A stretch of DNA of 64,000 bases, from positions 4,099,092-4,163,091 of the forward strand of contig NZ_SIRP01000001.1 in assembly GCF_011634835.1 (NCBI RefSeq). The letters run 5' to 3'. Of the stretch, positions 1 to 64,000 are shown piece after piece. The notes below the pieces were generated by a model. That model saw only the letters and a program-made list of their open reading frames with translations. It searched no databases and was not told the DNA's origin. The translations under genes were made by a program, and so were the position numbers. The DNA comes from Isoptericola sp. BMS4. Lineage in GTDB: Bacteria; Actinomycetota; Actinomycetes; Actinomycetales; Cellulomonadaceae. Each line of letters begins with the position of its first letter. Within the stretch, counting starts at the first letter, position 1.

Positions 1-950
<950 letters not shown>

Positions 951-1115
951 GCGGTTTTCACAACCTTCGTCTCGCCGGCCTCCGTCTTTCTCAACGGTCC
1001 GCCGGGATGGATGTTGGCACGACGATGGTAATCGCCAGACCCGCCATAGACGAAACCACCTGGTCAACCCCGCACCCAGGCGGCGCGACGGCGGCCGCGG
1101 ACGCACTGCCGGCTG

Positions 1116-1874
1116 TCACCAGGGCGCACGCGTCCCGTCCCAGGACCAGAGAGCGCCCGTCGGGGCGTCGTCGGGGAGGAGCGCGAGGCGGGCGGCTCCC
1201 GCGGCGGCCTCGGCGGGGTCGCCGCCGGCGGTCGTGCCGGCGAGGAGGTTGGTCCGGCGCAGGCCGGGTGCGAGAGCGTTCACCTTGACGTCGTCGCCGA
1301 GCGACTGGGCCGTCAGCAGCGTGATGGCGTTGACGGCGGTCTTCGAGCTCCGGTAGGCGAGACCGGAACCCCGCACGCGCTCCCAGTCGAACTGCGGGTT
1401 CGGTCCGGCGTTCCAGGCCAACGACCCGGTCCCGCTCGACACGTTGACGATGCGGGGGTGCGCCGACCGGCGCAGCGCGGGCAGGAAGGCCTGTGTCACC
1501 GCGACGAGCCCGAAGACGTTGGTCTCGTAGGCGAGTCGCAGCTGTTCGGGCGTCGTCCTGGCGATGTCCTCGCCGCCAGGGTTCACTCCCGCGTTGTTCA
1601 CGAGGACGTCCAGGTCGCCGACCTGCGCGGCCGCCGCGGCGACGGACGAGGGGTCCGTCACGTCGAGCTGCACGACGTGCACGCCCGGACCGAGGCCGGT
1701 CGCTGCCCGCCGGCCCTTGTCGACATCACGCGCACCCATCCATACCTCGAGGCCGTGATCGAGCAGCTGTCGCGCCGTGTCGAACCCGATGCCGCCGTTT
1801 CCTCCGGCCACCAGCGCGACCAGCCCGGGCGCCGGCGGGCGGACCTGCGCGGGAAGACGGTCGATGTCGGTCAT
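1116..1874 (-). CDS. SDR-family NAD(P)-dependent oxidoreductase
   Basis: MTDIDRLP...LVALVAGGNGGIGFDTA (Rossmann glycine motif) and ...YRSSKTAVNAI (YxxxK catalytic motif). It is divergent from the adjacent TetR gene. The start was chosen within the minus-frame ORF 1116..2399. Confidence 0.8.
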   Translation of the reverse strand: MTDIDRLPAQVRPPAPGLVALVAGGNGGIGFDTARQLLDHGLEVWMGARDVDKGRRAATGLGPGVHVVQLDVTDPSSVAAAAAQVGDLDVLVNNAGVNPGGEDIARTTPEQLRLAYETNVFGLVAVTQAFLPALRRSAHPRIVNVSSGTGSLAWNAGPNPQFDWERVRGSGLAYRSSKTAVNAITLLTAQSLGDDVKVNALAPGLRRTNLLAGTTAGGDPAEAAAGAARLALLPDDAPTGALWSWDGTRAPW

Positions 1875-1964
1875 GACTCCTCCTTCAACTCCAACGTTGC
1901 GGTTGGAAACGACCGTAGACCTCCTCCTCGCCATCTCCAACTCGAGCGTTGGTAATCTGGTGCG

Positions 1965-2597
1965 ATGGCGTGGGACACGGAGGGGACGCGGCGGAGACTT
2001 CGCGAGGCCGCGCTGGTGGAGTTCGCCGCACGGGGCTTCGACGGCACCACCGTCGCCGCGATCGCCGCCCGGGCCGGGGTGAACAAGGAGAGGCTCTACA
2101 GCTACTTCGGGGACAAGAAGGCCCTGTGGGACCTCGTCCTGTCCACCGAGCTGGAGCGACTCGCGGCCGCCGTCGATCTCGCGGGCGTCGGCCTGGACGA
2201 CGTCGGGGAGTTCGCCGGGACGACCTACGACTACCACGCCGCCCACCCCGAGCTGAGCCGCCTGCTGCAGTGGGAGGGCCTGCAGGGTGGCCCGACCGCC
2301 CGTGCGACAGCCCGCACGACGCACTACCGCGAGAAGGTGGCGCGGTTCGCCGCCGCCCAGCGCGACGGCGTCCTCGACGACGGCATCAGCCCCGCGCACC
2401 TCGTCTTCGTGCTCATCGCCCTCGCCGCCTGGTGGCAGACCGTGCCGCAGCTCGCCGAGATGATCACCGACGCCGGACCGGACGACCGGCGGGAGCGCGC
2501 GGCGCGCCGGCGATCCGTCGTCGAGGCGGCGAAGCGGCTCGCGTCACCCGTCGCCCGCCCCGGCGGTCAGGCGCCCCAGTCCCGCACGACGTCGTAA
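1965..2597 (+). CDS. TetR/AcrR family transcriptional regulator
   Basis: N-terminal helix-turn-helix LREAALVEFAARGFDGTTVAAIAARAGVNKERLYSYFGDKKALW. Its divergent arrangement with the SDR gene is a classic pair. Confidence 0.85.
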   Translation: MAWDTEGTRRRLREAALVEFAARGFDGTTVAAIAARAGVNKERLYSYFGDKKALWDLVLSTELERLAAAVDLAGVGLDDVGEFAGTTYDYHAAHPELSRLLQWEGLQGGPTARATARTTHYREKVARFAAAQRDGVLDDGISPAHLVFVLIALAAWWQTVPQLAEMITDAGPDDRRERAARRRSVVEAAKRLASPVARPGGQAPQSRTTS

Positions 2598-3349
2598 CCC
2601 AGCTTGCAGATCAACGCGCCCACCACGACGACGAACACGACGCGCACGAACGCACTGCCCCGGGCGACCGCCATCCGGGCCCCGACGTACGCGCCGACGA
2701 GGTTGGCCGCGCCCATCGCGAGCCCGAGGCCCCAGATCACGGCGCCGTGCGGGACGAAGAACAGCAGCGCGCCCAGGTTCGTGGCGAAGTTGACGATCTT
2801 CGCGAGCGCCGACGCCGGCAGGAACGCGTACCCGAGCACGCTCACCAGGGCGATCACGAGGAAGGTGCCCGTGCCGGGCCCGAGGAGCCCGTCGTAGGCG
2901 CCGATGACCAGGCCGATCCCGGCGGCGGTCCACCGGTGCCGGTTGCCCTCCCAGCGCAGGTTCGTGTGCTCGCCCATCCTCGGCTTGAGCACGGTGTACG
3001 TGGCGACGGCGACCAGCACGACGAGGATGATCGGCGTGAACAGGTCCGCGGGGATCTGCGCGGCGAGCGCCGCTCCCCCGCACGCGCCGGCCAGCGCCGC
3101 GAGCGCCATCGGGCCCGCGGTCGTGAGGTCCGGCCCCACCCGCCGGTAGTAGGTGATCGCGCTGGTCGAGGTGCCCATGATGGACGCGACCTTGTTGGTG
3201 GCCAGCGCCTGCACCGGCGAGATGCCGGGGACGAGCAGCAGCGCGGGCAGCTGGACCAGCCCGCCGCCGCCGACCACGGCGTCGATCCAGCCGGCGGTCA
3301 GCCCGGCGAGCACCAGCAGGACGATGGTCAGGACGTCGAGATCGAGCAC
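2567..3349 (-). CDS. TauE/SafE (DUF81) family sulfite/anion exporter membrane protein
   Basis: Multi-pass hydrophobic 260-aa protein with the two-repeat TauE/SafE pattern (GGGGLVQLPALLL...; GPGTGTFLVIAL). Confidence 0.75.
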   Translation of the reverse strand: MLDLDVLTIVLLVLAGLTAGWIDAVVGGGGLVQLPALLLVPGISPVQALATNKVASIMGTSTSAITYYRRVGPDLTTAGPMALAALAGACGGAALAAQIPADLFTPIILVVLVAVATYTVLKPRMGEHTNLRWEGNRHRWTAAGIGLVIGAYDGLLGPGTGTFLVIALVSVLGYAFLPASALAKIVNFATNLGALLFFVPHGAVIWGLGLAMGAANLVGAYVGARMAVARGSAFVRVVFVVVVGALICKLGYDVVRDWGA

Positions 3350-3379
3350 GCGGCGATCCTGCCACGCCCGGGCCGGCCG

Positions 3380-3949
3380 TCAGGAGTGCAGCGCGTCGTA
3401 CTCCGCCTCGGCGGCGACGTCGTCCGCGACGTCGAGCCGCAGGTGTGCGAGGACGCCCTGCAGCACGCGCAGGGCGGACGCCGCCCGCTCGCCCCACACC
3501 GACAGGTAGCTGAACTGCCACCACCAGAGGCCCTCGAGCTCGTGGCCGTCGTCGTAGTGCTGCAGCCCCTTGGCGATCTCCTCGGCGACGCACGCGAGGT
3601 CGCCGGAGAGGGTCGCGGGCGCGACGTCGGCGCTGAGAGCCGGGTCGGACACCTCGACGTAGTCGTCGAAGCCGTCGAACATCTTCGCGAGCGCGTCGCG
3701 CAGCGGGTCGACGTCGGTCTCGGGCCCGGCGTCGGGCTCGAACCGCTCGGCCGGCACGACGTCGACGATGGCGGCCAGCCGCGCGCCCACGGCGAGCAGG
3801 TCGGACGTGGCGAGGATCAGCAGGGACAGCTCGGCGCCCGGAGCCGCGCCGGAGGCGACCTGCGTCGTCGTCGACAGGAAGGTGCGCGCCTGTGCCGACA
3901 TCTGCTCTGCCACGTCGCGGAACTCCGAGCCCGGCTCGATCTCCCCCAC
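3380..3949 (-). CDS. DUF5063 domain protein (conserved actinobacterial protein commonly found next to recR)
   Basis: 189-aa acidic protein with WWWQFSYLSVWGERA. The assignment rests on position downstream of recR and family resemblance. Confidence 0.55.
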   Translation of the reverse strand: MGEIEPGSEFRDVAEQMSAQARTFLSTTTQVASGAAPGAELSLLILATSDLLAVGARLAAIVDVVPAERFEPDAGPETDVDPLRDALAKMFDGFDDYVEVSDPALSADVAPATLSGDLACVAEEIAKGLQHYDDGHELEGLWWWQFSYLSVWGERAASALRVLQGVLAHLRLDVADDVAAEAEYDALHS

Positions 3950-4021
3950 GGTCCTCCTCGCTCCCTGCGCCGTGATCCCCGGCGCGCTCGGTGTCCGGTC
4001 GTCCGCCCGACGGCGGCATGG

Positions 4022-4621
4022 TCAGCCGCCGACGACCCGCCGACCCTCGAACGCACGGCCGAGCGTGACCTCGTCCGCGTACTCCAAGTCTCCCCCGACG
4101 GGCAGGCCCGACGCGAGGCGGGAGACGGTCACGCCCATCGGGGCGATGAGGCGCGACAGGTAGGTGGCGGTGGCCTCGCCCTCGACGTTCGGGTCGGTGG
4201 CGATGATGACCTCGGTGACGGCGCCGTCGGCCAGGCGGGACATGAGCTGGCTGATGCGCAGGTCGTCGGGGCCGACGTTCTCGATCGGGTTGATGGCCCC
4301 GCCGAGCACGTGGTAGCGGCCGCGGAACTCGCGCGTGCGCTCGATCGCGACGACGTCCTTGGGCTCCTCGACCACGCAGAGGACCTCGTCGCTGCGGCGC
4401 GGGTCGGCGCACACGCGGCAGGTGGCCGACTCGGCGACGTTCCCGCACGTCTCGCAGAACTGCACGCGCGCCTTGACCTCGGTGAGCGCGTCGGCCAGAC
4501 GCCGCACGTCGGCGGCGTCGGCCGCGAGCAGGTGGAACGCGATCCGCTGCGCGCTCTTGGGCCCGACGCCGGGAAGACGGCCGAGCTCGTCGATCAGGTC
4601 CTGGACTGCGCCCTCGTACAC
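4022..4621 (-). CDS. recR: Recombination protein RecR
   Basis: [32 protein letters not shown] (helix-hairpin-helix), a C4 zinc finger CETCGNV...CRVC, and the Toprim domain. Confidence 0.95.
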
Positions 4622-4756
4622 AAGGGATCAGCCTACGTGCCGGCACCGACGCCCGACGCGCCCATGACATCCGTCACGGCCCCGCGGTGCGTCCCTCACG
4701 CGAACCGGTGATCGGCGGCACTACCTGCGGCGACGCCCGCTCGCCAGGCTGGAGCC

Positions 4757-5788
4757 ATGACACCAGAACCGACTGACAGGCCGTACGCCGGACCGGTCGT
4801 CTCCGTCCGGGAGGCGCGACGCCGCTACGGCGCGTTCGAGGCCGTGCGCGGCGTCGACCTCGAGGTGGGGCGCGGCGAGCTCGTCGCCCTGCTCGGCACG
4901 AACGGCGCCGGCAAGACGTCCCTGGTCGAGCTGGTCGAGGGCCTCGCCCCGGCCGACGGGGGCCAGGTCCGCGTGCTCGGCCGGGACCCCTACCGCGAGC
5001 GCCGCGCCGTCGTCCCGCACGTCGGGGTGATGCTGCAGAACGCGGGCTTCTCCGCCGACCTCACCGTGGCAGAGACGGCCCGCATGTGGGCGGGCACGCT
5101 GACCCGGCCGCGGCCGGCGGGCGAGGTGCTCGACGCCGTCGGGCTCTCGCACCGCGCCCAGGTGCGCGTCGTGAGCCTGTCGGGCGGCGAGCGACGCCGC
5201 CTCGACCTCGCCCTGGCGGTCCTGGGCCGGCCCGACCTGCTCGTCCTCGACGAGCCGACCACCGGCCTGGACCCGGAGAGCCGGCAGGCCACCTGGCGCC
5301 TGGTGCGCGGCCTCCTGGACGACGGCGTGACCGTGCTGCTGACCACCCACTACCTGGCGGAGGCGGAGGAGCTCGCCGACCGGATCGCCATCATGGACGC
5401 GGGCCGGGTGGTGCGCTCCGGCACGGTCGCGGACGTCGTCGCTGCCGAGCCCGCGCGGATCGAGTTCGTGCCCCACGACGCGGGCGGCGCACCGCTCGTG
5501 CTCACCCCGGACGACCTGCCGGTGCTGGCGGGCGTCCCGAGCACGGGACATGCCCCGGACCGCGGTCCGACGGCGGAGCGCGGCCGGGTCCGGCTGCGCA
5601 CCGAGCGCCTGCAGGAGGACCTGACCACGGTGCTGCTCTGGGCGCGCGAACGTGGGCTGCGACTGCACGAGCTGGAGGCCCGCCCGGCGTCGCTGGAGCA
5701 GGCGTTCCTGGCGCTCGCCGAGGCCGGCGGTGCGCCGGACCACCAGACCGGTCGGACCACGCACGTCACCGAAGGGACGGCAGCATGA
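4757..5788 (+). CDS. ABC transporter ATP-binding protein
   Basis: Walker A GTNGAGKTS, ABC signature LSGGERRRL, Walker B LLVLDEP, plus a C-terminal extension. The start overlaps the downstream permease gene by ATGA. Confidence 0.85.
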   Translation: MTPEPTDRPYAGPVVSVREARRRYGAFEAVRGVDLEVGRGELVALLGTNGAGKTSLVELVEGLAPADGGQVRVLGRDPYRERRAVVPHVGVMLQNAGFSADLTVAETARMWAGTLTRPRPAGEVLDAVGLSHRAQVRVVSLSGGERRRLDLALAVLGRPDLLVLDEPTTGLDPESRQATWRLVRGLLDDGVTVLLTTHYLAEAEELADRIAIMDAGRVVRSGTVADVVAAEPARIEFVPHDAGGAPLVLTPDDLPVLAGVPSTGHAPDRGPTAERGRVRLRTERLQEDLTTVLLWARERGLRLHELEARPASLEQAFLALAEAGGAPDHQTGRTTHVTEGTAA

Positions 5789-6618
5789 GCACCTCCACCA
5801 CCACCCCCGCGCGCCGCTCCCCCGCCGTCGCGGGCGGACGCCGCATCGCCGCACTCGCCCGCGCCGAGACGACCCTGCTGGTGCGCAACCGCACGGCGCT
5901 CATGAACGCGATCCTCCTGCCGCTGGCGTTCGTCGGGGCGTTCGCCATGGTCGCCGACCCGGGCGGCGCGGGCGCCGACGAGGCCACCACCGCCACGGCC
6001 GTCCTGGCCATGCTCGTGGTGATGGGGCTGCTGTTCGTCGTGTACTACAACCTCACCACCGCGTACGTCGCCCGGCGGGAGGACCGGGTGCTGCAGCGGC
6101 TGCTCACCGGGGAGTGCACGCGTGGCGAGATCCTGCTCGCCCCCGCCGTCCCCGCGGCCGCTGTCGTCGTCGCGCAGGTCCTCGTCGGCCTCGCGGCCGT
6201 GACCGCGCTCCTCGACCCGCCGGGGCTGGTCAACCCGCTGCTGGTGGTCGTGGGCCTGCTGGGCGGCCTCGCCGTGATCGGCCTGTTCGCCGTCGCGACG
6301 TCGGGCCTGTCGCGGACGGTCGAGTCGGTGCAGCTCACCACCCTGCCCCTGGTGGTCGTGATGCTCCCGTTCGCGGGCATGTTCACGGCGCCGGGGGCGA
6401 ACGACGGCGTCTTCGGCCAGATCGCGCGGTTCACGCCGCTGCGCCCCGTCGTCGAGCTGTGCTGGCTCGGTCTCGCGGGCACCGACGCGAGCGGCCGCAC
6501 GCTGACCCTCGCCGAGACGTTCCCCGCCGCCGCGGTGCCGGTGGCCGTGCTCGCCGCGTGGGCCGTCGTCGGCGTCCTCGCCGCCCGGCGGTGGATGCGC
6601 TGGGAGCCGCGCCGGTGA
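5785..6618 (+). CDS. ABC-2 family transporter permease
   Basis: Six hydrophobic segments, translationally coupled to the ATPase. The start is the ATG in frame with tool ORF 5086..6618. Confidence 0.7.
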   Translation: MSTSTTTPARRSPAVAGGRRIAALARAETTLLVRNRTALMNAILLPLAFVGAFAMVADPGGAGADEATTATAVLAMLVVMGLLFVVYYNLTTAYVARREDRVLQRLLTGECTRGEILLAPAVPAAAVVVAQVLVGLAAVTALLDPPGLVNPLLVVVGLLGGLAVIGLFAVATSGLSRTVESVQLTTLPLVVVMLPFAGMFTAPGANDGVFGQIARFTPLRPVVELCWLGLAGTDASGRTLTLAETFPAAAVPVAVLAAWAVVGVLAARRWMRWEPRR

Positions 6619-6643
6619 CGCCCAGACGTGGCAGGGTGGCGCC

Positions 6644-7888
6644 GTGACGACACCGACCCCGACGTCGAGCGTCGCCGTCGGCGTGCGCCGTCTCGACGCC
6701 TATACGCGGTCCAGCCTCTACCTCCTTCCGGTGTTCGAGCCGCTCGCGGCGCTGGTCCCGGTCACCAGCGCCCGCTCGTGGCCCGCCTCGGACGTGTGGC
6801 TCGTTGTGGCGGCGATGGCCGTCCTGGCCCATACCGGGTCGTGTCTCGCGGTCGTGCACCTCGGGATCGGCGGCTCGTTGCGTCGTTCGACGGCGACGCG
6901 CCGGGCCGCGGTCGCGCTCGGCGTGACGACAGCGGCCGTACTGGTCCTGGGGCTGACGATCCTGCCGCCGTACGACCCCGACAGCCCGGCCGACAGCCTC
7001 TTCGCGATCGACCCCAGGACGTTCTGGATCGCCTGGGCGGCCGCGTTCACCTTGGGCGCCCTCGCGTCACGGTTCACCGTCCGGTGGCTCGGTGCCGGGG
7101 TCGTCGTCACGGGCGCGCTGATCCTCGCGGTCCGGCTGCCGGCCGACCCGCCCCCGGTGGCGGGCTCCGTCGTCGTCGCGGTGCTGGCGTGCTGCGTCCC
7201 CGCGTTCTGGGCCGGGACGATGCGCCTGTCCGTATGGAGCCTGGAGGTGATCCGCGAGCTCGACGCCGCCCGCCAGGTGAGCGCCCGGCTCGCCGTCGCC
7301 GAGGAGCGGCTGCGCATCTCCCGGGACATGCACGACGTCGTGGGGCGCGCGCTGTCCGCGGTCGCCGTCAAGAGCGAGCTCGCGGCGGCCCTGGCGAGGC
7401 GGGGCGACCCGCGCGCCGCCGACGAGATGGACTCGGTCCGGGCGCTGGCCCAGGAGTCGCAGCGCGAGGTGCGGGGCGTCGTCGCCGGCTACCGCGCCGC
7501 CGACCTGGCGACCGAGCTGGCCGGCGCGCGCTCGGTGCTGCGCGCCGCGGGCATCAGGGCGCGCGTGGTGGGCGACGTACCGCCGCTGTCGGTCTCCCAG
7601 GCCGAGGCCCTCGCGTGGGTGGTGCGGGAGTCGGTGACCAACGTGGTGCGCCACTCGGAGGCGGGCGAGTGCGTGCTGCGCCTGGACGTCGAGGACGGCA
7701 CCGCCGTCCTGCGGGTGACGAACGACGGCGTCGGTGACGCCGTCGTCACGACCTCCGGCGGCAACGGCCTGGCCGGCCTGCGGGAGCGCCTCGCCGCCGT
7801 CGGCGGCACCCTGGACGTCGACCGGGCCGACGGCCGGTTCACGCTCACCGCCCGCCTGCCCGGGCCCGACAGGAGGGATGACGCATGA
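6644..7888 (+). CDS. Sensor histidine kinase (HisKA_3 / NarL-type) with a multi-TM N-terminal domain
   Basis: N-terminal membrane segments; H-box ISRDMHDVVGRALSAV; HATPase_c (VRESVTNVVRHS, GNGLAGLRERLAAVGG). Probable GTG start. Confidence 0.8.
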   Translation: MTTPTPTSSVAVGVRRLDAYTRSSLYLLPVFEPLAALVPVTSARSWPASDVWLVVAAMAVLAHTGSCLAVVHLGIGGSLRRSTATRRAAVALGVTTAAVLVLGLTILPPYDPDSPADSLFAIDPRTFWIAWAAAFTLGALASRFTVRWLGAGVVVTGALILAVRLPADPPPVAGSVVVAVLACCVPAFWAGTMRLSVWSLEVIRELDAARQVSARLAVAEERLRISRDMHDVVGRALSAVAVKSELAAALARRGDPRAADEMDSVRALAQESQREVRGVVAGYRAADLATELAGARSVLRAAGIRARVVGDVPPLSVSQAEALAWVVRESVTNVVRHSEAGECVLRLDVEDGTAVLRVTNDGVGDAVVTTSGGNGLAGLRERLAAVGGTLDVDRADGRFTLTARLPGPDRRDDA

Positions 7889-8490
7889 TCCGGCTGGTGC
7901 TCGCCGACGACGAGACCCTCATCCGCGACGCGGTCGCCGCACTGCTGGCGCTCGAGGACGACCTGGACGTCGTCGCGGTCGCGGGGGACGGCCCGGCGGC
8001 CGTCGACGCCGTCGTGCGCCACCGCCCGGACGTCGCCGTGCTCGACCTGCAGATGCCCGGGGCGGACGGGATCGCCGTCGCCGAGGAGGTGGGGCGGCGC
8101 GAGCCCGGGTGCCGGGTCGTCATCGTGACGGGCCACGGCCGTCCGGGGCACCTGAAGAAGGCCCTGTCCGCGGGGGTGCGCGGTTTCCTGCCCAAGACGG
8201 CGCCGGCGACCGTGCTGGCGGACGCCGTCCGCCAGGTCGCGGCCGGCGGGCGCTACGTCGACCCCGAGCTCGCCGCGGACGCCATCGCGGCCGGGGACTC
8301 CCCGCTGACGGCCCGCGAGGCCGACGTGCTGGAGCTCGCCGCCGACGGCGCCCCCGTGGACGAGATCGCCGAGCGCGCCGCGCTCGCCCCCGGCACGGTG
8401 CGCAACTACCTGTCGTCCGCCGTCGCGAAGCTCGGCGTGACGAACCGGCACGAGGCGGCGCGCGTGGCCCGCGGCCAGGGCTGGCTCTGA
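7885..8490 (+). CDS. Response regulator, LuxR/NarL family
   Basis: Receiver domain MIRLVLADDETLIRD...VAVLDLQMPG and a C-terminal LuxR helix-turn-helix LTAREADVLELAADG...VRNYLSSAVAKLGV. It overlaps the kinase stop. Confidence 0.9.
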   Translation: MIRLVLADDETLIRDAVAALLALEDDLDVVAVAGDGPAAVDAVVRHRPDVAVLDLQMPGADGIAVAEEVGRREPGCRVVIVTGHGRPGHLKKALSAGVRGFLPKTAPATVLADAVRQVAAGGRYVDPELAADAIAAGDSPLTAREADVLELAADGAPVDEIAERAALAPGTVRNYLSSAVAKLGVTNRHEAARVARGQGWL

Positions 8491-8557
8491 CCGTTCTCCA
8501 GGCACCCGGCTGAGTCCACCCACGACCGAGTTATCGTGAAATTCCTTCAACTTTTGA

Positions 8558-8586
8558 TTGACGTTCGTCAAAACCCTCCTTAGGCT
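8558..8586 (+). promoter_or_regulatory. Candidate sigma70-type promoter TTGACG-N17-TAGGCT, overlapping the palindrome TTGACGTTCGTCAA, upstream of the PA14 gene
   Basis: A locally AT-rich patch (8530-8590) in a roughly 73% GC genome. A perfect 6+2+6 inverted repeat overlaps the -35 hexamer. The RBS GAGGAGGA lies 7 nt before the ATG at 8625. Confidence 0.4.
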
Positions 8587-8624
8587 CACGTCACGTCGAG
8601 GACGACGCACTTCGAGGAGGAAGC

Positions 8625-11600
8625 ATGCAGCCACGACGGTCCCCCGCCCGGCGACGAGCAGCCGGGCTCACCACGACGGCCGTGCTCGGTGCACTGGCCG
8701 CGCTGGGCCCCCTCCCGGCGGCGGGTGCCACCGGGCTCCCCACCGCCACCGCCGAGGACCTTCCCCCACAGGAGCCCGGCGTCACGCTGCGGACGTACGA
8801 CCTGCGGCAGGGCATCGACAGCCTCTGCACGCTCAAGGACGGGCAGACACCGAACGTCGACAAGCTCATGCCCACCGTCGACTGGACGACGGCGGGCGAG
8901 TTCGGGCTCGAGGACAACTTCCTCACCCACGCCCTCGGCAACCTCCAGGTGCCCGCCGACGGCGAGTACACCTTCCGGCTCACCAGCGACGACGGCTCCC
9001 GGCTCTCGATCGACGACCAGGTGGTCGTCGACAACGACGGGCTGCACGGCGAGGAGTCGGTGGACGGCACCGTCACCCTCACCGCGGGGTACCACGAGCT
9101 CCTCGTCGAGTTCTTCGAGGCCGGCGGCGGCCAGGTGCTGCGCCTCGAGTGGCGGCCGCCGGGCGCCGACTCCTTCACCGTCGTGCCGAACGACGTGCTG
9201 AGCACCGAGGCCGGCGTCGTCCGTGTCACCGCCCCCGGCACCAAGTACTGCGAAGGCGCCGAGGACACCGCCGGCGACGGCCTCCCGCTCGACGCCGTGC
9301 ACCCGGCCTACGACCTCACCGACCTGCGGCCCGAGGGCTTCGAGCCGATGGTCTCGGGCATGGACTGGACCGCCGACGGCGACCTCGTCGTCGCGACGTC
9401 CGGGGACGTGAGCCCCGCCGGATGGGAGGACGACCCCCGGACCGGCGAGCTCTTCGTGCTCGACGAGGTCACGGGCGAGACCAGCGCCGACCAGGTCACC
9501 GCGACCCCCGTCGCCGACGGCCTGTTCAACCCCATGGGCGTGGACGTCGTCGGCGACTCGATCTTCGTCTCCGAGCGCGACGGCCTCACCGAGCTGACCG
9601 ACCCCGACGGCGACGGCTTCTACGACACGCGCGAGACCTTCGCCCGGTGGCCGTTCGGCGGCAACTTCCACGAGTTCGCGTTCGGCCTGCAGCACGACGA
9701 GGACTTCTTCTACGTCAACCTCTCCGTCGCCATCAACAACGGCGGCGCGACGACCGACCCGCAGCCGGCGGAGAACCGCGGCACCAGCATCAAGGTCGAC
9801 CGGGACACGGGCGAGGTCACGTACGTCGCCGGCGGGCTGCGCACCCCCAACGGGATGGCGTTCGGGCCCGAGGGCGACCTCTTCGTCACGGACAACCAGG
9901 GCGCCTGGCTGCCGGCCTCCAAGCTCGTGCACGTCAAGCAGGACCGGTTCTTCAACCACTACACCAACCCGGACGGGCCGTTCGACGACCAGCCCGTCAC
10001 CCAGCCCGTCCTGTGGATCCCGCAGAACGAGATCGGCAACTCGCCCAGCGAGCCCGTGCAGCTCACCGAAGGGCCGTTCGCGGGGCAGATGCTCTTCGGC
10101 GACGTCACCTACGGCGGCCTGCAGCGCGGCTTCCTGGAGAAGGTCGACGGGGAGTACCAGGGCGCCGTCTTCCGCCACACCGCCGGCCTGGAGGCCGGGG
10201 TCAACCGCACCACCATCGGGCCCGACGGCGCGATCTACGTGGGCGGCATCGGCGAGGCCGGCAACTGGAGCGAGCCGAACAAGCTGAAGTACGGCCTGCA
10301 GAAGCTCGCCCCGAACGGCGAGGAGTCGTTCGACATCCTCGAGGTGCGCGTCCGCGAGGGCGGCTTCGAGCTCGAGTACAGCCAGCCCCTGTCCGACGAG
10401 ACCGTGGCGAAGATCGCGGAGGACGCCGGGGCGGCCTACGACGTCGACCAGTGGCGGTACGTGCCCACCCAGCAGTACGGCGGGCCGAAGATCGACGAGG
10501 AGGTGCTGCACGTCGCGAGCGCCGCCGTGTCGGAGGACCACACGACCGTCACGCTCGACATCGACGGGCTCAAGCCCGGCCGCGTCGTGCACCTGCGCTC
10601 CCCGCGCCCGTTCAGGGACTCAGACGGCCGCGAGCTGTGGAACACCGAGGCCTGGTACACGCTCAACAGCCTGCCGGGCTACGTGGCACCCGCCGACCGC
10701 GGATACTACGAGGCCGAGGAGGCCGTGCTGCTCGGCTCCGCGGGCCTCGACAGCGAGCACAACGGGTACTCGGGCTCCGGGTTCGTCGACGGCATCCAGT
10801 CCGAGGGCGCCGGGGTCTCCTTCACGGTGACCGCCGACGAGGCCGGTAGCCAGCCCGTCAACCTGCGCTACGCCAACGGGCCGAACCCGTTCGAGGGCGA
10901 CAAGTCCGTGTCGGTCCGCGTCAACGGCACCGAGGTGGACCCGTGGGTGCTGCCCAGCACCGGGGACTGGAAGACGTGGGACTTCGTCACCCGCGACCTC
11001 GACCTGCGGGCCGGCGCCAACACGATCACGCTGCGGTTCGACGAGGGCGACGACGGCAACGTCAACTTCGACGTCCTGTCGCTCGGCGAGGACCCGGACC
11101 TGTGCACCGCCACGGAGCCGGACGCGGGCTACACCGCGCTGTTCGACGGCACGCTGGCCAGCTTCGGCGACTGGCGCCTCGCCGGCGCCGGGTCGTTCGG
11201 CCGCCAGGACGACTGCGTGCTGCGCAGCGACGGCGGTATGGGGCTGCTCTGGCACACCGACGGGCTGGAGGGCTCCTACAGCCTGAAGCTCGACTGGAAG
11301 CTCGTGAAGGACGACAACGGCGGCGTGTTCGTCGGCTTCCCCGACCCGGGGAACGACCCGTGGGTGGCCGTGAACGAGGGCTACGAGATCCAGGTCGACG
11401 CCTCCGACGAGGCCGACCGCACCACCGGGGCGATCTACACGTTCCAGGGCGCCGACCCGGACGCGATCGCCGAGGCGCTGAATCCGGTGCCCGAGTGGAA
11501 CTCCTACGACATCCGTGTCGTGGGCGACACCATCCGGGTCTTCCTCAACGGGGTGCTGGTCAACGACTTCACCAGCACCGACCCGGCGCGGGACCTGTCC

Positions 11601-11972
11601 CGCGGCTTCCTGGGCGTGCAGAACCACGGCGCGGGAGAGCGGATCTTCTACCGCGACATCCAGGTCGCGCCGATCGGGGACGTCGCTCCCACCCTGCGCG
11701 CGCAGCTCGCGCCGCCGAAGGTGAGGTCCGGGAAGGACACCAAGGTGATCACCTGGGTCACCGGCCCCGAGGAGGACGCCCCGGTCGCGACCGGCACCGT
11801 CCGCGTCACCCTCGGCGACGAGGTCGTCACGGGGCAGCTGGTCGACGGTCAGGCGAACGTCGACGTGCCGACGTCGGGCCTCGCACCCGGCGAGCACCCC
11901 GTGACCGTGGAGTACCTCGGTGACGGGCACTACGGCGAGGGGACGACGACGCAGGAGCTGACGGTGCGCTGA
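8625..11972 (+). CDS. Secreted multidomain protein: signal peptide, PA14, GSDH-like beta-propeller, CBM6/35-like, DUF1080 (3-keto-disaccharide hydrolase-like), Ig-like
   Basis: Signal peptide [24 protein letters not shown]; PA14 ([35 protein letters not shown]); propeller motifs ([23 protein letters not shown]); carbohydrate-binding-like ([23 protein letters not shown]...ITLRF); DUF1080-like ([15 protein letters not shown]...YEIQVDAS...TGAIYTF); C-terminal Ig-like. Confidence 0.75.
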   Translation: [1115 protein letters not shown]

Positions 11973-12001
11973 CGGGCACCGAGCGCGCCGTCGGACACAG
12001 G

Positions 12002-12037
12002 CAGGCCGGCTCCGCCCCCCAGGGCGGGGCCGGCCTG
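12002..12037. terminator. GC-rich hairpin between convergent genes (candidate bidirectional terminator)
   Basis: CAGGCCGGCTCCGCCCC-cca-GGGGCGGGGCCGGCCTG, about 17-bp arms, lying between the PA14 gene stop and the VOC gene stop. Confidence 0.4.
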
Positions 12038-12063
12038 AGTGTCGACCGGCCGTTCCCGCCCTG

Positions 12064-12140
12064 ATCAGCGCGGCAGTTCCGGATCCGGGCGGCAGTTCGA
12101 ACTGCCGCTCAGATACTGAGCTGCCGACGCGATCCGGGCC
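12064..12140. repeat. Intergenic repeat family B, copy 1 (contains the perfect palindrome GGCAGTTCGAACTGCC)
   Basis: About 80% identical over roughly 72 bp to 42596-42672. Both copies sit directly 3' of a plus-strand gene. Confidence 0.5.
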
Positions 12141-12168
12141 GAATCGGCCGCCCCACCCGCCGGTGGCG

Positions 12169-12573
12169 TCAGCCGGCGACGAGCTCGACCTCGAACCCGT
12201 CGCCGTCCTCCAGGTACCCCGCGTCGTGCTCGGGGCCGCCGGCGTTCGGGTAGCGGTCGGCGAAGAGCGGCCGCCAGCCGTGGGACGGCGCCGCGTCGAC
12301 GAGCGCGTCGAGCTGCGCGCGCGTGCCGGCGTGCAGCGCGACGTGGTTGAGGCCGGGACGGCGGCGGTCGTGCGTGCCGGCTCTCATCGCCGGGCTCTCC
12401 TCGACGACGACGTACGCCGTGCCGAGACGCCACGAGCGCCCGTGCTCCCAGGACTGGAACGGTGCGTAGCCGAGCTCACCGAGCAGCCAGCCCCACGACC
12501 GTTCCGCACGGGCGAGGTTCGGAACCCAGAGCTCGAGGTGGTGGACGGTGCCGCGCGGCGCCCCGCCCGTCAC
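12169..12573 (-). CDS. VOC / glyoxalase-bleomycin resistance family protein
   Basis: TVHHLELWVPNLARAERSWGWLLGELGY...LNHVALHAG...GYLEDGDGFEVELVA. Probable GTG start overlapping the upstream NUDIX stop (GTGA). Confidence 0.65.
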   Translation of the reverse strand: MTGGAPRGTVHHLELWVPNLARAERSWGWLLGELGYAPFQSWEHGRSWRLGTAYVVVEESPAMRAGTHDRRRPGLNHVALHAGTRAQLDALVDAAPSHGWRPLFADRYPNAGGPEHDAGYLEDGDGFEVELVAG

Positions 12574-13007
12574 GACGTGCCCGTACCGGCCCGTGCCGCC
12601 GTGCGGGAGAGCAGCTCGACGGACAGGGGCGCGATCGGGTGGGTGGTCACCGGGCGGGCGGGGTCCACCCAGACGTGCTCGGCGAGCTCGGCCCGGACGG
12701 TGGGCTCGAAACCGGCAGGCAGGTCGACGGCGTAGACGTGGGCGTCGACGACGTGGTCCGCCTCGTTGGCGGCGACCGCGGAGAACCGGCCCAGCGGACG
12801 GACCGCAGCGGGGTCGACGTCGAGAGCGATCTCCTCCGCGCACTCGCGCACGAGCGCGCCGACGGGGTCCTCGCCCGGCTCGATCTTGCCGCCCACCTGC
12901 ATGAAGGCGGTGGTGCCGTGCTTGCGGACGAGGAGCGCGCGCCCGTCGTCGCGGACGATCACCGCGGCGACGATGTGCAGCGTGGCGGGGGTCGTTCCGG
13001 TGGTCAT
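12570..13007 (-). CDS. NUDIX hydrolase
   Basis: Nudix box GGKIEPGEDPVGALVRECAEEIAL. Its ATG overlaps the dnaX stop (ATGA), implying co-transcription. Confidence 0.8.
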   Translation of the reverse strand: MTTGTTPATLHIVAAVIVRDDGRALLVRKHGTTAFMQVGGKIEPGEDPVGALVRECAEEIALDVDPAAVRPLGRFSAVAANEADHVVDAHVYAVDLPAGFEPTVRAELAEHVWVDPARPVTTHPIAPLSVELLSRTAARAGTGTS

Positions 13008-15586
13008 GGCTGCTCCGCCTGCTCGTCGATGATCGTGCCGCCGAGAACCTTCATCACGAGCGGGACGCCGACGAGGCCGGACGCCGTGATGTCGGGGTCG
13101 TCGTCGGAGGCCTCGTCGTAGTCCGCCGCGGGGGAGGCCGGTGCCGCCGCGGGCCTGGCCGCCGGTTCCTGCGTCCGGGCGCGGGATGCGGCGAGCGCCT
13201 GCTCGGCCGCCAGCCGGGCCGCCTGCGCCCCCGAGGGTGCCGCGGCGGGCGGACCCGGGTCGGGCGCGGGCTCCGGGGTGGGCTCCGCGACCGGGGCGGA
13301 CGACTCGTCCGGGGACCACGCCGCCGGCGACGACGCGACGGGGGACGACGGCGGGGCCGTGTCGGGCGCGGCGAGCGCGGCCGCCGCGTCCGGCCGGGCG
13401 GGTTCTGGTGCCGCCGCGGCCTCCGGCGGCACCGTGCGGACCGCGGCGGGGGGCGACCCCGCGAGCCATGCGGCATCCGCCTCGTCCGCCGCAGACCGTG
13501 CCGGGGCCACCCGCTCGGCGACCGCGACGCCCCCGCGCGGCACCTCGGCCGCGGACACCGTCGCGGCACCCTGCGCACCACCGCGCGGGTCGCGGCCCGT
13601 GACGCCGCTGCGTGGCTGTGCTTCTCCGGGCGGCGGGACGTCGGGCCACTCGGGTCGGTCGGGTTCCTCGGGAGCATCGTCACCCGGGTCGGGCCGGGCC
13701 GGAGCATCGTCAGCCTCCCGGGGGCTCGGGCCGGCGTCGAGCTCGACGATCTCGATCCGTACCGCGATGCCGAGCGCCTGGTAGACGGCGTCCGAGATGG
13801 TCTCCGGGCGCCCTTGACGCGCCAGCGCGACGACGGCCGGCGCGAACCCGAGGCGCAGCACGTCGCCCTCGAGGGTCAGCACCCGGGCGTTCTCGCCCAG
13901 GAACGTGGCGGCTCGCGGACTCGGGATCGCGGTGAGGACCTCGCGCCAGCGCCTCCGCACCACCTCGGAGGTGACGGCGCTCTCGGGAGCCGACGGCGCA
14001 GGATCGGGTGCGGTGGACGGCGCCTCGTCGACCGGCTCCGGTTCCGCCTGGTCGACCGGCTCGACCTCGACCGGCTCCGGTTCCGGCACGCGCTCCGGCT
14101 CACCGGACGGCGCTTCGTCGAACGGTTCGAGCTCGGGCGGCTCCTGATCGACCGGCGGCACCTCATCGGTCCGGTCCGCCTCGGCGGGTCCCGGTGCAGC
14201 AGGCGACGGTTCGACAGCCGGCTCCGGTGCTGCGGCCGGCTCCGGTTCTGCGGCCGGGCGCCGGCTCGCCTGCAGGGCGGCCCGGACGGCGGCGGCACCG
14301 CTCACCCCTACGGCCGCGCCCGTCGTCGCGGGTTCGGAGACGGTCCCCGCCGCCGGCTCCGGCGCCGAGGAACGGTCGTCGACGGACGCGGACGCGACGG
14401 GCGCACCACCCGCGGCGATGGCGCCGCGCTCCAGGCGGTCGATCCGCGCGGCGAGGCCCACCGTGCCGTCGTCGGCGCCCGGGAGCAGCAGGCGCGCGCA
14501 GAGCAGCTCGAGGTGCAGCCGCGGCGACGTGGCGCCGGTCATCTCCGTCAAGGCTGTGTTGACGAGGTCGGCGGCGCGCGAGAGCTCGGCCATCCCCAGC
14601 CGGGACGCCTGGGCGCGCATGCGCTCGAGCTGGTCCGGCGGCAGGCCTCGCAGCACCGCGTCGGCGGCGTCGCCGGACACCGCGATGACGATGAGGTCGC
14701 GCAGCCGTTCGAGCAGGTCCTCCACGAACCGCCGCGGCTCGTGGCCCGTGGCGACGATCTGGTCCACGACGCGGAAGATCGACGCGCCGTCGCGCGCGGC
14801 GAGCGCGTCCACGACGTCGTCGAGCAGCGTCGCGTGGGTGAAGCCCAGCAGGCCCACGGCCGTGTCGTACTCCACCGTGCCCTCGGTGGCCCCCGCGATG
14901 AGCTGGTCCAGCACCGACAGGGAGTCGCGCACGGAGCCGCCGCCCGCACGCGTGACCAGCGGCACCACGCCGCCACCCAGCCGGATGCCCTCGGCCTCGC
15001 AGAGCTGCTCCAGGTAGGGCCCGAGGACGTCCGGCGGCACGAGGCGGAACGGGTAGTGGTGGGTGCGCGAGCGGATGGTGCCGATGACCTTGTCCGGCTC
15101 GGTGGTCGCGAAGACGAACTTGATGTGCGGCGGGGGCTCCTCGACGATCTTGAGCAGCGCGTTGAACCCCTGCGGCGTCACCATGTGCGCCTCGTCGAGG
15201 ATGAAGATCTTGTACCGGTCGCGCGCCGGGGCGAACGTGGCCCGCTCCCGCAGGTCGCGCGCGTCGTCGACGCCGTTGTGGCTGGCCGCGTCGATCTCCA
15301 CGACGTCGAGCGACCCGGGGCCGCCGCGCGCCAGCTCGACGCACGAGGCGCACTCGCCGCACGGCACGGCGAGCGGGCTCTCGGGGGTGTTGCGCGCGCA
15401 GTTGAGGGTGCGCGCCAGGATGCGCGCCGACGTCGTCTTGCCGCAGCCGCGCGGGCCGGAGAACAGGTAGGCGTGATTGACGCGCCCGCTGCGCAGCGCC
15501 TGCATCAGCGGTGCGGTGACGTGCTCCTGGCCGATGACCTCGGCGAACGTCTCGGGCCGGTAGCGGCGGTACAGAGCGGTGGTCAC
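13004..15586 (-). CDS. dnaX: DNA polymerase III subunits gamma/tau
   Basis: MTTALYRRYRPETFAEVIGQEHV...AYLFSGPRGCGKTTSARILAR, a zinc module, and a long Pro/Ala/Glu-rich tau linker. Confidence 0.95.
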   Translation of the reverse strand: MTTALYRRYRPETFAEVIGQEHVTAPLMQALRSGRVNHAYLFSGPRGCGKTTSARILARTLNCARNTPESPLAVPCGECASCVELARGGPGSLDVVEIDAASHNGVDDARDLRERATFAPARDRYKIFILDEAHMVTPQGFNALLKIVEEPPPHIKFVFATTEPDKVIGTIRSRTHHYPFRLVPPDVLGPYLEQLCEAEGIRLGGGVVPLVTRAGGGSVRDSLSVLDQLIAGATEGTVEYDTAVGLLGFTHATLLDDVVDALAARDGASIFRVVDQIVATGHEPRRFVEDLLERLRDLIVIAVSGDAADAVLRGLPPDQLERMRAQASRLGMAELSRAADLVNTALTEMTGATSPRLHLELLCARLLLPGADDGTVGLAARIDRLERGAIAAGGAPVASASVDDRSSAPEPAAGTVSEPATTGAAVGVSGAAAVRAALQASRRPAAEPEPAAAPEPAVEPSPAAPGPAEADRTDEVPPVDQEPPELEPFDEAPSGEPERVPEPEPVEVEPVDQAEPEPVDEAPSTAPDPAPSAPESAVTSEVVRRRWREVLTAIPSPRAATFLGENARVLTLEGDVLRLGFAPAVVALARQGRPETISDAVYQALGIAVRIEIVELDAGPSPREADDAPARPDPGDDAPEEPDRPEWPDVPPPGEAQPRSGVTGRDPRGGAQGAATVSAAEVPRGGVAVAERVAPARSAADEADAAWLAGSPPAAVRTVPPEAAAAPEPARPDAAAALAAPDTAPPSSPVASSPAAWSPDESSAPVAEPTPEPAPDPGPPAAAPSGAQAARLAAEQALAASRARTQEPAARPAAAPASPAADYDEASDDDPDITASGLVGVPLVMKVLGGTIIDEQAEQP

Positions 15587-15646
15587 CGGAGCAACTCTAG
15601 ACGCCGGGGCCGACAGCCACGAGGCCGGTGCGCACGGGGCGCGACC

Positions 15647-16519
15647 TCACATCCGTTCCTTGATCCCCGCGCGCAGCAGGTACCAGTTGACCGGGTAGCT
15701 CGTGGCGAAGCCGACCAGCATGGCGACCTGCATCGCCGCCCAGAACACCGGCGTGCTCACGGCCGCGCGGCCGCCGAGGACGGCGGGCAGCACGGCCAGC
15801 TGCACCGCCGCCATCGTGCCGTACATGCCGACCTGCCAGGCCGTGATCGACAGCGCGTCCGCCTTGACGGCCTCCCGCAGCCCGGCGCGGACGCCCAGCC
15901 CGCGCATGGGCGCGATCGCGAAGAACTGGAACGCGACGCCGATGGCGAACGCGGCCACGTAGTCGAGCACCCACGTGCCGAAGATCCGGTCGGCGAACAG
16001 CCAGTCGTACCCGCCCAGGACCAGCAGACCCGGCAGCGCGAGCACCGTCCACTCCACGACCAGGTCGCCGAGGGTGCACCCCGCGCCGCAGTGGTTCGTC
16101 CCGAGGAACACCGACACCGCCGTGGGACGGCGCGGCCGGTCGCCGCCGTCCGCGCCGCGCGGCGACGCTCTCCCCCACCGCAGGTACGCCGCGACCCACA
16201 GCACCGAGCCGAACAGGGCCGTCACCGGCCACACCACGTTCATGACCCCCATGGGCTGGGGCCGCCGCGCCACGTCCACCGCGAGCAGGACGGCGCACAC
16301 CACGCCCAGGGCGAGGGTGGCCGTGCTCACCGCGACGAGCGTGGTCGGCAGCTCGGCCGTGCTCAGCTCCGTGGCCCGGGCGGCCACGGCGGTGGCCGCG
16401 CCCGTCGTCGTACCGATACCGATCGTCGTCACCTCCTCGATGCCGTCGACCCACCGCGGCACGACGCCGCGGTGTCGGGTCGGCCCTCCCAGGGTGGGCG
16501 CGCCCCTCGACGCCTGCAC
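15647..16519 (-). CDS. DUF4396 family membrane protein (start uncertain, probably internal to the tool ORF)
   Basis: GTNHCGAGCTLGD motif plus several transmembrane segments. It is divergent from the TetR gene; alternative starts lie near 16462 or 16252. Confidence 0.6.
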   Translation of the reverse strand: MQASRGAPTLGGPTRHRGVVPRWVDGIEEVTTIGIGTTTGAATAVAARATELSTAELPTTLVAVSTATLALGVVCAVLLAVDVARRPQPMGVMNVVWPVTALFGSVLWVAAYLRWGRASPRGADGGDRPRRPTAVSVFLGTNHCGAGCTLGDLVVEWTVLALPGLLVLGGYDWLFADRIFGTWVLDYVAAFAIGVAFQFFAIAPMRGLGVRAGLREAVKADALSITAWQVGMYGTMAAVQLAVLPAVLGGRAAVSTPVFWAAMQVAMLVGFATSYPVNWYLLRAGIKERM

Positions 16520-16539
16520 GCGCGACGGAAATGTGAGTG
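16519..16539. promoter_or_regulatory. Perfect 10-1-10 palindrome AAATGTGAGT-G-ACTCACATTT (candidate TetR operator)
   Basis: It lies in the divergent region between the DUF4396 gene and the TetR gene at 16566, an unusual AT-containing palindrome in GC-rich DNA. Confidence 0.5.
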
Positions 16540-16565
16540 ACTCACATTTGGGCTATCCTCGAACC

Positions 16566-17183
16566 ATGGCCGCCCTGACGACCCCCCGCGCGCTGCGCAC
16601 CCGGGCCCGGATCCTCGACGCCGCGCTCGACCTCTTCGAGCACCAGGGCTACGACGCGACGACGGTGACACAGGTCGCGGACGCGGCCGGCGTCACGCAG
16701 ATGACGTTCTTCCGCCACTTCCCCACCAAGGACGCCGTCCTCGTCTCCGACCCCTACGACCCGCTCATCGCCGAGGCGGTCGGGGCCCAGCCACGCGGCC
16801 TGCCGCCGTTCGAGCGGGTGCGGCGCGGGATGCTGGCCGCGCTCGCCACGATCGGCCCGGTCGAGGACGCCACCGCGCGGCGCCGCGTCGCCCTCGTCGC
16901 CCGGCTCCAGCGGGACGCCCCCGCCCTGCGCGGCGCCGTCGTGGCCGCGACCGGCGCGACGGAGGACGCGATCGCGGACCGTCTCGCCGCCGACGGCACA
17001 CCCCCGCTCGACGCGCGGGTCGCCGCGGCCGCCTGCCTCGGCGCGGCCACCGCGGCCCTGCTCGCGCTGCCCGACGACGGGCGCCCGCTCGCCGACGCCG
17101 TCACCCACGCCCTCCGGCTGCTCGGGCCGCCCGACGACGCGACGACGACGGGCACGACGGCCGCGGGACGGGAGCGGTCGTGA
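16566..17183 (+). CDS. TetR/AcrR family transcriptional regulator
   Basis: ILDAALDLFEHQGYDATTVTQVADAAGVTQMTFFRHFPTKDAV. It is followed by ABC genes with overlapping start codons. Confidence 0.85.
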   Translation: MAALTTPRALRTRARILDAALDLFEHQGYDATTVTQVADAAGVTQMTFFRHFPTKDAVLVSDPYDPLIAEAVGAQPRGLPPFERVRRGMLAALATIGPVEDATARRRVALVARLQRDAPALRGAVVAATGATEDAIADRLAADGTPPLDARVAAAACLGAATAALLALPDDGRPLADAVTHALRLLGPPDDATTTGTTAAGRERS

Positions 17184-17941
17184 GCGCGCCGGCCACGGAG
17201 CCCCGCACCGCCGTCCGGCTCACCGACCTCCACCACGCGTTCGGCCGCCGTGCCGCGCTGACCGGCCTGTCGCTGACCGCCGACCACGGCGAGGTCGTCG
17301 CCGTCGTGGGCCTCAACGGCGCCGGCAAGACGACCGCCCTGCGCGTGCTCGCGGGCCGGCTGCGCCCGGCGTCCGGGTCGGCGCGGGTACTCGGCCAGGA
17401 CCCCGCCCGCCTGGACGCCGCCGCTGCGCGCCGCTTCGGCCAGCTCGTCGGCTCCCCGCTCGTGGACCTCGCGCTGACCGTGACCGAGAACCTCCGCACC
17501 GCCGCCGCGCTGCACGGGGTACCCCGGGGCGACGTCGGGCCCGCCGCCCTCGGGACGCTGGACCGGCTCGGCCTCGCGCCGTGGGCGGCGGTCCGGGCCC
17601 GCGCGCTGTCGCTCGGCAACGCGCAACGGCTGGCGATCGCGTGCACCGTCGCGCACGGCCCGGACGTGCTCGTCCTCGACGAGCCGACGTCGGCGCTCGA
17701 CCCGCAGGGCGTCGTGCTGGTCCGCGAGCTGGTGCGGGAGCGTGCCGACGCCGGCGCGGCCGTCCTGGTCTCCAGCCACCACCTCGACGAGGTCGCCCGC
17801 GTGGCCGACCGGGTCGTCGTCGTGCACGGCGGCCGCGTGGTGGGCACGCTCGACCCCGGCGGGGCGGACCTGGAGCGCCGGTTCTTCGCCATGGTCCTCG
17901 CCGCCGACGAGTCGGCGGCCGCACCCGGGAGCGCCTCATGA
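17180..17941 (+). CDS. ABC transporter ATP-binding protein
   Basis: GLNGAGKTT, LSLGNAQRL, VLVLDEP. GTG start overlapping the TetR stop. Confidence 0.85.
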   Translation: MSAPATEPRTAVRLTDLHHAFGRRAALTGLSLTADHGEVVAVVGLNGAGKTTALRVLAGRLRPASGSARVLGQDPARLDAAAARRFGQLVGSPLVDLALTVTENLRTAAALHGVPRGDVGPAALGTLDRLGLAPWAAVRARALSLGNAQRLAIACTVAHGPDVLVLDEPTSALDPQGVVLVRELVRERADAGAAVLVSSHHLDEVARVADRVVVVHGGRVVGTLDPGGADLERRFFAMVLAADESAAAPGSAS

Positions 17942-18726
17942 CCTCGCTCGCGACGGCGCTCCGCACGGAGGCGCTCGCCTGGCGCCGCTCGACCGTGCAG
18001 CGCCTGGCCACCCCGCTGCTCATCCTCCTCGTCCCGATCGCGTCGGTGGGGATGACGGCGCTGGCCCGGTCGGGGGCGGTAGCCGGCACGGGCGCCGCGA
18101 AGCTCGCGGACTACGCCACCGGCGACCTCGCGACGACGCACCTGGTCGTCGCCGGACAGGTGCTGTCCGTCGCCGTCCTCATGGCCGGCGGGTTCGGCGT
18201 GGCGGCCGCGTTCGGCCAGCCCCTCGCCGACGGCCGCGCCGGCGCCTGGTTCGGGCTGGCGACCCCGCGCGGCACGCTGGCGCTGGCCCGGTGTCTCGTG
18301 GTGCTGGGCTGGGTGCTGGCCTGCGCGCTGGCTGCCGTGGCCCTGACCGTCGCGGCGTCCGCGGCCGCCGCGGCGTCGGTGGCGGAGCCGTTCGACCCGA
18401 CGGCGTGGGCGGCGGCCGGGCGGGCGCTGGCGGCCGGCTCGCTCGGCGCGGGCCTCGCGCTGCCGTTCGCCGTCGTGGCCACCGCCACCCGCAGCCCGCT
18501 CGCGACCGTCGGCTCCCTGATCGGCATGGTCGCCACGACGCAGCTCGTCGTCCTGCTCGGCGCCGGCTCGTGGTTCCCCTACGCGGTGCCGTCCCTGTGG
18601 ACGGGGACGGGCGGCCCGGAGGCCGCGGCCGCGATCGCACCCGGCGCCCTGTGGCTGACGGCGGCTATCGCGCCCGCGGCGTGCGCCGTCGTCGTGCACC
18701 AGTGGCGGCGCCTCACGGACGTCTGA
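17938..18726 (+). CDS. ABC-2 family transporter permease
   Basis: Hydrophobic 262-aa protein, ATGA-coupled to the ATPase. Confidence 0.7.
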   Translation: MTSLATALRTEALAWRRSTVQRLATPLLILLVPIASVGMTALARSGAVAGTGAAKLADYATGDLATTHLVVAGQVLSVAVLMAGGFGVAAAFGQPLADGRAGAWFGLATPRGTLALARCLVVLGWVLACALAAVALTVAASAAAAASVAEPFDPTAWAAAGRALAAGSLGAGLALPFAVVATATRSPLATVGSLIGMVATTQLVVLLGAGSWFPYAVPSLWTGTGGPEAAAAIAPGALWLTAAIAPAACAVVVHQWRRLTDV

Positions 18727-18733
18727 GGCGCGC

Positions 18734-19396
18734 TCAGCGGTGCAGCGCCTTGCGCGCCAGCCGGTTGCCCAGCCACTGCACCACCTGCACGATGACGACG
18801 ATCACCGCGACCGTCACCAGCACCACCATCCAGTTGTAGCGCTGGTAGCCGTACCGGATGGCGAAGTCACCGAGGCCGCCGGCGCCGATGATGCCGCCGA
18901 TCGCGGACATGTCGAGCACGGCGATGAACAGGAAGGTATACCCGAGGATCAGCGGCGCCAGAGCCTCGGGCACCAGCACGGTCGTGATGATGCGCCACGG
19001 CGAGGCGCCCATGGCGCGGGCGGCCTCGACCACGCCGGGGTCGATGCCGACGAGGTTCTGCTCCACGATGCGCGACGTGCCGAACGCCATCATCACCGAC
19101 AGCGGGAAGATGAACGCCTCGGTGCCGAGCGTCGTGCCCACCACCTGCAGCGTCACCGGCCCCATCAGGGTCACGAAGATGACGAACGGGATGGGCCGCA
19201 CGATGTTGACGATCGCGTTGAGGATGCCGAACACGACCCGGTTGGCCAGCAGGTTGCCCGGGCGCGTGCAGTACAGCAGGAGGCCGAGCGCCAGCCCGCT
19301 GAGCCCGCCGGCGACCATCGCGATCGCGACCATCTGCAGGGTCTCGCCGAGCGCGCCGACCAGCAGCGGCCACAGGGTGTCCCAGTCGCGGTTCAT
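18734..19396 (-). CDS. metI: Methionine ABC transporter permease
   Basis: MetI-type transmembrane domain. It sits immediately downstream of a MetN-like ATPase. Confidence 0.9.
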   Translation of the reverse strand: MNRDWDTLWPLLVGALGETLQMVAIAMVAGGLSGLALGLLLYCTRPGNLLANRVVFGILNAIVNIVRPIPFVIFVTLMGPVTLQVVGTTLGTEAFIFPLSVMMAFGTSRIVEQNLVGIDPGVVEAARAMGASPWRIITTVLVPEALAPLILGYTFLFIAVLDMSAIGGIIGAGGLGDFAIRYGYQRYNWMVVLVTVAVIVVIVQVVQWLGNRLARKALHR

Positions 19397-20595
19397 CAGG
19401 CGCCTCCGAAGTTGCGCAGGTTGCCGCGCACGACGTCGTCACGCGCGGCGCCGTACGGGTCGCCGGGCTCGTCGCCGGGCTCGGGCGCGGCCGGCCCGGC
19501 GGCGGGACGCCACGCCCGCGGGTCGTCGAGCGGGCGCTCGGCGGTGCCGAGGTCGACGACGTCGGCCCGCTCGCGCAGCGCGGCGAGGAACGCCGCGATG
19601 CGCTCGTCGGGCGCGTCGAGCTCGACGGTCAGCGACCCGAAGGGCCGGTCGCCGACCTCGCTGATGCCGCCGTACACGACCGCGCCGTCGACCTCGTGCT
19701 CGCGCAGCAGCCGGAACAGGTCCGTGCCGGTGCTCGCGCCCTCGCGGACGCCGACGGTGACCAGTCGGCCGGGGTGCCGCTCGCGCAGACGGGCGAGGGC
19801 CTCCGGAGAGGGCCGGTCGTGCAGGGCCGTCCCGACGAACCGCTGCGCGGCGTCCGCCTGCGGCGCGGCGAAGACGTCGTACACGTCGCCGAGCTCGACC
19901 ACGCGCCCCTGCTCCATCACCGCGACCCGGTCGCAGATCGACCGCACCACGTCCATCTCGTGCGTGATCACGACGATCGTGATCCCCAGCTCGGCGTTCA
20001 CACGCCGCAGCAGACCGAGCACGTCGCGGGTCGTCTCGGGGTCGAGGGCCGACGTCGCCTCGTCGGCGAGCAGGATGGTGGGCGACGTCGCGAGCGCCCG
20101 GGCGATGCCCACGCGCTGCTTCTGCCCGCCGGAGAGCTGCCGCGGGTACGCCTTCGCCTTGTCGGCCAGGCCCACGAAATCGAGCAGCTCGGCCACCCGC
20201 GCCGCCCGCTTCTCCCTGGGCCAGCGCGCCACCCTCAGCGGGTAGGCGACGTTCCCCGCCACGGTGCGCGACGTCAGCAGGTTGAACTGCTGGAAGATCA
20301 TGCCGATCCGCGCACGCACGCCGCGCAACCGCCGCTCCGGCAGCGCGGTGAGGTCCGCGCCCTCCACGAGCACCTGACCCGCCGTCGCCGTCTCGAGCGC
20401 GTTGACCAGCCGCACGAGCGTCGACTTGCCGGCGCCGGAGTACCCGATGACGCCGAAGATCTCGCCCGCGCGCACGGTCAGCGAGACGTCGTCGACGGCG
20501 CGCACCGCGCCGTCTCCCTCGCCGAAGGCCTTCGACACACCGCGCAGCTCGATCACGGGCGTGCCCGCCCCTGCCCCGACCCTGCTCTCGCTCAC
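19396..20595 (-). CDS. metN: Methionine ABC transporter ATP-binding protein with a C-terminal NIL domain (GTG start)
   Basis: GYSGAGKSTL, LSGGQKQRVGIARAL, ILLADEATSALD, plus a C-terminal NIL/ACT-like regulatory domain. Confidence 0.9.
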   Translation of the reverse strand: MSESRVGAGAGTPVIELRGVSKAFGEGDGAVRAVDDVSLTVRAGEIFGVIGYSGAGKSTLVRLVNALETATAGQVLVEGADLTALPERRLRGVRARIGMIFQQFNLLTSRTVAGNVAYPLRVARWPREKRAARVAELLDFVGLADKAKAYPRQLSGGQKQRVGIARALATSPTILLADEATSALDPETTRDVLGLLRRVNAELGITIVVITHEMDVVRSICDRVAVMEQGRVVELGDVYDVFAAPQADAAQRFVGTALHDRPSPEALARLRERHPGRLVTVGVREGASTGTDLFRLLREHEVDGAVVYGGISEVGDRPFGSLTVELDAPDERIAAFLAALRERADVVDLGTAERPLDDPRAWRPAAGPAAPEPGDEPGDPYGAARDDVVRGNLRNFGGA

Positions 20596-20682
20596 CTGGT
20601 TCGTCCTCTCGTCGCGCCGCCATCCCGCACAGCGCCGCGGCCGGGGTGCGCGGGCTCGCCCGCCCACCCCGGCCGCAGCGGC

Positions 20683-21588
20683 TCAGGAGGCGTCGCGGAT
20701 GTCGTCCTCGAGGCCGGTCAGGATCTCCTGGAGCTCCTGGGGCGAGTTGTCCTTAATGACGGCGGTGTCGCCGGAGGCCTCCTGCTCGGCAGCGACGACA
20801 TCGTCCGAGTGCGAGATCTCGACGAGCTTCTTCAGGTCCGGGTCGTCGGCGACCTCGGCGCGGGTCACCCACACGTTGATGTAGGGCTTGGCCGCGTCGG
20901 AGTCGGGGTCGTCCTGGAACAGCGCGTCGTCGGGGCTGAGCCCGGCGTCGTCGACGAAGTCGTTGTTCACCACCGACGCGTCGACCGACTGGAGCTGGAT
21001 CGGGGTCTGCTCCGCGGCCACCGGGGTCACGGTCACCTTCGAGCTCGGCAGCACGTCGGCCTCGGTCGAGACGGCGCTGCCGCCGTCCTCGAGCTCGACC
21101 AGGCCGGCGTCCTGGAGCACGAGGAGCGCCCGCGCGAGGTTGGTCGGGTCGTTCGGCACCGCGACCTCTCCGCCGTCGGGGATCTGCTCGAGCGAGTCGT
21201 GCTCGGTGGAGTAGAGGGCCAGCGGGTACACGGCGGTGGCGCCGATCGGCGTGAGGTCGTCGTCGGCGTCGACGTTGTAGCCCGCGAGAAACTGCAGGTG
21301 CTGGAACTGGTTGGCGTCGAGCTCGCCCTGCGACAGGGAGGGGTTGGCCTGGGTGTAGTCCTGCAGGTCGACGAGCTCGATCGTGAGGCCCCCGGCCTCG
21401 GCCTGCTCCTGGAAGACGGCCCACTTGTCGTCGGAGGCACCGACGACGCCGATGCGCAGGGTGCCGTCGCTCTCGGCCGAGCCGGAGCCACCGCAGGCGG
21501 TGAGGGCGAGCGTCGTGGCGGCGACGGCGGCGGTCACGGCGACCGCACGGGTGGTGCGGGCGGTCCGGGGGGTGGTGCTACGGGACAT
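20683..21588 (-). CDS. metQ: MetQ/NlpA family methionine-binding lipoprotein
   Basis: Lipobox LALTACGG and an NlpA-family solute-binding fold. It is the first gene of the metQNI operon. Confidence 0.85.
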   Translation of the reverse strand: MSRSTTPRTARTTRAVAVTAAVAATTLALTACGGSGSAESDGTLRIGVVGASDDKWAVFQEQAEAGGLTIELVDLQDYTQANPSLSQGELDANQFQHLQFLAGYNVDADDDLTPIGATAVYPLALYSTEHDSLEQIPDGGEVAVPNDPTNLARALLVLQDAGLVELEDGGSAVSTEADVLPSSKVTVTPVAAEQTPIQLQSVDASVVNNDFVDDAGLSPDDALFQDDPDSDAAKPYINVWVTRAEVADDPDLKKLVEISHSDDVVAAEQEASGDTAVIKDNSPQELQEILTGLEDDIRDAS

Positions 21589-22233
21589 CGGAGGTCCTTC
21601 CGGGCGGGCGCCGGGTGCGGCGCCGGAGAGGGCAGGCAGGGTGAGAGGGTCAGGAAGTGAGGCGGCGGCCACGGCCATCAGCTCGAGCCGGCGAGGAACA
21701 GGGTCCCGGGCGGACCGGGGCGACGACGACGTCGTCTGGGCACGATGCCGGTGAGGTCAGTCGAGCTCGCACATTCGACCCGCGGACACCGCGCGACAGC
21801 ACATCGCGCCGCGACGGCAGGTGCGCGCGGTCGTCGGTGCGGCGGGAGCGGTGCGGGGCATGGCCCCACAGGACCATCCGCGATCGACCTTCGCCAAGCG
21901 GGACGCCCGGGAATCTCGCTATGCGAGCCAAAATGCGTCCGCATCGCGAGAAGTGTGGCGTGGGCCACTCTCAGGGACGCAAAGGACCCCTCGCGCACCC
22001 ACCAGAGCTCACCTACCCTTGCTGCCTTCCGGCCCTGGGGGAGTTCGGCGAGATGATGCCGCACGAGGGGTCTGCCACCAGCCTAACCGAGACCCGCGCC
22101 GAGGAGAAAACCCGCGCCGCGCGCGGCGTCCCCGAGCGCGCCCGACCTGCCGATTTCCAGCCACCGGCCACCGTCCGGTAGGCTTCTGGGGCTGCCAGCG
22201 CACCGTTCTCGACGACGGGCGCCGGCTGCTCCA

Positions 22234-22318
22234 GGAGGATTCGCCTAGCGGCCTATGGCGCACGCTTGGAAAGCGTGTTGGGTTCACGCCCTCGGGGGTT
22301 CGAATCCCCCATCCTCCG
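22234..22318 (+). tRNA. tRNA-Ser (anticodon GGA)
   Basis: Acceptor stem GGAGGAT/ATCCTCC, 3-bp D-stem, anticodon loop TTGGAAA, long variable arm (class II), T-arm GGGGGTTCGAATCCCCC, discriminator G. CCA is not encoded. Confidence 0.85.
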
Positions 22319-22323
22319 CCGCA

Positions 22324-22362
22324 CGAAGGGGCCCGCACCGGTACGCCGGGGCGGGCCCCTTC
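22324..22362 (+). terminator. Hairpin immediately 3' of tRNA-Ser
   Basis: CGAAGGGGCCCGC-(13 nt)-GCGGGCCCCTTCG, 13-bp arms. Confidence 0.4.
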
Positions 22363-22376
22363 GCCGTCCCGGCCCC

Positions 22377-22463
22377 GATGCCGAACATGGCCCCCCTCGA
22401 TGCCGAACATGTGGTTGGTCCGGAACTCGGGGTTCCAGATCCGGACCAACCACATGTTCGGCA
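22377..22463. repeat. Palindromic repeat family A, copy 1 (24-bp perfect arms TGCCGAACATGTGGTTGGTCCGGA / TCCGGACCAACCACATGTTCGGCA with a 15-nt spacer, plus a partial extra arm)
   Basis: Perfect inverted repeat; related copies lie at 23301-23380 and 36464-36549. Confidence 0.6.
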
Positions 22464-22513
22464 GCCCGCCGAGGACCGAATTCTGATGGCGGCCCCTGCA
22501 CCGCCCGGCGACG

Positions 22514-23296
22514 ATGGCGCTCATGGACCGATCGTTCGACGAGCTCGTCGCCGAGGCAGTGGCCGCCCCGATGTCCGGCTGGGACTTCGGCTGGCTCGAG
22601 GGCCGCGCCACCGAGGAGCGCCCGTCGTGGGGCTACGCCGGCCTGCTGCACGCACGGCTCGCCACCGTCGACGCCGCCCTCGACCTGCAGACGGGCGGCG
22701 GCGAGGTGCTCGCCGCCGCCCCCGAGCTCCCCCGCCTGGCCGTCGCGACCGAGGGATGGCCGCCGAACGTCGCGGCCGCGACCGCGCTCCTGCACCCCCG
22801 TGGTGTCGCCGTCGTCGCGCACGACGACTCCGGGCCCGACCCCGCCCCGCTGCCGTTCGCCGACGCCGCGTTCGACCTCGTGACCAGCCGCCACCCCGTG
22901 GTGCCGCGGTGGGCCGAGATCGCCCGCGTGCTGCGACCCGGCGGCACCTACCTCGCGCAGCACGTCGGCCCTGCGAGCGTGTTCGAGCTGGTCGAGCACT
23001 TCCTCGGGCCGCAGCCCGACGAGGTGCGTCGCGGCCGGCACCCCGACGACGAGGTCGCCGCCGCGCGGGAGGCCGGGCTGGAGCTCGTCGACCTGCGCGC
23101 CGAACGGCTCCGGGTCGAGTTCCGTGACGTCGGCGCCGTCGTGTGGTTCCTGCGCAAGGTCGTGTGGTTGGTCCCGGGGTTCACCGTGGACGCCTACCGG
23201 CCCGCGCTGCACACCCTCCACGACCTGATCCGCACGGAGGGCCCGTTCGTCGCGCACTCCGCACGACACCTCGTGGAGCTGCGCCGCCCTGCGTGA
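22514..23296 (+). CDS. Class I SAM-dependent methyltransferase
   Basis: MALMDRSFDEL...LDLQTGGGEV (SAM motif I)...GGTYLAQHVGP. Confidence 0.8.
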   Translation: MALMDRSFDELVAEAVAAPMSGWDFGWLEGRATEERPSWGYAGLLHARLATVDAALDLQTGGGEVLAAAPELPRLAVATEGWPPNVAAATALLHPRGVAVVAHDDSGPDPAPLPFADAAFDLVTSRHPVVPRWAEIARVLRPGGTYLAQHVGPASVFELVEHFLGPQPDEVRRGRHPDDEVAAAREAGLELVDLRAERLRVEFRDVGAVVWFLRKVVWLVPGFTVDAYRPALHTLHDLIRTEGPFVAHSARHLVELRRPA

Positions 23297-23300
23297 ACCC

Positions 23301-23380
23301 ACCATGCCCTCCCTCGACGCCGACCATGTGGTAGAGCAGGCATTCCGTCCCTGAGTCCCTGATCAACCACATGTTCGGCA
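23301..23380. repeat. Palindromic repeat family A, copy 2 (degenerate left arm)
   Basis: ACCATGCCCTCCCTCGACGCCGACCATGTGGT...TGATCAACCACATGTTCGGCA, starting immediately after the methyltransferase stop. Confidence 0.5.
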
Positions 23381-23425
23381 CCGGTGTGCGGACGGTCCCG
23401 ACCGTGGACGGCTTCACCCCCTACG

Positions 23426-23731
23426 ATGGCGCGCATGATCTTCAAGGCCGTGGGGGACGGTCGCCCGTACCCCGACCACGGGCACGTGCGTGCCAAGGAC
23501 TGGGTGGACGTGCCCCCGCGGCAGGTCCGCCTCGACGAGCTCGTGACGACCAAGCGCACGCTCGACCTCGACCACCTGCTCGCCGAGGACTCCACGTTCT
23601 TCGGCGACCTGTTCGCCCACGTCGTCGAGTACCAGGGCACGCTCTACCTCGAGGACGGCCTGCACCGCGCCGTGCGCGCCGCGCTGCAGCAGCGCCCGGT
23701 GCTGCACGCTCGCGTGCTCACGGTCCGGTGA
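23426..23731 (+). CDS. Conserved hypothetical protein (101 aa)
   Basis: In-frame ATG with a non-repetitive composition (MARMIFKAVGDGRPYPDHGHVRAKDWVDVPP...). No family was recognised. Confidence 0.45.
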   Translation: MARMIFKAVGDGRPYPDHGHVRAKDWVDVPPRQVRLDELVTTKRTLDLDHLLAEDSTFFGDLFAHVVEYQGTLYLEDGLHRAVRAALQQRPVLHARVLTVR

Positions 23732-23786
23732 CCGAGACCACGCGCCCGGAACGGCCCGCCCACGTGAACTCAGGTAGTTTCTTCGC

Positions 23787-24431
23787 GTGACATCACCAGC
23801 CCAGGAACCGGCACGCTCGGCTCGCCGACGGCGTGAGCACGAGCGGCAGGCCGTCGTCTTCGGGCTCCTCATCACGGCTCTGCTGGTCGCGGCGGTCGGG
23901 GCGCTGGCCGCCTACACCGGCGCGCTCCACACGCCCTTCTCGCGGCCGATCTACACCCCGGCCGCCGCCGCACCGCAGCCCGAGCCCTGCCTGCCGCCCG
24001 TCGACGGCCAGCCCGACGGCGCGCTGCCGGTGTCGTACGACAACACCCGGGTGCGGGTCTTCAACGCGTCGGAGACCATCGGCATCGCCAGCGCGAACGC
24101 CGAGGTGCTCGCAGAGCGCGGCTTCGACGTCGTCTCGACGGGCAACATGAGCACCACGATGGAGGCGACCCAGCTGCGTTTCGGGGTCAAGGGCATCACA
24201 CGCGCGTACACCCTGGCCGCGCAGTACCCCGACCTGCGGCTGGTGCTCGACGACCGCACCGGCAACGTCGTCGACATGCTCATCGGCGACCACAACAGCC
24301 CGCCCCTGCAGGAGGACCAGGTGCTGCTCACCGCCGACACCCCCATGCAGGACGTCCAGGGCTGCCTCCCGGCCGACGAGATCACCCCGATCCCGCGCGA
24401 GAAGCCTCAGACCAGCGCCGAGTACAACTGA
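23787..24431 (+). CDS. LytR_C (LytR/CpsA/Psr C-terminal) domain membrane-anchored protein
   Basis: N-terminal Arg-rich segment plus one transmembrane helix, then RVRVFNASETIGIASANAEVLAERGFDVVSTGN...GDHNSP (LytR_C fold). Confidence 0.6.
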   Translation: MTSPAQEPARSARRRREHERQAVVFGLLITALLVAAVGALAAYTGALHTPFSRPIYTPAAAAPQPEPCLPPVDGQPDGALPVSYDNTRVRVFNASETIGIASANAEVLAERGFDVVSTGNMSTTMEATQLRFGVKGITRAYTLAAQYPDLRLVLDDRTGNVVDMLIGDHNSPPLQEDQVLLTADTPMQDVQGCLPADEITPIPREKPQTSAEYN

Positions 24432-24433
24432 CG

Positions 24434-25798
24434 TCAGCCCTCGCGCCCGGCCTCGTCCCCGGCGGGCACGGAGGCCGGCGACGCCGGCTCGTGGGAGGTG
24501 CCCCGCCAGCGGGCGATCCCCCGCATGCCGTGGAAGATCACCAGGGCCGACGCCGTCCCCAGGGCGATGCCCTCGAACGCCAGGTCGCCGACCGTCCACG
24601 AGTAGTTCGCGATGCCGACGACCAGCGGTACGGCCGCCGTCGTGAGGTTCACCGGGTCGGAGAAGTCCACGCGGTTCTGCACCCAGATGCGCGCGCCGAG
24701 GATGCCGATCATCCCGTACAGCATGGTCGTCGCGCCGCCCAGCACGCCCGCCGGGATCGTCGCGATGAGCGCCCCGAACTTCGGTGACATCGACAGCACG
24801 AGCGCCGTCGCCGCCGCCACCCAGTACGCGGCCGTCGAGTACACCCGGGTCGCGGCCATGACGCCGATGTTCTCGGCGTACGTCGTGGTGCCGGAGCCGC
24901 CGCCCACCCCCGCGAACGTCGTCGCCAGGCCGTCGCTCAGCAGCGCCCGGCCCGTGAGGCGGTCGAGGTTGCGGCCCGTCATCGCCGCCACCGACTTCAC
25001 GTGCCCGACGTTCTCCGCGATCAGCACGAGGACGACCGGCACGAACAGCCCCAGGACAGACGGCTCGAACGACGGGGTGACGAAGTGCGGGAACCCGACC
25101 CACGACGCCTCGCGCACCGACGAGAAGTCCACCTCGCCGCGGATCATCGCCACGACGTAGCCGACGAGCACGCCCACCAGGATCGACAGTCGGCCCAGGA
25201 TGCCCTTGAACAGGACCGTGACCAGGAGGATCGCCGCCAGCGTGATCGCCGCCGTCACGGGCGCGGCGCGGAACCCGCTGTCGCAGGTCTGGACGATCTG
25301 ACCGTCGACGACGGACTCCGTGCAGGTCCCCCACGCCGCCGGGGCGAGGTTCAGCCCGATGAGCGCGACGATCGTGCCCGTGACCACCGGCGGCATGACG
25401 ACGTCGATCCACCGCGCGCCCGCGAAGTGCACCAGCACGCCGACCCCTGCCAGCACCAACCCCGTGGCGAGGATGCCGCCGACGGCGACCGACTCCCCGT
25501 GCGACGCCGTCGCCGCGATGATCGGCGCGATGAACGCGAAGCTGGACCCGAGGTAGCTGGGCAGCCGGTTGCGCGTGATCAGCAGGAACAGCGCCGTGCC
25601 GATCGCCGAGAAGAACAGCGTCGTGGCGGGCGAGAAGCCGGTGAGCAGCGGCACCAGGAACGTCGAGCCGAACATGGCCACGACGTGCTGCATGCCGATG
25701 CCGACCGTGCGCGGCCAGCTCAGCCGCTCCTCGGGCGCGACGACGTCGCCCGGTCCGATGCGGGTGCCGTCTCCGTGCAGGGTCCAGCCGAGGCTCAT
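24434..25798 (-). CDS. NCS2 family nucleobase (uracil/xanthine-type) permease
   Basis: GMQHVVAMFGSTFLVPLLTG...TFAGVGGGSGTTTYAENIGVMAATRVYS, with about 12 transmembrane segments. Confidence 0.85.
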   Translation of the reverse strand: MSLGWTLHGDGTRIGPGDVVAPEERLSWPRTVGIGMQHVVAMFGSTFLVPLLTGFSPATTLFFSAIGTALFLLITRNRLPSYLGSSFAFIAPIIAATASHGESVAVGGILATGLVLAGVGVLVHFAGARWIDVVMPPVVTGTIVALIGLNLAPAAWGTCTESVVDGQIVQTCDSGFRAAPVTAAITLAAILLVTVLFKGILGRLSILVGVLVGYVVAMIRGEVDFSSVREASWVGFPHFVTPSFEPSVLGLFVPVVLVLIAENVGHVKSVAAMTGRNLDRLTGRALLSDGLATTFAGVGGGSGTTTYAENIGVMAATRVYSTAAYWVAAATALVLSMSPKFGALIATIPAGVLGGATTMLYGMIGILGARIWVQNRVDFSDPVNLTTAAVPLVVGIANYSWTVGDLAFEGIALGTASALVIFHGMRGIARWRGTSHEPASPASVPAGDEAGREG

Positions 25799-26020
25799 GG
25801 TGCTCCGTCCGTCGGGCCCGGGATGACGGGCCGTGCTCGCCGTCGCCGCTCGCCCGTGAACGTCCGACGCAGATTGCCGCCGCACAGCGTAGCGGCACGC
25901 CCCCTCCGGGCCGACACCTCGGCCGGGGCTGCCGGGCCGAAACCTCGGCCAGGGCCGTGAGGTCGGCAGGCCCTCGTCATGGTTCTCTCACGGACCGACT
26001 CGCTCACGCCCCTGCCCGGT

Positions 26021-28756
26021 TCAGGTCAGGCGGTCGACTACCTGCAGCCGGTGGCCGATGAGGGCGAGGTTCTGGATGGTGGCGAGGCTGCACTGGGCGG
26101 CGTCGTTGGTGGACAGGGTCCTGGCCTCGTCGACGGGCGCGAGGACGGCGGGCGGGTCGATGCGGACCGGGTGGAACGCCTCCTCCCCCATGAACTCGCC
26201 GCCGTCGTAGTAGGCGCGCCAGGCGCGGTCCGCCAGCCCGTCGTCGCCGAGCCGGTGCGCGGCGTAGGCCGCGAGCCGGGAGTGCGCCTGCTCCAGGTTC
26301 GTGCCCGTCAGCGCCGTGCCGACCTCGGCCTCCTGCTCGGCGGGGGTGGCGAGGTAGAGGCGGCAGTACTGCAGCCAGGCCTCACGGAAGCCCGGCGCCT
26401 CGACCAGCCCGGCGTCGACCAGCGACACGAGCTCGGAGCAGATCTCGACCAGGCCGAAGACGGCGGACAGGTGCGAGACGACGACGCGGTCGCGGGTGGT
26501 GTCGAAGCGCCCGGTGTCGAGGTCGTACAGCGCCTCCCCAGTGAGGAAGCCGCGCGGCAGGGCGCCGATGTCGGTCATGGTGCCGACCAACCGGTCGCGG
26601 GAGTGCTCGTTGCCGGTGATCTCCCAGTCCGCGAGCCAGGTCGCGGCCAGCGCGCTCCAGTCGGTGCCCAGCCCGACGGCGAGGGCGTCGCGGCGCGGGC
26701 GGTAGGTGGCGGCGTCGGGCCGCACCTTGCGCGTGGGGTCGAGCCCCAGGAAGTTCCGGTCGGAGTCGCGCAGCTCCAGCATGAGGTCGCGCGTGTGCTC
26801 GTCGCCGGTGAGGAAGTAGTGCGGCCGCCGGTACGCGGGCGTCGAGATGCGCACCTGCTTGGCGCTGCACCCCCAGTGCTGCACGTTGTGCCGGCTGCCG
26901 AGGCCCTGCCACGGGCCGGCGTGGTAGACGTCCACGTCGCCCGTGTGGCGGGTCATGCGCTCCGCGAGCCGGAACACGTCCGCCCGGCCGGTGCGCAGGA
27001 ACGACGTCCACAGCCACAGGTCCGGCGACAGCTCCGAGTTGTCCCACGCGTACCCGCCGACGTCGTAGCGCCAGGTGTGCCGGTCGGGGTCGTAGGCGTG
27101 CATCACGTCGCCGTGGTTCCAGAAGCCGTACCACGACCGCTGGTCCACCTGGCCGACGTAGAAGTCGAGCAGGGTCTCGAGGCGGTCCTCGAGCCCGGCC
27201 CGCTCCGGCGTGCCACGGTCCACGAGGTCCCAGTCGCCCAGGACGCCGGTGCCGTGCAGCGCCTCGGGCGTCGGGACGAGCTGCGGGCGGACGGCGGTTC
27301 CCGCGGCGAGCCGGGCGAGCGTCCCGGCGTCCGGGGTGCCGGGGCAGGCGGTGACGGTCAGCTCGTGGGTGCGGCCGATGCCGTGCGCGCTGCCGAACCC
27401 GGGCTCGTAGTCCTCGTACGTGATCTCGAGGGCGTCGAGCTGGTCGTCGTACGTGTCCTGCCCGAGGCCGTCGTGGTAGAAGCGCAGGTCCATGGGCGCC
27501 GCGTCGGGCGACCAGAGCCACGTCGTCAGCGTGCCGACGTCGGACGACGCCCCCTCGACGTCGATCCCGGTGGGGTGCGACTGCCAGAAGCCGGTGAGCC
27601 CGACGGCGAGCCCGCCGCCGGTGTCGCCGAGGTAGCCGAGCCCCTCGGACCGCGTGCCCTGGGCGACGTCGATCCACGGGCGGTCCGGCGCGGTGCGCTT
27701 GTGCACCGTGAAGCCGTGCGCGGTGGGCTGGCGCAGCGACCAGTCCGACCAGGTGGGCACCCACCGCAGCCGGTCGGAGACGCGCGTGTCCCACGTGTCC
27801 AGGGGCGGGGCGGGCCGGCCCGCGACCTGGGCGGCGCGGACGTCGGCGCCCGGGTCGCGGCGCAGCCCCGTCACCCCCTGGACGGCCTCGCTCAGGACAC
27901 CGCCGTCCGCGCCGGCGAGGCGCACGTGCCGGTCGTACGGGGCGGCGCGCAGCGGGACGTCGAACCGCAGGCCGAGCGACGACAGGAAGTCGCGCTCGGG
28001 GTCGCCGTCCCAGACGAACGAGTGCACCACACGGAACGTCGGCGCCCCGGCCGCGAGCACGAGCCGCACGGTGAACGGCAGCCAGCCGGGCGCGCCGTCG
28101 TCGTGGGACGACGCCACGTCGCGGTGCAGGCCGGTGATCCGCACGACGGCGCGCACCGGCCCGGCCTGCTCGACGACGACGTCGTCCACCACCCCGACGG
28201 CGTCGCGGCGGGCGCGGTGGTCGGGCTCCGGGTGGTCCTGCCGGCTGGAGACGAAGCGGCCCGCGCGGGCGACCTCGACCCGCTCGTGCGCCGCGCCGAC
28301 CTGCACGGAGCGCACCACGTCCGGCCCGGAGCGTCCGACCACGACGACGCACGCGCCGGTGTCGACGACCACCTCGTCGGCGCGCTCGGCGACCGTGGCC
28401 CGAGGGCCGGCGTCGGCGTCCTCCGTCGCGCCACCGGTCACCCGGTACGACGCGCTCGCCGGCGCCGTCGCGCCCAGCGCCACGCCCGCCCACTTGACAC
28501 TGCCGTCGGGCCAGGTCGCCAGCGGCCAGGTCTGCGCCGCCGCGGGGGCGCCGTCGGCGTCCACGACGGCGAGGGTGCCGGCGTCGCGCACCGCGCCCGG
28601 GCGCAGCGGGACACCGCAGGTGACGCCGCCCAGGGTCAGGTCGGGCGCGACGTCGTCGAGCCAGCGCAGGGGGACGTCGACGCCGTCCCGGGGACGGCCG
28701 TCGGCAGGGCTGTCCTCGTCGGTGCGGGTACCGGTCGGGAGCGTGGTGGTGGTCAT
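26021..28756 (-). CDS. Large YetA-like protein (911 aa), putative polysaccharide-active enzyme of the rhamnogalacturonan-type cluster
   Basis: Resembles Bacillus YetA-family proteins. It is last in the operon with DUF1961, SGNH and sugar ABC genes. Start ATG is MTTTTLPTG. Confidence 0.55.
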   Translation of the reverse strand: MTTTTLPTGTRTDEDSPADGRPRDGVDVPLRWLDDVAPDLTLGGVTCGVPLRPGAVRDAGTLAVVDADGAPAAAQTWPLATWPDGSVKWAGVALGATAPASASYRVTGGATEDADAGPRATVAERADEVVVDTGACVVVVGRSGPDVVRSVQVGAAHERVEVARAGRFVSSRQDHPEPDHRARRDAVGVVDDVVVEQAGPVRAVVRITGLHRDVASSHDDGAPGWLPFTVRLVLAAGAPTFRVVHSFVWDGDPERDFLSSLGLRFDVPLRAAPYDRHVRLAGADGGVLSEAVQGVTGLRRDPGADVRAAQVAGRPAPPLDTWDTRVSDRLRWVPTWSDWSLRQPTAHGFTVHKRTAPDRPWIDVAQGTRSEGLGYLGDTGGGLAVGLTGFWQSHPTGIDVEGASSDVGTLTTWLWSPDAAPMDLRFYHDGLGQDTYDDQLDALEITYEDYEPGFGSAHGIGRTHELTVTACPGTPDAGTLARLAAGTAVRPQLVPTPEALHGTGVLGDWDLVDRGTPERAGLEDRLETLLDFYVGQVDQRSWYGFWNHGDVMHAYDPDRHTWRYDVGGYAWDNSELSPDLWLWTSFLRTGRADVFRLAERMTRHTGDVDVYHAGPWQGLGSRHNVQHWGCSAKQVRISTPAYRRPHYFLTGDEHTRDLMLELRDSDRNFLGLDPTRKVRPDAATYRPRRDALAVGLGTDWSALAATWLADWEITGNEHSRDRLVGTMTDIGALPRGFLTGEALYDLDTGRFDTTRDRVVVSHLSAVFGLVEICSELVSLVDAGLVEAPGFREAWLQYCRLYLATPAEQEAEVGTALTGTNLEQAHSRLAAYAAHRLGDDGLADRAWRAYYDGGEFMGEEAFHPVRIDPPAVLAPVDEARTLSTNDAAQCSLATIQNLALIGHRLQVVDRLT

Positions 28757-29415
28757 GACAGCGGGGTCACCTCGAGGTCGCGGTAGTGGGCGACGAGCGG
28801 GGACATCTGCCGGAACCCGATCCGGCCGGCGCCCAGGGGCTCCTCGTCGTGGAACGTGAACAGGGTCAGGTCGTCGATCGCGAACGTGACGTCGCCGCCG
28901 CGCTTGGTGACGCGCACGCGGTAGTGGCCGTCGGCGTCCTCGGGCCCGGGCAGCGGGTCGGCGCCCTGCGCCACCAGCCGGAAACCCGGGCTCTTGCGCA
29001 GGTTGCACGTGCGGAACCGCTTCTCGGTCGGCCACTTGCGGCGCAGGTACGACACGTGCAGCGTCGACACGTCGCCCGAGTGGTACTGCGGGTAGTACCC
29101 CGTGCGCTCGGCCAGCGACGGGTCGAAGAGGTCGCGCCCCTCGGTCCCGGTGGCGGCGAAGAACAGCATCGCGAGGCCGTCGCCCGCGAGGGGGCGGAAG
29201 TCCCAGGAGATCTCCACGTCCGCGGCGAAGACCTCGGGGCACCAGTACGTGAAGTGCGCGTGGTCGCCGCGACCGTCGGCGACGAGCGCGGCCTCGTCGG
29301 CGGTGCTGCGCAGCACGAGGCCGCCGTCCCGGTGCTCGGCGCCCACGGGACCCTCGGCGACCCAGCCGGCGAGGTCGCCGGGCCCGGCGAGCGGGTTGCG
29401 GTAGCGGCCCGTCAC
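28753..29415 (-). CDS. DUF1961 (YesU-like) family protein
   Basis: GGLVLRSTADEAAL...HFTYWCPEVFAADVEISWDF...YYPQYHSGDVSTLHVSYLRRKWPTEKRFRTCNLRKSPGFRLVAQG. GTG start overlapping the upstream stop. Confidence 0.65.
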   Translation of the reverse strand: MTGRYRNPLAGPGDLAGWVAEGPVGAEHRDGGLVLRSTADEAALVADGRGDHAHFTYWCPEVFAADVEISWDFRPLAGDGLAMLFFAATGTEGRDLFDPSLAERTGYYPQYHSGDVSTLHVSYLRRKWPTEKRFRTCNLRKSPGFRLVAQGADPLPGPEDADGHYRVRVTKRGGDVTFAIDDLTLFTFHDEEPLGAGRIGFRQMSPLVAHYRDLEVTPLS

Positions 29416-30116
29416 GGCTGCACCACCCACGCCCCGAGCGGCTCCGCGCCGTCGTGCGCGCCGTCGATCGACGCCAGCGCCTCCGCGACGTAGGCCGCGA
29501 CCGCGCGGGCGCCCGCCGTCGTGAAGTGGGTGTTGTCCTTGCCGAGCGCGTCGTCGACGGGCAGGCCCGCCTTCGCCGCCGCGCCGTGCGGGAACAGCGC
29601 GGCCGACGCTTCCTCGCCCAGCCACCGGTACAGCCAGCGCGTGAGCACGGTGAGGTCGATGACCGGGACGTCGAGCTCGTCGCCGAGCGCCCGCACCGCC
29701 GCGGGGTACGGGCCGTGCGACCAGCGCAGCGCGCCGTCGTCGCCGAAGAGCCGCCGCTCCACGCTGGTGGCCAGCACCGGGCGGGCGCCGGCGGCCCGCG
29801 CCTCGGCCACGAAGTCGGCGAGCCGGCGCCGGTACCCGCCGTCGGCGGCGAGCTCCTCGGGCTCCTTCTGGTCGTTGTGGCCGAACTGGATCACGACGGT
29901 GTCGCCGGGCCGCAGCTGGGCGACCAGGGCGTCCCAGCGCCCCTCGGCGCGGAAGGACGCCGTGGTCGCCCCGCCGATCGCGTGGTTGCGCACCTCCGCG
30001 TCGACGAGGGCGGCGAGCTCGTCGCCCCAGCCGAGCAGCGGGATCGTGTCGTGGCCGGAGGTGCGGCCGTCGTCGGTGGGGGCGACGGTCGAGTCGCCCG
30101 CGAGATGGATGGTCAT
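29412..30116 (-). CDS. SGNH/GDSL hydrolase (rhamnogalacturonan acetylesterase-like)
   Basis: MTIHLAGDSTV (GDS block)...GGATTASF...VVIQFGHNDQ...DNTHFT. Confidence 0.8.
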   Translation of the reverse strand: MTIHLAGDSTVAPTDDGRTSGHDTIPLLGWGDELAALVDAEVRNHAIGGATTASFRAEGRWDALVAQLRPGDTVVIQFGHNDQKEPEELAADGGYRRRLADFVAEARAAGARPVLATSVERRLFGDDGALRWSHGPYPAAVRALGDELDVPVIDLTVLTRWLYRWLGEEASAALFPHGAAAKAGLPVDDALGKDNTHFTTAGARAVAAYVAEALASIDGAHDGAEPLGAWVVQP

Positions 30117-31000
30117 CAGCCCTTCACGCTCCCGATCAGCATGCCCTTGGCGAAGTGCTTCTGCAGGAACGGGTAGGCCAGGAGCACGGGGATCGTCGCG
30201 ACGATCACGACGGCGAACTTGATGCCCTGCGCGGGCGGGGGCACGTCGGCGTTGATGTCCTCCGCCGACATCTGCGCGGACGCCGTCACCTGGCGCAGGA
30301 TCATCTGCAGCGTCCACTTGCTCGTGTCCGACAGGTACAGCAGTGGCGACATGTAGTCGTTCCAGATGCCGACGGCGTAGAACAGCGCGAACGTCGCCAG
30401 CACGGGCTTGGACAGCGGCAGCACCACGTGCCGCAGCACCTGCAGCTCGTTCGCGCCGTCGATCGTCGCCGACTCCTGGAGCTCGATCGGCAGCTGCTGG
30501 AAGAAGTTCTTGATGATGATGAGGCTGAACGGGTTGATCGCCATCGGCAGGAACAGCGCCCAGTACGTGTCGAGCAGCCCGAGCTGCTTGACGACGAGGA
30601 ACATCGGGATCATGCCCGCGCTGAACACCATCGCGAAGACGACGAGCATCATGATGGTGCGCCGGCCCGGCAGATCGACCTTCGACAGCGGGTAGGCCAT
30701 GAGCGCCGTGAGCCCGAGCTGGACCAGCGTGCCGACGAACGTGACGACGACGGTGGTGACGAACGCACGCAGGAAGATGTCCGAGGACAGGATCGACGCG
30801 TACGAGTCCGTCGTGATCTCGTGCGGCCACAGGAAGAACGGCCGCGTGGTGATCTCGTACTCGGTGGCCAGCGACCCGGCGAGCACGTACACGAACGGGA
30901 CGACGGCGAGCAGGCCGACCGCGACCAGCAGCAGGACGTTGACGACGTCGAACGCCCGGCCGGCCCTCGTGTTGAACCGTTGATAGGTCGTCGAGGCCAT
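30116..31000 (-). CDS. Carbohydrate ABC transporter permease (CUT1; YesQ/LplC-like)
   Basis: MalG-type permease with the EAA loop region (ESATIDGANELQVLRHVVLPLSKP). Confidence 0.9.
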   Translation of the reverse strand: MASTTYQRFNTRAGRAFDVVNVLLLVAVGLLAVVPFVYVLAGSLATEYEITTRPFFLWPHEITTDSYASILSSDIFLRAFVTTVVVTFVGTLVQLGLTALMAYPLSKVDLPGRRTIMMLVVFAMVFSAGMIPMFLVVKQLGLLDTYWALFLPMAINPFSLIIIKNFFQQLPIELQESATIDGANELQVLRHVVLPLSKPVLATFALFYAVGIWNDYMSPLLYLSDTSKWTLQMILRQVTASAQMSAEDINADVPPPAQGIKFAVVIVATIPVLLAYPFLQKHFAKGMLIGSVKG

Positions 31001-31974
31001 CAGAAGATCCCTTGCTGGTTGAAGCGCTTCGCGAGCCAGTTGGTGCCGAAGATGAGGATCACGCCCACGATCGCCTTCGACAGCCCGACGGCGGTCGAGT
31101 AGCTGTAGGCACCCTGCTCGATGCCGGTGAAGTACACGTAGGTGTCGAAGACGTCAGCCACCGACCGGTTGAGCGCGTTCGACATGAGGTAGATCTGCTC
31201 GAACCCGGTGTTGAGGATCTCGCCGGTCTGCAGGATCAGCATGACGACGATGGTCGGCCGGATCGCCGGAAGAGTGATGTGCCAGGTGCGCTGCCAGCGC
31301 CCGGCGCCGTCGATGATCGCCGCCTCGTACTGCTCCTGGTCGACGCTCGCGAGCGCGGCCAGGAAGATGATCGTCCCCCAGCCGGTGGACTTCCAGATCG
31401 TCTGCAGCAGGATCAGCGGGCGGAACCAGTCCGGGTCGGTGAGGAAGTCCGTGCTGGTGCCGAAGATCCCGTTGAGGGCCGTCCACAGCGGCCCGGTGCC
31501 GACGGCGAACAGCAGCCCGGTGAGCGAGACCACGACGGTCCACGACAGGAAGTGCGGGATGTAGACCAGTGTCTGCACCGTGCGCTTGAGGATCGTCAGC
31601 CGCAGCTCGTTGAGCAGCAGCGCCAGCACGATCGTCAGCGGGAACGCCACCAGCAGGCCGAGGGCCGCGAGGATCAGGGTGTTCGTCAGCAGCCGCGGGA
31701 AGTCCGGGTTGGAGAAGAAGTCGGTGAAATGCTTCAGGCCCACCCACTCGCTGCCCTGGATGCCGAGGAACGGCACGTAGTCCTTGAAGGCGATCTGCGC
31801 GCCGTACATCGGCCAGTACTGGAAGAGCAGGAAGTAGACGACGCCCGGGAGCATCATCAGGAACAGCCACTTGTACCGGGCCATCCTGCGGCCGAGCGTG
31901 CGCTGACGGCGGGGCGGTGCGGGTGGTGGCGACGGTGCCGCGGGCGCGGCCCGGACGTCGGCGACGGTGGACAC
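31000..31974 (-). CDS. Carbohydrate ABC transporter permease (CUT1; YesP/LplB-like)
   Basis: MARYKWLFLMMLPGVVYFLLFQYWPMYGAQIAFKDY...EAAIIDGAGRWQRTWHITLPAIRP. GTG start preceded by GAAGGAGA. Confidence 0.85.
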   Translation of the reverse strand: MSTVADVRAAPAAPSPPPAPPRRQRTLGRRMARYKWLFLMMLPGVVYFLLFQYWPMYGAQIAFKDYVPFLGIQGSEWVGLKHFTDFFSNPDFPRLLTNTLILAALGLLVAFPLTIVLALLLNELRLTILKRTVQTLVYIPHFLSWTVVVSLTGLLFAVGTGPLWTALNGIFGTSTDFLTDPDWFRPLILLQTIWKSTGWGTIIFLAALASVDQEQYEAAIIDGAGRWQRTWHITLPAIRPTIVVMLILQTGEILNTGFEQIYLMSNALNRSVADVFDTYVYFTGIEQGAYSYSTAVGLSKAIVGVILIFGTNWLAKRFNQQGIF

Positions 31975-32063
31975 GCGGGTCTCCTTCGGTCTCGCGGGGT
32001 GCCGGGCGGCCGGCGGTCGGCCGCCCGGCACCCGCCGTGGGGGTCGGTCGAGGCGGTGAGCCG

Positions 32064-33608
32064 CTACCGGCCCTCGTACTTCGCGTTGACCTCCTCGATG
32101 ACGGCGTCGCCACCGGACTCGCGCCACCGCTGGATCGCCGCGTCTAGGCCGGCGTCGTCGATCTGCCCCGCGAGGTACTGCACGCGGGCGTCCGCCATGA
32201 TCAGGCCGAGCTGGGCACCCTGGGTCATGGAGGTCTCGGAGACGATCGGCGCGGCCGGGTTGAACACCGCGGTCTCGAGGCCCTTCGCCTGCAGCTCGAG
32301 GCGCTCGTCCGCGAGCTCCTCGTCGTACTTCGTCTCCGGCTTCGCCTTGTACGTCTTGTCACCGGCGACGTTCATGCCGAGCTGCGCCCACGAGCCCGCG
32401 ACCTGCTCCTGGTACTCGGCCTGGTCCTCCGGGACCACCAGGTAGCCCTCGTCGTCCACGGTGTAGGTGTCGCCCTCGATGCCGTTGGTGATGAGGTTCT
32501 GCCCCTCGGCGGTGTTGAGAGTGTCGAGGACCTCGAGGACCTGCTTGAGCTGCTCCTCCGTCTTCACGCCCGACTTGGTGACGGCGAGGAACCCGGAGTA
32601 GCCCTCCGTCGGCAGGGTGTACTTGCCGTTCGGGCCCTCGAGCTGGTCGACGAGCGCCACCTTCTGGTCGTACGTCTTCGGGTCCTCGTCCTTGAAGAGC
32701 CCGGCGAGCTGCGAGGCTCGCGACTGGACGTCGATGATGATGCCGCCCTTGCCGTTGAGGAACGGCTCGTTCCACGTCGCCGGGTCCATCGTGGCGTAGT
32801 CGGGGTTGATGTAGCCGTTCTCGACGATCTCGCGCTCGAACTCGACGGCGTCACGCCACTCCGGGGTGGTGAACGACGGGACGAGCTCCCCGCCGTCGTC
32901 CTTCCACACGTTGCCCGCGCCATACCAGGTCTCGATGGAGTCGTAGGGGCTGGAGCTGCCGATGCCGCCGGGCCACTGCGGCACGATGAGGCCGTACGTG
33001 TCGTCCTTCCCGTTCCCGTCGGGGTCGTCCTCGGTGAAGGCCCGCGCGACCTCCATGAGGTCGTCCGTCGTCGCGGGCTCCTCCATCCCCAGGTTCTTCA
33101 GCCAGTCCTTGCGCACGATCACGCAGGTGCGGATGACGTCGCGCGCCCGGTAGACCCCGTAGACCTTGCCGTTGACGCTGGCGGCCTCCTGGACCTCGGG
33201 GTTCTCCGGCACCAGGTTGGGGTAGTCGCCCGAGGCGAGGTACTCGGTGAGGTCCCAGAAGCCGCCCGCCTCCGCCGTGGAGACGAAGCTCTGGTCCTTG
33301 CCCTGGATCACCATGACGTCGGGGATGTCGTCGCCGGCGAGCACGACGTTGGTCCTCTCGCCGTACTCGGCGTTCGGCACCCACTGGACATCCATGTCCA
33401 CCCCGGTGAGCTCGTCGAGCGCGGCGCCGACGGCGTCGTCGTCCTCGGGGGGCGTCGCGGAGAAGTACGGGGACATGAAGGTCAGCGACTCCAGGTCGCC
33501 GCCCTCTCCTCCGCCGTCGTCACCGGACCCGCCGCTGCAGGCGGAGAGCACCAGGCTCCCCGTCGCGAGGAGGGCGAGCGGGGCTGCCAGCCGTCGTGTA
33601 CGCATCAT
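32064..33608 (-). CDS. Extracellular solute-binding lipoprotein (CUT1; YesO/LplA-like)
   Basis: MMRTRRLAAPLALLATGSLVLSACSGG lipobox, about 500 aa, family-1 solute-binding protein. RBS GAAAGGA. Confidence 0.85.
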   Translation of the reverse strand: MMRTRRLAAPLALLATGSLVLSACSGGSGDDGGGEGGDLESLTFMSPYFSATPPEDDDAVGAALDELTGVDMDVQWVPNAEYGERTNVVLAGDDIPDVMVIQGKDQSFVSTAEAGGFWDLTEYLASGDYPNLVPENPEVQEAASVNGKVYGVYRARDVIRTCVIVRKDWLKNLGMEEPATTDDLMEVARAFTEDDPDGNGKDDTYGLIVPQWPGGIGSSSPYDSIETWYGAGNVWKDDGGELVPSFTTPEWRDAVEFEREIVENGYINPDYATMDPATWNEPFLNGKGGIIIDVQSRASQLAGLFKDEDPKTYDQKVALVDQLEGPNGKYTLPTEGYSGFLAVTKSGVKTEEQLKQVLEVLDTLNTAEGQNLITNGIEGDTYTVDDEGYLVVPEDQAEYQEQVAGSWAQLGMNVAGDKTYKAKPETKYDEELADERLELQAKGLETAVFNPAAPIVSETSMTQGAQLGLIMADARVQYLAGQIDDAGLDAAIQRWRESGGDAVIEEVNAKYEGR

Positions 33609-33648
33609 CGTCCTTTCGTGAGTGCGCGTCATCGGTCACTCGTGTCGG

Positions 33649-34374
33649 TCAGTGGGTCGGTCGGTGGTGGGTCGGTCCGTCCGCGGCGCCGGTGGGCGCC
33701 GGGGAGAGGTGGCGGTCGTTCGCCGCGAAGAAGGACAGGCACAGCGCGGTGCACAGGTGCAGCCAGACGCCGACGGAGAGCGTCGGCGCCAGGCCGGGGA
33801 CGAGGGCCGTGACGACGGCGACCAGGGCCGTCGTGGCCGCGAGGAGCAGCGGCGCGCCCGGGAACCGGACCAGGAAGGCCCAGGCCAGGCGGAGGCAGTC
33901 GCGGCGCCGCAGGTCGTAGTGGGCGTCCATGCTCAGCACGAGAAGCAGGTGGACGAGGCAGACGGCGCCCGCGGTCACCAGGGCCGCGACGAGGGCGCCG
34001 GTGCCGGGACGGTCGCGCAGGGCGAGGACGCTGGTGGTGAGCAAGGTCAAGGCCACCGCGGAGGGTGCGGCCAGCAGGTTCGCGTGCCAGAAGCTCGTCC
34101 GCCACCGTGCGGCGAAGGTACGCACCAGGGGGAACGCCCTGCCGCGGACGCGGTCCCGGGCGCAGGCCGTGGCCGCCGCGGCGGCCGGGGCCCAGCCGAG
34201 GACGACGGCTCCGGCGAGCGTCAACGTCAGGACCAGCAGGTTCAGGACGGCGAGGTGCAGCAGCGTGTCGAGCCATCCGTACCAGCGCTCCACGCGGGCC
34301 GCCCCGGCCGCGCTCCCGGACCGGACGCCGGACGCCACCGCGGGGCGAGAGGGCTCGACCGTCCTGACACCCAT
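33649..34374 (-). CDS. YesL-like (DUF624) membrane protein; start uncertain
   Basis: VERWYGWLDTLLHLAVLNLLVLTL..., hydrophobic, first gene of the operon, matching Bacillus yesL context. Confidence 0.6.
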   Translation of the reverse strand: MGVRTVEPSRPAVASGVRSGSAAGAARVERWYGWLDTLLHLAVLNLLVLTLTLAGAVVLGWAPAAAAATACARDRVRGRAFPLVRTFAARWRTSFWHANLLAAPSAVALTLLTTSVLALRDRPGTGALVAALVTAGAVCLVHLLLVLSMDAHYDLRRRDCLRLAWAFLVRFPGAPLLLAATTALVAVVTALVPGLAPTLSVGVWLHLCTALCLSFFAANDRHLSPAPTGAADGPTHHRPTH

Positions 34375-34708
34375 GTCACCGTCCCCATCTCCATCGATGC
34401 ACGGGAACGGCCACCAGCTCCCCCGCCCGCGATCCTCGGCGGCGAGGTGTCCAGGTAAGCCCTTCCCCGTTGAATGGATTCACCGTAGGGGGCGAACTTC
34501 ACCCCGTCAACCCCGGACCCGAACCTCGCGGGCGGGGCGGGACAGCACGTCGCACGGCCTGGCCGCCGGGGCCGCCTCCGACCGTCCGCACGGGCCGCTC
34601 CGGTGGCGTGCGCGTCTCCCGGGAGGCCGGGCGGGACGCCGGACGCACGTCGACCGCCATGGGCGGGTGGCTGCACCCGACGCCCACGGCGCGACGTCCG
34701 GACGCGGA

Positions 34709-34755
34709 CACGTGAGCGGCCGCCGCCGGGGATGCCGGCGACGGCCGCTCACGTG
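34709..34755 (-). terminator. Hairpin 3' of the LLM oxidoreductase gene (14-bp perfect arms CACGTGAGCGGCCG, 19-nt loop)
   Basis: Located 36 bp downstream of the minus-strand stop at 34791. No U-tract, as is common in high-GC genomes. Confidence 0.35.
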
Positions 34756-34790
34756 CGATCTCGGGGGCGCTCCCCCTCTGCGCGCCTCGG

Positions 34791-35714
34791 TCAGAGGTGC
34801 GGGGCGACCTCCCGCGCGACCAGGTCGAGGTGGTCGAGGTCCTGCAGGTCCAGGACCTGCAGGTACACGCGCTCCACGCCCTGGTCGCGCAGCGAGCCCA
34901 GCAGGTCGACCGCCTCGGGGACCGTGCCCGCGACGCCGTGCTCGCGCAGCTCGGCGGGCTCGCGCCCGATGGCGGCCGCCCGGCGCGCGAACTGTGCCTC
35001 GTCCTTGCCGAGCGCCAGCACGAGCGCCACCGACTGCGTGAGCGACTCCGGGGCGCGCCCCGCCGTCTCCAGCGCCTCGTGGATCGTCGCGATCCGCTTG
35101 CCGATCGTGTCGAGCTCCGGGAACGCCTGGTTGTACTCCGTCGCGAAGCGCGCGGCCAGCGCCGGCGTCCGCCGGGGGCCGCCGCCGCCCACGATCACGG
35201 GCACCTGGGCCTGCACCGGCTTCGGCAGGGCGGGCGCGTCGGTGAGCGTGTAGTGCTCGCCGGCGAAGGAGTACGTCTGGCCCACCGGCGTGCCCCAGAG
35301 CCCGGTGAGGATCTCGAGCTGCTCGGTCAGGATCCCGAACCGCTTGGCCGGGAAGGGGATGCCGTACGCCTGGTGCTCCCGCTCGAACCAGCCCGTCCCC
35401 AGGCCGATCTCCACGCGGCCGCCGGACATCTGGTCCACCTGGGCCACCTGGATCGCGAGCGGCCCGGGCAGCCGGAACGTCGCCGAGGACACCAGCGTGC
35501 CCAGGCGGATCGTGGACGTCTCGCGGGCCAGTCCGGCGAGCGTCGTCCAGGCGTCCGTGGGGCCGGGCAGGCCGTCGCCGCCCATCGAGAGGTAGTGGTC
35601 GGAGCGGAAGAAGGCGCTGAAGCCCAGCTCCTCGGTCGCCCTCGCGACCGCGAGCAGGTCGTCGTACGACGCGCCCTGCTGGGGCTCGGTGAAGATCCGC
35701 AGGTCAAGGGTCAT
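34791..35714 (-). CDS. LLM-class (luciferase-like) F420/flavin-dependent oxidoreductase
   Basis: MTLDLRIFTEPQQGASYDDLLAVARATEELGFSAFFRSDHY...VEIGLGTGW (TIM-barrel LLM motifs). Confidence 0.85.
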   Translation of the reverse strand: MTLDLRIFTEPQQGASYDDLLAVARATEELGFSAFFRSDHYLSMGGDGLPGPTDAWTTLAGLARETSTIRLGTLVSSATFRLPGPLAIQVAQVDQMSGGRVEIGLGTGWFEREHQAYGIPFPAKRFGILTEQLEILTGLWGTPVGQTYSFAGEHYTLTDAPALPKPVQAQVPVIVGGGGPRRTPALAARFATEYNQAFPELDTIGKRIATIHEALETAGRAPESLTQSVALVLALGKDEAQFARRAAAIGREPAELREHGVAGTVPEAVDLLGSLRDQGVERVYLQVLDLQDLDHLDLVAREVAPHL

Positions 35715-35790
35715 GGGTTCGCCTCTCGGGAGTGCCGCCCGGTGCGTCGTGGTCCGCGCGCCCGGGGCGGCTGCGATCGTGGGGCCGGCG

Positions 35791-36444
35791 TCAGCCGAAC
35801 GCCGGGGAGCTCGTGCGCGAGCGCTTGAGCTCGAAGAAATCGGGGAAGGCCGCCAGCGCGACGGCGCCGTCGAAGATCCGCAGCGCGTCCTCGCCGCGCG
35901 GGATCCGCGTGAGCACGGGGCCGAAGAACGCCACGCCGTCCACGTGGATCGTGGGGGTGCCGACGTCGTCGCCCACCGGGCCCATGCCCGCCTCGTGCGA
36001 CTCGGCGAGGCCGGCGTCGTACGCGTCGGAGGTCGCGGCGTCGGCGAGCGACGCGGGGAGCCCGGCCTCGGCGAGCGCCTCGACGGCGACCGCGTCGTAG
36101 TCCTTGCGCCCGCCCGGGTGTATACGCGTGCCGGCCGCCGTGTAGAAGGCGGAGAAGGCCTCCGGTCCGTGGTCGGCCTGCACGGCGGCCGCGACCCGGC
36201 CGATGCCGCGCGACGACTCGATCCTGGCGCGGTAGTCGGCGGGGATGTCGCGATCCTTGTTGAGCAGGTAGAGGCTCATCAGCCGGAACGTGAGGCGCAC
36301 GTCCCGGTGCGCGGCGACCTCCAGCGCCCAGCGCGAGGTGATCCACGCGAACGGGCACAGCGGGTCGACGTAGACGTCGACGGCGGGCCCGGCGGCGGTG
36401 GAGGTGGGGGCGGTCTCAGGCACGGTGGCGGTCCCGGAAGTCAC
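35791..36444 (-). CDS. DsbA-family thioredoxin-fold protein (2-hydroxychromene-2-carboxylate isomerase / FrnE-like)
   Basis: [18 protein letters not shown] (CPxA thioredoxin-like motif). GTG start. Confidence 0.7.
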
Positions 36445-36463
36445 GGTCGCCACCCTACCGACC

Positions 36464-36549
36464 CTTCTCCGGCACCCCTGTGGTGCCGAACATGTGGTTG
36501 ATCCCGTTCTCGGCAACTCGATCCCGGACCAACCACATGTTCGGCAGCG
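36464..36549. repeat. Palindromic repeat family A, copy 3
   Basis: TGCCGAACATGTGGTTGATCCCG-(15 nt)-TCCCGGACCAACCACATGTTCGGCA, in a divergent intergenic region. Confidence 0.6.
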
Positions 36550-36558
36550 AGGATCCGC

Positions 36559-36828
36559 ATGCTCGACAGGTGGCGGAGCGGGAGCGATACCCTCGGGCCC
36601 GTGGGCAACGTCCTGTGGAAGAGCGTCGCGACCGTCGTCGGTGCCGCGGCGGTCGCCCTCGTCATGCTCTGGGTCGTCCTGCGCGGGCGCGCCTGGGCCT
36701 GGATCCCCTTCATCATCGCCTTCGGCATCTTCGTGCGCGAGCTGCGCTACCTGCAGCGTCGGCGGCGCCCGCCGGACGCCCGCTTCGACGAGCCTCGCCG
36801 GGAGCGCGGCCCCGACCGCCGGGCGTAG
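36559..36828 (+). CDS. Small hypothetical membrane protein (89 aa, two predicted transmembrane helices)
   Basis: An ORF beginning 10 bp after repeat A copy 3; hydrophobic core with an Arg-rich tail. Weak support. Confidence 0.35.
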
Positions 36829-36923
36829 CCCCCACGGACTCCCTGCACGGAACTCCCGCCCAACCCCCCGGGGGGCGCGACGCCGACGCGCCCGGCCTGC
36901 GCCGCCCACTCCTTCCTCTGCCC

Positions 36924-36952
36924 TTGACGCCTCCGGCGCCGCCTCGTACTGT
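36924..36952 (+). promoter_or_regulatory. Candidate promoter TTGACG-N17-TACTGT with the overlapping inverted repeat ACTGTCAA-N12-TCGACAGT
   Basis: Consensus-like hexamers about 210 bp upstream of the GH87-like gene, followed by a relatively AT-rich leader. Confidence 0.4.
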
Positions 36953-37160
36953 CAATCACGCAAAAACTCGACAGTCAGCCAGCACAAAGCAGTGCATCAT
37001 CTGCAACTCTCGAATTTGAGCCTGTACCACAAGTCCGGGACATCCCTCCGGGCCGTGTCCAGGCCGACCGACCCACCCCTGACCACGCGCGGCCCACGCA
37101 CCGCCGCTCGGCCGTCGGCCAGGGCTGGCGACCCCGCACGGGCGGGAGGACGAGGACGTC

Positions 37161-40100
37161 ATGAGAAGACCCTGGAAGCACACGATCGTGGCAGGGGCGA
37201 CAGCCGCGCTGATCGCACCCCTGGGCGCCGTCGCCGTCGCGGGCGCCGCCGAGTCCGCCGACCTGGCGGCCGACCGCCCCGTCACCGCGTCGTCGACGAC
37301 GCAGACCTATGCCGCGCACCACGCCACCGACGGCGACACCGGCACCTACTGGGAGGGAGCCGGCGGGCAGTACCCGGCGCACCTGACGGTCGACCTCGGC
37401 GCCGAGGCGACCGTCGACCGCGTCGTCGTCGCTCTCCCGCCTCTCTCGGTGTGGGCCCCACGCACCCAGACGTTCAGCGTGCTCGGTCGCAGCGACGGCG
37501 AGGCCTCGTTCCGGGTCCTCGAGGCGTCCGCCGAGCATTACTTCGACCCGGCCGACGGCAACACGGTCGACATCCCGCTCGACGCCGAGGTCGACGAGGT
37601 CCGCCTCGCCTTCACCGCCAACACCGGCGCCGGCAGCGGCCAGGTCGCCGAGCTGCAGGTCTGGGGAACGCCGACCGATGACCCCGACCCGACGGACCCG
37701 CCGACCGACCCGAGCGGGCCGAACCGCGCGGCGGACCGACCGGTGTCGGCCTCGTCGACGCAGTGGACCTATGCCGCCGCGAACGCCGTCGACGACGACG
37801 TCACCACCTACTGGGAAGGCGCGGCCGGCCGCTACCCGTCGACGCTCGACGTGAACCTCGCCGGGCCGACGCAGCTCAGCACGGTGCGCGTGCGCCTCGA
37901 CCCCTCCGACGCGTGGGGGCCGCGCACACAGACCTTCTCCGTGTGGGGGCGCACCGGGACGGAGGAGTGGCACGAGCTCTCCGCGTCCGCCGGTCATGCC
38001 TTCGCGCCCGCTGACGGCAACGTCGTCGACGTCCCCGTCAGCGGGACCGCGACGGACGTGCGGGTACGGTTCACCGGCAACACCGGGGCGGGCAACGGAC
38101 AGGTCGCCGAGCTCGAGGTCTACGGAGCACCGGAACCGAACCCCGACCTCACCGTCACCGCGATTGCGACGTCCCCCGCGCAGCCCACGGCGACGATCCC
38201 CGTGACCCTCACCGCGACCGTCGAGAACGTCGGAGACCTCGCCTCGACGCCGACCACCGTCGAGGCCGCCGTCGACGGGAGCACCGCCGGCTCGGCGGAC
38301 GTCGGCGCGCTGGAGCCCGGCGCGAGCGGCCAGGTGGAAATCGCCACCGGGACGCACCGCGCCGGGGAGCACACGGTGGGCGCGGTCGTCGACCCCCAGG
38401 ACGCCGTCGCCGAGCTCGACGAGACGAACAACGCGCGCACCCGGTCCGAGAAGCTCACCGTCGGCGAGGCCCCGGGACCGGACCTCGAGGTCGTCGCGGT
38501 GTCCTCGACCCCGTCGTCCCCTGCCCCCGGCGACGACGTGACCTTCGGCGTCCAGGTGCGCAACCGCGGGGACGAACCGGTCACCGCGGGTTCGGTGACG
38601 CGCGTCGTCGCGGGCGAGATCACCCTCGACGCCACGACTCCGGCGATCGGTCCCGGCGAGACGGTCACGGTCACGCCGGACGGGACGTGGACCGCGACGG
38701 ACGGCGGGGCCACCGTCACCGCGACGGCCGACGCGACCGACGTCGTCGACGAGACCGACGAGGACAACAACACCGGCACGCTCAGCGTGACCGTGGGGCG
38801 CGGCGCTCCCGTGCCCTACACGACGTACGAGGCCGAGGACGGGCGGTACGAGGGCGAGCTGCTGCAGACGGACCCGCTGCGCACGTTCGGGCACACCAAC
38901 TTCGCCACCGAGTCCTCCGGCCGCGAGTCGGTGCGGCTCACGAGCACCGGCGAGCACGTCGCGCTCACCTCCACCGTGCCGACGAACTCGATCGTCGTGC
39001 GCAGCTCGATCCCGGACGCCCCCGGGGGCGGGGGCCAGGAGAAGACGATCAGCCTCTACGCGGACGGCGAGTTCGTGCAGAAGCTGACCCTGTCCTCGCA
39101 GCACTCGTGGCTGTACGGGACGACGGACGCCCCCGAGGGGCTCACGAACACCCCCGGGGGCGACGCGCGCCGGCTCTTCGACGAGTCGCACGCGCTGCTC
39201 GACCGGGACTTCCCCGCCGGGACGGAGTTCCGTCTCCAGCGCGACGCCGACGACGACGCGGAGTTCTACGTCATCGACCTCGTCGAGCTCGAGCAGGTCG
39301 CACCCCCGTCACAGAAGCCCGCGCAGTGCACCTCCATCACGGAGTACGGCGCCGTGCCGGACGACGGCGCCGAGGACACCGACGCCATCCAGGCCGCGGT
39401 CACCGCCGACCAGCAGGGCGACATCGACTGCGTGTGGATCCCTGCCGGCCGGTGGCGCCAGGAACGCAAGATCCTCACCGAGGACCCCGACCGCACCGGG
39501 TACAACCAGGTCGGCATCCGCGACGTGACCATCCGTGGGGCCGGCATGTGGCACTCGCAGCTCTACAGCCTGATCGAGCCGCAGGACGCCGACGGCATCA
39601 ACCACCCGCACGAGGGCAACTTCGGGTTCGACATCGACGACGACGTCCAGATCTCCGACATCGCGATCTTCGGCTCGGGCCGCATCCGCGGTGGCGACGG
39701 CGGCGCGGAGGGCGGCGTCGGGCTCAACGGACGGTTCGGCAAGGACACGAAGATCTCGAACGTGTGGATCGAGCACGCGAACGTCGGCGTATGGGTCGGT
39801 CGCGACTACTCGAACAAGCCGGAGCTGTGGAACCCCGCCGACGGGCTCCGGTTCTCCGGCATGCGGATCCGCAACACCTACGCGGACGGCATCAACTTCT
39901 CCAACGGCACGCGCAACTCGTCTGTGGTGGGCTCGGCCCTGCGCAACACCGGCGACGACGCCCTGGCCGTGTGGGCGAACCCGTACGTGAAGGACACGTC
40001 CGTGGACATCGCGCACGACAACACGTTCCGCAACAACACCGTGCAGCTCCCGTGGCGCGCCAACGGCATCGCCATCTACGGCGGCCGCGACAACTCGATC

Positions 40101-40541
40101 GAGAACAATCTCGTGTACGACACCATGAACTACCCCGGCATCATGCTGGCGACCGACCACAGCCCGCTCCCGTTCTCCGGGACCACGCTCGTCGCGAACA
40201 ACGGGCTGTACCGCACGGGTGGGGCGTTCTGGAACGAGGACCAGGAGTTCGGCGCCATCACGCTGTTCCCGCAGACGCACGACATCGTCGGGGTCACGAT
40301 CCGCGACACCGAGATCGTCGACTCGACCTACGACGGCATCCAGTTCAAGAACGGCGGCGGCGCCATGCCCGACGTCCGGATCACGGACGTGCGGATCGCG
40401 GACTCCACCAACGGCTCCGGGATCCTCGCGATGGGCGGGGCGCGCGGCAACGCGATCCTGGAGAACGTCACCGTGACCGGGTCCGCCGAGGGCGACGTCG
40501 TGACGGAACCCGGCTCGACCTTCGAGATCACCGGGACGTGA
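37161..40541 (+). CDS. Secreted GH87-like (mycodextranase / alpha-1,3-glucanase-type) protein with two discoidin (F5/8 type C) domains and CARDB repeats
   Basis: Signal peptide; two discoidin-like modules (TYAAHHATDGDTGTYWEG...; WTYAAANAVDDDVTTYWEG...); CARDB-like repeats (LTVTAIATSPAQP..., LEVVAVSSTPSSPAPGD...); C-terminal beta-helix catalytic region (NTGDDALAVWANP..., NGIAIYGGRDNSIENNLVYD). Confidence 0.6.
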   Translation: MRRPWKHTIVAGATAALIAPLGAVAVAGAAESADLAADRPVTASSTTQTYAAHHATDGDTGTYWEGAGGQYPAHLTVDLGAEATVDRVVVALPPLSVWAPRTQTFSVLGRSDGEASFRVLEASAEHYFDPADGNTVDIPLDAEVDEVRLAFTANTGAGSGQVAELQVWGTPTDDPDPTDPPTDPSGPNRAADRPVSASSTQWTYAAANAVDDDVTTYWEGAAGRYPSTLDVNLAGPTQLSTVRVRLDPSDAWGPRTQTFSVWGRTGTEEWHELSASAGHAFAPADGNVVDVPVSGTATDVRVRFTGNTGAGNGQVAELEVYGAPEPNPDLTVTAIATSPAQPTATIPVTLTATVENVGDLASTPTTVEAAVDGSTAGSADVGALEPGASGQVEIATGTHRAGEHTVGAVVDPQDAVAELDETNNARTRSEKLTVGEAPGPDLEVVAVSSTPSSPAPGDDVTFGVQVRNRGDEPVTAGSVTRVVAGEITLDATTPAIGPGETVTVTPDGTWTATDGGATVTATADATDVVDETDEDNNTGTLSVTVGRGAPVPYTTYEAEDGRYEGELLQTDPLRTFGHTNFATESSGRESVRLTSTGEHVALTSTVPTNSIVVRSSIPDAPGGGGQEKTISLYADGEFVQKLTLSSQHSWLYGTTDAPEGLTNTPGGDARRLFDESHALLDRDFPAGTEFRLQRDADDDAEFYVIDLVELEQVAPPSQKPAQCTSITEYGAVPDDGAEDTDAIQAAVTADQQGDIDCVWIPAGRWRQERKILTEDPDRTGYNQVGIRDVTIRGAGMWHSQLYSLIEPQDADGINHPHEGNFGFDIDDDVQISDIAIFGSGRIRGGDGGAEGGVGLNGRFGKDTKISNVWIEHANVGVWVGRDYSNKPELWNPADGLRFSGMRIRNTYADGINFSNGTRNSSVVGSALRNTGDDALAVWANPYVKDTSVDIAHDNTFRNNTVQLPWRANGIAIYGGRDNSIENNLVYDTMNYPGIMLATDHSPLPFSGTTLVANNGLYRTGGAFWNEDQEFGAITLFPQTHDIVGVTIRDTEIVDSTYDGIQFKNGGGAMPDVRITDVRIADSTNGSGILAMGGARGNAILENVTVTGSAEGDVVTEPGSTFEITGT

Positions 40542-40690
40542 CGACCGGCGGTCGGGCGCCGGCCCGGCCGTCCTCGTCCCGGGGCCGGCGCCGCCGTCGC
40601 GGCGCCGGCCCCGCTGCCCGCGAGACAGCGGCGGCCCGCAGGGTAGGCCCGCGACACGACTCCCGGCCGTCCCGGAGTAGCCTCCTGCAC

Positions 40691-41545
40691 ATGACCGCCG
40701 TCCGGACGCACACCCACGCCCAGGCCGTCGTCGCCGCGATCGACCTCTTCTCGCGACAGGGCTACGAGCAGACCACCGTCGAGGAGATCGCCGACGCCGC
40801 GCAGGTGAGCCGCGCGACGTTCTTCCGCCGGTTCCGGTCCAAGGAGGACGTCGTCTTCGCGGACCACGAGATCCTCCTCGAGGAGGTGGTGGTCATGCTC
40901 GCCGAGACCCGTCCCGAGGCGCGCGGGGGCAGCGAGCAGGGGAACGGCACCGAGCGTTCGTGGAACCCGTCCGTCGACCCGTACCTCGAGGTCTGCCGCG
41001 CCGCGCGCCTCGTGTTCGACCACCACGTGGGCCAGCGGGAGACGTCGCTCGCACGCCACCGGCTGCTGCAGCAGGTGCCCGCGCTGCGGGACCGCGAGCT
41101 CGTGACCACGCACCGCTACGAGCGGGCCTTCACGGCCTACCTGCGGGACACGCTGCCGCCGGACCGGTCGATGACGACGACGTCGATCGCGTTCGCCGCC
41201 TCCGTCGTCGCCGTGCACAACGCGATCCTGCGCCGGTGGCTGCGCAACCCGCTGCTGGACCTGCGGCCCGAGCTCGAGGAGGCGTTCGCCGACCTGCGCC
41301 GGGGCGCGATGCGGGACACCAGCGACGCGGCCGACGCTCCCGACACGGCCGGCGGCGCGCCGGCGTCCGCTGCCCCCGGTGCGCCGCCCGCCGGCACGGC
41401 CGGCGGGGCGGGTGTCCCGGCGGACGAGCCGGCGTCGACCCCCCGCGTGACCGGCACGGACGGACGCCGCGTCGTCGTCACCGTGCTGGAGCCGGGCGCC
41501 GGGCCCGACGACGTCGCCCGTGCCGTGCGGGACGCCCTCGCCTAA
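40691..41545 (+). CDS. TetR/AcrR family transcriptional regulator with a long Ala/Pro-rich C-terminal tail
   Basis: AVVAAIDLFSRQGYEQTTVEEIADAAQVSRATFFRRFRSKEDVVF. Confidence 0.8.
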   Translation: MTAVRTHTHAQAVVAAIDLFSRQGYEQTTVEEIADAAQVSRATFFRRFRSKEDVVFADHEILLEEVVVMLAETRPEARGGSEQGNGTERSWNPSVDPYLEVCRAARLVFDHHVGQRETSLARHRLLQQVPALRDRELVTTHRYERAFTAYLRDTLPPDRSMTTTSIAFAASVVAVHNAILRRWLRNPLLDLRPELEEAFADLRRGAMRDTSDAADAPDTAGGAPASAAPGAPPAGTAGGAGVPADEPASTPRVTGTDGRRVVVTVLEPGAGPDDVARAVRDALA

Positions 41546-41881
41546 GAGGTCGGGGAGGGAATGCGGCTGTGGCATCCTGCGTTGTGCAGGACGCCGCCGG
41601 GACCTCCGGCGGCCACAGACACGCAACGTACGTGCTCCGGGGTCGGTGAGATTCCGAGCCGGCGGTGACAGCCCGCGACCCGCGCCTCCTCCGCGAGGCC
41701 GGTTGACCTGGTGGAACTCCAGGGCCGACGGTCAGAGTCCGGATGGGAGGAAGCACGTGCGGCACGCGCCCGGCGACGGGTGGGTGCCGCCGGGCGCCGT
41801 GTCGCCGGCGAGGGCCCCGCGCTCCCGGCGGACGGCCGCCCCTCACCCCGGCAGCCGCTCGACGGACCGGGAGAGTGAACG

Positions 41882-42592
41882 ATGGACGCGATCGACGCGT
41901 TCTTCCACGCCACGCTGACCATCGGCGACCAGTCGCTGCTGTGGCGCGAGATCGTCGGCAACGGCTTCGGCCTGGCCTCCGCGCTGGGCGGGATGCGCCG
42001 CAAGGTGTGGGCCTGGCCCGTCGGCATCGCCGGCAACCTCGTGCTGTTCACCGTCTTCATGGGCTCGTGGTTCGGAGACACGGGCCGCGCCGACATGCTC
42101 GGCCAGGCGGGCCGCCAGGTGATGTTCCTCGTCGTGTCCGTGTACGGATGGGTGCAGTGGCGTCGTACACGACGCGCCGACCTGGAGGTGCGCGCCGACG
42201 GCAAGGTACCGGCGTCGGGCGGGGCGGCCGTGCACCCGCAGTGGGCGACGTGGCCGCAGCGACTCGGCATCGTGGTGGTGATGGTCGGCGGCACCCTCCT
42301 CCTCACCCCGCTGTTCCGCGCCCTCGGCTCGTACGAGCCGGTCTGGTCGGACGCCTGGATCTTCATGGGATCGCTGGTCGCCACGTACGGCATGGCGAAG
42401 GGGTGGGTCGAGTTCTGGCTCGTGTGGGTCGCGGTCGACGTCGTCGGTGTCCCGCTGCTCTGGTCGGCCGACTACTTCGCCACGGCCCTGATGTACGTCT
42501 TCTACGGCGCCTTCACCCTGGTCGGCTTCTTCGTGTGGTGGCGCATCCACCGCCGCGAGCAGGACCGCACCGAGGTTCCCACGGCGACGTGA
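41882..42592 (+). CDS. pnuC: Nicotinamide riboside transporter PnuC family
   Basis: LWREIVGNGFGLASALGGMRRKVWAWPVGIAGN...WVQW...; seven transmembrane segments. Confidence 0.85.
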   Translation: MDAIDAFFHATLTIGDQSLLWREIVGNGFGLASALGGMRRKVWAWPVGIAGNLVLFTVFMGSWFGDTGRADMLGQAGRQVMFLVVSVYGWVQWRRTRRADLEVRADGKVPASGGAAVHPQWATWPQRLGIVVVMVGGTLLLTPLFRALGSYEPVWSDAWIFMGSLVATYGMAKGWVEFWLVWVAVDVVGVPLLWSADYFATALMYVFYGAFTLVGFFVWWRIHRREQDRTEVPTAT

Positions 42593-42595
42593 CGC

Positions 42596-42672
42596 CATCA
42601 GCGCGGCAGTCCGGGATCCGATCGGCAGTCGGAACTGCCGCGCCGATCCGGACATGCCGACGCGATCGTCAC
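42596..42672. repeat. Intergenic repeat family B, copy 2 (GGCAGTCGGAACTGCC variant)
   Basis: About 80% identity to 12064-12140; it lies directly 3' of pnuC. Confidence 0.5.
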
Positions 42673-42704
42673 TCGTGCGCTCGACCCTCGGCGATGATCG
42701 GACC

Positions 42705-43397
42705 ATGATCATCGCCGAGGACCTGCTGCTGCTCGCCTACGACGACGACTCCGGCAGGCCCCAGGTCGGCGCCGACGAGCTGGACTACCGCCTCGCCGGG
42801 GCGCTGCTGATCGAGCTCGCGCTGGACGGCCGCGTGGACGTCGCCGGCCCCGGCGACGTCACGGTCGACGGGGGCCCGGCGCGCGCGGGACGCGTCGTCG
42901 TGCGCGACCCGTCCCCGGCCGACCACCCGGCGCTGGACCGCGCGCTCGCCGTCGTCGCCGAGAGACCGAGACGGCCGAAGGAGCTCGTGCGCCCGCTGAG
43001 CAAGGGCCTGCGCGACGCCCTCCTGACCGGGCTCGCCGAGCGCGGCGTGCTGCGCCGCGAGGAGGGCCGGGTCCTCGGGATCTTCCCGCGGACGTCGTGG
43101 CCGGCGCGGGACTCCACGCACGAGGAGCTGCTGCGCGCGGCGTGCCGCGCCGCCCTGCTCGACCACGCGGCACCGGACGCCCGCACCGGCGCGCTCATCG
43201 CCGTCGCCCACGGGTCTGGGGTGGTGCGCGGACTGGTGCCGCGCGAGCATCGCAGGGCCGCCGAGACGCGGGCGAAGGAGCTGTCGACGCAGAGCTGGGC
43301 GAGCGGTGCGGTGAAGAAGGCCGTCGACGAGATGCTCGTCGCCGTCATGGTGCCGGTGATGGTCGCCGCGACGGCCGCGACCGTCACGACGACCTGA
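42705..43397 (+). CDS. GPP34/GOLPH3 family protein
   Basis: MIIAEDLLLLAYDDDSGRP...YRLAGALLIELALDGRV, characteristic of bacterial GPP34. Confidence 0.7.
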   Translation: MIIAEDLLLLAYDDDSGRPQVGADELDYRLAGALLIELALDGRVDVAGPGDVTVDGGPARAGRVVVRDPSPADHPALDRALAVVAERPRRPKELVRPLSKGLRDALLTGLAERGVLRREEGRVLGIFPRTSWPARDSTHEELLRAACRAALLDHAAPDARTGALIAVAHGSGVVRGLVPREHRRAAETRAKELSTQSWASGAVKKAVDEMLVAVMVPVMVAATAATVTTT

Positions 43398-43426
43398 CGC
43401 CCCGAGGCCAGTACCCCCGCTGCGCC

Positions 43427-44671
43427 TCAGGCGAACGCGGAGACCCCGGTGATGTCGCGGCCCACGATCAGGGCCTGCATGGACTCGGTGCCCTCGTAGG
43501 TGTGGAGGGCCTCGATGTCCGCGAAGTGCCGCGCGACGCGGTTGCCGAGCAGGATGCCGTTGCCGCCGAGCATGTCGCGGGCGACCGACGCGACCTCGCG
43601 GGCCTGCCGCGTGGTCGTGTACTTGGCGAGCGACGCCTGCTCGCCGGTGAGCGTGCCGGCGTCGGCGAGTCGCGTGACCTGCGCGACCAGCAGCTGCATC
43701 TGCGTGATCAGCGACAGCATGCGGGTGAGCCGCTCCTGCACCATCTGGTTGGCGGCCAGCGGCCTGCCGAACTGGATGCGCTGCGTCGCGTAGGCGGCCG
43801 CGGCCTCGTAGCAGGCGATCGCGTGCCCGACGGCGGACCACGCGACGGCCAGGCGGGTCGCGAACAGCACGGCCGCGGTGGCCTTGAAGGACGTGGCGCC
43901 GGGCAGCGCGGCGTCGGCGGGCACGAAGACGTCGTCGAGCACGATGTGCGCCTGCCAGATGGCGCGCAGCGACACCTTGCCCTCGATCGTCGTGGCGGAG
44001 TAGCCGGGGGCGTCCTGCGGGACCAGGAAGCCGTGCACCTGGCCGTCGCCGTCGTCGCCCACGAGGCGGGCCCAGACGACGGTGACGTCGCCGCAGGAGC
44101 CGAAGCCGATCCACTTCTTCTCGCCGCTGATCACGTAGCCTTCGACGCCGTCGCGGGTCTCGCGGCGGGCCGCCGTCTCGAGCGACACGGAGTCCGAGCC
44201 GTGGGTGGGCTCGGTGAGCGCGAACGCGCCGAGGATCTCCCCGCGCGCCATCGGCTCGGCGTACCGCTCGACCTGCTCGGGCGAGCCGTGCATGACGATC
44301 GAGCGCAGCGCGAGCCCGCCCTGGACGCCGCAGATCGTGGCGACGGAGCCGTCGCCGCGGGACATCTCCATGCTGGCCAGGCCCTCGGCCATGAAACTGA
44401 TCCGCGGGCGCCCGGGCACGTCGACGCCGTCGCGCAGGAAGTCGTGCTCGGCGAGCTTCTTCACGAGGTCGAACGGGACCTCGGCGCGCTCCCAGTACGC
44501 GTCGATGACGGGGAGCACCTCGTCCTGGACGAACGCGCGGACGGCGAGCTGGTGCTCGCGCGCCTCGGGGGCGACGTCGGCGAACGCGCCGACGTAGTCG
44601 AGGTCCAGCGGCTGCGACACGTCGTAGTCGGGGGCGGTCACGCCGGGCATGACGGGAGCGGTGCGGGGCAT
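43427..44671 (-). CDS. Acyl-CoA dehydrogenase (glutaryl-CoA dehydrogenase-like)
   Basis: GAFALTEPTHGSDS...EKKWIGFG...YEGTESMQALIVGRDITG. Confidence 0.85.
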   Translation of the reverse strand: MPRTAPVMPGVTAPDYDVSQPLDLDYVGAFADVAPEAREHQLAVRAFVQDEVLPVIDAYWERAEVPFDLVKKLAEHDFLRDGVDVPGRPRISFMAEGLASMEMSRGDGSVATICGVQGGLALRSIVMHGSPEQVERYAEPMARGEILGAFALTEPTHGSDSVSLETAARRETRDGVEGYVISGEKKWIGFGSCGDVTVVWARLVGDDGDGQVHGFLVPQDAPGYSATTIEGKVSLRAIWQAHIVLDDVFVPADAALPGATSFKATAAVLFATRLAVAWSAVGHAIACYEAAAAYATQRIQFGRPLAANQMVQERLTRMLSLITQMQLLVAQVTRLADAGTLTGEQASLAKYTTTRQAREVASVARDMLGGNGILLGNRVARHFADIEALHTYEGTESMQALIVGRDITGVSAFA

Positions 44672-44812
44672 CGTCGGCCTCTCTCTGCGCGGGGGTCCGG
44701 CGGTCCCGGGCCCGGGTGAGAAGGACGACCGGCGCCGCCAGGCTGGTGACTGCGACGCCGGTCTGCACCCATGGTGGCCCGCGACCGCGTCTCACGTCAA
44801 CCGATACTCGGT

Positions 44813-44890
44813 CTCACCTTCGAGGTCGAGGTGCGGGCTCGAGGTCGAGGTGCGGGACCTCGACCTCGAGCCCTCACCTCGACCTCGCGC
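44813..44890. promoter_or_regulatory. Long imperfect palindrome / tandem (GAGGTCGAGGTGCGGG)x2 in the divergent promoter region between the acyl-CoA dehydrogenase and NUDIX genes
   Basis: CTCGAGGTCGAGGTGCGGG repeated twice, then its near-complement CCTCGACCTCGAGCCCTCACCTCGACCTCG. Confidence 0.35.
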
Positions 44891-44913
44891 CCTGGCCCCG
44901 GCACGATGAGGCG

Positions 44914-45399
44914 ATGGCGACGACGAGCGCGGGGCTGCTCCTGTACCGGGTCACGCCCGACGACCGGCTCGAGGTGCTGCTCGGGCACATGGGCGGCCCG
45001 TTCTGGGCGCGCAAGCACGCCGGCGCGTGGACGGTCCTCAAGGGCGAGCTCGAGCCGGGCGAGGAGCCGCACGACGGCGCGGTGCGCGAGGCCGTCGAGG
45101 AGCTGGGACGGCCGGTCCCCGCGGCCTCGACCCCGGACCTCGACCTCGGCGAGGTGCGCCAGCGCGCCGGCAAGAGAGTCCTGGCCTGGGCGCGCCGGTG
45201 GCCCGCCCCGGTGCCGGACCTCACCGCGATCCACGGGAACACGGTGGAGATCGAGTGGCCCCCGCGGTCGGGCCGGCGCGTCGAGGTCCCCGAGATCGAC
45301 CGCGTCGCCTGGTTCTCCCCCGACGACGCGCGGGAGGTCGTCGTCAGCGCGCAGGCCGCGTTCGTCGACCGGCTCCAGGAGTCGCTCGCGGCGTCGTGA
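44914..45399 (+). CDS. NUDIX hydrolase
   Basis: Nudix box GELEPGEEPHDGAVREAVEELG. Confidence 0.8.
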   Translation: MATTSAGLLLYRVTPDDRLEVLLGHMGGPFWARKHAGAWTVLKGELEPGEEPHDGAVREAVEELGRPVPAASTPDLDLGEVRQRAGKRVLAWARRWPAPVPDLTAIHGNTVEIEWPPRSGRRVEVPEIDRVAWFSPDDAREVVVSAQAAFVDRLQESLAAS

Positions 45400-45462
45400 G
45401 CGAGCGCACCGGCACGAAGGGGCGTTCGCGCACCGGGGACGGCTCGCGGCCCGGAAAGGTTG

Positions 45463-46872
45463 TCAGCCGGTGAGGGTCAGCCAGAGCAGCACGACGTTCA
45501 GCGCGACGATCACCGCCGCCACGGCCCACGCCACGACCTGCGTGGCGACGCCGTTGCGGTACCGGCCGAGCAGCCCCGCCTCCCGGGTCAGGCGCACGAG
45601 CGGGACCATCGCGAACGGGATGCCGAAGCTGAGCACCACCTGGCTGACCACCAGCAGCCAGGTCGGCGAGATCCCCGTCGCCAGCAGCACGATCGCCGGC
45701 ACCAGCGTGACGAGGCGCCGGGTGAGCAGGGAGACGCGCACCCGCAGCAGCCCGGACATGATCTCGGCCCCGGCGTACGCGCCGACGGACGACGACGCCA
45801 GCCCGGAGGCCAGCAGCCCGATCCCGAAGAGGACCGCGACGGCAGGGCCGAGCGACGACGCGATGGCGGCGTGGGCGCCCTCGATCGTGTCGGTGCCGGT
45901 CCGCCCGGGCAGGTTGGCGGCGGCGAGGAGCAGCATCGCGATGTTCACGCCGCCGGCGACGACCAGGGCCGCGACGACGTCCCACCGGGTCGCGGCCAGG
46001 AGGCGCCGCACGGTCGCCGCGGGCGCCTCGACCGTGGCGAGCGCCGCGTCGTCCCGGGCGGAGGTGAGTCGACGGAGCTCGCGCACGCGGGCGTCGTGGC
46101 GCACCCGGTCTCGCGCCAGGGACGAGTGCAGGTAGATCGCGTGCGGCATCACGGTGGCGCCGAGCATCGAGGCGGCCAGCAGCACCGACTCGGGGCCCGC
46201 GAGGCGCGGGACGAGCCCGCCCAGGACCGCGCCCAGGTCGGGCGGGGAGAAGAAGAGCCCCGCGCAGAAGCCCACGGTCAGCACGACGAGCATCGAGGTC
46301 ACGACGCTCTCGAAGACCCGCTGCCCGCGACGCTGCTGCACGGACAGCACGACCATCGACACGACGCCGGTGATGACGCCGCCGAGCGCGAGCGGCACAC
46401 CGAACAGCAGGTGCAGCGCGATGGCGCCGCCGATCACCTCGGCGACGTCGGTCGCCATCGCGACCAGCTCGGCCTGCACCCAGTACGCGATCCGGCCTCG
46501 GCGGGACAGCCGCTCGCCGAGCAGCTCCGGCAGGGAGCGCCCGGTGACGACGCCGAGCTTGGCGGACAGGTACTGCACCAGCACCGCCATCGCGTTCGCG
46601 GCGACCAGGACCCACACGAGCAGGTACCCGAACCGTGCTCCCGCCGTGAGGTTGGCGGCGACGTTGCCGGGGTCGACGTATGCGATGGCGGCCACGAAGG
46701 CGGGGCCGAGCAGGGTCACGAGGCGGGCCGCGCCGGGCCTCCGGCGGCCTGCCTGCCGTCCGGGCCGCCCGCTCGTGGCGGCCCCGCCCCTGCCGAGAGC
46801 CCGCATCGCGTCGCTCACCGTGCTCCGATCGTCCACGTTCGCTCCGTCCGAGTTTCGTCTACCCGAAATCAT
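45463..46872 (-). CDS. mntH: Nramp family divalent metal (Mn2+/Fe2+) transporter
   Basis: LGPAFVAAIAYVDPGNVAANL...GATVMPHAIYLHSSL (Nramp signature). Start chosen at the ATG with GGGAGG 8 nt upstream. Confidence 0.85.
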   Translation of the reverse strand: MISGRRNSDGANVDDRSTVSDAMRALGRGGAATSGRPGRQAGRRRPGAARLVTLLGPAFVAAIAYVDPGNVAANLTAGARFGYLLVWVLVAANAMAVLVQYLSAKLGVVTGRSLPELLGERLSRRGRIAYWVQAELVAMATDVAEVIGGAIALHLLFGVPLALGGVITGVVSMVVLSVQQRRGQRVFESVVTSMLVVLTVGFCAGLFFSPPDLGAVLGGLVPRLAGPESVLLAASMLGATVMPHAIYLHSSLARDRVRHDARVRELRRLTSARDDAALATVEAPAATVRRLLAATRWDVVAALVVAGGVNIAMLLLAAANLPGRTGTDTIEGAHAAIASSLGPAVAVLFGIGLLASGLASSSVGAYAGAEIMSGLLRVRVSLLTRRLVTLVPAIVLLATGISPTWLLVVSQVVLSFGIPFAMVPLVRLTREAGLLGRYRNGVATQVVAWAVAAVIVALNVVLLWLTLTG

Positions 46873-46954
46873 AGACGCGGCCTCCCACATTCTCCGGGAT
46901 GGTGCGACCGGCCACGAGGGGCGGCCCCGGGAACGCTCGGGAAGATCTGGGAAC

Positions 46955-48283
46955 ATGGCCCGCGTGCCGCACCCCGTGAGCTCGCCCGCGCCGCCACCCG
47001 CACGCCGTCCCGCGGCGCTGCCGCGGCTGCTGCGCTCGCCCTGGCTGCTGGCGGCCGGGTTCGTCGCGGTGCACACGTGGGTGGTGCTCGCGGCGATCGC
47101 CTGGGCGTACACGGTCTACGGCGACGTCACGCTGTACGAGTGGTGGGCGCGGCACGGCCTGACGGCCGGCGAGTGGCCCGTGCTGGATTACGACTGGGTC
47201 TACCCCGCCGGCGCCCTGGTCCCCGTGGTCCTCCCCGCGCTCGTCACCGGCGGCCTGCTCGGGTACAAGATCGCCTGGACGGCGATGATCGTCCTCCTCG
47301 ACGCCGTGGCGACGGTCGTGCTGGTGCGGTGCACGCGGCACGGCGTGCTCGGCGCCTGGTGGTGGCTGGTGTTCCTGCTCGCGCTCGGCCCCATCTTCGT
47401 CGGCCGGCTCGACGGCGTGATCGCACCGATGATCCTCGTCGCGCTCGTGCTCGCCGGCCGGCGCCCCGCGCTCGCCACGGCGATCGCCACCGCCGGCGCC
47501 TGGATCAAGATCGCCCCGGGCGCCGTCGTCGTGGCGCTGGCCGCGACCCGCGGACGGGTGCGGGACCTGTGGCGCTCGGTCATGGTCCCCGGCGCGGCGG
47601 TGAGCGTCGTGGTGGTGGGCCTGGCGATCGCCGGCGGGGCGGGCATGCGGGCGTTCAGCGTCTTCGGCCAGCAGGGCGCGCGCACCCTCCAGGTCGAGTC
47701 GGTCGCGGCCACCTGGTTCAGCGTCGCCCGCCTGTGGGACCCGGCCGTGTCCGTCGAGTACAACGACGAGATCTTCACGTACGAGGTGCAGGGCGAGGTC
47801 GCGCAGCGGGTCGCGGGCGCCCTCGACTGGCTGCTCCCCCTGGCCGTGCTGGCGCTCGCCGCGCTGACCTGGTGGGCGGCGCGGCGTCGCCCGGACCACA
47901 CCGCCGACGTCCTCCTCCTCGGGGCGGCGGCGCTGCTCCTCGCGCTCATCGTGTTCAACAAGGTCGGCTCCCCCCAGTTCGTCGCGTGGATCGGGCCGCC
48001 GATGGCCGCCGCGATCGCGCTCGCCACACCGGGACACCGCCGCATCTGGGTGCCGCCCGCCGTGGGCGTGGTCCTCACGGCGCTCGCCACCCACCTGGTC
48101 TACCCGGTCGCGTACGGGGAGTTCCTGTCGGCCGTGCCGTGGATCGTCGTGGTGGAGGCGCTGCGCAACCTCGCGCTGGTCGTGCTGCTCGGCGGCGCGG
48201 CCTGGCGTATGGCCCAGCTCGCCCGCGGCGGGGTGCGTGACAGCCGGGAGCCCCGCGACGAGGCAGGGTCAGCCCTGACCTGA
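46955..48283 (+). CDS. Glycosyltransferase family 87 (DUF2029) integral membrane mannosyltransferase-like protein
   Basis: Polytopic 442-aa protein with ...DYDWVYPAGA...GRLDGVIAPMILVAL...IKIAPG, typical of GT87/PimE-like proteins. Confidence 0.7.
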   Translation: MARVPHPVSSPAPPPARRPAALPRLLRSPWLLAAGFVAVHTWVVLAAIAWAYTVYGDVTLYEWWARHGLTAGEWPVLDYDWVYPAGALVPVVLPALVTGGLLGYKIAWTAMIVLLDAVATVVLVRCTRHGVLGAWWWLVFLLALGPIFVGRLDGVIAPMILVALVLAGRRPALATAIATAGAWIKIAPGAVVVALAATRGRVRDLWRSVMVPGAAVSVVVVGLAIAGGAGMRAFSVFGQQGARTLQVESVAATWFSVARLWDPAVSVEYNDEIFTYEVQGEVAQRVAGALDWLLPLAVLALAALTWWAARRRPDHTADVLLLGAAALLLALIVFNKVGSPQFVAWIGPPMAAAIALATPGHRRIWVPPAVGVVLTALATHLVYPVAYGEFLSAVPWIVVVEALRNLALVVLLGGAAWRMAQLARGGVRDSREPRDEAGSALT

Positions 48284-48805
48284 GGCGGCCTGGCGCTCGG
48301 CGTACGACCGGAACCAGTCCAAGGCGAACCGGTGGGCGGCGATGCCGTAGTCGAGCGTCGCGCGCTGGGAGGCGGCGACGTCGTCGTACCCCGGCGGCAC
48401 CTCCTCGGTGTCGAGCTGCGCGTCCAGCGCGGTGAGCCGGTCCAGGTCGGTCTCGATCCGGTGCGTGACGAGCGGCAGCACCCGGGCCCGGTCGGCCGGC
48501 TCCAGCAGCCCGAGGAAGAAGAGGCGTGGCAGGGCGGCCGCCTCGGCGTCGGGACCGGTGAGCGGGCCGGTCATCCAGGCGTGGAACTCCCGGCTGCCCG
48601 CGTCGGTGACCCGATAGACCGTACGGCCCCGCGCGCCGGCCTCGCCCGCCTCGACGAGGCCCTGGTCCAGGAGCCGGTCCAGGGCGCGCCGGATGCTCCC
48701 GGAGCTCGCGCTGTAGAAGAGCATCACGCCCGCCTCGAAGCTCTTGCCGAGGTCGTACTGGCTCTGCGGCGCGATGAGCAGCAGCCCGAGGATGACGTGT
48801 CCCAT
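48269..48805 (-). CDS. PadR family transcriptional regulator
   Basis: MGHVILGLLLIAPQSQYDLGKSFEAGVMLFYSASSGSIRRALDRLLDQGLVE (winged helix-turn-helix of PadR). Confidence 0.85.
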   Translation of the reverse strand: MGHVILGLLLIAPQSQYDLGKSFEAGVMLFYSASSGSIRRALDRLLDQGLVEAGEAGARGRTVYRVTDAGSREFHAWMTGPLTGPDAEAAALPRLFFLGLLEPADRARVLPLVTHRIETDLDRLTALDAQLDTEEVPPGYDDVAASQRATLDYGIAAHRFALDWFRSYAERQAASGQG

Positions 48806-48823
48806 GCCCCGAGCCTAGCCAAT

Positions 48824-48862
48824 CTGTCTCTGAGACAGGTCTAGTAGACATGTCTCAGAGAC
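48824..48862. promoter_or_regulatory. Candidate PadR operator: two palindromes TGTCTCTGAGACA and TGTCTCAGAGACA flanking AGACATGTCT
   Basis: Located 20-57 bp upstream of the PadR start. All three elements are perfect palindromes. Confidence 0.5.
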
Positions 48863-48989
48863 ACAACGAGAGATTCGCCCGCGACGTCACGGTCGCGCAG
48901 GCGCGTTCACCGCCGGGTCGCGCGTCGTTCACCCGGCACGCCCCCGGCCGCAACCCGCACTCCCTACGGTCACCGCGACGGCGCGTGAC

Positions 48990-50816
48990 GTGCGCCGTCG
49001 GCCGCCGACCGAGGGAGCCCCCGTGCCTCGCACCCCAGCCCGCACCGCCTCACCGACCCGCCGCCGCGCCCGCGGGCCCGCCGCGCTGACCGCCGCCGTC
49101 GCGGCCGTCGGCCTCGCGGCGCCGGGCGCGCACGCCTGGAGCCCCGCCGGCGTCGTCGACGACCCGGTCACCGTGGTCGCGGACGACGCGCGGATCTCCC
49201 TGGAGCCGCTCGGCTCCTACGCGACCGGCGTCTTCGACGAGTCCGCCGCGGAGATCGTCGCCTACCACGCGCGCTCCGAGCGCCTGTTCTCCGTGAACGC
49301 GCGGGCGGCCGAGGTCACCGCGCTCGACGTGTCGGACCCGGGCGCCCCGCGCCGCCTCTTCGCCGTGCAGACCGCGGGGTTGCGCGCCGCCGACGGCTCG
49401 CGGATCCCCGCGGGGGCCGTGGCGAACTCGGTCGCGGTGCGCGCGGACGGCCTCGGCGTCGTGGCCGTCGAGTCCGACGTGAAGACCGACGCCGGCTGGC
49501 TCGTGCTCTTCGACGCCGCGGGCGACGGGAGCGCGCTGGCCGCCGTGCGCGTCGGGGCCCTGCCGGACATGGTGACCGTCGCGCCCGACGGGCGCACCGC
49601 CGTCGTCGCGAACGAGGGCGAGCCCGCCGACGACTTCTCCGTGGACCCGGAGGGGTCCGTCTCGGTCGTCGACCTCCCCCGCCGGCTCACGGGGAAGCAC
49701 TCCGCGATCACTCAGGAGGACGTGCGCACGGCCGGTTTCCACGCGTTCGAGGGCGACGCGCTGCCGGACGGCGTCCGCGTCACCGGGCCGGACGTCGCGG
49801 ACGCGTCGGGGTCGTCGGCGTTCCGCGTCTCGCGCAACCTCGAGCCCGAGTACGTCACCGTGCCGAAGGGCTCGCGCACCGCGTACGTGACGCTGCAGGA
49901 GGCGAACGCGGTCGCCGTCGTCGACCTGCGCTCCGCCACGGTGACTGACGTGCTGCCCCTGGGCACCAAGGACCACTCGCTCCCGGGCCAGGGCCTCGAC
50001 CCCTCCGACGAGGACGGCGCCGCCGACGTGCGCGAGCTGCCGGTGCGCGGCCTGTACATGCCGGACGGGGTCGCGTCGTACACGTCCCGCGGCGAGACGT
50101 ACCTCGTCACGGCGAACGAGGGCGACGCCCGCGAGTGGGGCGACTACGAGGACGCCGCGCGCGTCAAGGACCTCGGCGACGACGGGCTGGCGCCGGTCTG
50201 CGACGACTCCCCCGCGGCCGGCCTGCTCGACGACGCCGACCTGGGCCGCCTCGACGTCTCCGTCGAGGACGGGCTGCGGCCCGACGGCTCGTGCTACGGC
50301 GAGCTGTACGCCTTCGGCGCCCGGTCCTTCTCCGTCTGGACCACCGACGGCGAGCAGGTCTTCGACTCGGGCGACGACTTCGAGCGGGTCACGGCGGACG
50401 CGCTCGGCGACGCGTTCAACACGGACCACTCCGAGACGAGCTTCGAGGGACGCAGCGACAACAAGGGCCCGGAGCCCGAGGCCGTGACGGTCGGGAAGGT
50501 GGCCGGCCGCACGTACGCGTTCGTCGGGCTGGAGCGCGCGAGCGGGATCATGGTCTACGACGTCACCGTCCCGGCCGAGTCGTCCTTCGTCACCTACGTG
50601 TCGAACCGGGACTACTCCGTGTCCGTCGAGGACGCCGTGGACGACGGCGCGGACCCGGCGTCGACCCTGGCGTCCGCCGGTGACCTGGGGCCGGAGGGCA
50701 TGGCGTTCGTCCCCGCGGGCGCGTCCCCGACGCACCGCCCGGTGCTCGCCGTCGCGAACGAGGTGTCCGGTACGACGACGCTGTTCGAGGTGGACCGCCT
50801 CACCGGGCGCCGCTGA
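48990..50816 (+). CDS. Secreted beta-propeller protein (choice-of-anchor I / phytase-esterase-like family); start uncertain
   Basis: Signal peptide ALTAAVAAVGLAAPGAHA; repeated VANEGEP / VTANEGDA / AVANEVSGT propeller-blade motifs. Confidence 0.55.
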   Translation: MRRRPPTEGAPVPRTPARTASPTRRRARGPAALTAAVAAVGLAAPGAHAWSPAGVVDDPVTVVADDARISLEPLGSYATGVFDESAAEIVAYHARSERLFSVNARAAEVTALDVSDPGAPRRLFAVQTAGLRAADGSRIPAGAVANSVAVRADGLGVVAVESDVKTDAGWLVLFDAAGDGSALAAVRVGALPDMVTVAPDGRTAVVANEGEPADDFSVDPEGSVSVVDLPRRLTGKHSAITQEDVRTAGFHAFEGDALPDGVRVTGPDVADASGSSAFRVSRNLEPEYVTVPKGSRTAYVTLQEANAVAVVDLRSATVTDVLPLGTKDHSLPGQGLDPSDEDGAADVRELPVRGLYMPDGVASYTSRGETYLVTANEGDAREWGDYEDAARVKDLGDDGLAPVCDDSPAAGLLDDADLGRLDVSVEDGLRPDGSCYGELYAFGARSFSVWTTDGEQVFDSGDDFERVTADALGDAFNTDHSETSFEGRSDNKGPEPEAVTVGKVAGRTYAFVGLERASGIMVYDVTVPAESSFVTYVSNRDYSVSVEDAVDDGADPASTLASAGDLGPEGMAFVPAGASPTHRPVLAVANEVSGTTTLFEVDRLTGRR

Positions 50817-50940
50817 CGCGCGAACGGGTGTCGCGGTGCGTCAGGATCCGGCTCCTGACGGACCGCGACGCCCATTCGAAGCTCGGCCTGGCGGTGGCCC
50901 TCAAACCTGGATATGTTTTGTCCAGTAAGGAGGTGGCGAC

Positions 50941-51420
50941 GTGCGGATGAACGAGGGCGTCGAGTGGGCGGCGCACGTGTGCGTGCTGCTGCACTGGGCC
51001 GAGGAGGGCGGCGACGCCCCGGTGCCGGCCACCCGGCTCGCGGCGGCCTACGACCTGCCCACGGCCTACCTCGTCAAGCAGCTCCAGGCCCTCGGCCGGG
51101 CCGGGCTGACGGAGTCGGTGCCGGGCCGGCGCGGCGGGGTGCGTCTCGCACGGCCGGCGGCGCGGATCACCCTGATGGACGTCGTCGCGGCGATCGAGGG
51201 CCCCGACGACGCCTTCGCCTGCACGGAGATCCGCCGGCAGGGCATGAACGCCGAGCGCCCCGCGCGCGACTTCGCGCAGCCCTGCGGCGTCGCGCACGCG
51301 ATGCGCGAGGCCGAGCTCGCCTGGCGGCGCGCCCTGGCCGCCACCTCGATCGCCGACCTGGCGGGCTCCACGCCCGCCGGGCGCGCCGCCGACGCGCGCC
51401 GCTTCCTCGCGGCGCCCTGA
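50941..51420 (+). CDS. Rrf2 family transcriptional regulator
   Basis: VEWAAHVCVLLHW...ATRLAAAYDLPTAYLVKQLQALGRAGLTESVPGRRGGVRLARP. Confidence 0.85.
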   Translation: MRMNEGVEWAAHVCVLLHWAEEGGDAPVPATRLAAAYDLPTAYLVKQLQALGRAGLTESVPGRRGGVRLARPAARITLMDVVAAIEGPDDAFACTEIRRQGMNAERPARDFAQPCGVAHAMREAELAWRRALAATSIADLAGSTPAGRAADARRFLAAP

Positions 51421-51496
51421 TCCCGGCCACGGCCGCCCCCGACGGCGCACCGTGGTCGATACCTGGATATCCGATATCTGCTTTGAAGGAGACAGC

Positions 51497-51952
51497 ATGA
51501 CGGTCACCGCCGCACGAGAGCCCCGCACCCCCACCCGGACGGCCAGCCCGGAGACGTTCCGGCTGCTGAGGGCGCTCGACGCCCGGATGAGCGAGTCGCT
51601 CGGCGCCGTCCTGTACGACCTCGTCAAGCTGCGCGCGTCCCAGCTCAACGGCTGCGCCTACTGCGTCGACACCCACGCCCGCGACCTCGAGCGGCGCGGC
51701 GTGCCGACCCGTACCGTCCACGGCGTCGCGGCCTGGCAGGAGAGCCCGTTCTTCGACGAGGAGCAGCGCGTCGCCCTCGCGTTCACCGAGACGCTCACCG
51801 CGGGCGTCGGCCACGTGGACGACCACCTGTGGGAGGAGGCCGGGCGCCTGCTGGGCACGGAGCGCCGCGCCGACCTCGTCGTCGCGGTCGGGGTCATCAC
51901 CACCTGGAACATGAGCGCCATCACGACCGGGCTGCGCCCCTCCGCGACCTGA
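51497..51952 (+). CDS. Carboxymuconolactone decarboxylase (AhpD-like) family protein
   Basis: LVKLRASQLNGCAYCVDTHARDL (CxxC / AhpD-core motif). RBS GAAGGAGA. Confidence 0.8.
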   Translation: MTVTAAREPRTPTRTASPETFRLLRALDARMSESLGAVLYDLVKLRASQLNGCAYCVDTHARDLERRGVPTRTVHGVAAWQESPFFDEEQRVALAFTETLTAGVGHVDDHLWEEAGRLLGTERRADLVVAVGVITTWNMSAITTGLRPSAT

Positions 51953-52153
51953 CGGAGAGCTCCCGCCGAGATCTCCGCCGACATCTCCCCGTGGGCGGCG
52001 ACAGGAATGGTGGCCGGCGGCCGGACGGCGGGCGACGCCGCCGTCCGGCTCGACCATCGGTGCAGGTCAGCGGCCTAGCCGCGCCGATTCCGGGCCGACA
52101 CGAGCCCTCAAGATCTCGAACGTGTCACAACTTCCGAGAATGTGAAGAAATGC

Positions 52154-52182
52154 TGGACACCTTTCGGAGGAGTTGCGATAGT
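52154..52182 (+). promoter_or_regulatory. Candidate promoter TGGACA-N17-GATAGT (copy 1 of a duplicated 5' cassette)
   Basis: The same hexamers, spacing and RBS-ATG context (CCAGGGGGGAAGyATGCAG) recur at 54024-54052. Confidence 0.4.
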
Positions 52183-52262
52183 CACTGAGAAGGTCTCTGC
52201 CTCTCGATTCGCCGCGCGCGACCGAGGGGCACCGGTCTTCGACGGACAACCAGGGGGGAAGC

Positions 52263-53852
52263 ATGCAGAGTGCAACGTGGGGTGCCGGGGGGCGCCCCCG
52301 GGGCAGGCCGCGGTGGACACGTGCCACCTCGCTCGTGGTCGCGATGGGGGTCGCGGGCACGATGGTCGGCCCGACCGGCGCGATGCCCGCCGCCGGTCTC
52401 GAGACAACGCAGGTCATACGGTCGCACGGCGCCGTCGCGCACCAGGTCCCCGCGGACCCGCACGTCGATCGGCCCGGCCCGGAGAAGCGTCCGGACGGAC
52501 GGCCCGCGCCCGGCGAGGGACGCCGCGACCGGTCGGAGCGTCCCGGCGAGCACGCGCCGCGCCCGGGCCCCGAGACCACCGACAAGACCACCGACGAGAC
52601 CCGGGTCGTGGACGCCGCGTCGCCGGTGCCGGCCGGCGGCGCGTCGCGCATCCGCTCCTCGGGATGGCGCCCGAAGGCCGACGTCTCGCTCTCGCTCGTC
52701 GGGCCGGACGGCGGCCCCGTCGGCGGTGCGGTGGCCGTGACCGCGAACGCGGAGGGCCGCGTCACGGGCCACGTCACGGTCCCGGTGCCCGCCGGCGCCG
52801 CCGCGGGCGCGTACACCGTGGTCGGCACCGACGAGGACGGCGGTTCCGCGACGGCGCGGATCGACGTGTACGCCCCGTCGCTGGAGGCCACGTCCCCGGT
52901 CCCCGCCGCGGGCCGCACCGGGATCGCCTCGGGCGGCTGGAGGGCGGCGTCCGACGTCACGCTGCGGCTGGCCGACCTCGACGGCAACCCCGCCGGAGAC
53001 CCGACGACCGTGACGACCGACGAGGACGGCGACGTCCCGGCCGGCACCGTCCTCGCCGTCCCCGCCGTGCCGGCGGGAACGACCCTGACGGTCGTCGCCC
53101 GCGACGACGCCGGGGCACGGGTCACGGACGAGGTCACGGTGATCGCGGCCAACGACCCGGTGGTCGACGTGTCGTCGCCGGTGCCGGCCGGCGGCGAGAT
53201 CCCGGTGACGTCCTCGGGATGGCCCGGCGAGACCGACCTCGTGCTGCGGCTGGCGGACGCTGCGGGAGCTGCCGCCGGCGACCCGGTGACCGTGACGACG
53301 GACGCGGACGGCACCGTCCCGGCCGGCACCACCGTTCCCGTGCCGGCCGGCACCGTGGCGGGCGTCCACACGCTGACGGCCGCCGACGGCGCCGGCCGCA
53401 CCGTGTCCGACGAGCTGCGGGTCTACGCGCCGTCCCTGGAGGTCGAGCCGTCGGACGACCCGGACGCGTGCGCCCGGGTCGCGTCGAGCGGCTGGCTCCC
53501 GAGGTCCGAGGTCACCCTGCGGGCGACCTCCACCGACGGGGCACGCCAGGGCGCCCCGACCACCGCGACCGCCGACGAGGACGGGACGCTGACCGACGTG
53601 TGCGCACCCGTGCCCGACGACGTGCCGCGGGACGACGTCACCGTCGTCGCCGTCGACGACGAGGGCGGGCGCGCCACGACCACACCGGCCGCGGACCCGA
53701 TGTCGGGCACACCGGCGCGGACGGTCGGGGCCGGGCTCGAGGTGGGCGACGGTGCCCGCTCGGCCGGCACGCCCGTCGCGGTGCTCACGCTCGTGGTCGA
53801 CGCCGCGACGCTCGTCGCGGCCCGGCTCGCGTCCCTCTTCCCCACCGGATAG
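52263..53852 (+). CDS. Secreted repeat protein with four ~88-aa tandem Ig-like modules (SPVPAGG...SSGW...)
   Basis: Signal peptide LVVAMGVAGTMVGPTGA; four internal repeats; C-terminal hydrophobic segment. Confidence 0.6.
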   Translation: MQSATWGAGGRPRGRPRWTRATSLVVAMGVAGTMVGPTGAMPAAGLETTQVIRSHGAVAHQVPADPHVDRPGPEKRPDGRPAPGEGRRDRSERPGEHAPRPGPETTDKTTDETRVVDAASPVPAGGASRIRSSGWRPKADVSLSLVGPDGGPVGGAVAVTANAEGRVTGHVTVPVPAGAAAGAYTVVGTDEDGGSATARIDVYAPSLEATSPVPAAGRTGIASGGWRAASDVTLRLADLDGNPAGDPTTVTTDEDGDVPAGTVLAVPAVPAGTTLTVVARDDAGARVTDEVTVIAANDPVVDVSSPVPAGGEIPVTSSGWPGETDLVLRLADAAGAAAGDPVTVTTDADGTVPAGTTVPVPAGTVAGVHTLTAADGAGRTVSDELRVYAPSLEVEPSDDPDACARVASSGWLPRSEVTLRATSTDGARQGAPTTATADEDGTLTDVCAPVPDDVPRDDVTVVAVDDEGGRATTTPAADPMSGTPARTVGAGLEVGDGARSAGTPVAVLTLVVDAATLVAARLASLFPTG

Positions 53853-54023
53853 CGGACGGCGGCAGCCCGGAGAACGGTCGCCCGCGGCCCGTCGCCGCCG
53901 TTCTCCGGGTCCCGCCGCGGGCGGCGGCCGGGACGTCCGGGCCGCCGTTCCGGCGCGCCCCGGACCGCGATCGCGCTGGTGGGACCGCGATCCTCAGTTC
54001 GTGATCAAAATGTGACGAACCCC

Positions 54024-54052
54024 TGGACACGGCCGTCGGGAGTTGCGATAGT
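54024..54052 (+). promoter_or_regulatory. Candidate promoter TGGACA-N17-GATAGT (copy 2)
   Basis: See 52154-52182. The shared string GGAGTTGCGATAGT sits 72-81 bp upstream of the two ATGs. Confidence 0.4.
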
Positions 54053-54123
54053 TCCCCCAGGGCCCCTTTTCCGGCACTTCGGACTCGGGGCCTTGATCTC
54101 TGAAATACCACCAGGGGGGAAGT

Positions 54124-55838
54124 ATGCAGAGGAAAGTACGCAGCCTGAAGCGGTCACAGACCGTTCTGGCAGGTGTCGCGATGGGGGTCGCGGGCACCAT
54201 GGTCGCCTCGACGGGGGTCGCGTTCGCCGACACCGTCGACGTCGACCCGCAGGGCTCCGCGGGCGTCGAGGCCGACGCCCTCGCCTCGGACCTGCTGGGC
54301 ACCGCCCTGGCCGGGGCGGACGACTCGGAGAAGGCCGGGGCCGCCGCGAGCGTCTTCGGTTCGAGCCTGCTCGGCAAGGACGTCGCCGGACTCGCGCAGT
54401 CGGAGGCGACGTTCCCGTCGAACCCCGGCCCGAACACGGCCGACCTCGACGTCGAGGCGCTCGGCGACAAGAGCATCAGCGTCGACGGTGTCGACGTCCC
54501 GCTCGACCAGATCATCGACTTCGGCCAGCTGGGCGCGCTGCAGAGCGAGTCCACGGCGACCGACGAGCTCAACACCGAGGCGATCTCCGGCCTGCTGGGC
54601 GCCGACGGCGCCATCACGCTCGACGGCGAGGACGGCGACTTCGGCGCCGCCGAGATCGACCTGCTCTCGCTCTTCGACGAGCTCGAGGTCAACTCGCTGA
54701 CCGACGGCGTCGTCGACGAGGCGACGCTCCGGCTCGGTGCGGGCGGCGCGCGCGTCGTCACCGAGGACGGCGAGTTCGTCGACCCGGACGGCGTGGGTGG
54801 TCCCGGCGAGTACCGCGTCGGCGAGGCGAGCGCCATCGCGCACTCGCCGCTCATCGAGCAGGCCGCCGGCCAGCTCTACGACGCGATCGGCACCTACGAG
54901 AAGCAGCTCGTGGGCAAGGTCAACGAGCTGATCGACACCACGGCGATCACCGGCACCCTGCCGGCCGGCGTGGACCTCAGCGAGACGTGGATCGAGTCGG
55001 ACATCCAGGACAAGGTGTTCGCCGCCGTCCTGGACGAGCCGATCACGACGAAGAACAAGTTCCTCACGATCGACTTCTCGACGGGGACCGCGACGATCCA
55101 CCTCGACCAGCTGCTCTCGGGCGAGCTGCGTCCGGGCCAGCCGACGGGTCTCAACGCGCAGAACCCGAACACGGAGCTCATCGACGACGAGATCTACCCG
55201 ATGATCGCCGAGAGGCGCAGAACCCGAACACGGAGCTCATCGACGACGAGATCTACCCGATGATCGCCGAGAGCGTGCACGACGCCATGAACGAGGCGAC
55301 GCACATCGCGCTCGGTGCGGTCGAGGGCGCGCTCGAGAGCGTCACGATCCACTTCGTCGCGGACGTCACTACGCCGCTGCTCGGCAACGCCACCGCCAAG
55401 TGGGACGTCAACCTCATGAGCGGTGACCTCACCAACGTCACCTGCGAGGGCGAGGGCCTCCTCGGTGGTCTGGGCTGCACGACGCTGAAGACCACGGTGA
55501 GCACGCTGGGCCCGGTCGTCGAGACGGCGCTCGTCCCGGCGCGCGACTTCGTGCTCGGCGACGGCGGTCAGCAGCTCTTCGACACGCTGATCGGCGACAT
55601 CAAGACCGGCGCCATCACGGTGCCGGTGCGTCAGGCGCTGGAGCCGTTCATCGAGCAGGTCGCCCAGGTCGTCTCGGTGCAGGTGAACCACCAGGCGACG
55701 CAGACGTGCACGGCGGACGACGGTTCGGAGCGGACCAGCGGTCTGCAGGTCTCGGCGCTCAGCGTCGGCCTCGTGCCGGCCTCGGACGCCGGGCGGCTCA
55801 ACCTCGGCAACGCCGGGGCGAGCATCACCGCCTGCTGA
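54124..55838 (+). pseudogene. Secreted protein gene disrupted by a perfect 59-bp tandem duplication that shifts the frame
   Basis: ORF 54124..55263 and ORF 53979..55838 both encode the peptide QNPNTELIDDEIYPMIAE in different frames. Removing one 59-bp copy gives a single 551-aa ORF. Signal peptide VLAGVAMGVAGTMVASTGVAFA. Confidence 0.6.
55156..55273 (+). repeat. Perfect 59-bp direct tandem duplication (2 x GCGCAGAACCCGAACACGGAGCTCATCGACGACGAGATCTACCCGATGATCGCCGAGAG)
   Basis: Read directly from the sequence: 55156-55214 equals 55215-55273. Confidence 0.85.
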
Positions 55839-56025
55839 TGCGCGACCGTCGCGCCGGGCACCGGCGCGACCCGCACTGACGCGGGCGTGACCGTGCGGCA
55901 CCACCGCCCGGTCACCCGCACGGAGAACGGCGGTCCGGTACGTCCGGGCCGCCGTTCTCGCGTTGCGCGTCCGCCGTCGTCACGCCCACCATCTCGCCAC
56001 ATATCTCGCCACGTTCGGAGCAAGC

Positions 56026-57384
56026 ATGTCCTCTCGTCGTCTCCTCACGTCGCTGGTCGCCGCCGGGGCCCTCGCGTCGCTGCTCGCCGGGTGCACGGAC
56101 CAGGGCGACGAGTCCCCGCCCGCCGCGGCCGATCCCTCGGCGCCGGGCGCGGCGCAGGAGTGCGAGGACGGCGAGCCCGTCACGCGGACGCTCGACAACG
56201 GCGCGTCGTGGTCGATGTGCTGGTCCGTGGACCCCAAGCTGGGGCTGGTGCTCCGCGACGTCCGGTTCACGCCGACGGGCGCGGACCCGATCCCGATCCT
56301 CGCGTCGCTGTCGGTCGCGCAGCTCGAGGTGCCGTACGACGACGGGGGGCGGTCGACCTCGGACATCACGGAGGCCGGGTTCGGCGGCACGAAGATGAAG
56401 ACCCTCACGGACACGGAGTGCGCCGGCGAACGGCTCGAGACCGCCGTCCCGAACATCGGCGACGGCACGTTCGGCGAGGCGCCGGTGCGCGAGGTGCTCT
56501 GCTCGGAGACCGTGGACACCGGCGTCGGCTACCGGTCCAGCGACGGCGGCACCCTGGTGGCGGACCGGAGCAGCGCGTGGCAGCTCTCGTCGATCTCGAA
56601 GGTCGGCTGGTACGAGTACATCGCGCAGTACTCCTTCGGCTCCGACGGCAGCATCCGGCCGGCCCTCGGCGCGACGGGCGACATCTCCCCCGTCGACTTC
56701 ACCGACCCCGAGCACGGGTGGCCCGTCGGCGAGGGCGACGAGGCCCACGCCGCGAGCCACTCGCACAACGTCGTGTGGCGCGCCCACTGGGACCTCGGCG
56801 CCGGGGGCGAGCTCGCGGCCGAGCAGTACGACGCCGAGCCCACCGGCGAGATGGGCAGCGAGTCCCCCGTCCTGGAGGGGGCGCTGACCCGGCTGCCGAG
56901 GCCGACCACCGCCGAGTGGACCGACCGGCGCTGGTGGCGCGTCCTGGCCCCCGACGTGCTCAACGATGACGGCCACCCCGTCTCGTACGAGATCGACCTG
57001 GGGAAGACCGACTCGTTCGAGTTCACGCACGACCACCACGAGCACGGCGACGACGCCGGCTACGACGTCGCGTTCACGAACGCGGACGAGTGCCAGGTCT
57101 TCGCCACCCACAACGACGGCCAGTGCGGCAGCGGCGTCCTCGACTACGTCGACCGGGGGAAGGGCGACGACCTGGGCGACGTCGTCTCGTGGGTCGCCGT
57201 CGGCTTCCACCACGTGGTGCGCGACGAGGACCAGTCCCCCATGGACACGCACTGGCAGGGGTTCACCCTGCTCCCCCGCGACCTGACGGCGCAGCGCGTC
57301 GCGGTCCCGCCCGAGCGCGAGGAGCTCAACGGCGTCCCGTCCAACGAGTGGACCGAGGAGTACGAGGAGCTGCTCGACGACTGA
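56026..57384 (+). CDS. Putative lipoprotein with a copper-amine-oxidase-like C-terminal fold (low confidence)
   Basis: Lipobox SLLAGCTDQG; HSHNVVWRAHWDLG and VGFHHVVRDED His clusters; acidic C-terminus. Confidence 0.5.
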   Translation: MSSRRLLTSLVAAGALASLLAGCTDQGDESPPAAADPSAPGAAQECEDGEPVTRTLDNGASWSMCWSVDPKLGLVLRDVRFTPTGADPIPILASLSVAQLEVPYDDGGRSTSDITEAGFGGTKMKTLTDTECAGERLETAVPNIGDGTFGEAPVREVLCSETVDTGVGYRSSDGGTLVADRSSAWQLSSISKVGWYEYIAQYSFGSDGSIRPALGATGDISPVDFTDPEHGWPVGEGDEAHAASHSHNVVWRAHWDLGAGGELAAEQYDAEPTGEMGSESPVLEGALTRLPRPTTAEWTDRRWWRVLAPDVLNDDGHPVSYEIDLGKTDSFEFTHDHHEHGDDAGYDVAFTNADECQVFATHNDGQCGSGVLDYVDRGKGDDLGDVVSWVAVGFHHVVRDEDQSPMDTHWQGFTLLPRDLTAQRVAVPPEREELNGVPSNEWTEEYEELLDD

Positions 57385-57548
57385 GGCCGTTCCGTACGGT
57401 GTGCGCGGGCGACCGAGCCGATGACCGTCCGGCGGCGAGATCACCCGGGGATATGGCGGTGTCGAGGAGATCCGGTCACTAGGGTGTGAAGGTTCGCCGC
57501 ACGCCGCCACCGGGGTCGCGTGCCGGGCGGGCCGGGAGAGGGAGCAAC

Positions 57549-59084
57549 GTGGAGGGGTTCTTTGCCGCCGTCGGCGGTGCAGGGCTGGCCGTGGGCATCG
57601 TGGTGCTGGTCGCCGTCGCGGCGGTCGTCGCGCTGGTCGTCATGCTCGTGATGCGCGCCTGGTACAAGGTCGCGCGAGCCGACGAGGCGCTCGTGATCGT
57701 GGGGCGCAAGCGGCGCAGGTCGGACGGGCCGACGGCGAGCTTCTCGGTGATCCGGGGCGGCGGCGCGGTCGTCAACCCGATCACGCAGCGCGCGGAGACG
57801 CTGTCGCTGCGGGCGCGCCAGATCATGGTGCAGCCGACCGCGCAGTCGATCCAGGGCGTCACCGTGGACGTCACCGGGGTGGCGCTCGTGAAGGTCGGCT
57901 CGGACGACCAGTCGATCGCCCGGGCGGCCGAGCGTTTCGTGTCGCAGGACAACGCGATCGAGGTGTTCACCACCGAGCAGCTCGAGGGCGCCCTGCGCGG
58001 CGTCGTCGCGACCCTGTCGGTCGAGCAGCTCATGCGCGACCGGCAGGAGCTGTCCGACCAGATCGCGACGCTCATCAAGAGCGACCTGGCGGAGCAGGGC
58101 CTCGTGCTCGACAGCTTCCAGATCCAGGGCATCACCGACGCGAACGGCTACGTGCACGCGCTGGGCGCCGAGGAGGTCTCGAAGGTCAAGCGTCAGGCGG
58201 AGATCGCCCGCATCGACGCCGAGCGGCAGATCAAGGCGCGCGAGATCTCGACCAGCGAGGAGACGCTGATCGAGCAGACGCAGTACGACAAGAACCAGGC
58301 GGCGGCCGCGTCCGACGTCGGCGAGGCGCGCGCCGAGGCCGAGCAGGCGGAGGCGCTCGCACGGGCCCGCGCCGAGCAGGGCGTCCTCATGCAGCAGGCC
58401 GAGAACCGCCAGGCCCAGCTCGACGCGGACGTCAAGCGTGTCGCCGACGCCGCGCAGTACGAGGAGCAGAAGAAGGCCGACGCCCGCGCGTACGCGCGGA
58501 TGAAGGACGCCGAGGCGGCGGCCGAGGTGCAGCGCCGCGAGGCCGACATCAACGAGTACGAGCGGCAGAAGAAGGCCGACGCGGACGCGTACGCCCAGGT
58601 CAAGGCGGCGGAGGCGGAGGCCCGCAAGGCCCAGCGCGAGGCCGAGGCGACCCGACTGCAGGCGGAGGCCGAGGCGGACGCCGCCCGAGCGCGGGCGCAG
58701 GCGGAGGCCGACGCGATCCGCCTGGCCGGCGAGGCGAAGGCCGCGGCGATCGAGGCCGAGGCCGAGGCACTCATGAAGAACCAGGAGGCGGTGCTCGCGC
58801 AGCGGTCGCTCGACGTGCTGGTGCCGATGATGACGGAGTTCGCCAAGGGGTACGGGAACGTCGGCAACGTCATGGTGCTCTCGGGCTCCGGCGAGAGCGG
58901 CGCGTCGTCGCACATGGCGGGCGAGGCCGCGATGGGCATGCGCGCCATGTTCGACACCGTGCGCGAGGCGACCGGCATCGACCTGTCCAGCGTGATCCAG
59001 GGCAACGCCGTGGGGCGGGGCATCGCCAACGCTCAGCAGGGACCGGCCGAGCCGGAGCGCCCGGTGGACCCGACCGACAACTGA
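57549..59084 (+). CDS. Flotillin / SPFH (band 7) domain protein
   Basis: N-terminal transmembrane helix, SPFH domain, and a long Ala/Glu-rich coiled coil (AEAEQAEALARARAEQ...). GTG start after GGGAGAGGGAG. Confidence 0.85.
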   Translation: MEGFFAAVGGAGLAVGIVVLVAVAAVVALVVMLVMRAWYKVARADEALVIVGRKRRRSDGPTASFSVIRGGGAVVNPITQRAETLSLRARQIMVQPTAQSIQGVTVDVTGVALVKVGSDDQSIARAAERFVSQDNAIEVFTTEQLEGALRGVVATLSVEQLMRDRQELSDQIATLIKSDLAEQGLVLDSFQIQGITDANGYVHALGAEEVSKVKRQAEIARIDAERQIKAREISTSEETLIEQTQYDKNQAAAASDVGEARAEAEQAEALARARAEQGVLMQQAENRQAQLDADVKRVADAAQYEEQKKADARAYARMKDAEAAAEVQRREADINEYERQKKADADAYAQVKAAEAEARKAQREAEATRLQAEAEADAARARAQAEADAIRLAGEAKAAAIEAEAEALMKNQEAVLAQRSLDVLVPMMTEFAKGYGNVGNVMVLSGSGESGASSHMAGEAAMGMRAMFDTVREATGIDLSSVIQGNAVGRGIANAQQGPAEPERPVDPTDN

Positions 59085-59109
59085 CGCACCGTCCGCCGAG
59101 GCGCCCGAG

Positions 59110-59148
59110 CGGCCCGGACCCGCAGCCGCGGGCCCGGGCCGCTCGCGT
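59110..59148. terminator. GC-rich hairpin between the convergent flotillin and GNAT genes
   Basis: GAGCGGCCCGG-(loop)-CCGGGCCGCTC. Confidence 0.35.
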
Positions 59149-59159
59149 GTCCCGCAAGC

Positions 59160-59651
59160 TCAGCGCACGAGGCGGACCTCGGCGAGCCCCAGACCGTCGT
59201 CGACGTAGCCGGCTCCGTCGGGGAGGAACCCGTTGCGGCCGTAGAACCGGCGCGCCCGCGGGTTGTCCTCGGCGACCCACGGCTGGGCGGGCGTCCCTGG
59301 TGCGACGACGGCGTCGAGCAGCGCCTGCCCGACCCCGGTGCCGTGGTGCGCCGACAGCACGTACAGCGAGAGCAGCTCGCGGTCGCGGACGGGCTCGTGG
59401 TCCCCGATCCTTCGCCCCTGCCCGTCGATGGCGAACCCGACGACCTGCCCACCGCGCTCGGCCACCGTGACCGCGGCGCCGTCGTCGAGCCGGCGCTGCC
59501 ATCGTGCGGTCCGTCGCTCCAGCGTGTCCGTCTCCCAGTGGTCGGCCGGCAGCAGCCGCGAGTACGTCTCCACCCACGACGTGTGGTGGACGAACGCGCA
59601 GCCGGCGGCGTCGTCGGGGGCGGCGGGGCGGATCACGGCCGGGAGGGTCAT
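59160..59651 (-). CDS. GNAT family N-acetyltransferase
   Basis: LYVLSAHHGTGVGQALLDAVV (acetyl-CoA-binding motif A). Confidence 0.8.
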   Translation of the reverse strand: MTLPAVIRPAAPDDAAGCAFVHHTSWVETYSRLLPADHWETDTLERRTARWQRRLDDGAAVTVAERGGQVVGFAIDGQGRRIGDHEPVRDRELLSLYVLSAHHGTGVGQALLDAVVAPGTPAQPWVAEDNPRARRFYGRNGFLPDGAGYVDDGLGLAEVRLVR

Positions 59652-59771
59652 GTCGACGATCCTGCCGCACACCGCGGTCCCGGCCGCGCGTCGGCTCGGC
59701 ATGGCCGACGCTCCCGCGGGCGAGGCGACGGCGTCGTCACTAGCGTCGGGGGCCTCGACCACTGGAGGTGC

Positions 59772-60554
59772 ATGATGACGACGGAGGGCAGGGTCGCGCT
59801 GGTCACGGGCGCGGGGTCGGGCATCGGCCGCGCGACGGCGGTGCGCCTGGCACGCGACGGCGCGACGGTGGTCGCGCTCGGGCACCGCCAGGAGAGCGCG
59901 GACGACGTCGCCGACGAGATCCGCCGTGACGGCGGCAGGGTGCTGCCGGTGTCGGCCGACGTCGGGGACGTCGCCGCGGTGCGCGCCGTGCTCGACCGGG
60001 TGGAGCGCGAGCTCGGGCGGCTGGACACCGTCGTCGCGAACGCCGGGGTCAACGGCGTCTGGGCCCCGCTCGAGGAGCTGGAGCCGGAGGAGTGGGACAG
60101 CACGATCACCACGAACCTGACCGGCACGTTCCTCACCGTGCGGTACGCGGTCCCCCTGCTCGTGCGGCAGGGCGGCGCTGTCGTCGTCGTGTCGTCGATC
60201 AACGGCACCCGCACGTTCAGCAACTCCGGCGCGTCGGCGTACGCGGCGAGCAAGGCCGGCCAGGTCGCGTTCGCCCGCATGGCCGCCGTCGAGCTCGGCC
60301 CGCGAGGCGTGCGCGTCAACTCCGTGTGCCCCGGCGCCATCGACACGGAGATCGGCGACAACACCGAGCACCGCGACACCGGCAACCTCGGCGTGGACGC
60401 CGACTATCCCGAGGGGCAGATCCCGCTGACCGGCCAGGAGCCCGGCGTGGCCGCGCAGGTCGCCGACACCATCGCCTACCTCGTCTCCGACGCCGCGAGC
60501 CATGTGACCGGCACCGAGGTGTTCGTCGACGGGGGCCAGTCGCTCATCGCGTGA
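59772..60554 (+). CDS. SDR family oxidoreductase
   Basis: ALVTGAGSGIGRA...NAGV...YAASKAG. Confidence 0.9.
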   Translation: MMTTEGRVALVTGAGSGIGRATAVRLARDGATVVALGHRQESADDVADEIRRDGGRVLPVSADVGDVAAVRAVLDRVERELGRLDTVVANAGVNGVWAPLEELEPEEWDSTITTNLTGTFLTVRYAVPLLVRQGGAVVVVSSINGTRTFSNSGASAYAASKAGQVAFARMAAVELGPRGVRVNSVCPGAIDTEIGDNTEHRDTGNLGVDADYPEGQIPLTGQEPGVAAQVADTIAYLVSDAASHVTGTEVFVDGGQSLIA

Positions 60555-60570
60555 CGGCGTCCGCGCCCGG

Positions 60571-60951
60571 CTAGACGGAGAGCGCCTCGACGGTCCACGC
60601 GGCCTGGATCAGGACCGTCGAGGCGAGTACCACCCGAGTGCCGTCGCGTCGGCGGACCGCCAGCTCGACGAGCTCATTGGCGACGGCTGCGACGACGGCC
60701 GCGGCCGTCGTCACGCTCACCCACGCCGGGACGGTCGCGGCCCCACCGGCCCGCCCGTCGACGTTGGCGAGCCACGCTGCGACGTAGAGCGACCCGAGCA
60801 CGACCTGCAGCAGCAGGAGGCCGATCATCCACGCTCTCCTGACCGGCTCGTCCGCCGGGGTCCCCGGCCTCTCGGCCGTCGACGCGGTCGGCTCGCCGAC
60901 TCGGCGATCGGTGTCCATGCATCGGCCTCCGGGACGGTTGACTCCGGCCAC
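60571..60951 (-). CDS. Hypothetical small membrane protein; start uncertain
   Basis: Three hydrophobic stretches. Weak support. Confidence 0.3.
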   Translation of the reverse strand: MAGVNRPGGRCMDTDRRVGEPTASTAERPGTPADEPVRRAWMIGLLLLQVVLGSLYVAAWLANVDGRAGGAATVPAWVSVTTAAAVVAAVANELVELAVRRRDGTRVVLASTVLIQAAWTVEALSV

Positions 60952-60957
60952 CGTACG

Positions 60958-61605
60958 TTACGGGTTGAGCCGGCGTGATCGGAGTTCTGTCATCGCTGCG
61001 GAGACCGCAGCGCGCGCCACCGCCTCAAGCCCCTCGGTGCTCAGACTCGTCCGGCTGAGGACGGCCAGGGACTGGTTGGCAGCCGCCAGCTGCAGCGCGA
61101 CGTCGTCCGCGGTCGATGCGGCGACCCCAGCACCGAGAAGTGCCGTCGTGATCCGCTTGCGCTGCGACCCGAGGAGGGCGTCCGCCTGGGCAGCGGCACT
61201 CGCCGGCAGGGTCGGACTGGCGATCACGGACTGCGCGACCAAGCATCCGCGCGGCACGTCGGGGTCCGCGATGCGCTCGAGCGTCACGTCGAAGAACGAC
61301 GTCAACGCGGCGCGGACGTCCGCCGTCTGCGATCCGAGTGCCTGCTCGTACCGTTCGCCGTACCGGCTCCCGTACCGCGCCAGGCACCGCTGGAACAGCG
61401 TGGCCTTGTCGCCGAAGGCGTTGTAGAAGGAGCTGCGCCCCAGGCCCATCGCGGCGCCGAGGACGTCGATGGAGGAATCCGCGTACCCGCGCTCCCAGAA
61501 GACGAGCATCGCCGCCTCCACCGCCACGTCGGCGTCGAACGCCTTCTTCCCGGCCACCCTCGACCACCTTCCCGCTGAGTCGCTCCACCGCTCGCCTCGA
61601 TCCAC
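60958..61605 (-). CDS. TetR/AcrR family transcriptional regulator; start probably internal
   Basis: DVAVEAAMLVFWERGYADSSIDVLGAAMGLGRSSFYNAFGDKATLF. It is divergent from the alpha/beta hydrolase gene. Confidence 0.8.
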   Translation of the reverse strand: MDRGERWSDSAGRWSRVAGKKAFDADVAVEAAMLVFWERGYADSSIDVLGAAMGLGRSSFYNAFGDKATLFQRCLARYGSRYGERYEQALGSQTADVRAALTSFFDVTLERIADPDVPRGCLVAQSVIASPTLPASAAAQADALLGSQRKRITTALLGAGVAASTADDVALQLAAANQSLAVLSRTSLSTEGLEAVARAAVSAAMTELRSRRLNP

Positions 61606-61739
61606 CCTATCTTGGATCGATCAGTACAAGATGGCTATGGTAGCCCGGTGACCACCGACCTGACCTCCTTCGAGCGCCCGTCCCGGAGTGGAAGCAACGG
61701 CGTGCCGATCCCCGTCGTCGACGAACACGGAGCATCACG

Positions 61740-62624
61740 ATGACCACGACCATCCCGCACCTGGACGAGACAGGCTTGGCCACCGAGTACCGTCACGTCG
61801 ACGGCGTCCGTCTCCACGCCCTCGTGGGCGGGAACCCTGCAGGCCGGACCCTCGTGCTCCTGGCCGGGTTCCCCCAGGACGCCCGGGCCTGGCTCAAGAC
61901 CGCGGCCCACCTCGCCGAGCACTACCGGCTGGTCATCCCCGATCTCCCCGGGCAGGGCCGATCCGGCCGGCCGGCGGACGGCTACGACACCCAGACGATG
62001 GCGGCCCGTGTCCATGGCCTCCTCCAGCAGCTCGGCGTCACCCGATATGCGCTGGTCGCGCACGACGTCGGCGCGTGGACCGCGTTCCCCTACGGCCTCC
62101 TCTACGGCGACGAGGTCCAACGCCTCGCGCTCCTCGACGCCGGCATCCCCGGCATCACCCTGCCCGACTCGGTCCCGCTCGATCCCGAGCGAGCGTGGAA
62201 GACGTGGCACTTCGCCTTCCACCAGGTGCCGGAGCTCCCCGAGGTCCTGCTCAAGGGCAACGAACGGGACTACATCGCATGGTTTCTCCGGGCGAAGACG
62301 CACGACCGGACAGCCTTCTCGGATGCCGACGTCGATGCCTACGCGGCGTCTTTCGCCTCGGACGGCGGCGTCAACGCCGGGCTCGCCTACTACCGCGAGG
62401 CCGCGCGCTCCGCCGAGCAGAACCGTGCGCTCCTGGAGACGAGGCGTTTCACGATGCCCGTCCTCGGCGTCAGTGCAGAGTTCGGCAGCATCCCCGACAT
62501 GACGGCGCCCGTCCAGCCCTACGCGGACGACGCTCGGAACGTCACCATCCCGGGTTCGGGGCACTTCATCCCCGAGGAGCAGCCCGAGCTCCTCGCCGCC
62601 GCCCTCCGGGAGTTCGTGGGCTGA
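61740..62624 (+). CDS. Alpha/beta hydrolase (epoxide hydrolase / haloalkane dehalogenase-like)
   Basis: LLAGFPQ...HDVGAW (nucleophile elbow)...GSGHFIPEE. Confidence 0.85.
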   Translation: MTTTIPHLDETGLATEYRHVDGVRLHALVGGNPAGRTLVLLAGFPQDARAWLKTAAHLAEHYRLVIPDLPGQGRSGRPADGYDTQTMAARVHGLLQQLGVTRYALVAHDVGAWTAFPYGLLYGDEVQRLALLDAGIPGITLPDSVPLDPERAWKTWHFAFHQVPELPEVLLKGNERDYIAWFLRAKTHDRTAFSDADVDAYAASFASDGGVNAGLAYYREAARSAEQNRALLETRRFTMPVLGVSAEFGSIPDMTAPVQPYADDARNVTIPGSGHFIPEEQPELLAAALREFVG

Positions 62625-62689
62625 GACTCGTTCTGCTCGTCTGTCGGCCGCCGCCAGGTGGTCGACAGACGAGCGCACGCTGCCGTGCC

Positions 62690-63106
62690 CTACAAGACGT
62701 CGAAGCCGACGAACGCCAGGACAGCCGTCGCGGCAGCGACCAGGGCGGCGAGCAGGACTCGAGCGCGAAGACGCCGGTGCGTGTCGAGGATCAGGCCGAC
62801 ACCAAAGATGCCCGCCGCGACGACGACGCCGTAGGCGACTCCGCCATGCTCCACGCCGGCGCCCCAGCCCATCCACGAGCCTGTCGCGAGAGCGGCGACA
62901 CCGGCGGTGAACCACATCGGCAGCTCGACGTCCGTCACGAGCGTGATCAGGAACGTGATCGCGAGCGTGACCAGCACGGGCAGCACGGCCCAGATCAGGA
63001 GCGAGTAGCCCACGAACGCGAACCAGCCGAGGTCCACCATCCGCCAGCCGCCGTCGGCGACGACGACCGCGGCGACAGCCGCGGATGCCAAGGACGCGCG
63101 CCGCAT
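62690..63106 (-). CDS. Hypothetical membrane protein; start set at the internal Met because the N-terminal part of the tool ORF looks non-coding
   Basis: Four transmembrane-like segments. Weak support. Confidence 0.3.
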   Translation of the reverse strand: MRRASLASAAVAAVVVADGGWRMVDLGWFAFVGYSLLIWAVLPVLVTLAITFLITLVTDVELPMWFTAGVAALATGSWMGWGAGVEHGGVAYGVVVAAGIFGVGLILDTHRRLRARVLLAALVAAATAVLAFVGFDVL

Positions 63107-63221
63107 GCTCGGCAGAGCGGCGTCCGCGCGGCCCCAGAGGTGCGCGGGAGGTGTCGTCGGCGTCGGTGCTGACACATCGATCACGCTACGCCGACCGTGG
63201 GCTCGCGCGCTCTCACGCGGC

Positions 63222-63659
63222 TCACCGCAGCTTCTCGATCGCGTCGGCCAGCTCGCCGACGGGCAGGCGACCGTCAAGCTCGACGGTCGCTCCTCGCCGA
63301 AGCAGAGGTTCGACGTCCACGACATACTGGCGAATCTCGGCCCGCTGCTCCGCTGAGTGTCCATACGGATTGTTGGTCCGTGTCGCGGCGCGCTCGACCA
63401 GTACCCCGACAGGGGCGCTCAGCAGCACCACATGCTCGAACCGGCCATAGAAGCGGCCCTGGTTCTCGACCGTCCCCGAGACCACCACGTCGCCGTGACG
63501 ATCCAGCAGCTCGCTCATCCGAGCCTCGTCCCACACCGCGCCGGGCAACTCCCAGCCGTCATAGTCGGTGTCGACGGTCAGACGCCCACGCCGAGCAAGC
63601 TCCTCCAGCAAAGTCGACTTCCCCGCGCCCGACATCCCAGTGACGAGAACGCGCACCAT
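63222..63659 (-). CDS. P-loop NTPase (AAA / shikimate-kinase-like small kinase)
   Basis: MVRVLVTGMSGAGKSTLLEELARRG Walker A at the N-terminus; 145 aa. Confidence 0.7.
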   Translation of the reverse strand: MVRVLVTGMSGAGKSTLLEELARRGRLTVDTDYDGWELPGAVWDEARMSELLDRHGDVVVSGTVENQGRFYGRFEHVVLLSAPVGVLVERAATRTNNPYGHSAEQRAEIRQYVVDVEPLLRRGATVELDGRLPVGELADAIEKLR

Positions 63660-63869
63660 GCCATGAGCGTACGCACTCGACAGGTCGAGCGACTGTCCAC
63701 GTTCGCGGGCATCGCGACCATGCCCAATTCGATCGAGGACGAGGATCGTGCCGTGGTCATCACGATGCGTCGCCGCGCTCCCGACGAGGCTGTCGCCCCT
63801 ACCGGTGCGAAACGGACGACGGCGCCGCGCGACCCGTTTCTTTGCGACTGTTGCGGGACCAGCACCAAA

Positions 63870-63915
63870 GATTCGAGCCCCTGACCGGCGTTTGCGCTGG
63901 TCAGGGGCTCGAATC
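63870..63915. terminator. Perfect 17-bp-arm hairpin GATTCGAGCCCCTGACC-(11 nt)-GGTCAGGGGCTCGAATC
   Basis: A strong inverted repeat with no adjacent gene inside the window. Confidence 0.3.
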
Positions 63916-63938
63916 CCACTGTGGGTGCGGTAGCGGTG

Positions 63939-64000
63939 GTGTCCAGTCTCAGGACATCGGAATGGGGTGTCTCAAGACATCGGCATAGCGTGTCTCGAGT
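63939..64000. repeat. Tandem operator-like repeats GTCTCA(R)GACATCGG at the window edge
   Basis: TGTCCAGTCTCAGGACATCGG ... TGTCTCAAGACATCGG ... TGTCTCGAG. Motif related to the PadR-operator palindromes at 48824-48862. Confidence 0.35.

Follow-up and report, generated by a model that had tools for sequence, protein, structure and literature searches.

The genes between dnaX and recR in Isoptericola sp. BMS4 are probably an accessory block built up in layers and inherited vertically, rather than a recent insertion displacing ybaB

In the 64-kb stretch of DNA from Isoptericola sp. BMS4 analysed here (the window), dnaX and recR are co-directional but not adjacent; they lie 8.4 kb apart on the same strand, with five genes on the opposite strand between them. 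The recR gene (4022-4621, minus strand) starts with GTG and encodes a protein of 199 aa with the Pfam domains RecR_HhH, RecR_ZnF, Toprim_4 and RecR_C, which is 95% identical to the RecR of Isoptericola sp. NPDC056605. Next to it, on the plus strand, are the genes for a DrrA-like ABC transporter ATPase (4757-5788; ABC_tran), an ABC-2 type permease of 277 aa (5785-6618; ABC2_membrane, ABC2_membrane_3), a HisKA_3 sensor kinase (6644-7888; HisKA_3, HATPase_c), a NarL/LuxR-type response regulator (7885-8490; Response_reg, GerE) and a multidomain PA14 protein of 1115 aa (8625-11972; PA14, DUF7133, CBM35/6, 3keto-disac_hyd, Big_3_5). Further on, the minus strand encodes a Glyoxalase_4 (VOC-fold) protein of 134 aa (12169-12573; PF13669, 52.9 bits), a NUDIX hydrolase of 145 aa (12570-13007; NUDIX, 55.3 bits) and DnaX, of 860 aa (13004-15586; DNA_pol3_delta2, DNA_pol3_gamma3, DNAX_ATPase_lid). 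The Pfam map places every gene from recR to dnaX in the order and location given by the first-pass annotation, except that the permease ends at 6618; the end at 6647 given earlier belongs to another frame. DUF5063 is found after recR, as in Streptomyces loci, and an SRP RNA and a tRNA-Ser are present upstream of dnaX.

As read from the sequence, the NUDIX gene shares an ATGA overlap with dnaX and a GTGA overlap with the glyoxalase gene. The dnaX-NUDIX pair is found in 9 Isoptericola loci, as well as in Xylanimonas and Promicromonospora, and a glyoxalase gene occupies the equivalent position in four other loci (L082, L089, L090 and L091). The NUDIX box taken from the translation, GKIEPGEDPVGALVRECAEEIAL, fits the consensus GX5EX7REUXEEXGU, with the last G replaced by A. 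Against the NCBIfam equivalogs MutT and NudG, the best scores were 38.6 and 28.6 bits, below the cut-offs of 156 and 97.9. The protein is probably a nucleotide-pool hydrolase that is co-expressed with the clamp loader. For specialists, the translational coupling of a NUDIX hydrolase to the clamp-loader gene dnaX across the Promicromonosporaceae is a point of interest.

The ABC transporter and two-component system (ABC/TCS) genes form a tightly coupled operon, with ATGA overlaps (ABC/permease and kinase/regulator) and one 25-nt gap. All of its Pfam domains (ABC_tran, ABC2_membrane, HisKA_3 and Response_reg-GerE) score above the gathering thresholds, and the ATPase reaches 212 bits against NCBIfam TIGR01188 (drrA), below the cut-off of 312. 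Hydropathy indicates about 6 hydrophobic segments in the permease, and a multi-pass membrane N-terminus with no large extracytoplasmic domain in the kinase. Upstream of the ABC gene (4664-4733, plus strand), an alignment of the corresponding regions of 8 Isoptericola gave a mean column identity of 81% with invariant blocks; the region contains an invariant block, GGCACTACCTGCG, and a palindrome of the TGACA-NN-TGTCA type, as a candidate autoregulatory site and promoter.

The whole operon, along with this conserved upstream region, is inverted in BMS4 (4645-8493, now plus strand). In blastn comparisons with seven other loci (L082-L086, L090 and L002), positions 4663-8493 of the window run opposite in orientation to the flanks. 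With L090, the homology is inverted across 4663-8490, and the recR-side homology picks up again at 4644, just upstream of the TAGGCT hexamer of recR. Among the Isoptericola compared, only BMS4 and its sister strain SRR28519806 have the inverted operon and the PA14 gene; by parsimony, the inversion is derived in the BMS4 lineage. Across most of Isoptericola, 30-125 bp separate recR from a stress-type response regulator upstream of it. The nucleotide identity of the operon between species is 71-78%, as against 85-89% for the flanks, so faster evolution, or intragenus replacement by homologous recombination or HGT, is possible.

The PA14 gene was earlier described as having its own promoter, and a promoter-like site, TTGACG-17 nt-TAGGCT, is indeed present at 8558-8586 (plus strand), where it would function as such; the palindrome TTGACGTTCGTCAA overlaps its -35 element. 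A Shine-Dalgarno sequence, GGAGGA, is read at 8616-8621 (plus strand). The N-terminus of the protein has RRR and a hydrophobic, signal-like segment, and a secreted, multidomain carbohydrate-binding protein is predicted. A homologue in I. halotolerans (85% identical in amino acids and 87% in nucleotides) is located on the other side of recR, and the two copies have a swapped C-terminal domain. The 87% nucleotide identity to this differently placed copy hints at an intragenus transfer of the gene in place of purely vertical inheritance. In BMS4, it takes the slot held in other Isoptericola species by a second NUDIX gene or a beta-lactamase-fold gene. Between the convergent PA14 and glyoxalase genes, two strong GC-rich hairpins (12000-12126, inverted repeat I1) were found by RNA folding; the segment 11965-12175 folds at -144.6 kcal/mol (z = -7.4 against shuffles). 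These are probable bidirectional terminators.

The canonical cluster is dnaX-ybaB(ebfC)-recR in E. coli and dnaX-yaaK-recR in B. subtilis. To our knowledge, YbaB/EbfC is a nucleoid protein that is otherwise near-universal. It has already been noted in a review that many bacteria lack the dnaX-ybaB-recR synteny (PMC9610160). The first-pass annotation saw no YbaB-like ORF in the window, and the searches bear this out. A YbaB HMM, made from 62 actinobacterial ORFs and run with filters off, recovered all 62 positive-control loci at E<1e-5 and had no match at E<=10 among the six-frame ORFs of at least 40 aa in the window. Pfam did not find PF02575 among the small high-GC3 ORFs of the window, tblastn of the window with two approximate YbaB queries gave a best E of 0.016, and no ybaB remnant was found in any frame. 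The expectation that ybaB should stand here, actinobacteria included, is right for many actinobacteria, as it lies directly upstream of recR in 62 of 81 recR loci (Streptomyces, Kribbella, Micromonospora and others); it fails for the Micrococcales. Among the 19 loci without it are those of all the named Micrococcales genomes, of Isoptericola, of two Nanopelagicales MAGs and of several unclassified Actinomycetota MAGs. The view of each genome spanned about 20 kb around recR or dnaX, and absence here refers to the locus. In Cellulosimicrobium (2 loci), Cellulomonas and Georgenia, only 10-98 bp separate the dnaX stop from the recR start, and none of these loci has ybaB; in seven MAGs, some of them with no label beyond Actinomycetota or Nanopelagicales, the gap is at most 194 bp. 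None of the Micrococcales sampled has ybaB at the dnaX-recR locus.

The start of recR has a signal of its own. A -10-like hexamer, TAGGCT (4630-4635, minus strand), stands 8 nt before the GTG as a putative promoter. In all 23 ybaB-less Micrococcales-type loci that were fetched, as in the window, this hexamer (rarely TAGGGT or TACGCT) ends 6-8 nt ahead of the recR start codon. None of the 62 ybaB-containing loci has it, and those of Streptomyces type among them mostly have a GGAAGG Shine-Dalgarno sequence before recR. BMS4 has both features of the Micrococcales-type locus, that is, no ybaB near recR and TAGGCT 6-8 nt before the start. The hexamer's TAG doubles as the stop codon of dnaX in Georgenia and in one MAG. 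Leaderless actinobacterial transcripts are known to have a -10 TANNNT about 6-7 nt before the start codon and no Shine-Dalgarno sequence; the spacing in BMS4 is 8 nt as against the canonical 6. Since the hexamer is conserved before the start and a Shine-Dalgarno sequence is lacking, the recR mRNA is probably leaderless, and recR in these loci may be a self-promoted, leaderless or near-leaderless gene. As its own transcription unit, recR could tolerate an insertion or rearrangement upstream without being silenced. The split between lineages with a Shine-Dalgarno sequence (Streptomyces type, ybaB present) and those with a -10 hexamer abutting the start (ybaB absent) is another point for specialists.

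The genes of the accessory block are shared within the genus. In each of the eight Isoptericola relatives for which the surroundings of recR were viewed, the ABC-2/HisKA_3/LuxR operon is found upstream of this gene. I. variabilis, sp. 4D.3, F-RaC21, I. halotolerans, I. dokdonensis and NPDC056134 have the co-directional order dnaX>NUDIX>(glyoxalase or beta-lactamase)(<NUDIX2)>ABC>permease>HK>RR>recR; NPDC056605 has ABC>permease>HK>RR>recR, and in NPDC056578 a further sugar-utilisation cluster follows NUDIX2. BMS4 likewise has the dnaX-NUDIX coupling and the four-gene operon upstream of recR, and the genes of its block recur in L082-L086, L090 and L002; the orientation of the operon and the PA14 gene are all that sets it apart. 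The first-pass suggestion of a rearranged locus in this lineage thus agrees with an interval that is filled in every Isoptericola examined and variable across the Promicromonosporaceae. Other lineages have unrelated inserts of 1-3 kb at this junction, with MerR and MFS genes in Actinotalea. The insert of the Intrasporangiaceae holds a putative methyltransferase, a PlsC-like acyltransferase and a NiCoT-like transporter, all named by eye from translations, without a domain search.

The alternative first raised, that ybaB was displaced or deleted when an accessory module entered a dnaX-ybaB-recR operon, draws on the frequency of ybaB upstream of recR in actinobacteria and on the roughly 8 kb of accessory genes at that junction in BMS4. 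Nevertheless, the insert-free relatives Cellulosimicrobium, Cellulomonas and Georgenia, with several MAGs, also lack ybaB; the gene was thus missing before the insert came, and independently of it, and no remnant was found in any frame of the window. As the locus lacks ybaB in all Micrococcales sampled, nothing was displaced in BMS4, and this account is extremely improbable. Just as hard to credit is an assembly artefact, or a ybaB too diverged or too short to be detected. The strong hairpin region at 12000-12126 does break short-read assemblies, and both Logan contigs of the sister strain terminate there; yet this independent assembly repeats PA14-RR-HK-permease-ABC-recR on one contig and dnaX-NUDIX-glyoxalase on another, while the HMM that was blank in the window recovered each of its positive controls.

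That the 8-kb block, or the ABC/TCS and PA14 portions of it, is a horizontally acquired island at a recombination hotspot is unlikely, though less so than either of these. The content of the interval varies between genera and species, no orthologue of the ABC/TCS operon was found near recR in Cellulosimicrobium, Cellulomonas or Actinotalea, and the PA14 gene is differently placed in BMS4 and I. halotolerans despite its high identity, with the C-terminal domain exchanged. Against this, the codon-usage comparison proposed earlier revealed no compositional anomaly, as every inserted gene has a GC3 of 0.94-0.99 and RSCU distances inside the 5-95% range of the window. Pfam detected no integrase or transposase domains in the inserted genes, no significant repeats flank the interval, and the only tRNA, at 22234, is 9 kb beyond dnaX and does not adjoin the interval. 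The interval thus lacks the hallmarks of a mobile genomic island, namely an integrase or transposase, flanking direct repeats or a tRNA as target, and an atypical composition. Moreover, the operon is syntenic in 8 of 8 relatives, for which one old event, with vertical inheritance ever since, is the simplest explanation.

It is therefore probable that the accessory genes between dnaX and recR in BMS4 accumulated in layers and were inherited vertically, and that they did not arrive in a recent insertion at the expense of ybaB. In the proposed history, the ancestral state of the Micrococcales would be dnaX followed directly by recR, with no ybaB at the locus. recR would form its own transcription unit, leaderless via TAGGCT, and upstream insertions would be tolerated. 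In the Promicromonosporaceae, except Cellulosimicrobium, a NUDIX gene would have gained translational coupling to dnaX; in part of Isoptericola, it is followed by a glyoxalase-fold gene. The self-contained four-gene operon would have arrived upstream of recR in the Isoptericola ancestor. Lastly, in the BMS4 lineage, the operon and its conserved control region would have been inverted, and the PA14/CBM35 gene, with its own putative promoter and terminators, would have come to occupy the NUDIX2/beta-lactamase slot. Comparative synteny shows the steps on ybaB absence, NUDIX coupling, operon arrival and inversion, while we infer the recR promoter step and all biochemical roles.

A more speculative extension, which we regard as possible but somewhat doubtful, is that the Micrococcales, and perhaps the Nanopelagicales, lost YbaB/EbfC altogether, while the Micrococcales recR concurrently became self-promoted and leaderless (TAGGCT, 6-8 nt, GTG). 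The dnaX-recR junction would thus be a permissive hotspot for insertion and rearrangement, with cargo differing by family. In most Isoptericola, the expression of recR might also be coupled to the upstream response-regulator system, a coupling that the inversion in BMS4 would have broken. The interval itself is ordinary genome plasticity; the apparent insertion is a genus-wide feature made of common gene families, and signals of a broken conserved operon need to be judged against the right clade.

Among known systems, the four-gene operon resembles AbrA1/A2. The AbrA operon of Streptomyces coelicolor (SCO1742-1745) also joins an ABC transporter with a two-component system and is positively autoregulated (PMC4193843). 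The order of ATPase, permease, kinase and regulator is identical, both are single operons with their own promoter (predicted in BMS4), and the ABC part is drug/peptide exporter-like (PMC4193843). By analogy, the BMS4 operon may be an autoregulated exporter/sensor unit; AbrA, however, is tied to antibiotic production and differentiation, for which Isoptericola is not known. With the canonical dnaX-ybaB-recR cluster, BMS4 shares the strand and the chromosomal neighbourhood of dnaX and recR, but it has no ybaB and the two genes are set 8.4 kb apart. In the ybaB-containing lineages of Streptomyces type, recR has a Shine-Dalgarno sequence, whereas that of BMS4 has the TAGGCT hexamer instead. The Micrococcales-type loci of Cellulosimicrobium, Cellulomonas and Georgenia differ from BMS4 and its genus in the adjacency of dnaX and recR, between which the NUDIX and glyoxalase-fold genes, the ABC/TCS operon and PA14 are interposed here; an additional TetR/ABC/DUF4396 block separates metI from dnaX in BMS4. 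Nevertheless, these loci share with BMS4 the absence of ybaB, the TAGGCT before recR and the flanks, where metNI precedes dnaX and DUF5063 and/or TauE follow recR.

The dnaX-recR locus of Isoptericola sp. BMS4, an organism placed in the Micrococcales, family Promicromonosporaceae, is, as judged from sequence comparison, a Micrococcales-type arrangement of dnaX and recR without ybaB, together with a genus-typical accessory block. DnaX of the window shows 100% identity to the BMS4 protein. The gene list of the first-pass annotation was borne out by GC3-guided gene calling and Pfam. TauE (2567-3349), DUF5063 (3380-3949) and recR (4022-4621) lie on the reverse strand. They are followed on the forward strand by an ABC ATPase (4757-5788), an ABC-2 permease (5785-6618), a HisKA_3 kinase (6644-7888), a Response_reg/GerE regulator (7885-8490) and a 1115-aa PA14/DUF7133/CBM35/3keto-disac_hyd/Big_3_5 protein (8625-11972), and then, again on the reverse strand, by Glyoxalase_4 (12169-12573), NUDIX (12570-13007) and dnaX (13004-15586). 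Direct reading of the sequence confirmed the ATGA overlap that had been claimed to couple NUDIX to dnaX; the same start/stop overlap was observed for ABC/permease and kinase/regulator, and the NUDIX/glyoxalase overlap is GTGA. For none of the inserted genes did NCBIfam provide an equivalog-level assignment. Elsewhere in the window, an FMN riboswitch is present at 41629-41759 on the forward strand (Rfam RF00050, 89 bits).

It had been stated that the window contains no YbaB-like ORF, and this is upheld by tblastn, HMM and Pfam. Two YbaB queries gave no significant tblastn match in the window; as a positive control, they match directly 5' of recR in dozens of actinobacterial loci. With filters switched off, an HMM built from 62 such actinobacterial ORFs gave zero matches even at E<=10 among all six-frame ORFs of at least 40 aa in the window. 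By Pfam, PF02575 was not found among the small coding-like ORFs of the window; the families seen there are VapB-like, PadR and Rrf2. In relatives, the small VapB-like (PF23719) protein (23384-23731, forward) is conserved beside LytR_C, close to the SRP RNA and tRNA-Ser. A 122-aa ORF (12065-12433, reverse) was considered as a hidden YbaB and rejected, as it is an Arg/Pro-rich, out-of-frame artefact with no Pfam match; the real gene at this place is the Glyoxalase_4 ORF, in a different frame.

Two explanations had been offered for this absence, namely a locus rearranged in the lineage, or an accessory insertion that displaced ybaB from a conserved operon. A RecR scan of a genome collection yielded 80 loci, 81 with the sister-strain contig, and ybaB is directly upstream of recR in 62 of them. 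The other 19 take in every named Micrococcales genome (Cellulosimicrobium with two loci, Cellulomonas, Actinotalea, Georgenia, Terrabacter, Oryzihumus, Intrasporangium, Knoellia and Isoptericola), along with several unclassified Actinomycetota MAGs and two Nanopelagicales MAGs. Only 10-98 bp separate the dnaX stop from recR in Cellulosimicrobium, Cellulomonas and Georgenia; in seven MAGs, some of which bear no label beyond Actinomycetota or Nanopelagicales, the distance is at most 194 bp. Unrelated inserts of 1-3 kb fill this junction in Actinotalea and the Intrasporangiaceae. As these relatives, insert-free loci included, have no ybaB between dnaX and recR, its absence there is order-typical and independent of the BMS4 insert. 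Displacement of ybaB by the insertion is thus unsupported, and a disrupted dnaX-ybaB-recR operon is rejected.

Nothing marks the block as a mobile island. The inserted genes have a GC3 of 0.94-0.99 and codon-usage distances inside the normal range of the window. The search for island-boundary repeats returned only weak, chance-level matches and no meaningful flanking repeats, no tRNA lies near the insert, and Pfam found no integrase or transposase domains in the inserted genes. The lineage-rearranged locus was the right explanation, as the same genes stand between dnaX and recR in Isoptericola relatives. According to a review of EbfC/YbaB, many bacteria lack dnaX-ybaB-recR synteny (PMC9610160). 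Literature searches on how YbaB is distributed among Actinobacteria or Micrococcales gave nothing for this order, and no paper on strain BMS4 turned up.

Through DnaX orthologue look-up, the dnaX-to-recR interval was followed in further Promicromonosporaceae, and on this comparison the insert is layered by lineage, at the family, genus and strain levels. All Isoptericola examined have NUDIX coupled to dnaX, as do Xylanimonas and Promicromonospora; Cellulosimicrobium does not. In six Isoptericola (I. variabilis, 4D.3, F-RaC21, I. halotolerans, I. dokdonensis and NPDC056134), dnaX, NUDIX, a glyoxalase or beta-lactamase-fold gene (and a reversed second NUDIX gene), ABC, permease, kinase, regulator and recR run co-directionally. 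The order from ABC to recR is identical in NPDC056605, and in NPDC056578 an additional ~8-kb sugar-utilisation cluster is inserted past the second NUDIX. The block is therefore genus-typical, but the four-gene operon takes the opposite orientation in BMS4 and a near-identical strain (Logan SRR28519806) only; in both, PA14 stands where other Isoptericola have the second NUDIX gene or the beta-lactamase gene. On the 3' side of recR, DUF5063 and TauE are found in five of the six co-directional Isoptericola, and the PA14 gene instead in I. halotolerans.

The gap between TauE and aspartokinase, just downstream of recR, is another small replacement hotspot, with a TetR regulator and a short-chain dehydrogenase in BMS4 (1031-2559), and MarR and a glyoxalase in the sister strain (L001 9997-10919). 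In many bacteria, the SRP RNA and tRNA-Ser are normally just upstream of dnaX. Here, the SRP RNA (21979-22075, reverse) and tRNA-Ser(GGA) (22234-22320, forward) are ~6.4 kb from dnaX, with DUF4396 (15647-16519), a TetR/ABC block (~16.5-18.7 kb) and the metQNI operon (18734-21756) in between. Since metI abuts dnaX in Cellulosimicrobium, dnaX has an insertion site on its upstream flank as well.

By blastn, the inverted segment extends from ~4645/4663 to 8493, and towards recR the homology with other species picks up again precisely at GTAGGCTG, 23 bp ahead of the start codon of recR. About 95 bp upstream of the ABC gene are conserved in eight Isoptericola species. This upstream region (4664-4733) contains a TGACA-NN-TGTCA-type palindrome and an invariant GGCACTACCTGCG block, which are candidate binding sites of the adjacent LuxR-type regulator. 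As this conserved stretch accompanied the operon, the inversion involved a whole transcription unit. With eight co-directional loci versus two inverted ones, parsimony would make the BMS4 orientation the derived one. Visual inspection showed no convincing inverted microhomology at the breakpoints. A scan for sigma-70 and terminator consensus sequences between recR and ABC returned nothing, its E. coli-type criteria being ill-suited to a 73% GC actinobacterium.

The PA14 gene had been credited with its own promoter, and a textbook candidate, TTGACG-17 nt-TAGGCT, is indeed read ahead of it at 8558-8586, with a palindrome overlapping the -35 and then a GGAGGA Shine-Dalgarno. Its homologue in I. 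halotolerans (L085 19387-22706 against window 8952-11683) is 85% identical in amino acids and 87% in nucleotides, the latter at least as high as in neighbouring housekeeping genes. That copy lies on the other side of recR, convergent to it, and ends in CBM_5_12 versus Big_3_5 in BMS4. The high identity, the different position and the swapped C-terminal domain suggest gene movement or recombination within the genus. Two very stable GC-rich hairpins (12000-12126, fold z = -7.4) separate the convergent PA14 and glyoxalase genes, and this is where the two short-read contigs from the sister strain break off.

At recR, the hexamer TAGGCT (rarely TAGGGT or TACGCT) ends 6-8 nt before the GTG/ATG in all 23 ybaB-less Micrococcales-type loci retrieved and in the window (4630-4635, reverse, by sequence comparison; spacing 8 nt), and none of these has a Shine-Dalgarno at recR. 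The hexamer is kept whatever adjoins it 5', be it dnaX, a response regulator, an MFS gene, an acyltransferase or, in BMS4, the divergent ABC promoter region; in Georgenia and one MAG, its TAG doubles as the dnaX stop codon. It precedes recR in 0 of 62 ybaB-containing loci, and those of Streptomyces type mostly have a GGAAGG-type Shine-Dalgarno. In the transcription start site maps of mycobacteria and streptomycetes, leaderless actinobacterial mRNAs have a layout in which a TANNNT hexamer stands 6 nt ahead of the start codon. We infer that recR is self-promoted and probably leaderless in ybaB-less Micrococcales-type lineages, which would make insertions upstream of it harmless. This candidate promoter dichotomy and the family-wide dnaX-NUDIX coupling are the only, mildly new, points of the locus.

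As for the functions, the Nudix box of the NUDIX protein is nearly intact, and the protein's similarity to NudG/MutT is sub-threshold. Its family and the conserved coupling to dnaX suggest a hydrolase of the nucleotide pool that would be expressed together with the replicase. From its family membership, the PA14 protein probably is secreted and binds or processes carbohydrates. The HisKA_3 kinase has a membrane-embedded sensor region, and the four-gene operon probably encodes an exporter together with a dedicated sensor and regulator. Its ABC-2/HisKA_3/NarL architecture matches that of the four-gene AbrA operon of S. coelicolor, which is autoregulated (PMC4193843).

What the first reader, a model, noticed from the sequence alone, without database searches (positions are those of the whole stretch)
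4757..8586. ABC-2 exporter, intramembrane-type histidine kinase and NarL-family regulator module with a downstream palindrome-bearing promoter
This gene arrangement is typical of actinobacterial envelope-stress and antibiotic-sensing detoxification modules. Immediately downstream, an unusually AT-rich patch holds a consensus-like promoter (TTGACG-N17-TAGGCT) whose -35 hexamer is embedded in the perfect palindrome TTGACGTTCGTCAA, a plausible site for the response regulator. If so, the two-component system would control the giant PA14 / beta-propeller / CBM / DUF1080 protein as well as, or instead of, the exporter. That would be an uncommon coupling.
Basis: inference. Interest (0 to 1): 0.5.

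Follow-up and report, generated by a model that had tools for sequence, protein, structure and literature searches.

The report
Sugar-regulon promoter beside DesKR-type module
A widely conserved transporter-plus-sensor operon sits just upstream of a secreted carbohydrate-binding protein gene, but that gene's AT-rich promoter and "palindrome" match a sugar-utilisation promoter/operator shared by many related bacteria that lack this neighbour, so control by the neighbouring regulator is unlikely and the locus is largely ordinary.

Summary
The genes are as described: ABC ATPase (4757-5788), ABC-2 permease (5785-6618), multi-TM HisKA_3 kinase (6644-7888) and REC+GerE regulator (7885-8490). The PA14/propeller/CBM35/DUF1080 gene follows at 8625-11972. 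The AT-rich patch is the most AT-rich 60-mer of the window, and TTGACG-N17-TAGGCT is there. The "perfect palindrome" is really a 6-2-6 inverted repeat, 12 of 14 positions symmetric.

The module is a conserved DesK/DesR-type four-gene cluster. The 27-nt block 8550-8576 matches a promoter/operator (ACTTTTGCTTGAC-N6-CAGAAGT, then TAGGTT) found upstream of PA14 orthologues in genera with no such module nearby. The same motif sits in the divergent intergenic region between a ROK-family regulator and a sugar ABC/Gfo-Idh-MocA operon. It scores 36.6 bits on that motif's matrix.

In the nearest Isoptericola genomes the module lies convergent and downstream of PA14. The regulator's own candidate box (CATGACA-NN-YGTCAYG, conserved in 12 genomes) lies upstream of the ATPase at 4663-4678. 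The PA14 repeat shares only the TGACR-NN-YGTCA core and scores 2.9 bits.

Best reading: a sugar-regulon promoter relocated next to the module. Direct control by the regulator is about 15% likely.

The parts
4663..4678 (+). Candidate autoregulatory box of the response regulator, CATGACATCCGTCACG (core TGACATCCGTCA 4665-4676), upstream of the ABC/two-component operon
   Evidence: It is the positional orthologue of CATGACA-NN-TGTCATG in 11 other genomes, from Isoptericola to Streptomyces. It scores 22.9 bits on a matrix built without it, with 0 background hits at or above that score in 1.67 Mb. Binding is inferred, not shown.
4704..4724 (+). Conserved promoter-proximal blocks ACCGGTGA (4704-4711) and GCACTAC (4718-4724), 27 nt after the box
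   Evidence: They are conserved at fixed spacing in 12 genomes. Their role (core promoter or second site) was not resolved.
4757..5788 (+). ABC transporter ATP-binding protein
   Evidence: Pfam ABC_tran 3.8e-27. Orthologues also carry ABC-like_C.
5785..6618 (+). ABC-2 type permease (277 aa); its start overlaps the ATPase stop (ATGA)
   Evidence: Translation. Pfam ABC2_membrane 5.2e-11. Multiple hydrophobic segments.
6644..7888 (+). DesK-like HisKA_3 histidine kinase with a multi-TM N-terminal sensor
   Evidence: Pfam HisKA_3 and HATPase_c. Best solved relative is B. subtilis DesK, 3.7e-28. Hydropathy.
7885..8490 (+). DesR-like NarL/LuxR-family response regulator; its start overlaps the kinase stop
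   Evidence: Pfam Response_reg and GerE. Best solved relative is B. subtilis DesR 4LDZ, 1.9e-47. Orthologues at 70-87% identity occur across Micrococcales and in Streptomyces.
8493..8547 (+). Variable junction between the regulator stop codon and the PA14 promoter cassette
   Evidence: It is diverged, with indels, even in contigs whose regulator is 98% identical. It has no terminator-like site and no unusual RNA structure.
8530..8539 (+). Upstream semi-conserved box GTTATCGTGA, corresponding to TAACGnTGA in relatives, about 20 nt before the operator
   Evidence: Seen upstream of PA14 in Promicromonospora and in the ROK/ABC intergenic regions of Isoptericola. Function unknown.
8550..8576 (+). 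Regulon promoter/operator block ACTTTTGATTGACGTTCGTCAAAACCC. The outer dyad is TTTTGA (8552-8557) / TCAAAA (8568-8573).
   Evidence: It scores 36.6 bits on a matrix of 46 distinct instances from other genomes (training range 23.8-48.7). The next unrelated window hit scores 3.1. It is 100% conserved in L160/L161 amid diverged flanks.
8558..8571 (+). TTGACG is also the -35 hexamer.
   Evidence: Sequence. It is the only exact match in the window. It shares the TGACR-NN-YGTCA core with the box at 4665 but scores only 2.9 bits on the 16-mer box matrix.
8581..8586 (+). -10 hexamer TAGGCT, 17 nt after the -35
   Evidence: TAGGTT, TAGAGT, TACGTT or TAGCCT sit at the same spacing in orthologous promoters.
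8625..11972 (+). Secreted PA14 / DUF7133 propeller / CBM35 / 3-keto-disaccharide-hydrolase (DUF1080) / Big_3_5 protein, with RBS at 8614-8623
   Evidence: Pfam. Orthologues at 53-84% identity occur in 80 genomes.

Best explanation
Two independent units lie side by side.

Unit 1 (4663-8490) is a conserved four-gene DesK/DesR-type operon: ABC ATPase, ABC-2 permease, multi-TM HisKA_3 kinase and NarL-family regulator. It carries its own upstream palindromic box, CATGACA-NN-YGTCAYG, at 4663-4678. The regulator most likely binds this box to control its own operon (inferred).

Unit 2 (about 8548-11972) is an accessory gene for a secreted PA14/propeller/CBM35/DUF1080 protein together with its own promoter cassette. 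The cassette has a sigma-70-type promoter (TTGACG-17-TAGGCT). This promoter is overlapped by a roughly 26-bp AT-armed dyad, ACTTTTG-N12-CAAAAcc.

The cassette belongs to a promoter/operator class shared by PA14 orthologues. The same class is shared by a sugar ABC transporter / Gfo-Idh-MocA / ThuA operon transcribed divergently from a ROK-family regulator. The most likely mechanism is repression by that ROK-type sugar-responsive regulator, which is encoded outside this window. It would bind across the -35 hexamer and spacer and be released by a sugar effector. The operator class is shown. The identity of the binding protein and the direction of control are inferred.

The adjacency to the regulator gene results from a lineage-specific rearrangement. 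The 6-2-6 repeat is mostly the -35 hexamer plus the inner part of the operator.
For: The motif travels with PA14 irrespective of the module. Among the 80 genome loci, only three Isoptericola loci hold the module, and there it is convergent and downstream.

The element CTTTTGCTTGAC-N4-GnCAGAAG, followed by TAGGTT, lies upstream of PA14 in Promicromonospora, Myceligenerans, Isoptericola and Aquipuribacter. It occurs a second time per locus, in the ROK / sugar-ABC divergent intergenic region.

The ROK gene is linked to PA14 orthologues in at least six genera. In I. jiangsuensis and I. croceus the same motif lies in the ROK/ABC intergenic region.

The window site scores 36.6 bits on a matrix that excludes it, while nothing unrelated in the 64 kb exceeds 3.1. 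The block is invariant in L160/L161 while the sequence just upstream has diverged with indels.

Geometry and position resemble experimentally defined ROK operators. RokL6 binds an 8-7-8 repeat lying between the -35 and -10 of its divergent target (bioRxiv 10.1101/2023.09.20.558697). NagC and Mlc bind AT-armed quasi-palindromes (PMC4288165).

For Unit 1, the box is conserved in 12 genomes, with exactly one box per module locus, always upstream of the ATPase. The closest solved relatives are DesR and DesK. The same four-gene cluster type, with DesR-like repeats in its promoter, is described for Firmicutes (PMC7726353).
Against: No ROK gene and no second motif copy occur in the 64-kb window. Whether this genome has the ROK regulator is therefore unknown. 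I. halotolerans and Microbacterium loci carry the motif without a ROK gene within 10 kb.

The dyad spacer (10-12 nt) is longer than in characterised ROK operators. No binding or expression data exist.

The window's version deviates from the consensus in the outer arm (CAAAACC versus CAGAAGT). It also has the RR-box core, which only 1 of 46 other instances has.
Confidence: 0.7

Rival explanations
1. One reading: the DesR-like regulator binds the TTGACG-TT-CGTCAA repeat and directly controls the PA14 gene. Because the site covers the -35 hexamer and spacer, binding would more likely repress or compete with the sugar regulator than activate.
For: The core TGACR-NN-YGTCA occurs exactly twice in the 64 kb. 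One copy is at the module's own conserved box (4665) and the other at the PA14 promoter (8559). The expectation is 0.32, and 4 of 100 shuffles reach 2.

Both TGACA and TGACG half-sites occur in the orthologous boxes. The 2-bp spacing is identical. Under the regulon motif's own column frequencies the core is expected in only about 1.3% of instances, yet it appears in the one lineage where the promoter sits behind the regulator gene. It is conserved in L160/L161.
Against: The pattern was defined after seeing both sites. The real boxes are 14-16 bp (C-R-TGACR..YGTCA-Y-G). The PA14 site has T and A at the flanking positions, which never appear in 22 half-sites, and it scores 2.9 bits against 22-30. 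In 1.67 Mb of background, 1345 positions score at least as well.

The core also arises in L053 (TTGACAGTTGTCAT), in a ROK/ABC promoter with no module nearby. None of the 11 other module loci has a box after the regulator gene. The block is fully explained as a member of the regulon motif. In other genomes the background rate of the core is about 1 per 64 kb.
Confidence: 0.15
2. Coupling by read-through. Transcription of the induced ABC/two-component operon runs through the 134-nt gap into the PA14 gene. PA14 would then be partly co-expressed with the module regardless of any binding site.
For: The genes share a strand with a 134-nt gap. No terminator-like site occurs in 4000-13000. The RNA fold of 8470-8560 is no more stable than shuffles, z = 0.64.
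Against: Actinobacterial terminators are often non-canonical and would be missed by this scan. PA14 keeps a complete, conserved promoter of its own. A repressor bound at 8550-8576 could also act as a roadblock. There are no expression data.
Confidence: 0.25
3. The conserved block is bound by a regulator other than the ROK protein, such as another sugar regulator or an activator. Alternatively it is a specialised promoter architecture with no dedicated repressor.
For: Microbacterium, I. halotolerans and the window carry the motif without a ROK gene within 10 kb. A second semi-conserved box (TAACGnTGA) lies about 20 nt upstream and could belong to another factor. The spacer is longer than in known ROK operators.
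Against: ROK is the only regulator gene repeatedly adjacent to motif-bearing promoters across six or more genera. The motif lies in its own divergent intergenic region, the classic autoregulated arrangement.
Confidence: 0.2

Closest known systems
Bacillus subtilis DesK/DesR and the yvfRS-yvfTU-type four-gene clusters of Firmicutes (PMC7726353; PMC4251995)
   Same: The gene order is the same: ABC nucleotide-binding protein, ABC-2 permease, DesK-like HisKA_3 kinase, DesR-like NarL regulator. DesR and DesK are the best solved relatives. A repeat-bearing promoter lies in front of the ABC genes.
   Different: This is an actinobacterial version whose box I derived only by phylogenetic footprinting. 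I could not retrieve the DesR operator sequence to compare. Neither the signal (temperature or membrane state) nor the transported substrate is known here.
Streptomyces coelicolor ragABKR (SCO4075-4072; RagK/R = SCO4073/72 per PMC9739842)
   Same: A Streptomyces orthologue has a regulator 73% identical and the same four genes. It sits between lsr2/purSQL and purC, which I recall as the rag position. It carries the same upstream box, CATGACAGGTGTCATA.
   Different: The orthology to rag rests on my memory of S. coelicolor gene order and was not tested against SCO sequences. The rag cluster is reported to be under RamR and to affect aerial hyphae, and neither applies to a non-mycelial Isoptericola-like organism.
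RokL6 / sco1448 and other ROK-family repressor operators (bioRxiv 10.1101/2023.09.20.558697; NagC/Mlc, PMC4288165)
   Same: There is a quasi-palindromic operator with AT-containing arms. It lies over the core promoter of a transporter gene transcribed divergently from the ROK gene. The site is conserved across genera.
   Different: The sequence differs (ACTTTTG-N12-CAGAAGT against CTATCAGG-N7-CCTGATAG) and the spacer is longer. The regulon is also different: PA14/DUF1080 exoprotein, RbsA-like ABC transporter, Gfo/Idh/MocA and ThuA. Binding is untested.
Bce-type and Lnr-type antibiotic-sensing ABC/two-component detoxification modules (from my own knowledge)
   Same: An ABC transporter is encoded next to a kinase that lacks a large extracellular sensor domain.
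   Different: Bce modules use an FtsX-type permease with a large extracellular domain and an OmpR-type regulator. Here the permease is a 277-aa ABC-2 type and the regulator is GerE-type. No evidence links this module to an antibiotic.

Membership tests
DesK/DesR-type ABC-2 + two-component four-gene cluster (yvfRSTU / ragABKR type) | Gene order: ABC ATPase, ABC-2 permease, HisKA_3 kinase, REC+GerE regulator, on one strand and tightly packed | tested here: met
   Start/stop overlaps occur at 5785-5788 and 7885-7888. The same order is found in 11 other genomes.
DesK/DesR-type ABC-2 + two-component four-gene cluster (yvfRSTU / ragABKR type) | Kinase and regulator closest to DesK and DesR among characterised proteins | tested here: met
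   DesR 4LDZ scores 1.9e-47, against 7.9e-32 for the next hit. DesK scores 3.7e-28.
DesK/DesR-type ABC-2 + two-component four-gene cluster (yvfRSTU / ragABKR type) | Sensor made of several transmembrane helices without a large extracytoplasmic domain | tested here: met
   Kyte-Doolittle hydropathy finds hydrophobic stretches between residues 25 and 197 with short loops. This is a crude method, not a topology predictor.
DesK/DesR-type ABC-2 + two-component four-gene cluster (yvfRSTU / ragABKR type) | Regulator-binding repeats in the promoter of the ABC genes | tested here: inconclusive
   A conserved palindrome, CATGACA-NN-YGTCAYG, lies at fixed spacing in 12 genomes. Binding was not tested, and the published DesR site sequence could not be retrieved for comparison.
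DesK/DesR-type ABC-2 + two-component four-gene cluster (yvfRSTU / ragABKR type) | Responds to temperature or membrane state | not testable with these tools
   This needs experiments.
Bce-type antibiotic detoxification module | FtsX-type permease with a large extracellular domain, plus an OmpR-family regulator | tested here: not met
   The permease is ABC2_membrane and 277 aa long. The regulator has a GerE output domain.
Regulon promoter/operator class ACTTTTGCTTGAC-N6-CAGAAGT (ROK-linked) | Match to the motif matrix built from other genomes | tested here: met
   36.6 bits, within the training range of 23.8-48.7. It is the only credible hit in the window.
Regulon promoter/operator class ACTTTTGCTTGAC-N6-CAGAAGT (ROK-linked) | Overlaps a TTGAC -35 hexamer and is followed by a TAnnnT -10 at 17-18 nt, upstream of a PA14/DUF1080 or sugar-ABC gene | tested here: met
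Regulon promoter/operator class ACTTTTGCTTGAC-N6-CAGAAGT (ROK-linked) | A ROK-family regulator gene nearby | tested here: not met
   No ROK homologue occurs in the 64-kb window. It is present next to PA14 or the ABC operon in Promicromonospora, Myceligenerans, Aquipuribacter, Demequina, Agreia, Actinophytocola and some Isoptericola. The rest of this genome could not be searched.
Regulon promoter/operator class ACTTTTGCTTGAC-N6-CAGAAGT (ROK-linked) | Bound by the ROK protein and relieved by a sugar | not testable with these tools
   Inferred from co-localisation only.
DesR-like regulator box (as footprinted here) | Core TGACR-NN-YGTCA with a 2-bp spacer | tested here: met
   TGACGTTCGTCA lies at 8559-8570.
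DesR-like regulator box (as footprinted here) | Flanks C-R ... Y-G (position -1 is a purine in 21 of 22 half-sites and never T) | tested here: not met
   The site is A-T-TGACG..CGTCA-A-A. It scores 2.9 bits on the 16-mer matrix against 22.3-29.9 for real boxes.
DesR-like regulator box (as footprinted here) | Location upstream of the regulated core promoter at fixed spacing to the ACCGGTGA/GCACTRC blocks | tested here: not met
   The PA14 repeat lies over the -35 hexamer and spacer, and those blocks are absent there.

The most novel reading that the evidence does not exclude
Regulatory capture. After the PA14 cassette was relocated directly behind the DesR-like regulator gene, substitutions inside the variable spacer of its sugar operator created a weak but functional pair of regulator half-sites (TGACG-TT-CGTCA). 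A membrane-state-sensing two-component system would then modulate, probably repress, a secreted carbohydrate-active protein on top of its sugar control. This would be a caught-in-the-act example of a promoter being rewired by a local rearrangement.
Probability: 0.13. Interest if true: 0.5.

Novelty: new member of a known kind. Interest (0 to 1): 0.25.

Why it matters
As it stands the locus is ordinary: a conserved sensor/transporter operon next to an accessory sugar-regulon gene. Three by-products may be useful.

(1) There is a sharply conserved candidate operator, CATGACA-NN-TGTCATG, for the DesR/RagR-like regulators of actinobacteria. It makes autoregulation of these poorly understood rag/yvf-type clusters directly testable.

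(2) There is a cross-genus promoter/operator motif that ties PA14/DUF1080 exoproteins to a ROK regulator, an RbsA-type sugar transporter, and Gfo/Idh/MocA and ThuA genes. This gives a handle on a probable 3-keto-sugar utilisation regulon.

(3) The case shows that a neat repeat next to a regulator gene can be inherited from elsewhere rather than belong to that regulator.

Tried and rejected
- The long ORF 5652-6647 as the permease: rejected. It translates to Arg-rich nonsense. The true permease is 5785-6618 in another frame.
- The generic promoter/terminator scan: found nothing in 4000-13000, so it is uninformative for actinobacterial promoters.
- A window-wide search for the 14-mer repeat with up to 2 mismatches: 5 hits against 2.2 expected, none in a meaningful place.
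- A metagenome scan for closer PA14 relatives: best hit 72% identity, with no new RR->PA14 adjacency.
- Literature search for the DesR operator sequence and for 'ragABKR': the sequence was not retrievable from the text, so the footprinted box could not be compared with the experimental DesR site.
- A single inversion as the explanation for the difference from I. halotolerans: rejected. The gene orders require at least two events, a module inversion plus PA14 relocation.
- The idea that the repeat itself is statistically unusual: rejected.
- Covariation between the outer-arm positions (A...T in the window and L053): too few cases to be meaningful.

Full report
**1. What is in the sequence**

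The window is 73% GC. On the + strand there are four tightly packed genes.
- An ABC ATPase at 4757-5788 (ABC_tran).
- An ABC-2 permease at 5785-6618. Its ATG overlaps the ATPase stop. The long ORF listed at 5652-6647 is a wrong-frame artefact. In the right frame the protein hits ABC2_membrane at 5e-11.
- A HisKA_3/HATPase_c kinase at 6644-7888. Its first ~200 residues are a series of hydrophobic segments with short loops.
- A REC+GerE regulator at 7885-8490, whose start overlaps the kinase stop.

After a 134-nt gap comes an 1115-aa protein (8625-11972) with a signal-peptide-like N-terminus. Its domains are PA14, DUF7133 propeller, CBM35/6, 3-keto-disaccharide hydrolase (DUF1080) and Big_3_5.

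The gap holds TTGACG (8558-8563), 17 nt, TAGGCT (8581-8586), a GAGGAGGAAG ribosome-binding site and the ATG. 8529-8588 is the most AT-rich 60-mer of the whole window, at 40% GC.

The 'perfect palindrome' TTGACGTTCGTCAA is really two 6-nt arms around a non-symmetric TT. Repeats of that size are common here: 74 observed against about 49 expected. The observation therefore stands, with two corrections: the repeat is not perfect, and on its own it is not beyond chance.

**2. The module is a widely conserved DesK/DesR-type cluster with its own box**

The regulator has 70-87% identical orthologues throughout Micrococcales and in Streptomyces and Kribbella. In every context I fetched the same four genes occur in the same order, while the gene after the regulator varies:
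- recR in Isoptericola;
- a PlsC-like acyltransferase plus gpsA in Beutenbergia, Oerskovia, Georgenia and Actinotalea;
- a MacB-type transporter in Xylanimonas;
- purC in Streptomyces.

The best solved relatives are B. subtilis DesR (1.9e-47) and DesK (3.7e-28). The same four-gene cluster type is described for Firmicutes (yvfRS-yvfTU and relatives), with DesR-like repeats in the promoter of the ABC genes (PMC7726353).

The Streptomyces copy lies between lsr2/purSQL and purC. From memory this is the position of ragABKR. PMC9739842 confirms that RagK/R = SCO4073/72.

I aligned the 200 nt upstream of the ATPase gene from ten genomes (window, L001, L081-L088). L002 and L044 were added from the earlier alignment and the core scan, giving 12 in all. 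This shows a sharp footprint: CATGACA-NN-YGTCAYG, then 26-27 variable nt, RCCGGTGA, 6 nt, GCACTRC. In the window this box is CATGACATCCGTCACG at 4663-4678.

Each module locus has exactly one such box, always upstream of the ATPase. A matrix built from the 11 other boxes scores the window's box at 22.9 bits. No position in 1.67 Mb of unrelated actinobacterial DNA reaches that score. This is the natural candidate for the regulator's own site. That is an inference; no binding data exist.

**3. The AT-rich patch belongs to the PA14 gene, not to the module**

A genome scan with the PA14 protein returned 80 loci; the closest is Isoptericola halotolerans at 84%. Only the three Isoptericola loci contain the module. 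There it lies downstream of PA14 on the opposite strand, so the PA14 promoter faces DUF5063 and not the regulator. I. dokdonensis has the module next to recR with no PA14 gene at all.

Compared with these genomes, the window has the module inverted and the PA14 cassette moved to between the module and NUDIX/dnaX. That requires at least two events.

Nevertheless the sequence upstream of PA14 is conserved across genera. CTTTTGCTTGAC-N4-GnCAGAAG, followed at fixed distance by TAGGTT, is found in Promicromonospora, Myceligenerans, Isoptericola and Aquipuribacter. The same element occurs a second time in those loci, in the intergenic region between a ROK-family regulator gene and a divergent operon. 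That operon encodes an RbsA-like ABC ATPase, a permease, a sugar-binding protein and a Gfo/Idh/MocA oxidoreductase.

ROK orthologues exist in several Isoptericola species. In I. jiangsuensis and I. croceus the ROK-ThuA / ABC-GFO-giant exoprotein cluster carries the motif in the divergent intergenic region: ACTTATGATTGACGCTGAGCAGAAGTC...TAGAGT and ACTTTTGCTTGACGGACAACATAAGTC...TACGTT.

A matrix of 46 distinct instances, none from the window, scores 8550-8576 at 36.6 bits (training range 23.8-48.7). The next unrelated hit in the window scores 3.1.

Two short Logan contigs whose regulator is 98% identical also show the RR->PA14 adjacency. In them the 50 nt after the regulator stop have diverged with indels, but CAACTTTTGATTGACGTTCGTCAAAAC is identical.

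**4. Mechanism proposed**

The block has a dyad with AT-containing arms: ACTTTTG-N12-CAGAAGT in the family, and TTTTGA-N10-TCAAAA in the window. It lies over the -35 hexamer and spacer of a sigma-70-type promoter.

Characterised ROK repressors sit in a similar way. RokL6 binds an 8-7-8 repeat between the -35 and -10 of its divergent transporter gene (bioRxiv 10.1101/2023.09.20.558697). NagC, Mlc and XylR bind AT-armed quasi-palindromes (PMC4288165).

I therefore propose that the PA14 gene is a member of a sugar regulon that is probably related to 3-keto-sugars, given the DUF1080, ThuA and Gfo/Idh/MocA genes. It would be repressed by a ROK-type regulator encoded elsewhere in this genome. The membership in the motif class is shown. 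The identity of the regulator and the sign of control are inferred. No ROK gene lies in the window, and I could not search the rest of the genome.

**5.

The module's box and the PA14 repeat share the core TGACR-NN-YGTCA. That pattern has exactly two exact hits in the window, at 4665 and 8559, against 0.32 expected from shuffles. The rate in other actinobacterial loci is about 1 per 64 kb.

Under the regulon motif's own column frequencies the core is expected in about 1.3% of instances. Its rarity is driven by T at one spacer position. This is a real coincidence and keeps the hypothesis alive.

Against it:
- I defined the pattern after seeing both sites.
- The true box is 14-16 bp long, and the PA14 site has T and A at flank positions where 22 half-sites never have them. 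It scores 2.9 bits, a score reached about once per 1.2 kb of background.
- The core also appears in the ROK/ABC promoter of Myceligenerans crystallogenes (TTGACAGTTGTCAT), with no module nearby.
- No other module locus has a box after the regulator gene.
- A site covering the -35 would not work like the module's upstream box.

I put direct control by the regulator at about 15%.

A separate and compatible possibility is read-through from the module into PA14. No terminator-like site or stable structure lies between them. I put this at about 25%.

**6. Verdict**

The module is a new member of a known kind, a DesKR/yvfRSTU/ragABKR-type cluster. The promoter cassette is a member of an apparently undescribed but conventional sugar-regulon operator class.

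Interest is low to moderate (0.25). The most novel reading not excluded is regulatory capture of the relocated promoter by the neighbouring regulator (probability about 0.13).

Noticed in passing
window 48816-48875 (intergenic 48806-48989): This is the second most AT-rich patch of the window (45% GC). It holds two related palindromes, CTGTCTC-T-GAGACAG and TGTCTC-A-GAGACA, between divergent genes 48269-48805 (-) and 48990-50816 (+). It looks like a pair of operator sites for a local regulator.
   Followed up: no
L083-L086, about 6630-8500 in each locus: In Beutenbergia, Oerskovia, Georgenia and Actinotalea the DesKR-type module is followed directly by a PlsC-like acyltransferase. In three of them gpsA follows as well. 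This is a phospholipid-synthesis neighbourhood reminiscent of the membrane role of DesK/DesR.
   Followed up: no
L085:2632-2720 (Georgenia yuyongxinii): Three tandem copies of a ~17-nt unit containing CGACATGTCATG lie just upstream of the regulator box. These are extra copies of the half-site-like word TGTCAT.
   Followed up: no
L082:12800-12815 (Xylanimonas ulmi): A box-like palindrome, CATGACGGGTGTCACG, sits immediately after a second HisKA_3/NarL pair, at the start of a GNAT acetyltransferase gene. A paralogous regulator may use a similar site.
   Followed up: no
window 4789-8490 versus L001/L002/L044: The module is clearly more diverged from its Isoptericola counterparts than the flanking genes are: 72-78% nucleotide identity against 84-88%. 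The kinase is only about 54% identical in protein, while the regulator is 85%. The sensor is either evolving fast or has been replaced.
   Followed up: partly
window 11973-13003: The region between PA14 and dnaX holds a NUDIX gene (12588-12995, -) 81% identical to that of I. dokdonensis. A glyoxalase-like ORF (12169-12843, -) overlaps it. The beta-lactamase-family gene found at this position in I. dokdonensis and I. halotolerans is missing. This part of the chromosome (dnaX-recR) is a rearrangement hot spot in the genus.
   Followed up: partly
L158:1-4746 and L159:1-4749 (Isoptericola jiangsuensis, I. croceus): The ROK/sugar-ABC/GFO operon ends in a giant protein of about 1900 aa (ThuA-GSDH-PKD-CBM6-GH43_C2). 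It resembles the PA14 protein in being a multi-domain secreted propeller/CBM protein. Different exoproteins seem to be plugged into the same regulon.
   Followed up: no
window 8530-8539 and equivalent positions in L003-L058, L158, L159: A second semi-conserved box (TAACGnTGA; GTTATCGTGA in the window) lies about 20 nt upstream of the regulon operator. Its function is unknown.
   Followed up: partly

Follow-up and report, generated by a model that had tools for sequence, protein, structure and literature searches.

Two copies of a four-unit palindrome

The window, that is, the whole stretch of 64,000 nucleotides analysed here, contains two similar stretches of about 75 bp, each placed behind the end of a gene. 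What are these sequences, and what could have kept them there? They lie within a few bases of where the original prediction had put them, and their similarity, estimated there at about 80%, is borne out: an ungapped alignment of copy A (12064-12134) with copy B (42597-42667) gives 59 identical positions out of 71, or 83%. With a per-base match probability of 0.304, taken from the window composition, the chance of at least 59 matches out of 71 is 5.6e-20 for any one pair of positions; multiplied by the number of such pairs in 64 kb, this becomes about 2e-10. The two copies and their neighbours are listed below.

8682..11972, plus strand: 1115-aa open reading frame, the "PA14 gene" of the original prediction; upstream neighbour of copy A
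11998..12036, plus strand: separate G+C-rich hairpin GGCAGGCCGGCTCCGCCCCCCAGGGCGGGGCCGGCCTG, directly after the 1115-aa gene and outside the element; only 16 bits in the covariance model
12061..12136, no strand assigned: copy A, whole element, solo; 76-nt model span with a paired core at about 12065-12132, from covariance model and folding
12061..12079, plus strand: copy A unit 1, CTGATCAGCGCGGCAGTTC; heptamer CGGCAGT at 12071-12077
12080..12098, plus strand: copy A unit 2, CGGATCCGGGCGGCAGTTC; heptamer CGGCAGT at 12090-12096
12099..12117, minus strand: copy A unit 3, inverted; ACTGCCG at 12101-12107, making CGGCAGTTCGAACTGCCG together with unit 2
12118..12136, minus strand: copy A unit 4, inverted and degenerate; GCTGCCG at 12120-12126
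12169..12573, minus strand: glyoxalase/VOC-like gene, by reading of its translation; convergent neighbour of copy A
41882..42592, plus strand: gene of a PnuC-family transporter (PF04973) with an FMN riboswitch ahead of it; upstream neighbour of copy B
42594..42669, no strand assigned: copy B, whole element, solo; paired core at about 42598-42665, from covariance model and folding
42594..42631, plus strand: copy B units 1 and 2; CGGCAGT at 42604-42610 and 42623-42629, 19 nt apart
42632..42669, minus strand: copy B units 3 and 4, inverted; ACTGCCG at 42634-42640 and degenerate CATGCCG at 42653-42659
42705..43397, plus strand: GPP34-like gene, downstream neighbour of copy B; its orthologue at locus L001 carries PF05719

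The element is about 68-76 bp long and is built of four 19-nt units, two pointing to the centre from the left and two from the right, each with a CGGCAGT-type heptamer at the unit end. In the window copies the heptamers of the left arm are spaced by exactly 19 nt. The units of copy A, read toward the centre, share 12-16 of 19 positions in pairwise comparison, with 16 of 19 between units 1 and 2, while the fourth unit is degenerate in both copies (GCTGCCG in A and CATGCCG in B). Units 2 and 3 join to form a central palindrome, and units 1 and 4 lengthen it to arms of about 34 bp. It had been claimed that both copies contain the perfect palindrome GGCAGTTCGAACTGCC. This holds for copy A, where the palindrome, of 16-18 nt, is found as CGGCAGTTCGAACTGCCG at 12090-12107; the centre of copy B is the imperfect CGGCAGTCGGAACTGCCG at 42623-42640, with two mismatches in its loop-proximal part. 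Likewise, the internal hairpin described before does exist, but as the core of a larger structure, the whole element being a palindrome of four units. Both copies fold as one long hairpin, with -51.4 kcal/mol and a z-score of -6.05 for copy A; for copy B the values are -43.2 kcal/mol and -3.1. Folding of the reverse strands is about as favourable, and the covariance model scores the two strands alike, with 65 bits (plus) and 61.7 bits (minus) for copy A and 51 and 49.2 bits for copy B. The element can snap into a hairpin on either strand or extrude as a cruciform.

Copy A stands between convergent genes. Copy B starts 2-5 nt past the pnuC stop codon (42590-42592) and ends about 35 nt ahead of the ATG of the GPP34-like gene at 42705; homologues of the PnuC protein, the best of them 92% identical, put the window in the Promicromonosporaceae, near Isoptericola. 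Scans for sigma-70-like or terminator-like sites found 0 at the two copies. Rfam 15 has no family for the element: at the gathering threshold only the FMN riboswitch, SRP RNA and tRNA were matched in the window, and at E up to 10 there were only spurious miRNA-precursor matches far below threshold. As annotation of the window the message is modest and ordinary: both stretches are solo repeat copies, and neither is a gene, a riboswitch or a proven terminator. Also present in the window are GCCGAACATGTGG hairpins, a third hairpin with the four-unit design at 44817-44891 and another one at 50821-50878, in line with the earlier suggestion that this genome is rich in such elements.

Spread, sequence classes and copy number of the family

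Is the element confined to this genome? To this question a search pattern, CGGCAGT-N10-14-CGGCAGT-N4-ACTGCCG, was built from four copies (in the window, L001 and L003; L-numbers are our labels of loci), and one genome per species was scanned. At least 114 stretches were found, with true matches in at least 37 assemblies, so that the two copies do belong to a family of REP-like structured intergenic repeats with many members elsewhere, as had been proposed. Among the matches listed, the assemblies with true copies include 15 of Isoptericola, 8 of Cellulomonas and nine MAGs, and the further genera are Promicromonospora, Xylanimonas, Cellulosimicrobium, Antribacter and Microlunatus. Microlunatus speluncae, which carries copies, belongs to a different order from the other hosts. 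At least 9 loci were found in I. luteus, at least 8 in NPDC019482 and at least 7 in NPDC019693. Eight pattern matches, in Erythrobacter, Stenotrophomonas, Novosphingobium, Flaviflexus, Salinibacterium, Nocardia and one MAG, were discarded as chance matches because they have neither the fourth unit nor the palindrome. No match to the element was found in plasmid and phage collections, nor any match to the partner protein described below in the plasmid collection.

All true copies align without gaps, and the 19-nt spacing of units is kept in all but one of them, although the pattern had permitted 17-21. That CGGCAGT is invariant in units 1-3 of the alignment follows from the search pattern itself. 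No such requirement was set on the fourth unit, for which about 52% of copies have ACTGCCG and about 44% AGTGCCG. Hence an outer heptamer with the same fixed G.G (or C.C) mismatch recurs in about 44% of the copies. At its ends the consensus reads CGnTC...GAnCG. The stretch of 6-8 nt ahead of a heptamer varies by genome: I. luteus and the window have GATCAGCG, NPDC019693 has GCTCGGCG, Cellulomonas has GACGAGCG and Microlunatus has CAAACG/ATCCG. These prefixes differ between individual copies too, with the arms staying complementary. As for copy number, four solo copies were met in 213 kb of unselected DNA. This suggests about 70-80 copies per genome, a rough figure that depends on the genome.

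The palindrome is kept at the DNA level

Is the complementarity of the arms maintained, and on which molecule? Complementarity reaches 34 nt from the centre and falls to background beyond 37. In the alignment of 102 copies, 86.4% of the stem cells are paired, compared with 72.3% in column shuffles, and none of 500 shuffles attained the observed value. Cells changed on both sides number 519, while 207 are expected (102 copies). When the partner column was slid by 1-3 columns as a control, only 25-46% of cells were paired. The arms thus show strong co-variation that is maintained.

A constraint on an RNA stem is expected to favour G:U over A:C mismatches on the sense strand. On the mRNA-sense strand the stem mismatches are 46 G:U and 43 A:C. 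Asymmetric copies show no bias of orientation relative to transcription (7 versus 14, p = 0.19), and there is no T-run in the flanks, where the frequency of T does not exceed 0.18. Because G:U equals A:C, a U-tract is absent and neither strand is preferred, the constraint acts on DNA rather than on RNA.

Positions relative to genes and at orthologous sites

Gene contexts were taken from our own GC3-based gene finder, in which stop codons are exact and starts approximate. Among 94 classifiable copies, 79 are cleanly intergenic, of which 25 are in convergent, 40 in same-direction and 14 in divergent settings. The median gap of these 79 copies is 17 nt to a stop codon versus 88.5 nt to a start codon. 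In same-direction settings, 31 copies are nearer to the upstream stop and 9 nearer to the downstream start (p = 7e-4). Thus the earlier remark that the copies stand 3' of plus-strand genes is half right: the bias to 3' ends is real, while the plus-strand pattern is an accident of having only two copies. At 19 of the 79 sites the element nearly fills the intergenic region, with 40 nt or less left over. The 119 adjacent genes belong to 151 unrelated Pfam families with no recurrent transposase. No target-site duplication of 2-6 nt was found at boundaries 32-43 nt from the centre; there were only artefacts of palindromic dinucleotides.

The site behind pnuC illustrates how patchy the occupation is. 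An element is present there in the window, in L001 (Isoptericola sp. NPDC019693) and in L041; there is none in L003, in L127 or in the closest relative (L125/L126, with a PnuC of 89% identity). L003 lacks the element after pnuC, yet has it elsewhere, and L128 carries an unrelated long palindrome at the 3' end of pnuC instead. What is more, the pnuC copies of the window and of L001 are each closer to other copies of their own genome than to one another. Many other sites are occupied in several species, and therefore copies can be old and vertically inherited. The patchiness at pnuC together with the many sites filled across species indicates an old family with turnover or concerted change. A candidate empty site, L079 compared with L010, was rejected, as it appears to be a decayed copy. 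No clean pair of empty and filled sites with near-identical flanks, no transposition event and no excision product was seen among the sites compared, which are either diverged or decayed.

A partner gene bracketed by hairpins

Clustering of the predicted proteins of the 8-kb loci fetched with the pattern gave only one recurrent neighbour family, a protein of about 320 aa that occurs in unrelated contexts. Where both ends of the gene are visible (L049, L070, L077, L093, L095, L090 and L009/L085), hairpins flank it on both sides. The upstream hairpin lies 50-220 nt before the start codon, and the downstream hairpin abuts or overlaps the stop, which explains annotated C-termini such as ...GGSSGSRRQFELP as translated hairpin. 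As these loci had been selected for the element, six paralogues were fetched by protein identity alone. Five of the six are bracketed on both sides (L118, L119, L121, L123 and L129), and L130 has the upstream copy only. The hairpins are specific to the paralogue:

L118: CGTCATT/CGGCAGT
L119: CGGTAGT
L121: CGGCAGT/CGGCACT
L123: CGGTTCGTGGG type
L129: TCGGCAGAA

When copies are compared in a similarity matrix, the hairpin upstream of a gene is usually most similar to the one downstream of it, and vice versa. The covariance model was also run on 153 kb obtained without use of the pattern, where its only matches were two solo copies and the gene brackets. The solo subtypes of a genome match the copies around the gene of the same genome, for example in I. 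luteus and the Lab288 MAG. At least 3 paralogues are found in I. croceus and two in X. cellulosilytica. The association of the hairpin family with this gene is thus specific and matched by paralogue. The genes themselves stand at conserved loci and are 45-60% identical to one another, so they do not jump themselves. No homologue of the partner protein is encoded within the 64-kb window.

What kind of protein is it? The N-terminal part is an AbiEi-type DNA-binding module, with PADLOC AbiEi models matching residues of about 14-175 at E values of 1e-12 to 1e-14. The C-terminal part is a Vsr/DUF559-type PD-(D/E)XK nuclease, in which fold comparison found the Vsr-like catalytic fold. The AlphaFold model, built on 51 homologues, has a pLDDT of 93.7. 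Residues D221, E232, D234, K238, K258 and R260 are invariant in the 51 homologues, and for this reason the nuclease site looks intact. Pfam gave only sub-threshold matches of AbiEi_4 and DUF559 and NCBIfam gave nothing; a search of the profile against PDB sequences returned no real match, and a profile search for distant homologues returned close relatives only. An AbiEii (DUF1814) toxin gene is not adjacent to the gene in L118, L119, L121, L123, L129 or L130, where the neighbours are unrelated housekeeping genes.

A possible mechanism and its alternatives

What, then, could multiply or maintain the repeat? The reading we favour, by a little over even confidence, takes the window stretches for solo copies of a REP/REPIN-type palindromic repeat that resides in the chromosome, is constrained as DNA and is probably seeded by the nuclease of its AbiEi-Vsr partner. 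We infer that the partner protein binds the units and that its nuclease acts on the palindrome, by which copies are multiplied or maintained. The four 19-nt units are probably recognised by the AbiEi module, in the way that AbiEi and Rv2827c bind inverted repeats in their own promoters, and the palindrome, once bound or extruded, is probably cut by the nuclease domain. The protein would then act in trans to seed or maintain new copies, with no target-site duplication, as RAYT does for REPINs, and selection would then spare copies only where they are harmless, namely at gene 3' ends. If the two window copies do terminate transcription or stabilise RNA, this would be a side effect. A mismatch-type nuclease that attacks the extruded hairpin could be the reason both for the complementarity of the arms and for the G.G mismatch that is fixed in about 44% of copies. 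We know of no Vsr-type PD-(D/E)XK nuclease that mobilises DNA in trans.

Four other explanations were considered, and all are ranked below the REPIN-like reading. That the hairpins work in RNA, terminating transcription at the mRNA end or blocking 3' exonucleases as REP of E. coli can do, was the selected function put forward originally. The closeness of copies to stop codons, the excess of upstream-stop positions in tandem settings, the great stability of the hairpins and the sites where the element makes up almost the whole intergenic region all speak in its favour. Purifying selection on insertions would, however, leave an equal 3' bias, and there is neither a U-tract nor any site in the terminator scans. 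Asymmetric copies have no preferred orientation, G:U mismatches on the sense strand are as frequent as A:C, and 14 of 79 copies lie between divergent genes. The copies also bracket the nuclease gene, its upstream side included, the gene before copy A already has a hairpin of its own, and presence at the pnuC site is patchy. An RNA-level function is therefore unlikely. In a different explanation the copies are immobile operators, that is, regulon or chromosome-organising sites of an AbiEi-type protein rather than selfish DNA. The four units do resemble the four inverted repeats bound by Rv2827c, the gene-proximal copy is placed as an autoregulatory operator would be, and many sites are common to several species. 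But most copies are found at 3' ends and not at promoters, the neighbouring genes come from 151 unrelated Pfam families, orthologous sites are occupied patchily and the sequence subtypes are genome-specific. Moreover, positions outside the heptamer vary and still stay complementary, a pairing that a regulator binding duplex DNA does not need. We regard immobile operators as quite unlikely.

Could the nuclease gene and its two hairpins instead form a mobile unit of the homing type, whose solo hairpins are remnants of recombination, like solo LTRs, or target sites of break repair? Gene copies are few and diverged while solo copies are many, and the locus is conserved across Isoptericola, with neighbours shared by L032, L049, L077 and L093 and by L049 and L070. 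Among the loci compared, no solo site is occupied by the gene in a relative and no presence/absence polymorphism of the gene is seen at hairpin sites; the initial rise in hairpin number would also be left unexplained. This makes a homing-type gene rather unlikely. Last, the repeat might be an ordinary MITE, derived by deletion from a DDE-type insertion sequence and moved by the transposase of the latter. In favour of this, it is short and palindromic and is dispersed through intergenic DNA, and some transposons, such as Tn7, Mu and IS21, have more than one binding-site repeat at each end. Against it, no target-site duplication exists at any boundary examined, no transposase recurs in the set of 119 adjacent genes or in the clustering of neighbours, and the element has no interior, being four units only. 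In about 1.1 Mb of flanking DNA there was no full-length, transposase-encoding element with these ends. An ordinary MITE is very improbable.

Comparison with known repeat systems

REP and REPIN elements are the best-known persistent and vertically inherited repeats of bacteria, and to our knowledge the RAYT transposase is their only established engine. As far as we know, REPIN-RAYT systems have been described mainly in Proteobacteria. REPINs consist of REP doublets that form hairpins and go with REP-associated tyrosine transposases (Bertels & Rainey 2011, PMC3116915; PMC3337134; PMC5581495). The present family resembles them in nearly all respects but the enzyme. It too consists of short, multi-copy, extragenic repeats, in which inverted repeats form a hairpin of about 70-110 nt that is upheld by compensatory change. 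Its sequence populations are genome-specific, its inheritance is chromosomal and largely vertical, the low-copy partner gene is flanked by cognate copies, and several pairs of repeat class and partner are possible in one genome. The differences lie in the partner, an AbiEi-type module with a Vsr/DUF559-type PD-(D/E)XK nuclease instead of a Y1/HUH tyrosine transposase, in the lack of a 5' GTAG-type tetranucleotide, in arms made of two direct 19-nt units each rather than one self-palindromic REP, and in the hosts, which are Actinomycetota. For the 119 adjacent genes, the list of families with more than one matching gene has 25 Pfam entries, and neither Y1_Tnp nor another transposase family appears there. 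As the defining RAYT and GTAG features are absent, we call the family REPIN-like with a different partner, not REPIN.

For the units as binding sites, the best precedent is the operators of AbiEi and Rv2827c, proteins that bind two or four 23-bp inverted repeats between -1 and -131 of their own start codon (PMC7319586). Inverted repeats of about 20 bp just upstream of an AbiEi-family gene are found here as well, a likeness that concerns only the gene-linked copies and not the two window copies, where there is no such gene. Unlike those operators, the repeat block here also stands downstream of the gene, and dozens of solo copies occur elsewhere. The AbiE type IV toxin-antitoxin systems (PMC7319586, PMC3985639) differ further in that the gene here has no adjacent AbiEii (DUF1814) toxin gene and its protein carries a nuclease domain. 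With the Vsr endonuclease, DUF559 proteins and the Vsr-like homing endonuclease I-Bth0305I (PMC3239194; PMC3424549) the protein shares the Vsr-like catalytic fold. Its gene, unlike theirs, is free-standing, being neither intron-encoded nor beside a cytosine methyltransferase; it joins the nuclease to an AbiEi module and has palindromic repeats on both sides. Intergenic position, palindromic structure, multiple copies and enrichment at gene 3' ends are common to this family and to REP/BIME of E. coli, ERIC, Correia/NEMIS, RUP and SMAG, some of which affect mRNA stability or termination. The present element has no sequence similarity to them, is composed of 2 + 2 units of 19 nt, and gives no sign of constraint at the RNA level.

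The candidate partner enzyme is of a kind that we do not know from REP-type elements, and for this reason the family is more interesting as a lead than the original prediction held. A literature search found nothing that links DUF559/AbiEi-like nucleases to palindromic repeats and nothing on REP elements in these genera, although the coverage was incomplete and this is weak evidence of novelty. As a wider proposal, held tentatively and with somewhat less than even confidence, Actinomycetota might hold a second kind of REPIN-type system, in which palindromes of about 70 bp made of 19-nt protein-binding units are kept or multiplied by a cognate AbiEi/Vsr-like nuclease fusion and not by an HUH tyrosine transposase, and in which pairs of protein and hairpin co-exist in one genome and co-evolve. 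If the pairing is functional, high-G+C Gram-positive bacteria would have evolved the REP/REPIN life-style with an unrelated enzyme, and many genes annotated as hypothetical, AbiEi-like or DUF559 would gain a concrete role. A source would also be identified for the long perfect palindromes at hairpin positions in these draft assemblies. Runs of G and C were observed at two such hairpin positions (L119 and L100).

Probable parallel classes of hairpins

Is the CGGCAGT class, a dispersed palindrome of four 19-nt units, accompanied by other hairpins? The window holds the following:

21979-22075 (-), signal recognition particle RNA, adjoining the first family A hairpin
22234-22318 (+), tRNA gene, adjoining the same hairpin
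22381-22463, family A hairpin
23298-23380, family A hairpin
36464-36546, family A hairpin
44817-44891, hairpin of 2 + 2 19-nt units with a motif other than CGGCAGT, 27.8 bits with the covariance model of the CGGCAGT class
50821-50878, long imperfect palindrome in the gap 3' of the gene ending at 50816

The hairpin of 2 + 2 units lies between genes 43427-44650 (-) and 44914-45399 (+), and its units carry TCGAGGTCGAGGTGCGGGc twice, followed by the same motif twice inverted. It is probably a further class within the superfamily of CGGCAGT elements. The hairpins of family A, the other short-repeat family of the window, are built on GCCGAACATGTGGTTG...CAACCACATGTTCGGC, with the motif GCCGAACATG directly repeated in the left arm. 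Locus L111 carries hairpins of a comparable class, GCCGAACAGGCAGTTG, at ~3046 and ~6852. As for the imperfect palindrome, the gene that it follows appears by synteny to be the putative counterpart of the choice_anch_I gene of locus L003, after which a CGGCAGT-class copy sits.

Another long-palindrome class, CGTTGTGGGCGTGATTTCGGGGAC..., is widespread among the loci of other genomes, and double-unit hairpins of additional classes (GAGATCGTGGGT, CGAGTTCGTGAG, GCGAGATAGAGAG and GAGGTCGGTAA) occur in Cellulomonas and Isoptericola. The latter suggest that many hairpin classes exist in parallel.

Hairpins in the loci of other genomes

CGTTGTGGGCGTGATTTCGGGGAC... class: L128:5725-5790; L004 ~2594, L009 ~749, L027 ~1244, L034 ~1185, L070 ~7766, L081 ~5236, L125 ~2076
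Double-unit classes: L008 ~7283 and ~7865; L071 ~5799, L110 ~5187, L013 ~892; L017 ~6595; L024 ~6257, L104 ~4936
Variable unit number or chaining: L011:2300-2470; L023, L066, L067; L025 ~430, L074 ~4700, L094 ~3807, L105 ~6544
Long G runs followed by C, where a hairpin was expected: L119:10960-11040; L100 ~4139

The number of units per element is not constant, with three per arm in some copies. In I. chiayiensis and GXG9306, inverted units follow the outer units (..AACTGCCGACGTCGGCAGTT..) and give chained arrays similar to the BIME clusters of E. coli. As for the G-then-C runs, the palindromes probably led to errors of assembly or sequencing there.

Neighboring genes and signals

41629-41759, FMN riboswitch (89.4 bits), immediately 5' of the 'pnuC' gene
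55156-55273, 59-nt sequence present twice in perfect tandem, head to tail and 100% identical

The 3' site of pnuC carries a CGTTGTGGGCGTGATTTCGGGGAC... palindrome in L128, while it carries a CGGCAGT copy in the window. With RibM/PnuX-type genes as a guide, the window transporter more likely imports riboflavin than nicotinamide riboside.

For the partner gene, which encodes the AbiEi-Vsr fusion, a conserved motif (T)TGTCCACAGG(G) lies 40-70 nt 5' of the start codon, in the stretch separating that codon from the upstream hairpin (L118, L119, L121, L123, L032, L049, L077 and L037). The motif resembles the actinobacterial DnaA box TTGTCCACA and may act as part of a promoter or as an operator.

The tandem duplication falls at the end of the predicted gene 54124-55263; since 59 is not divisible by 3, it is either frameshifting or an assembly artefact.
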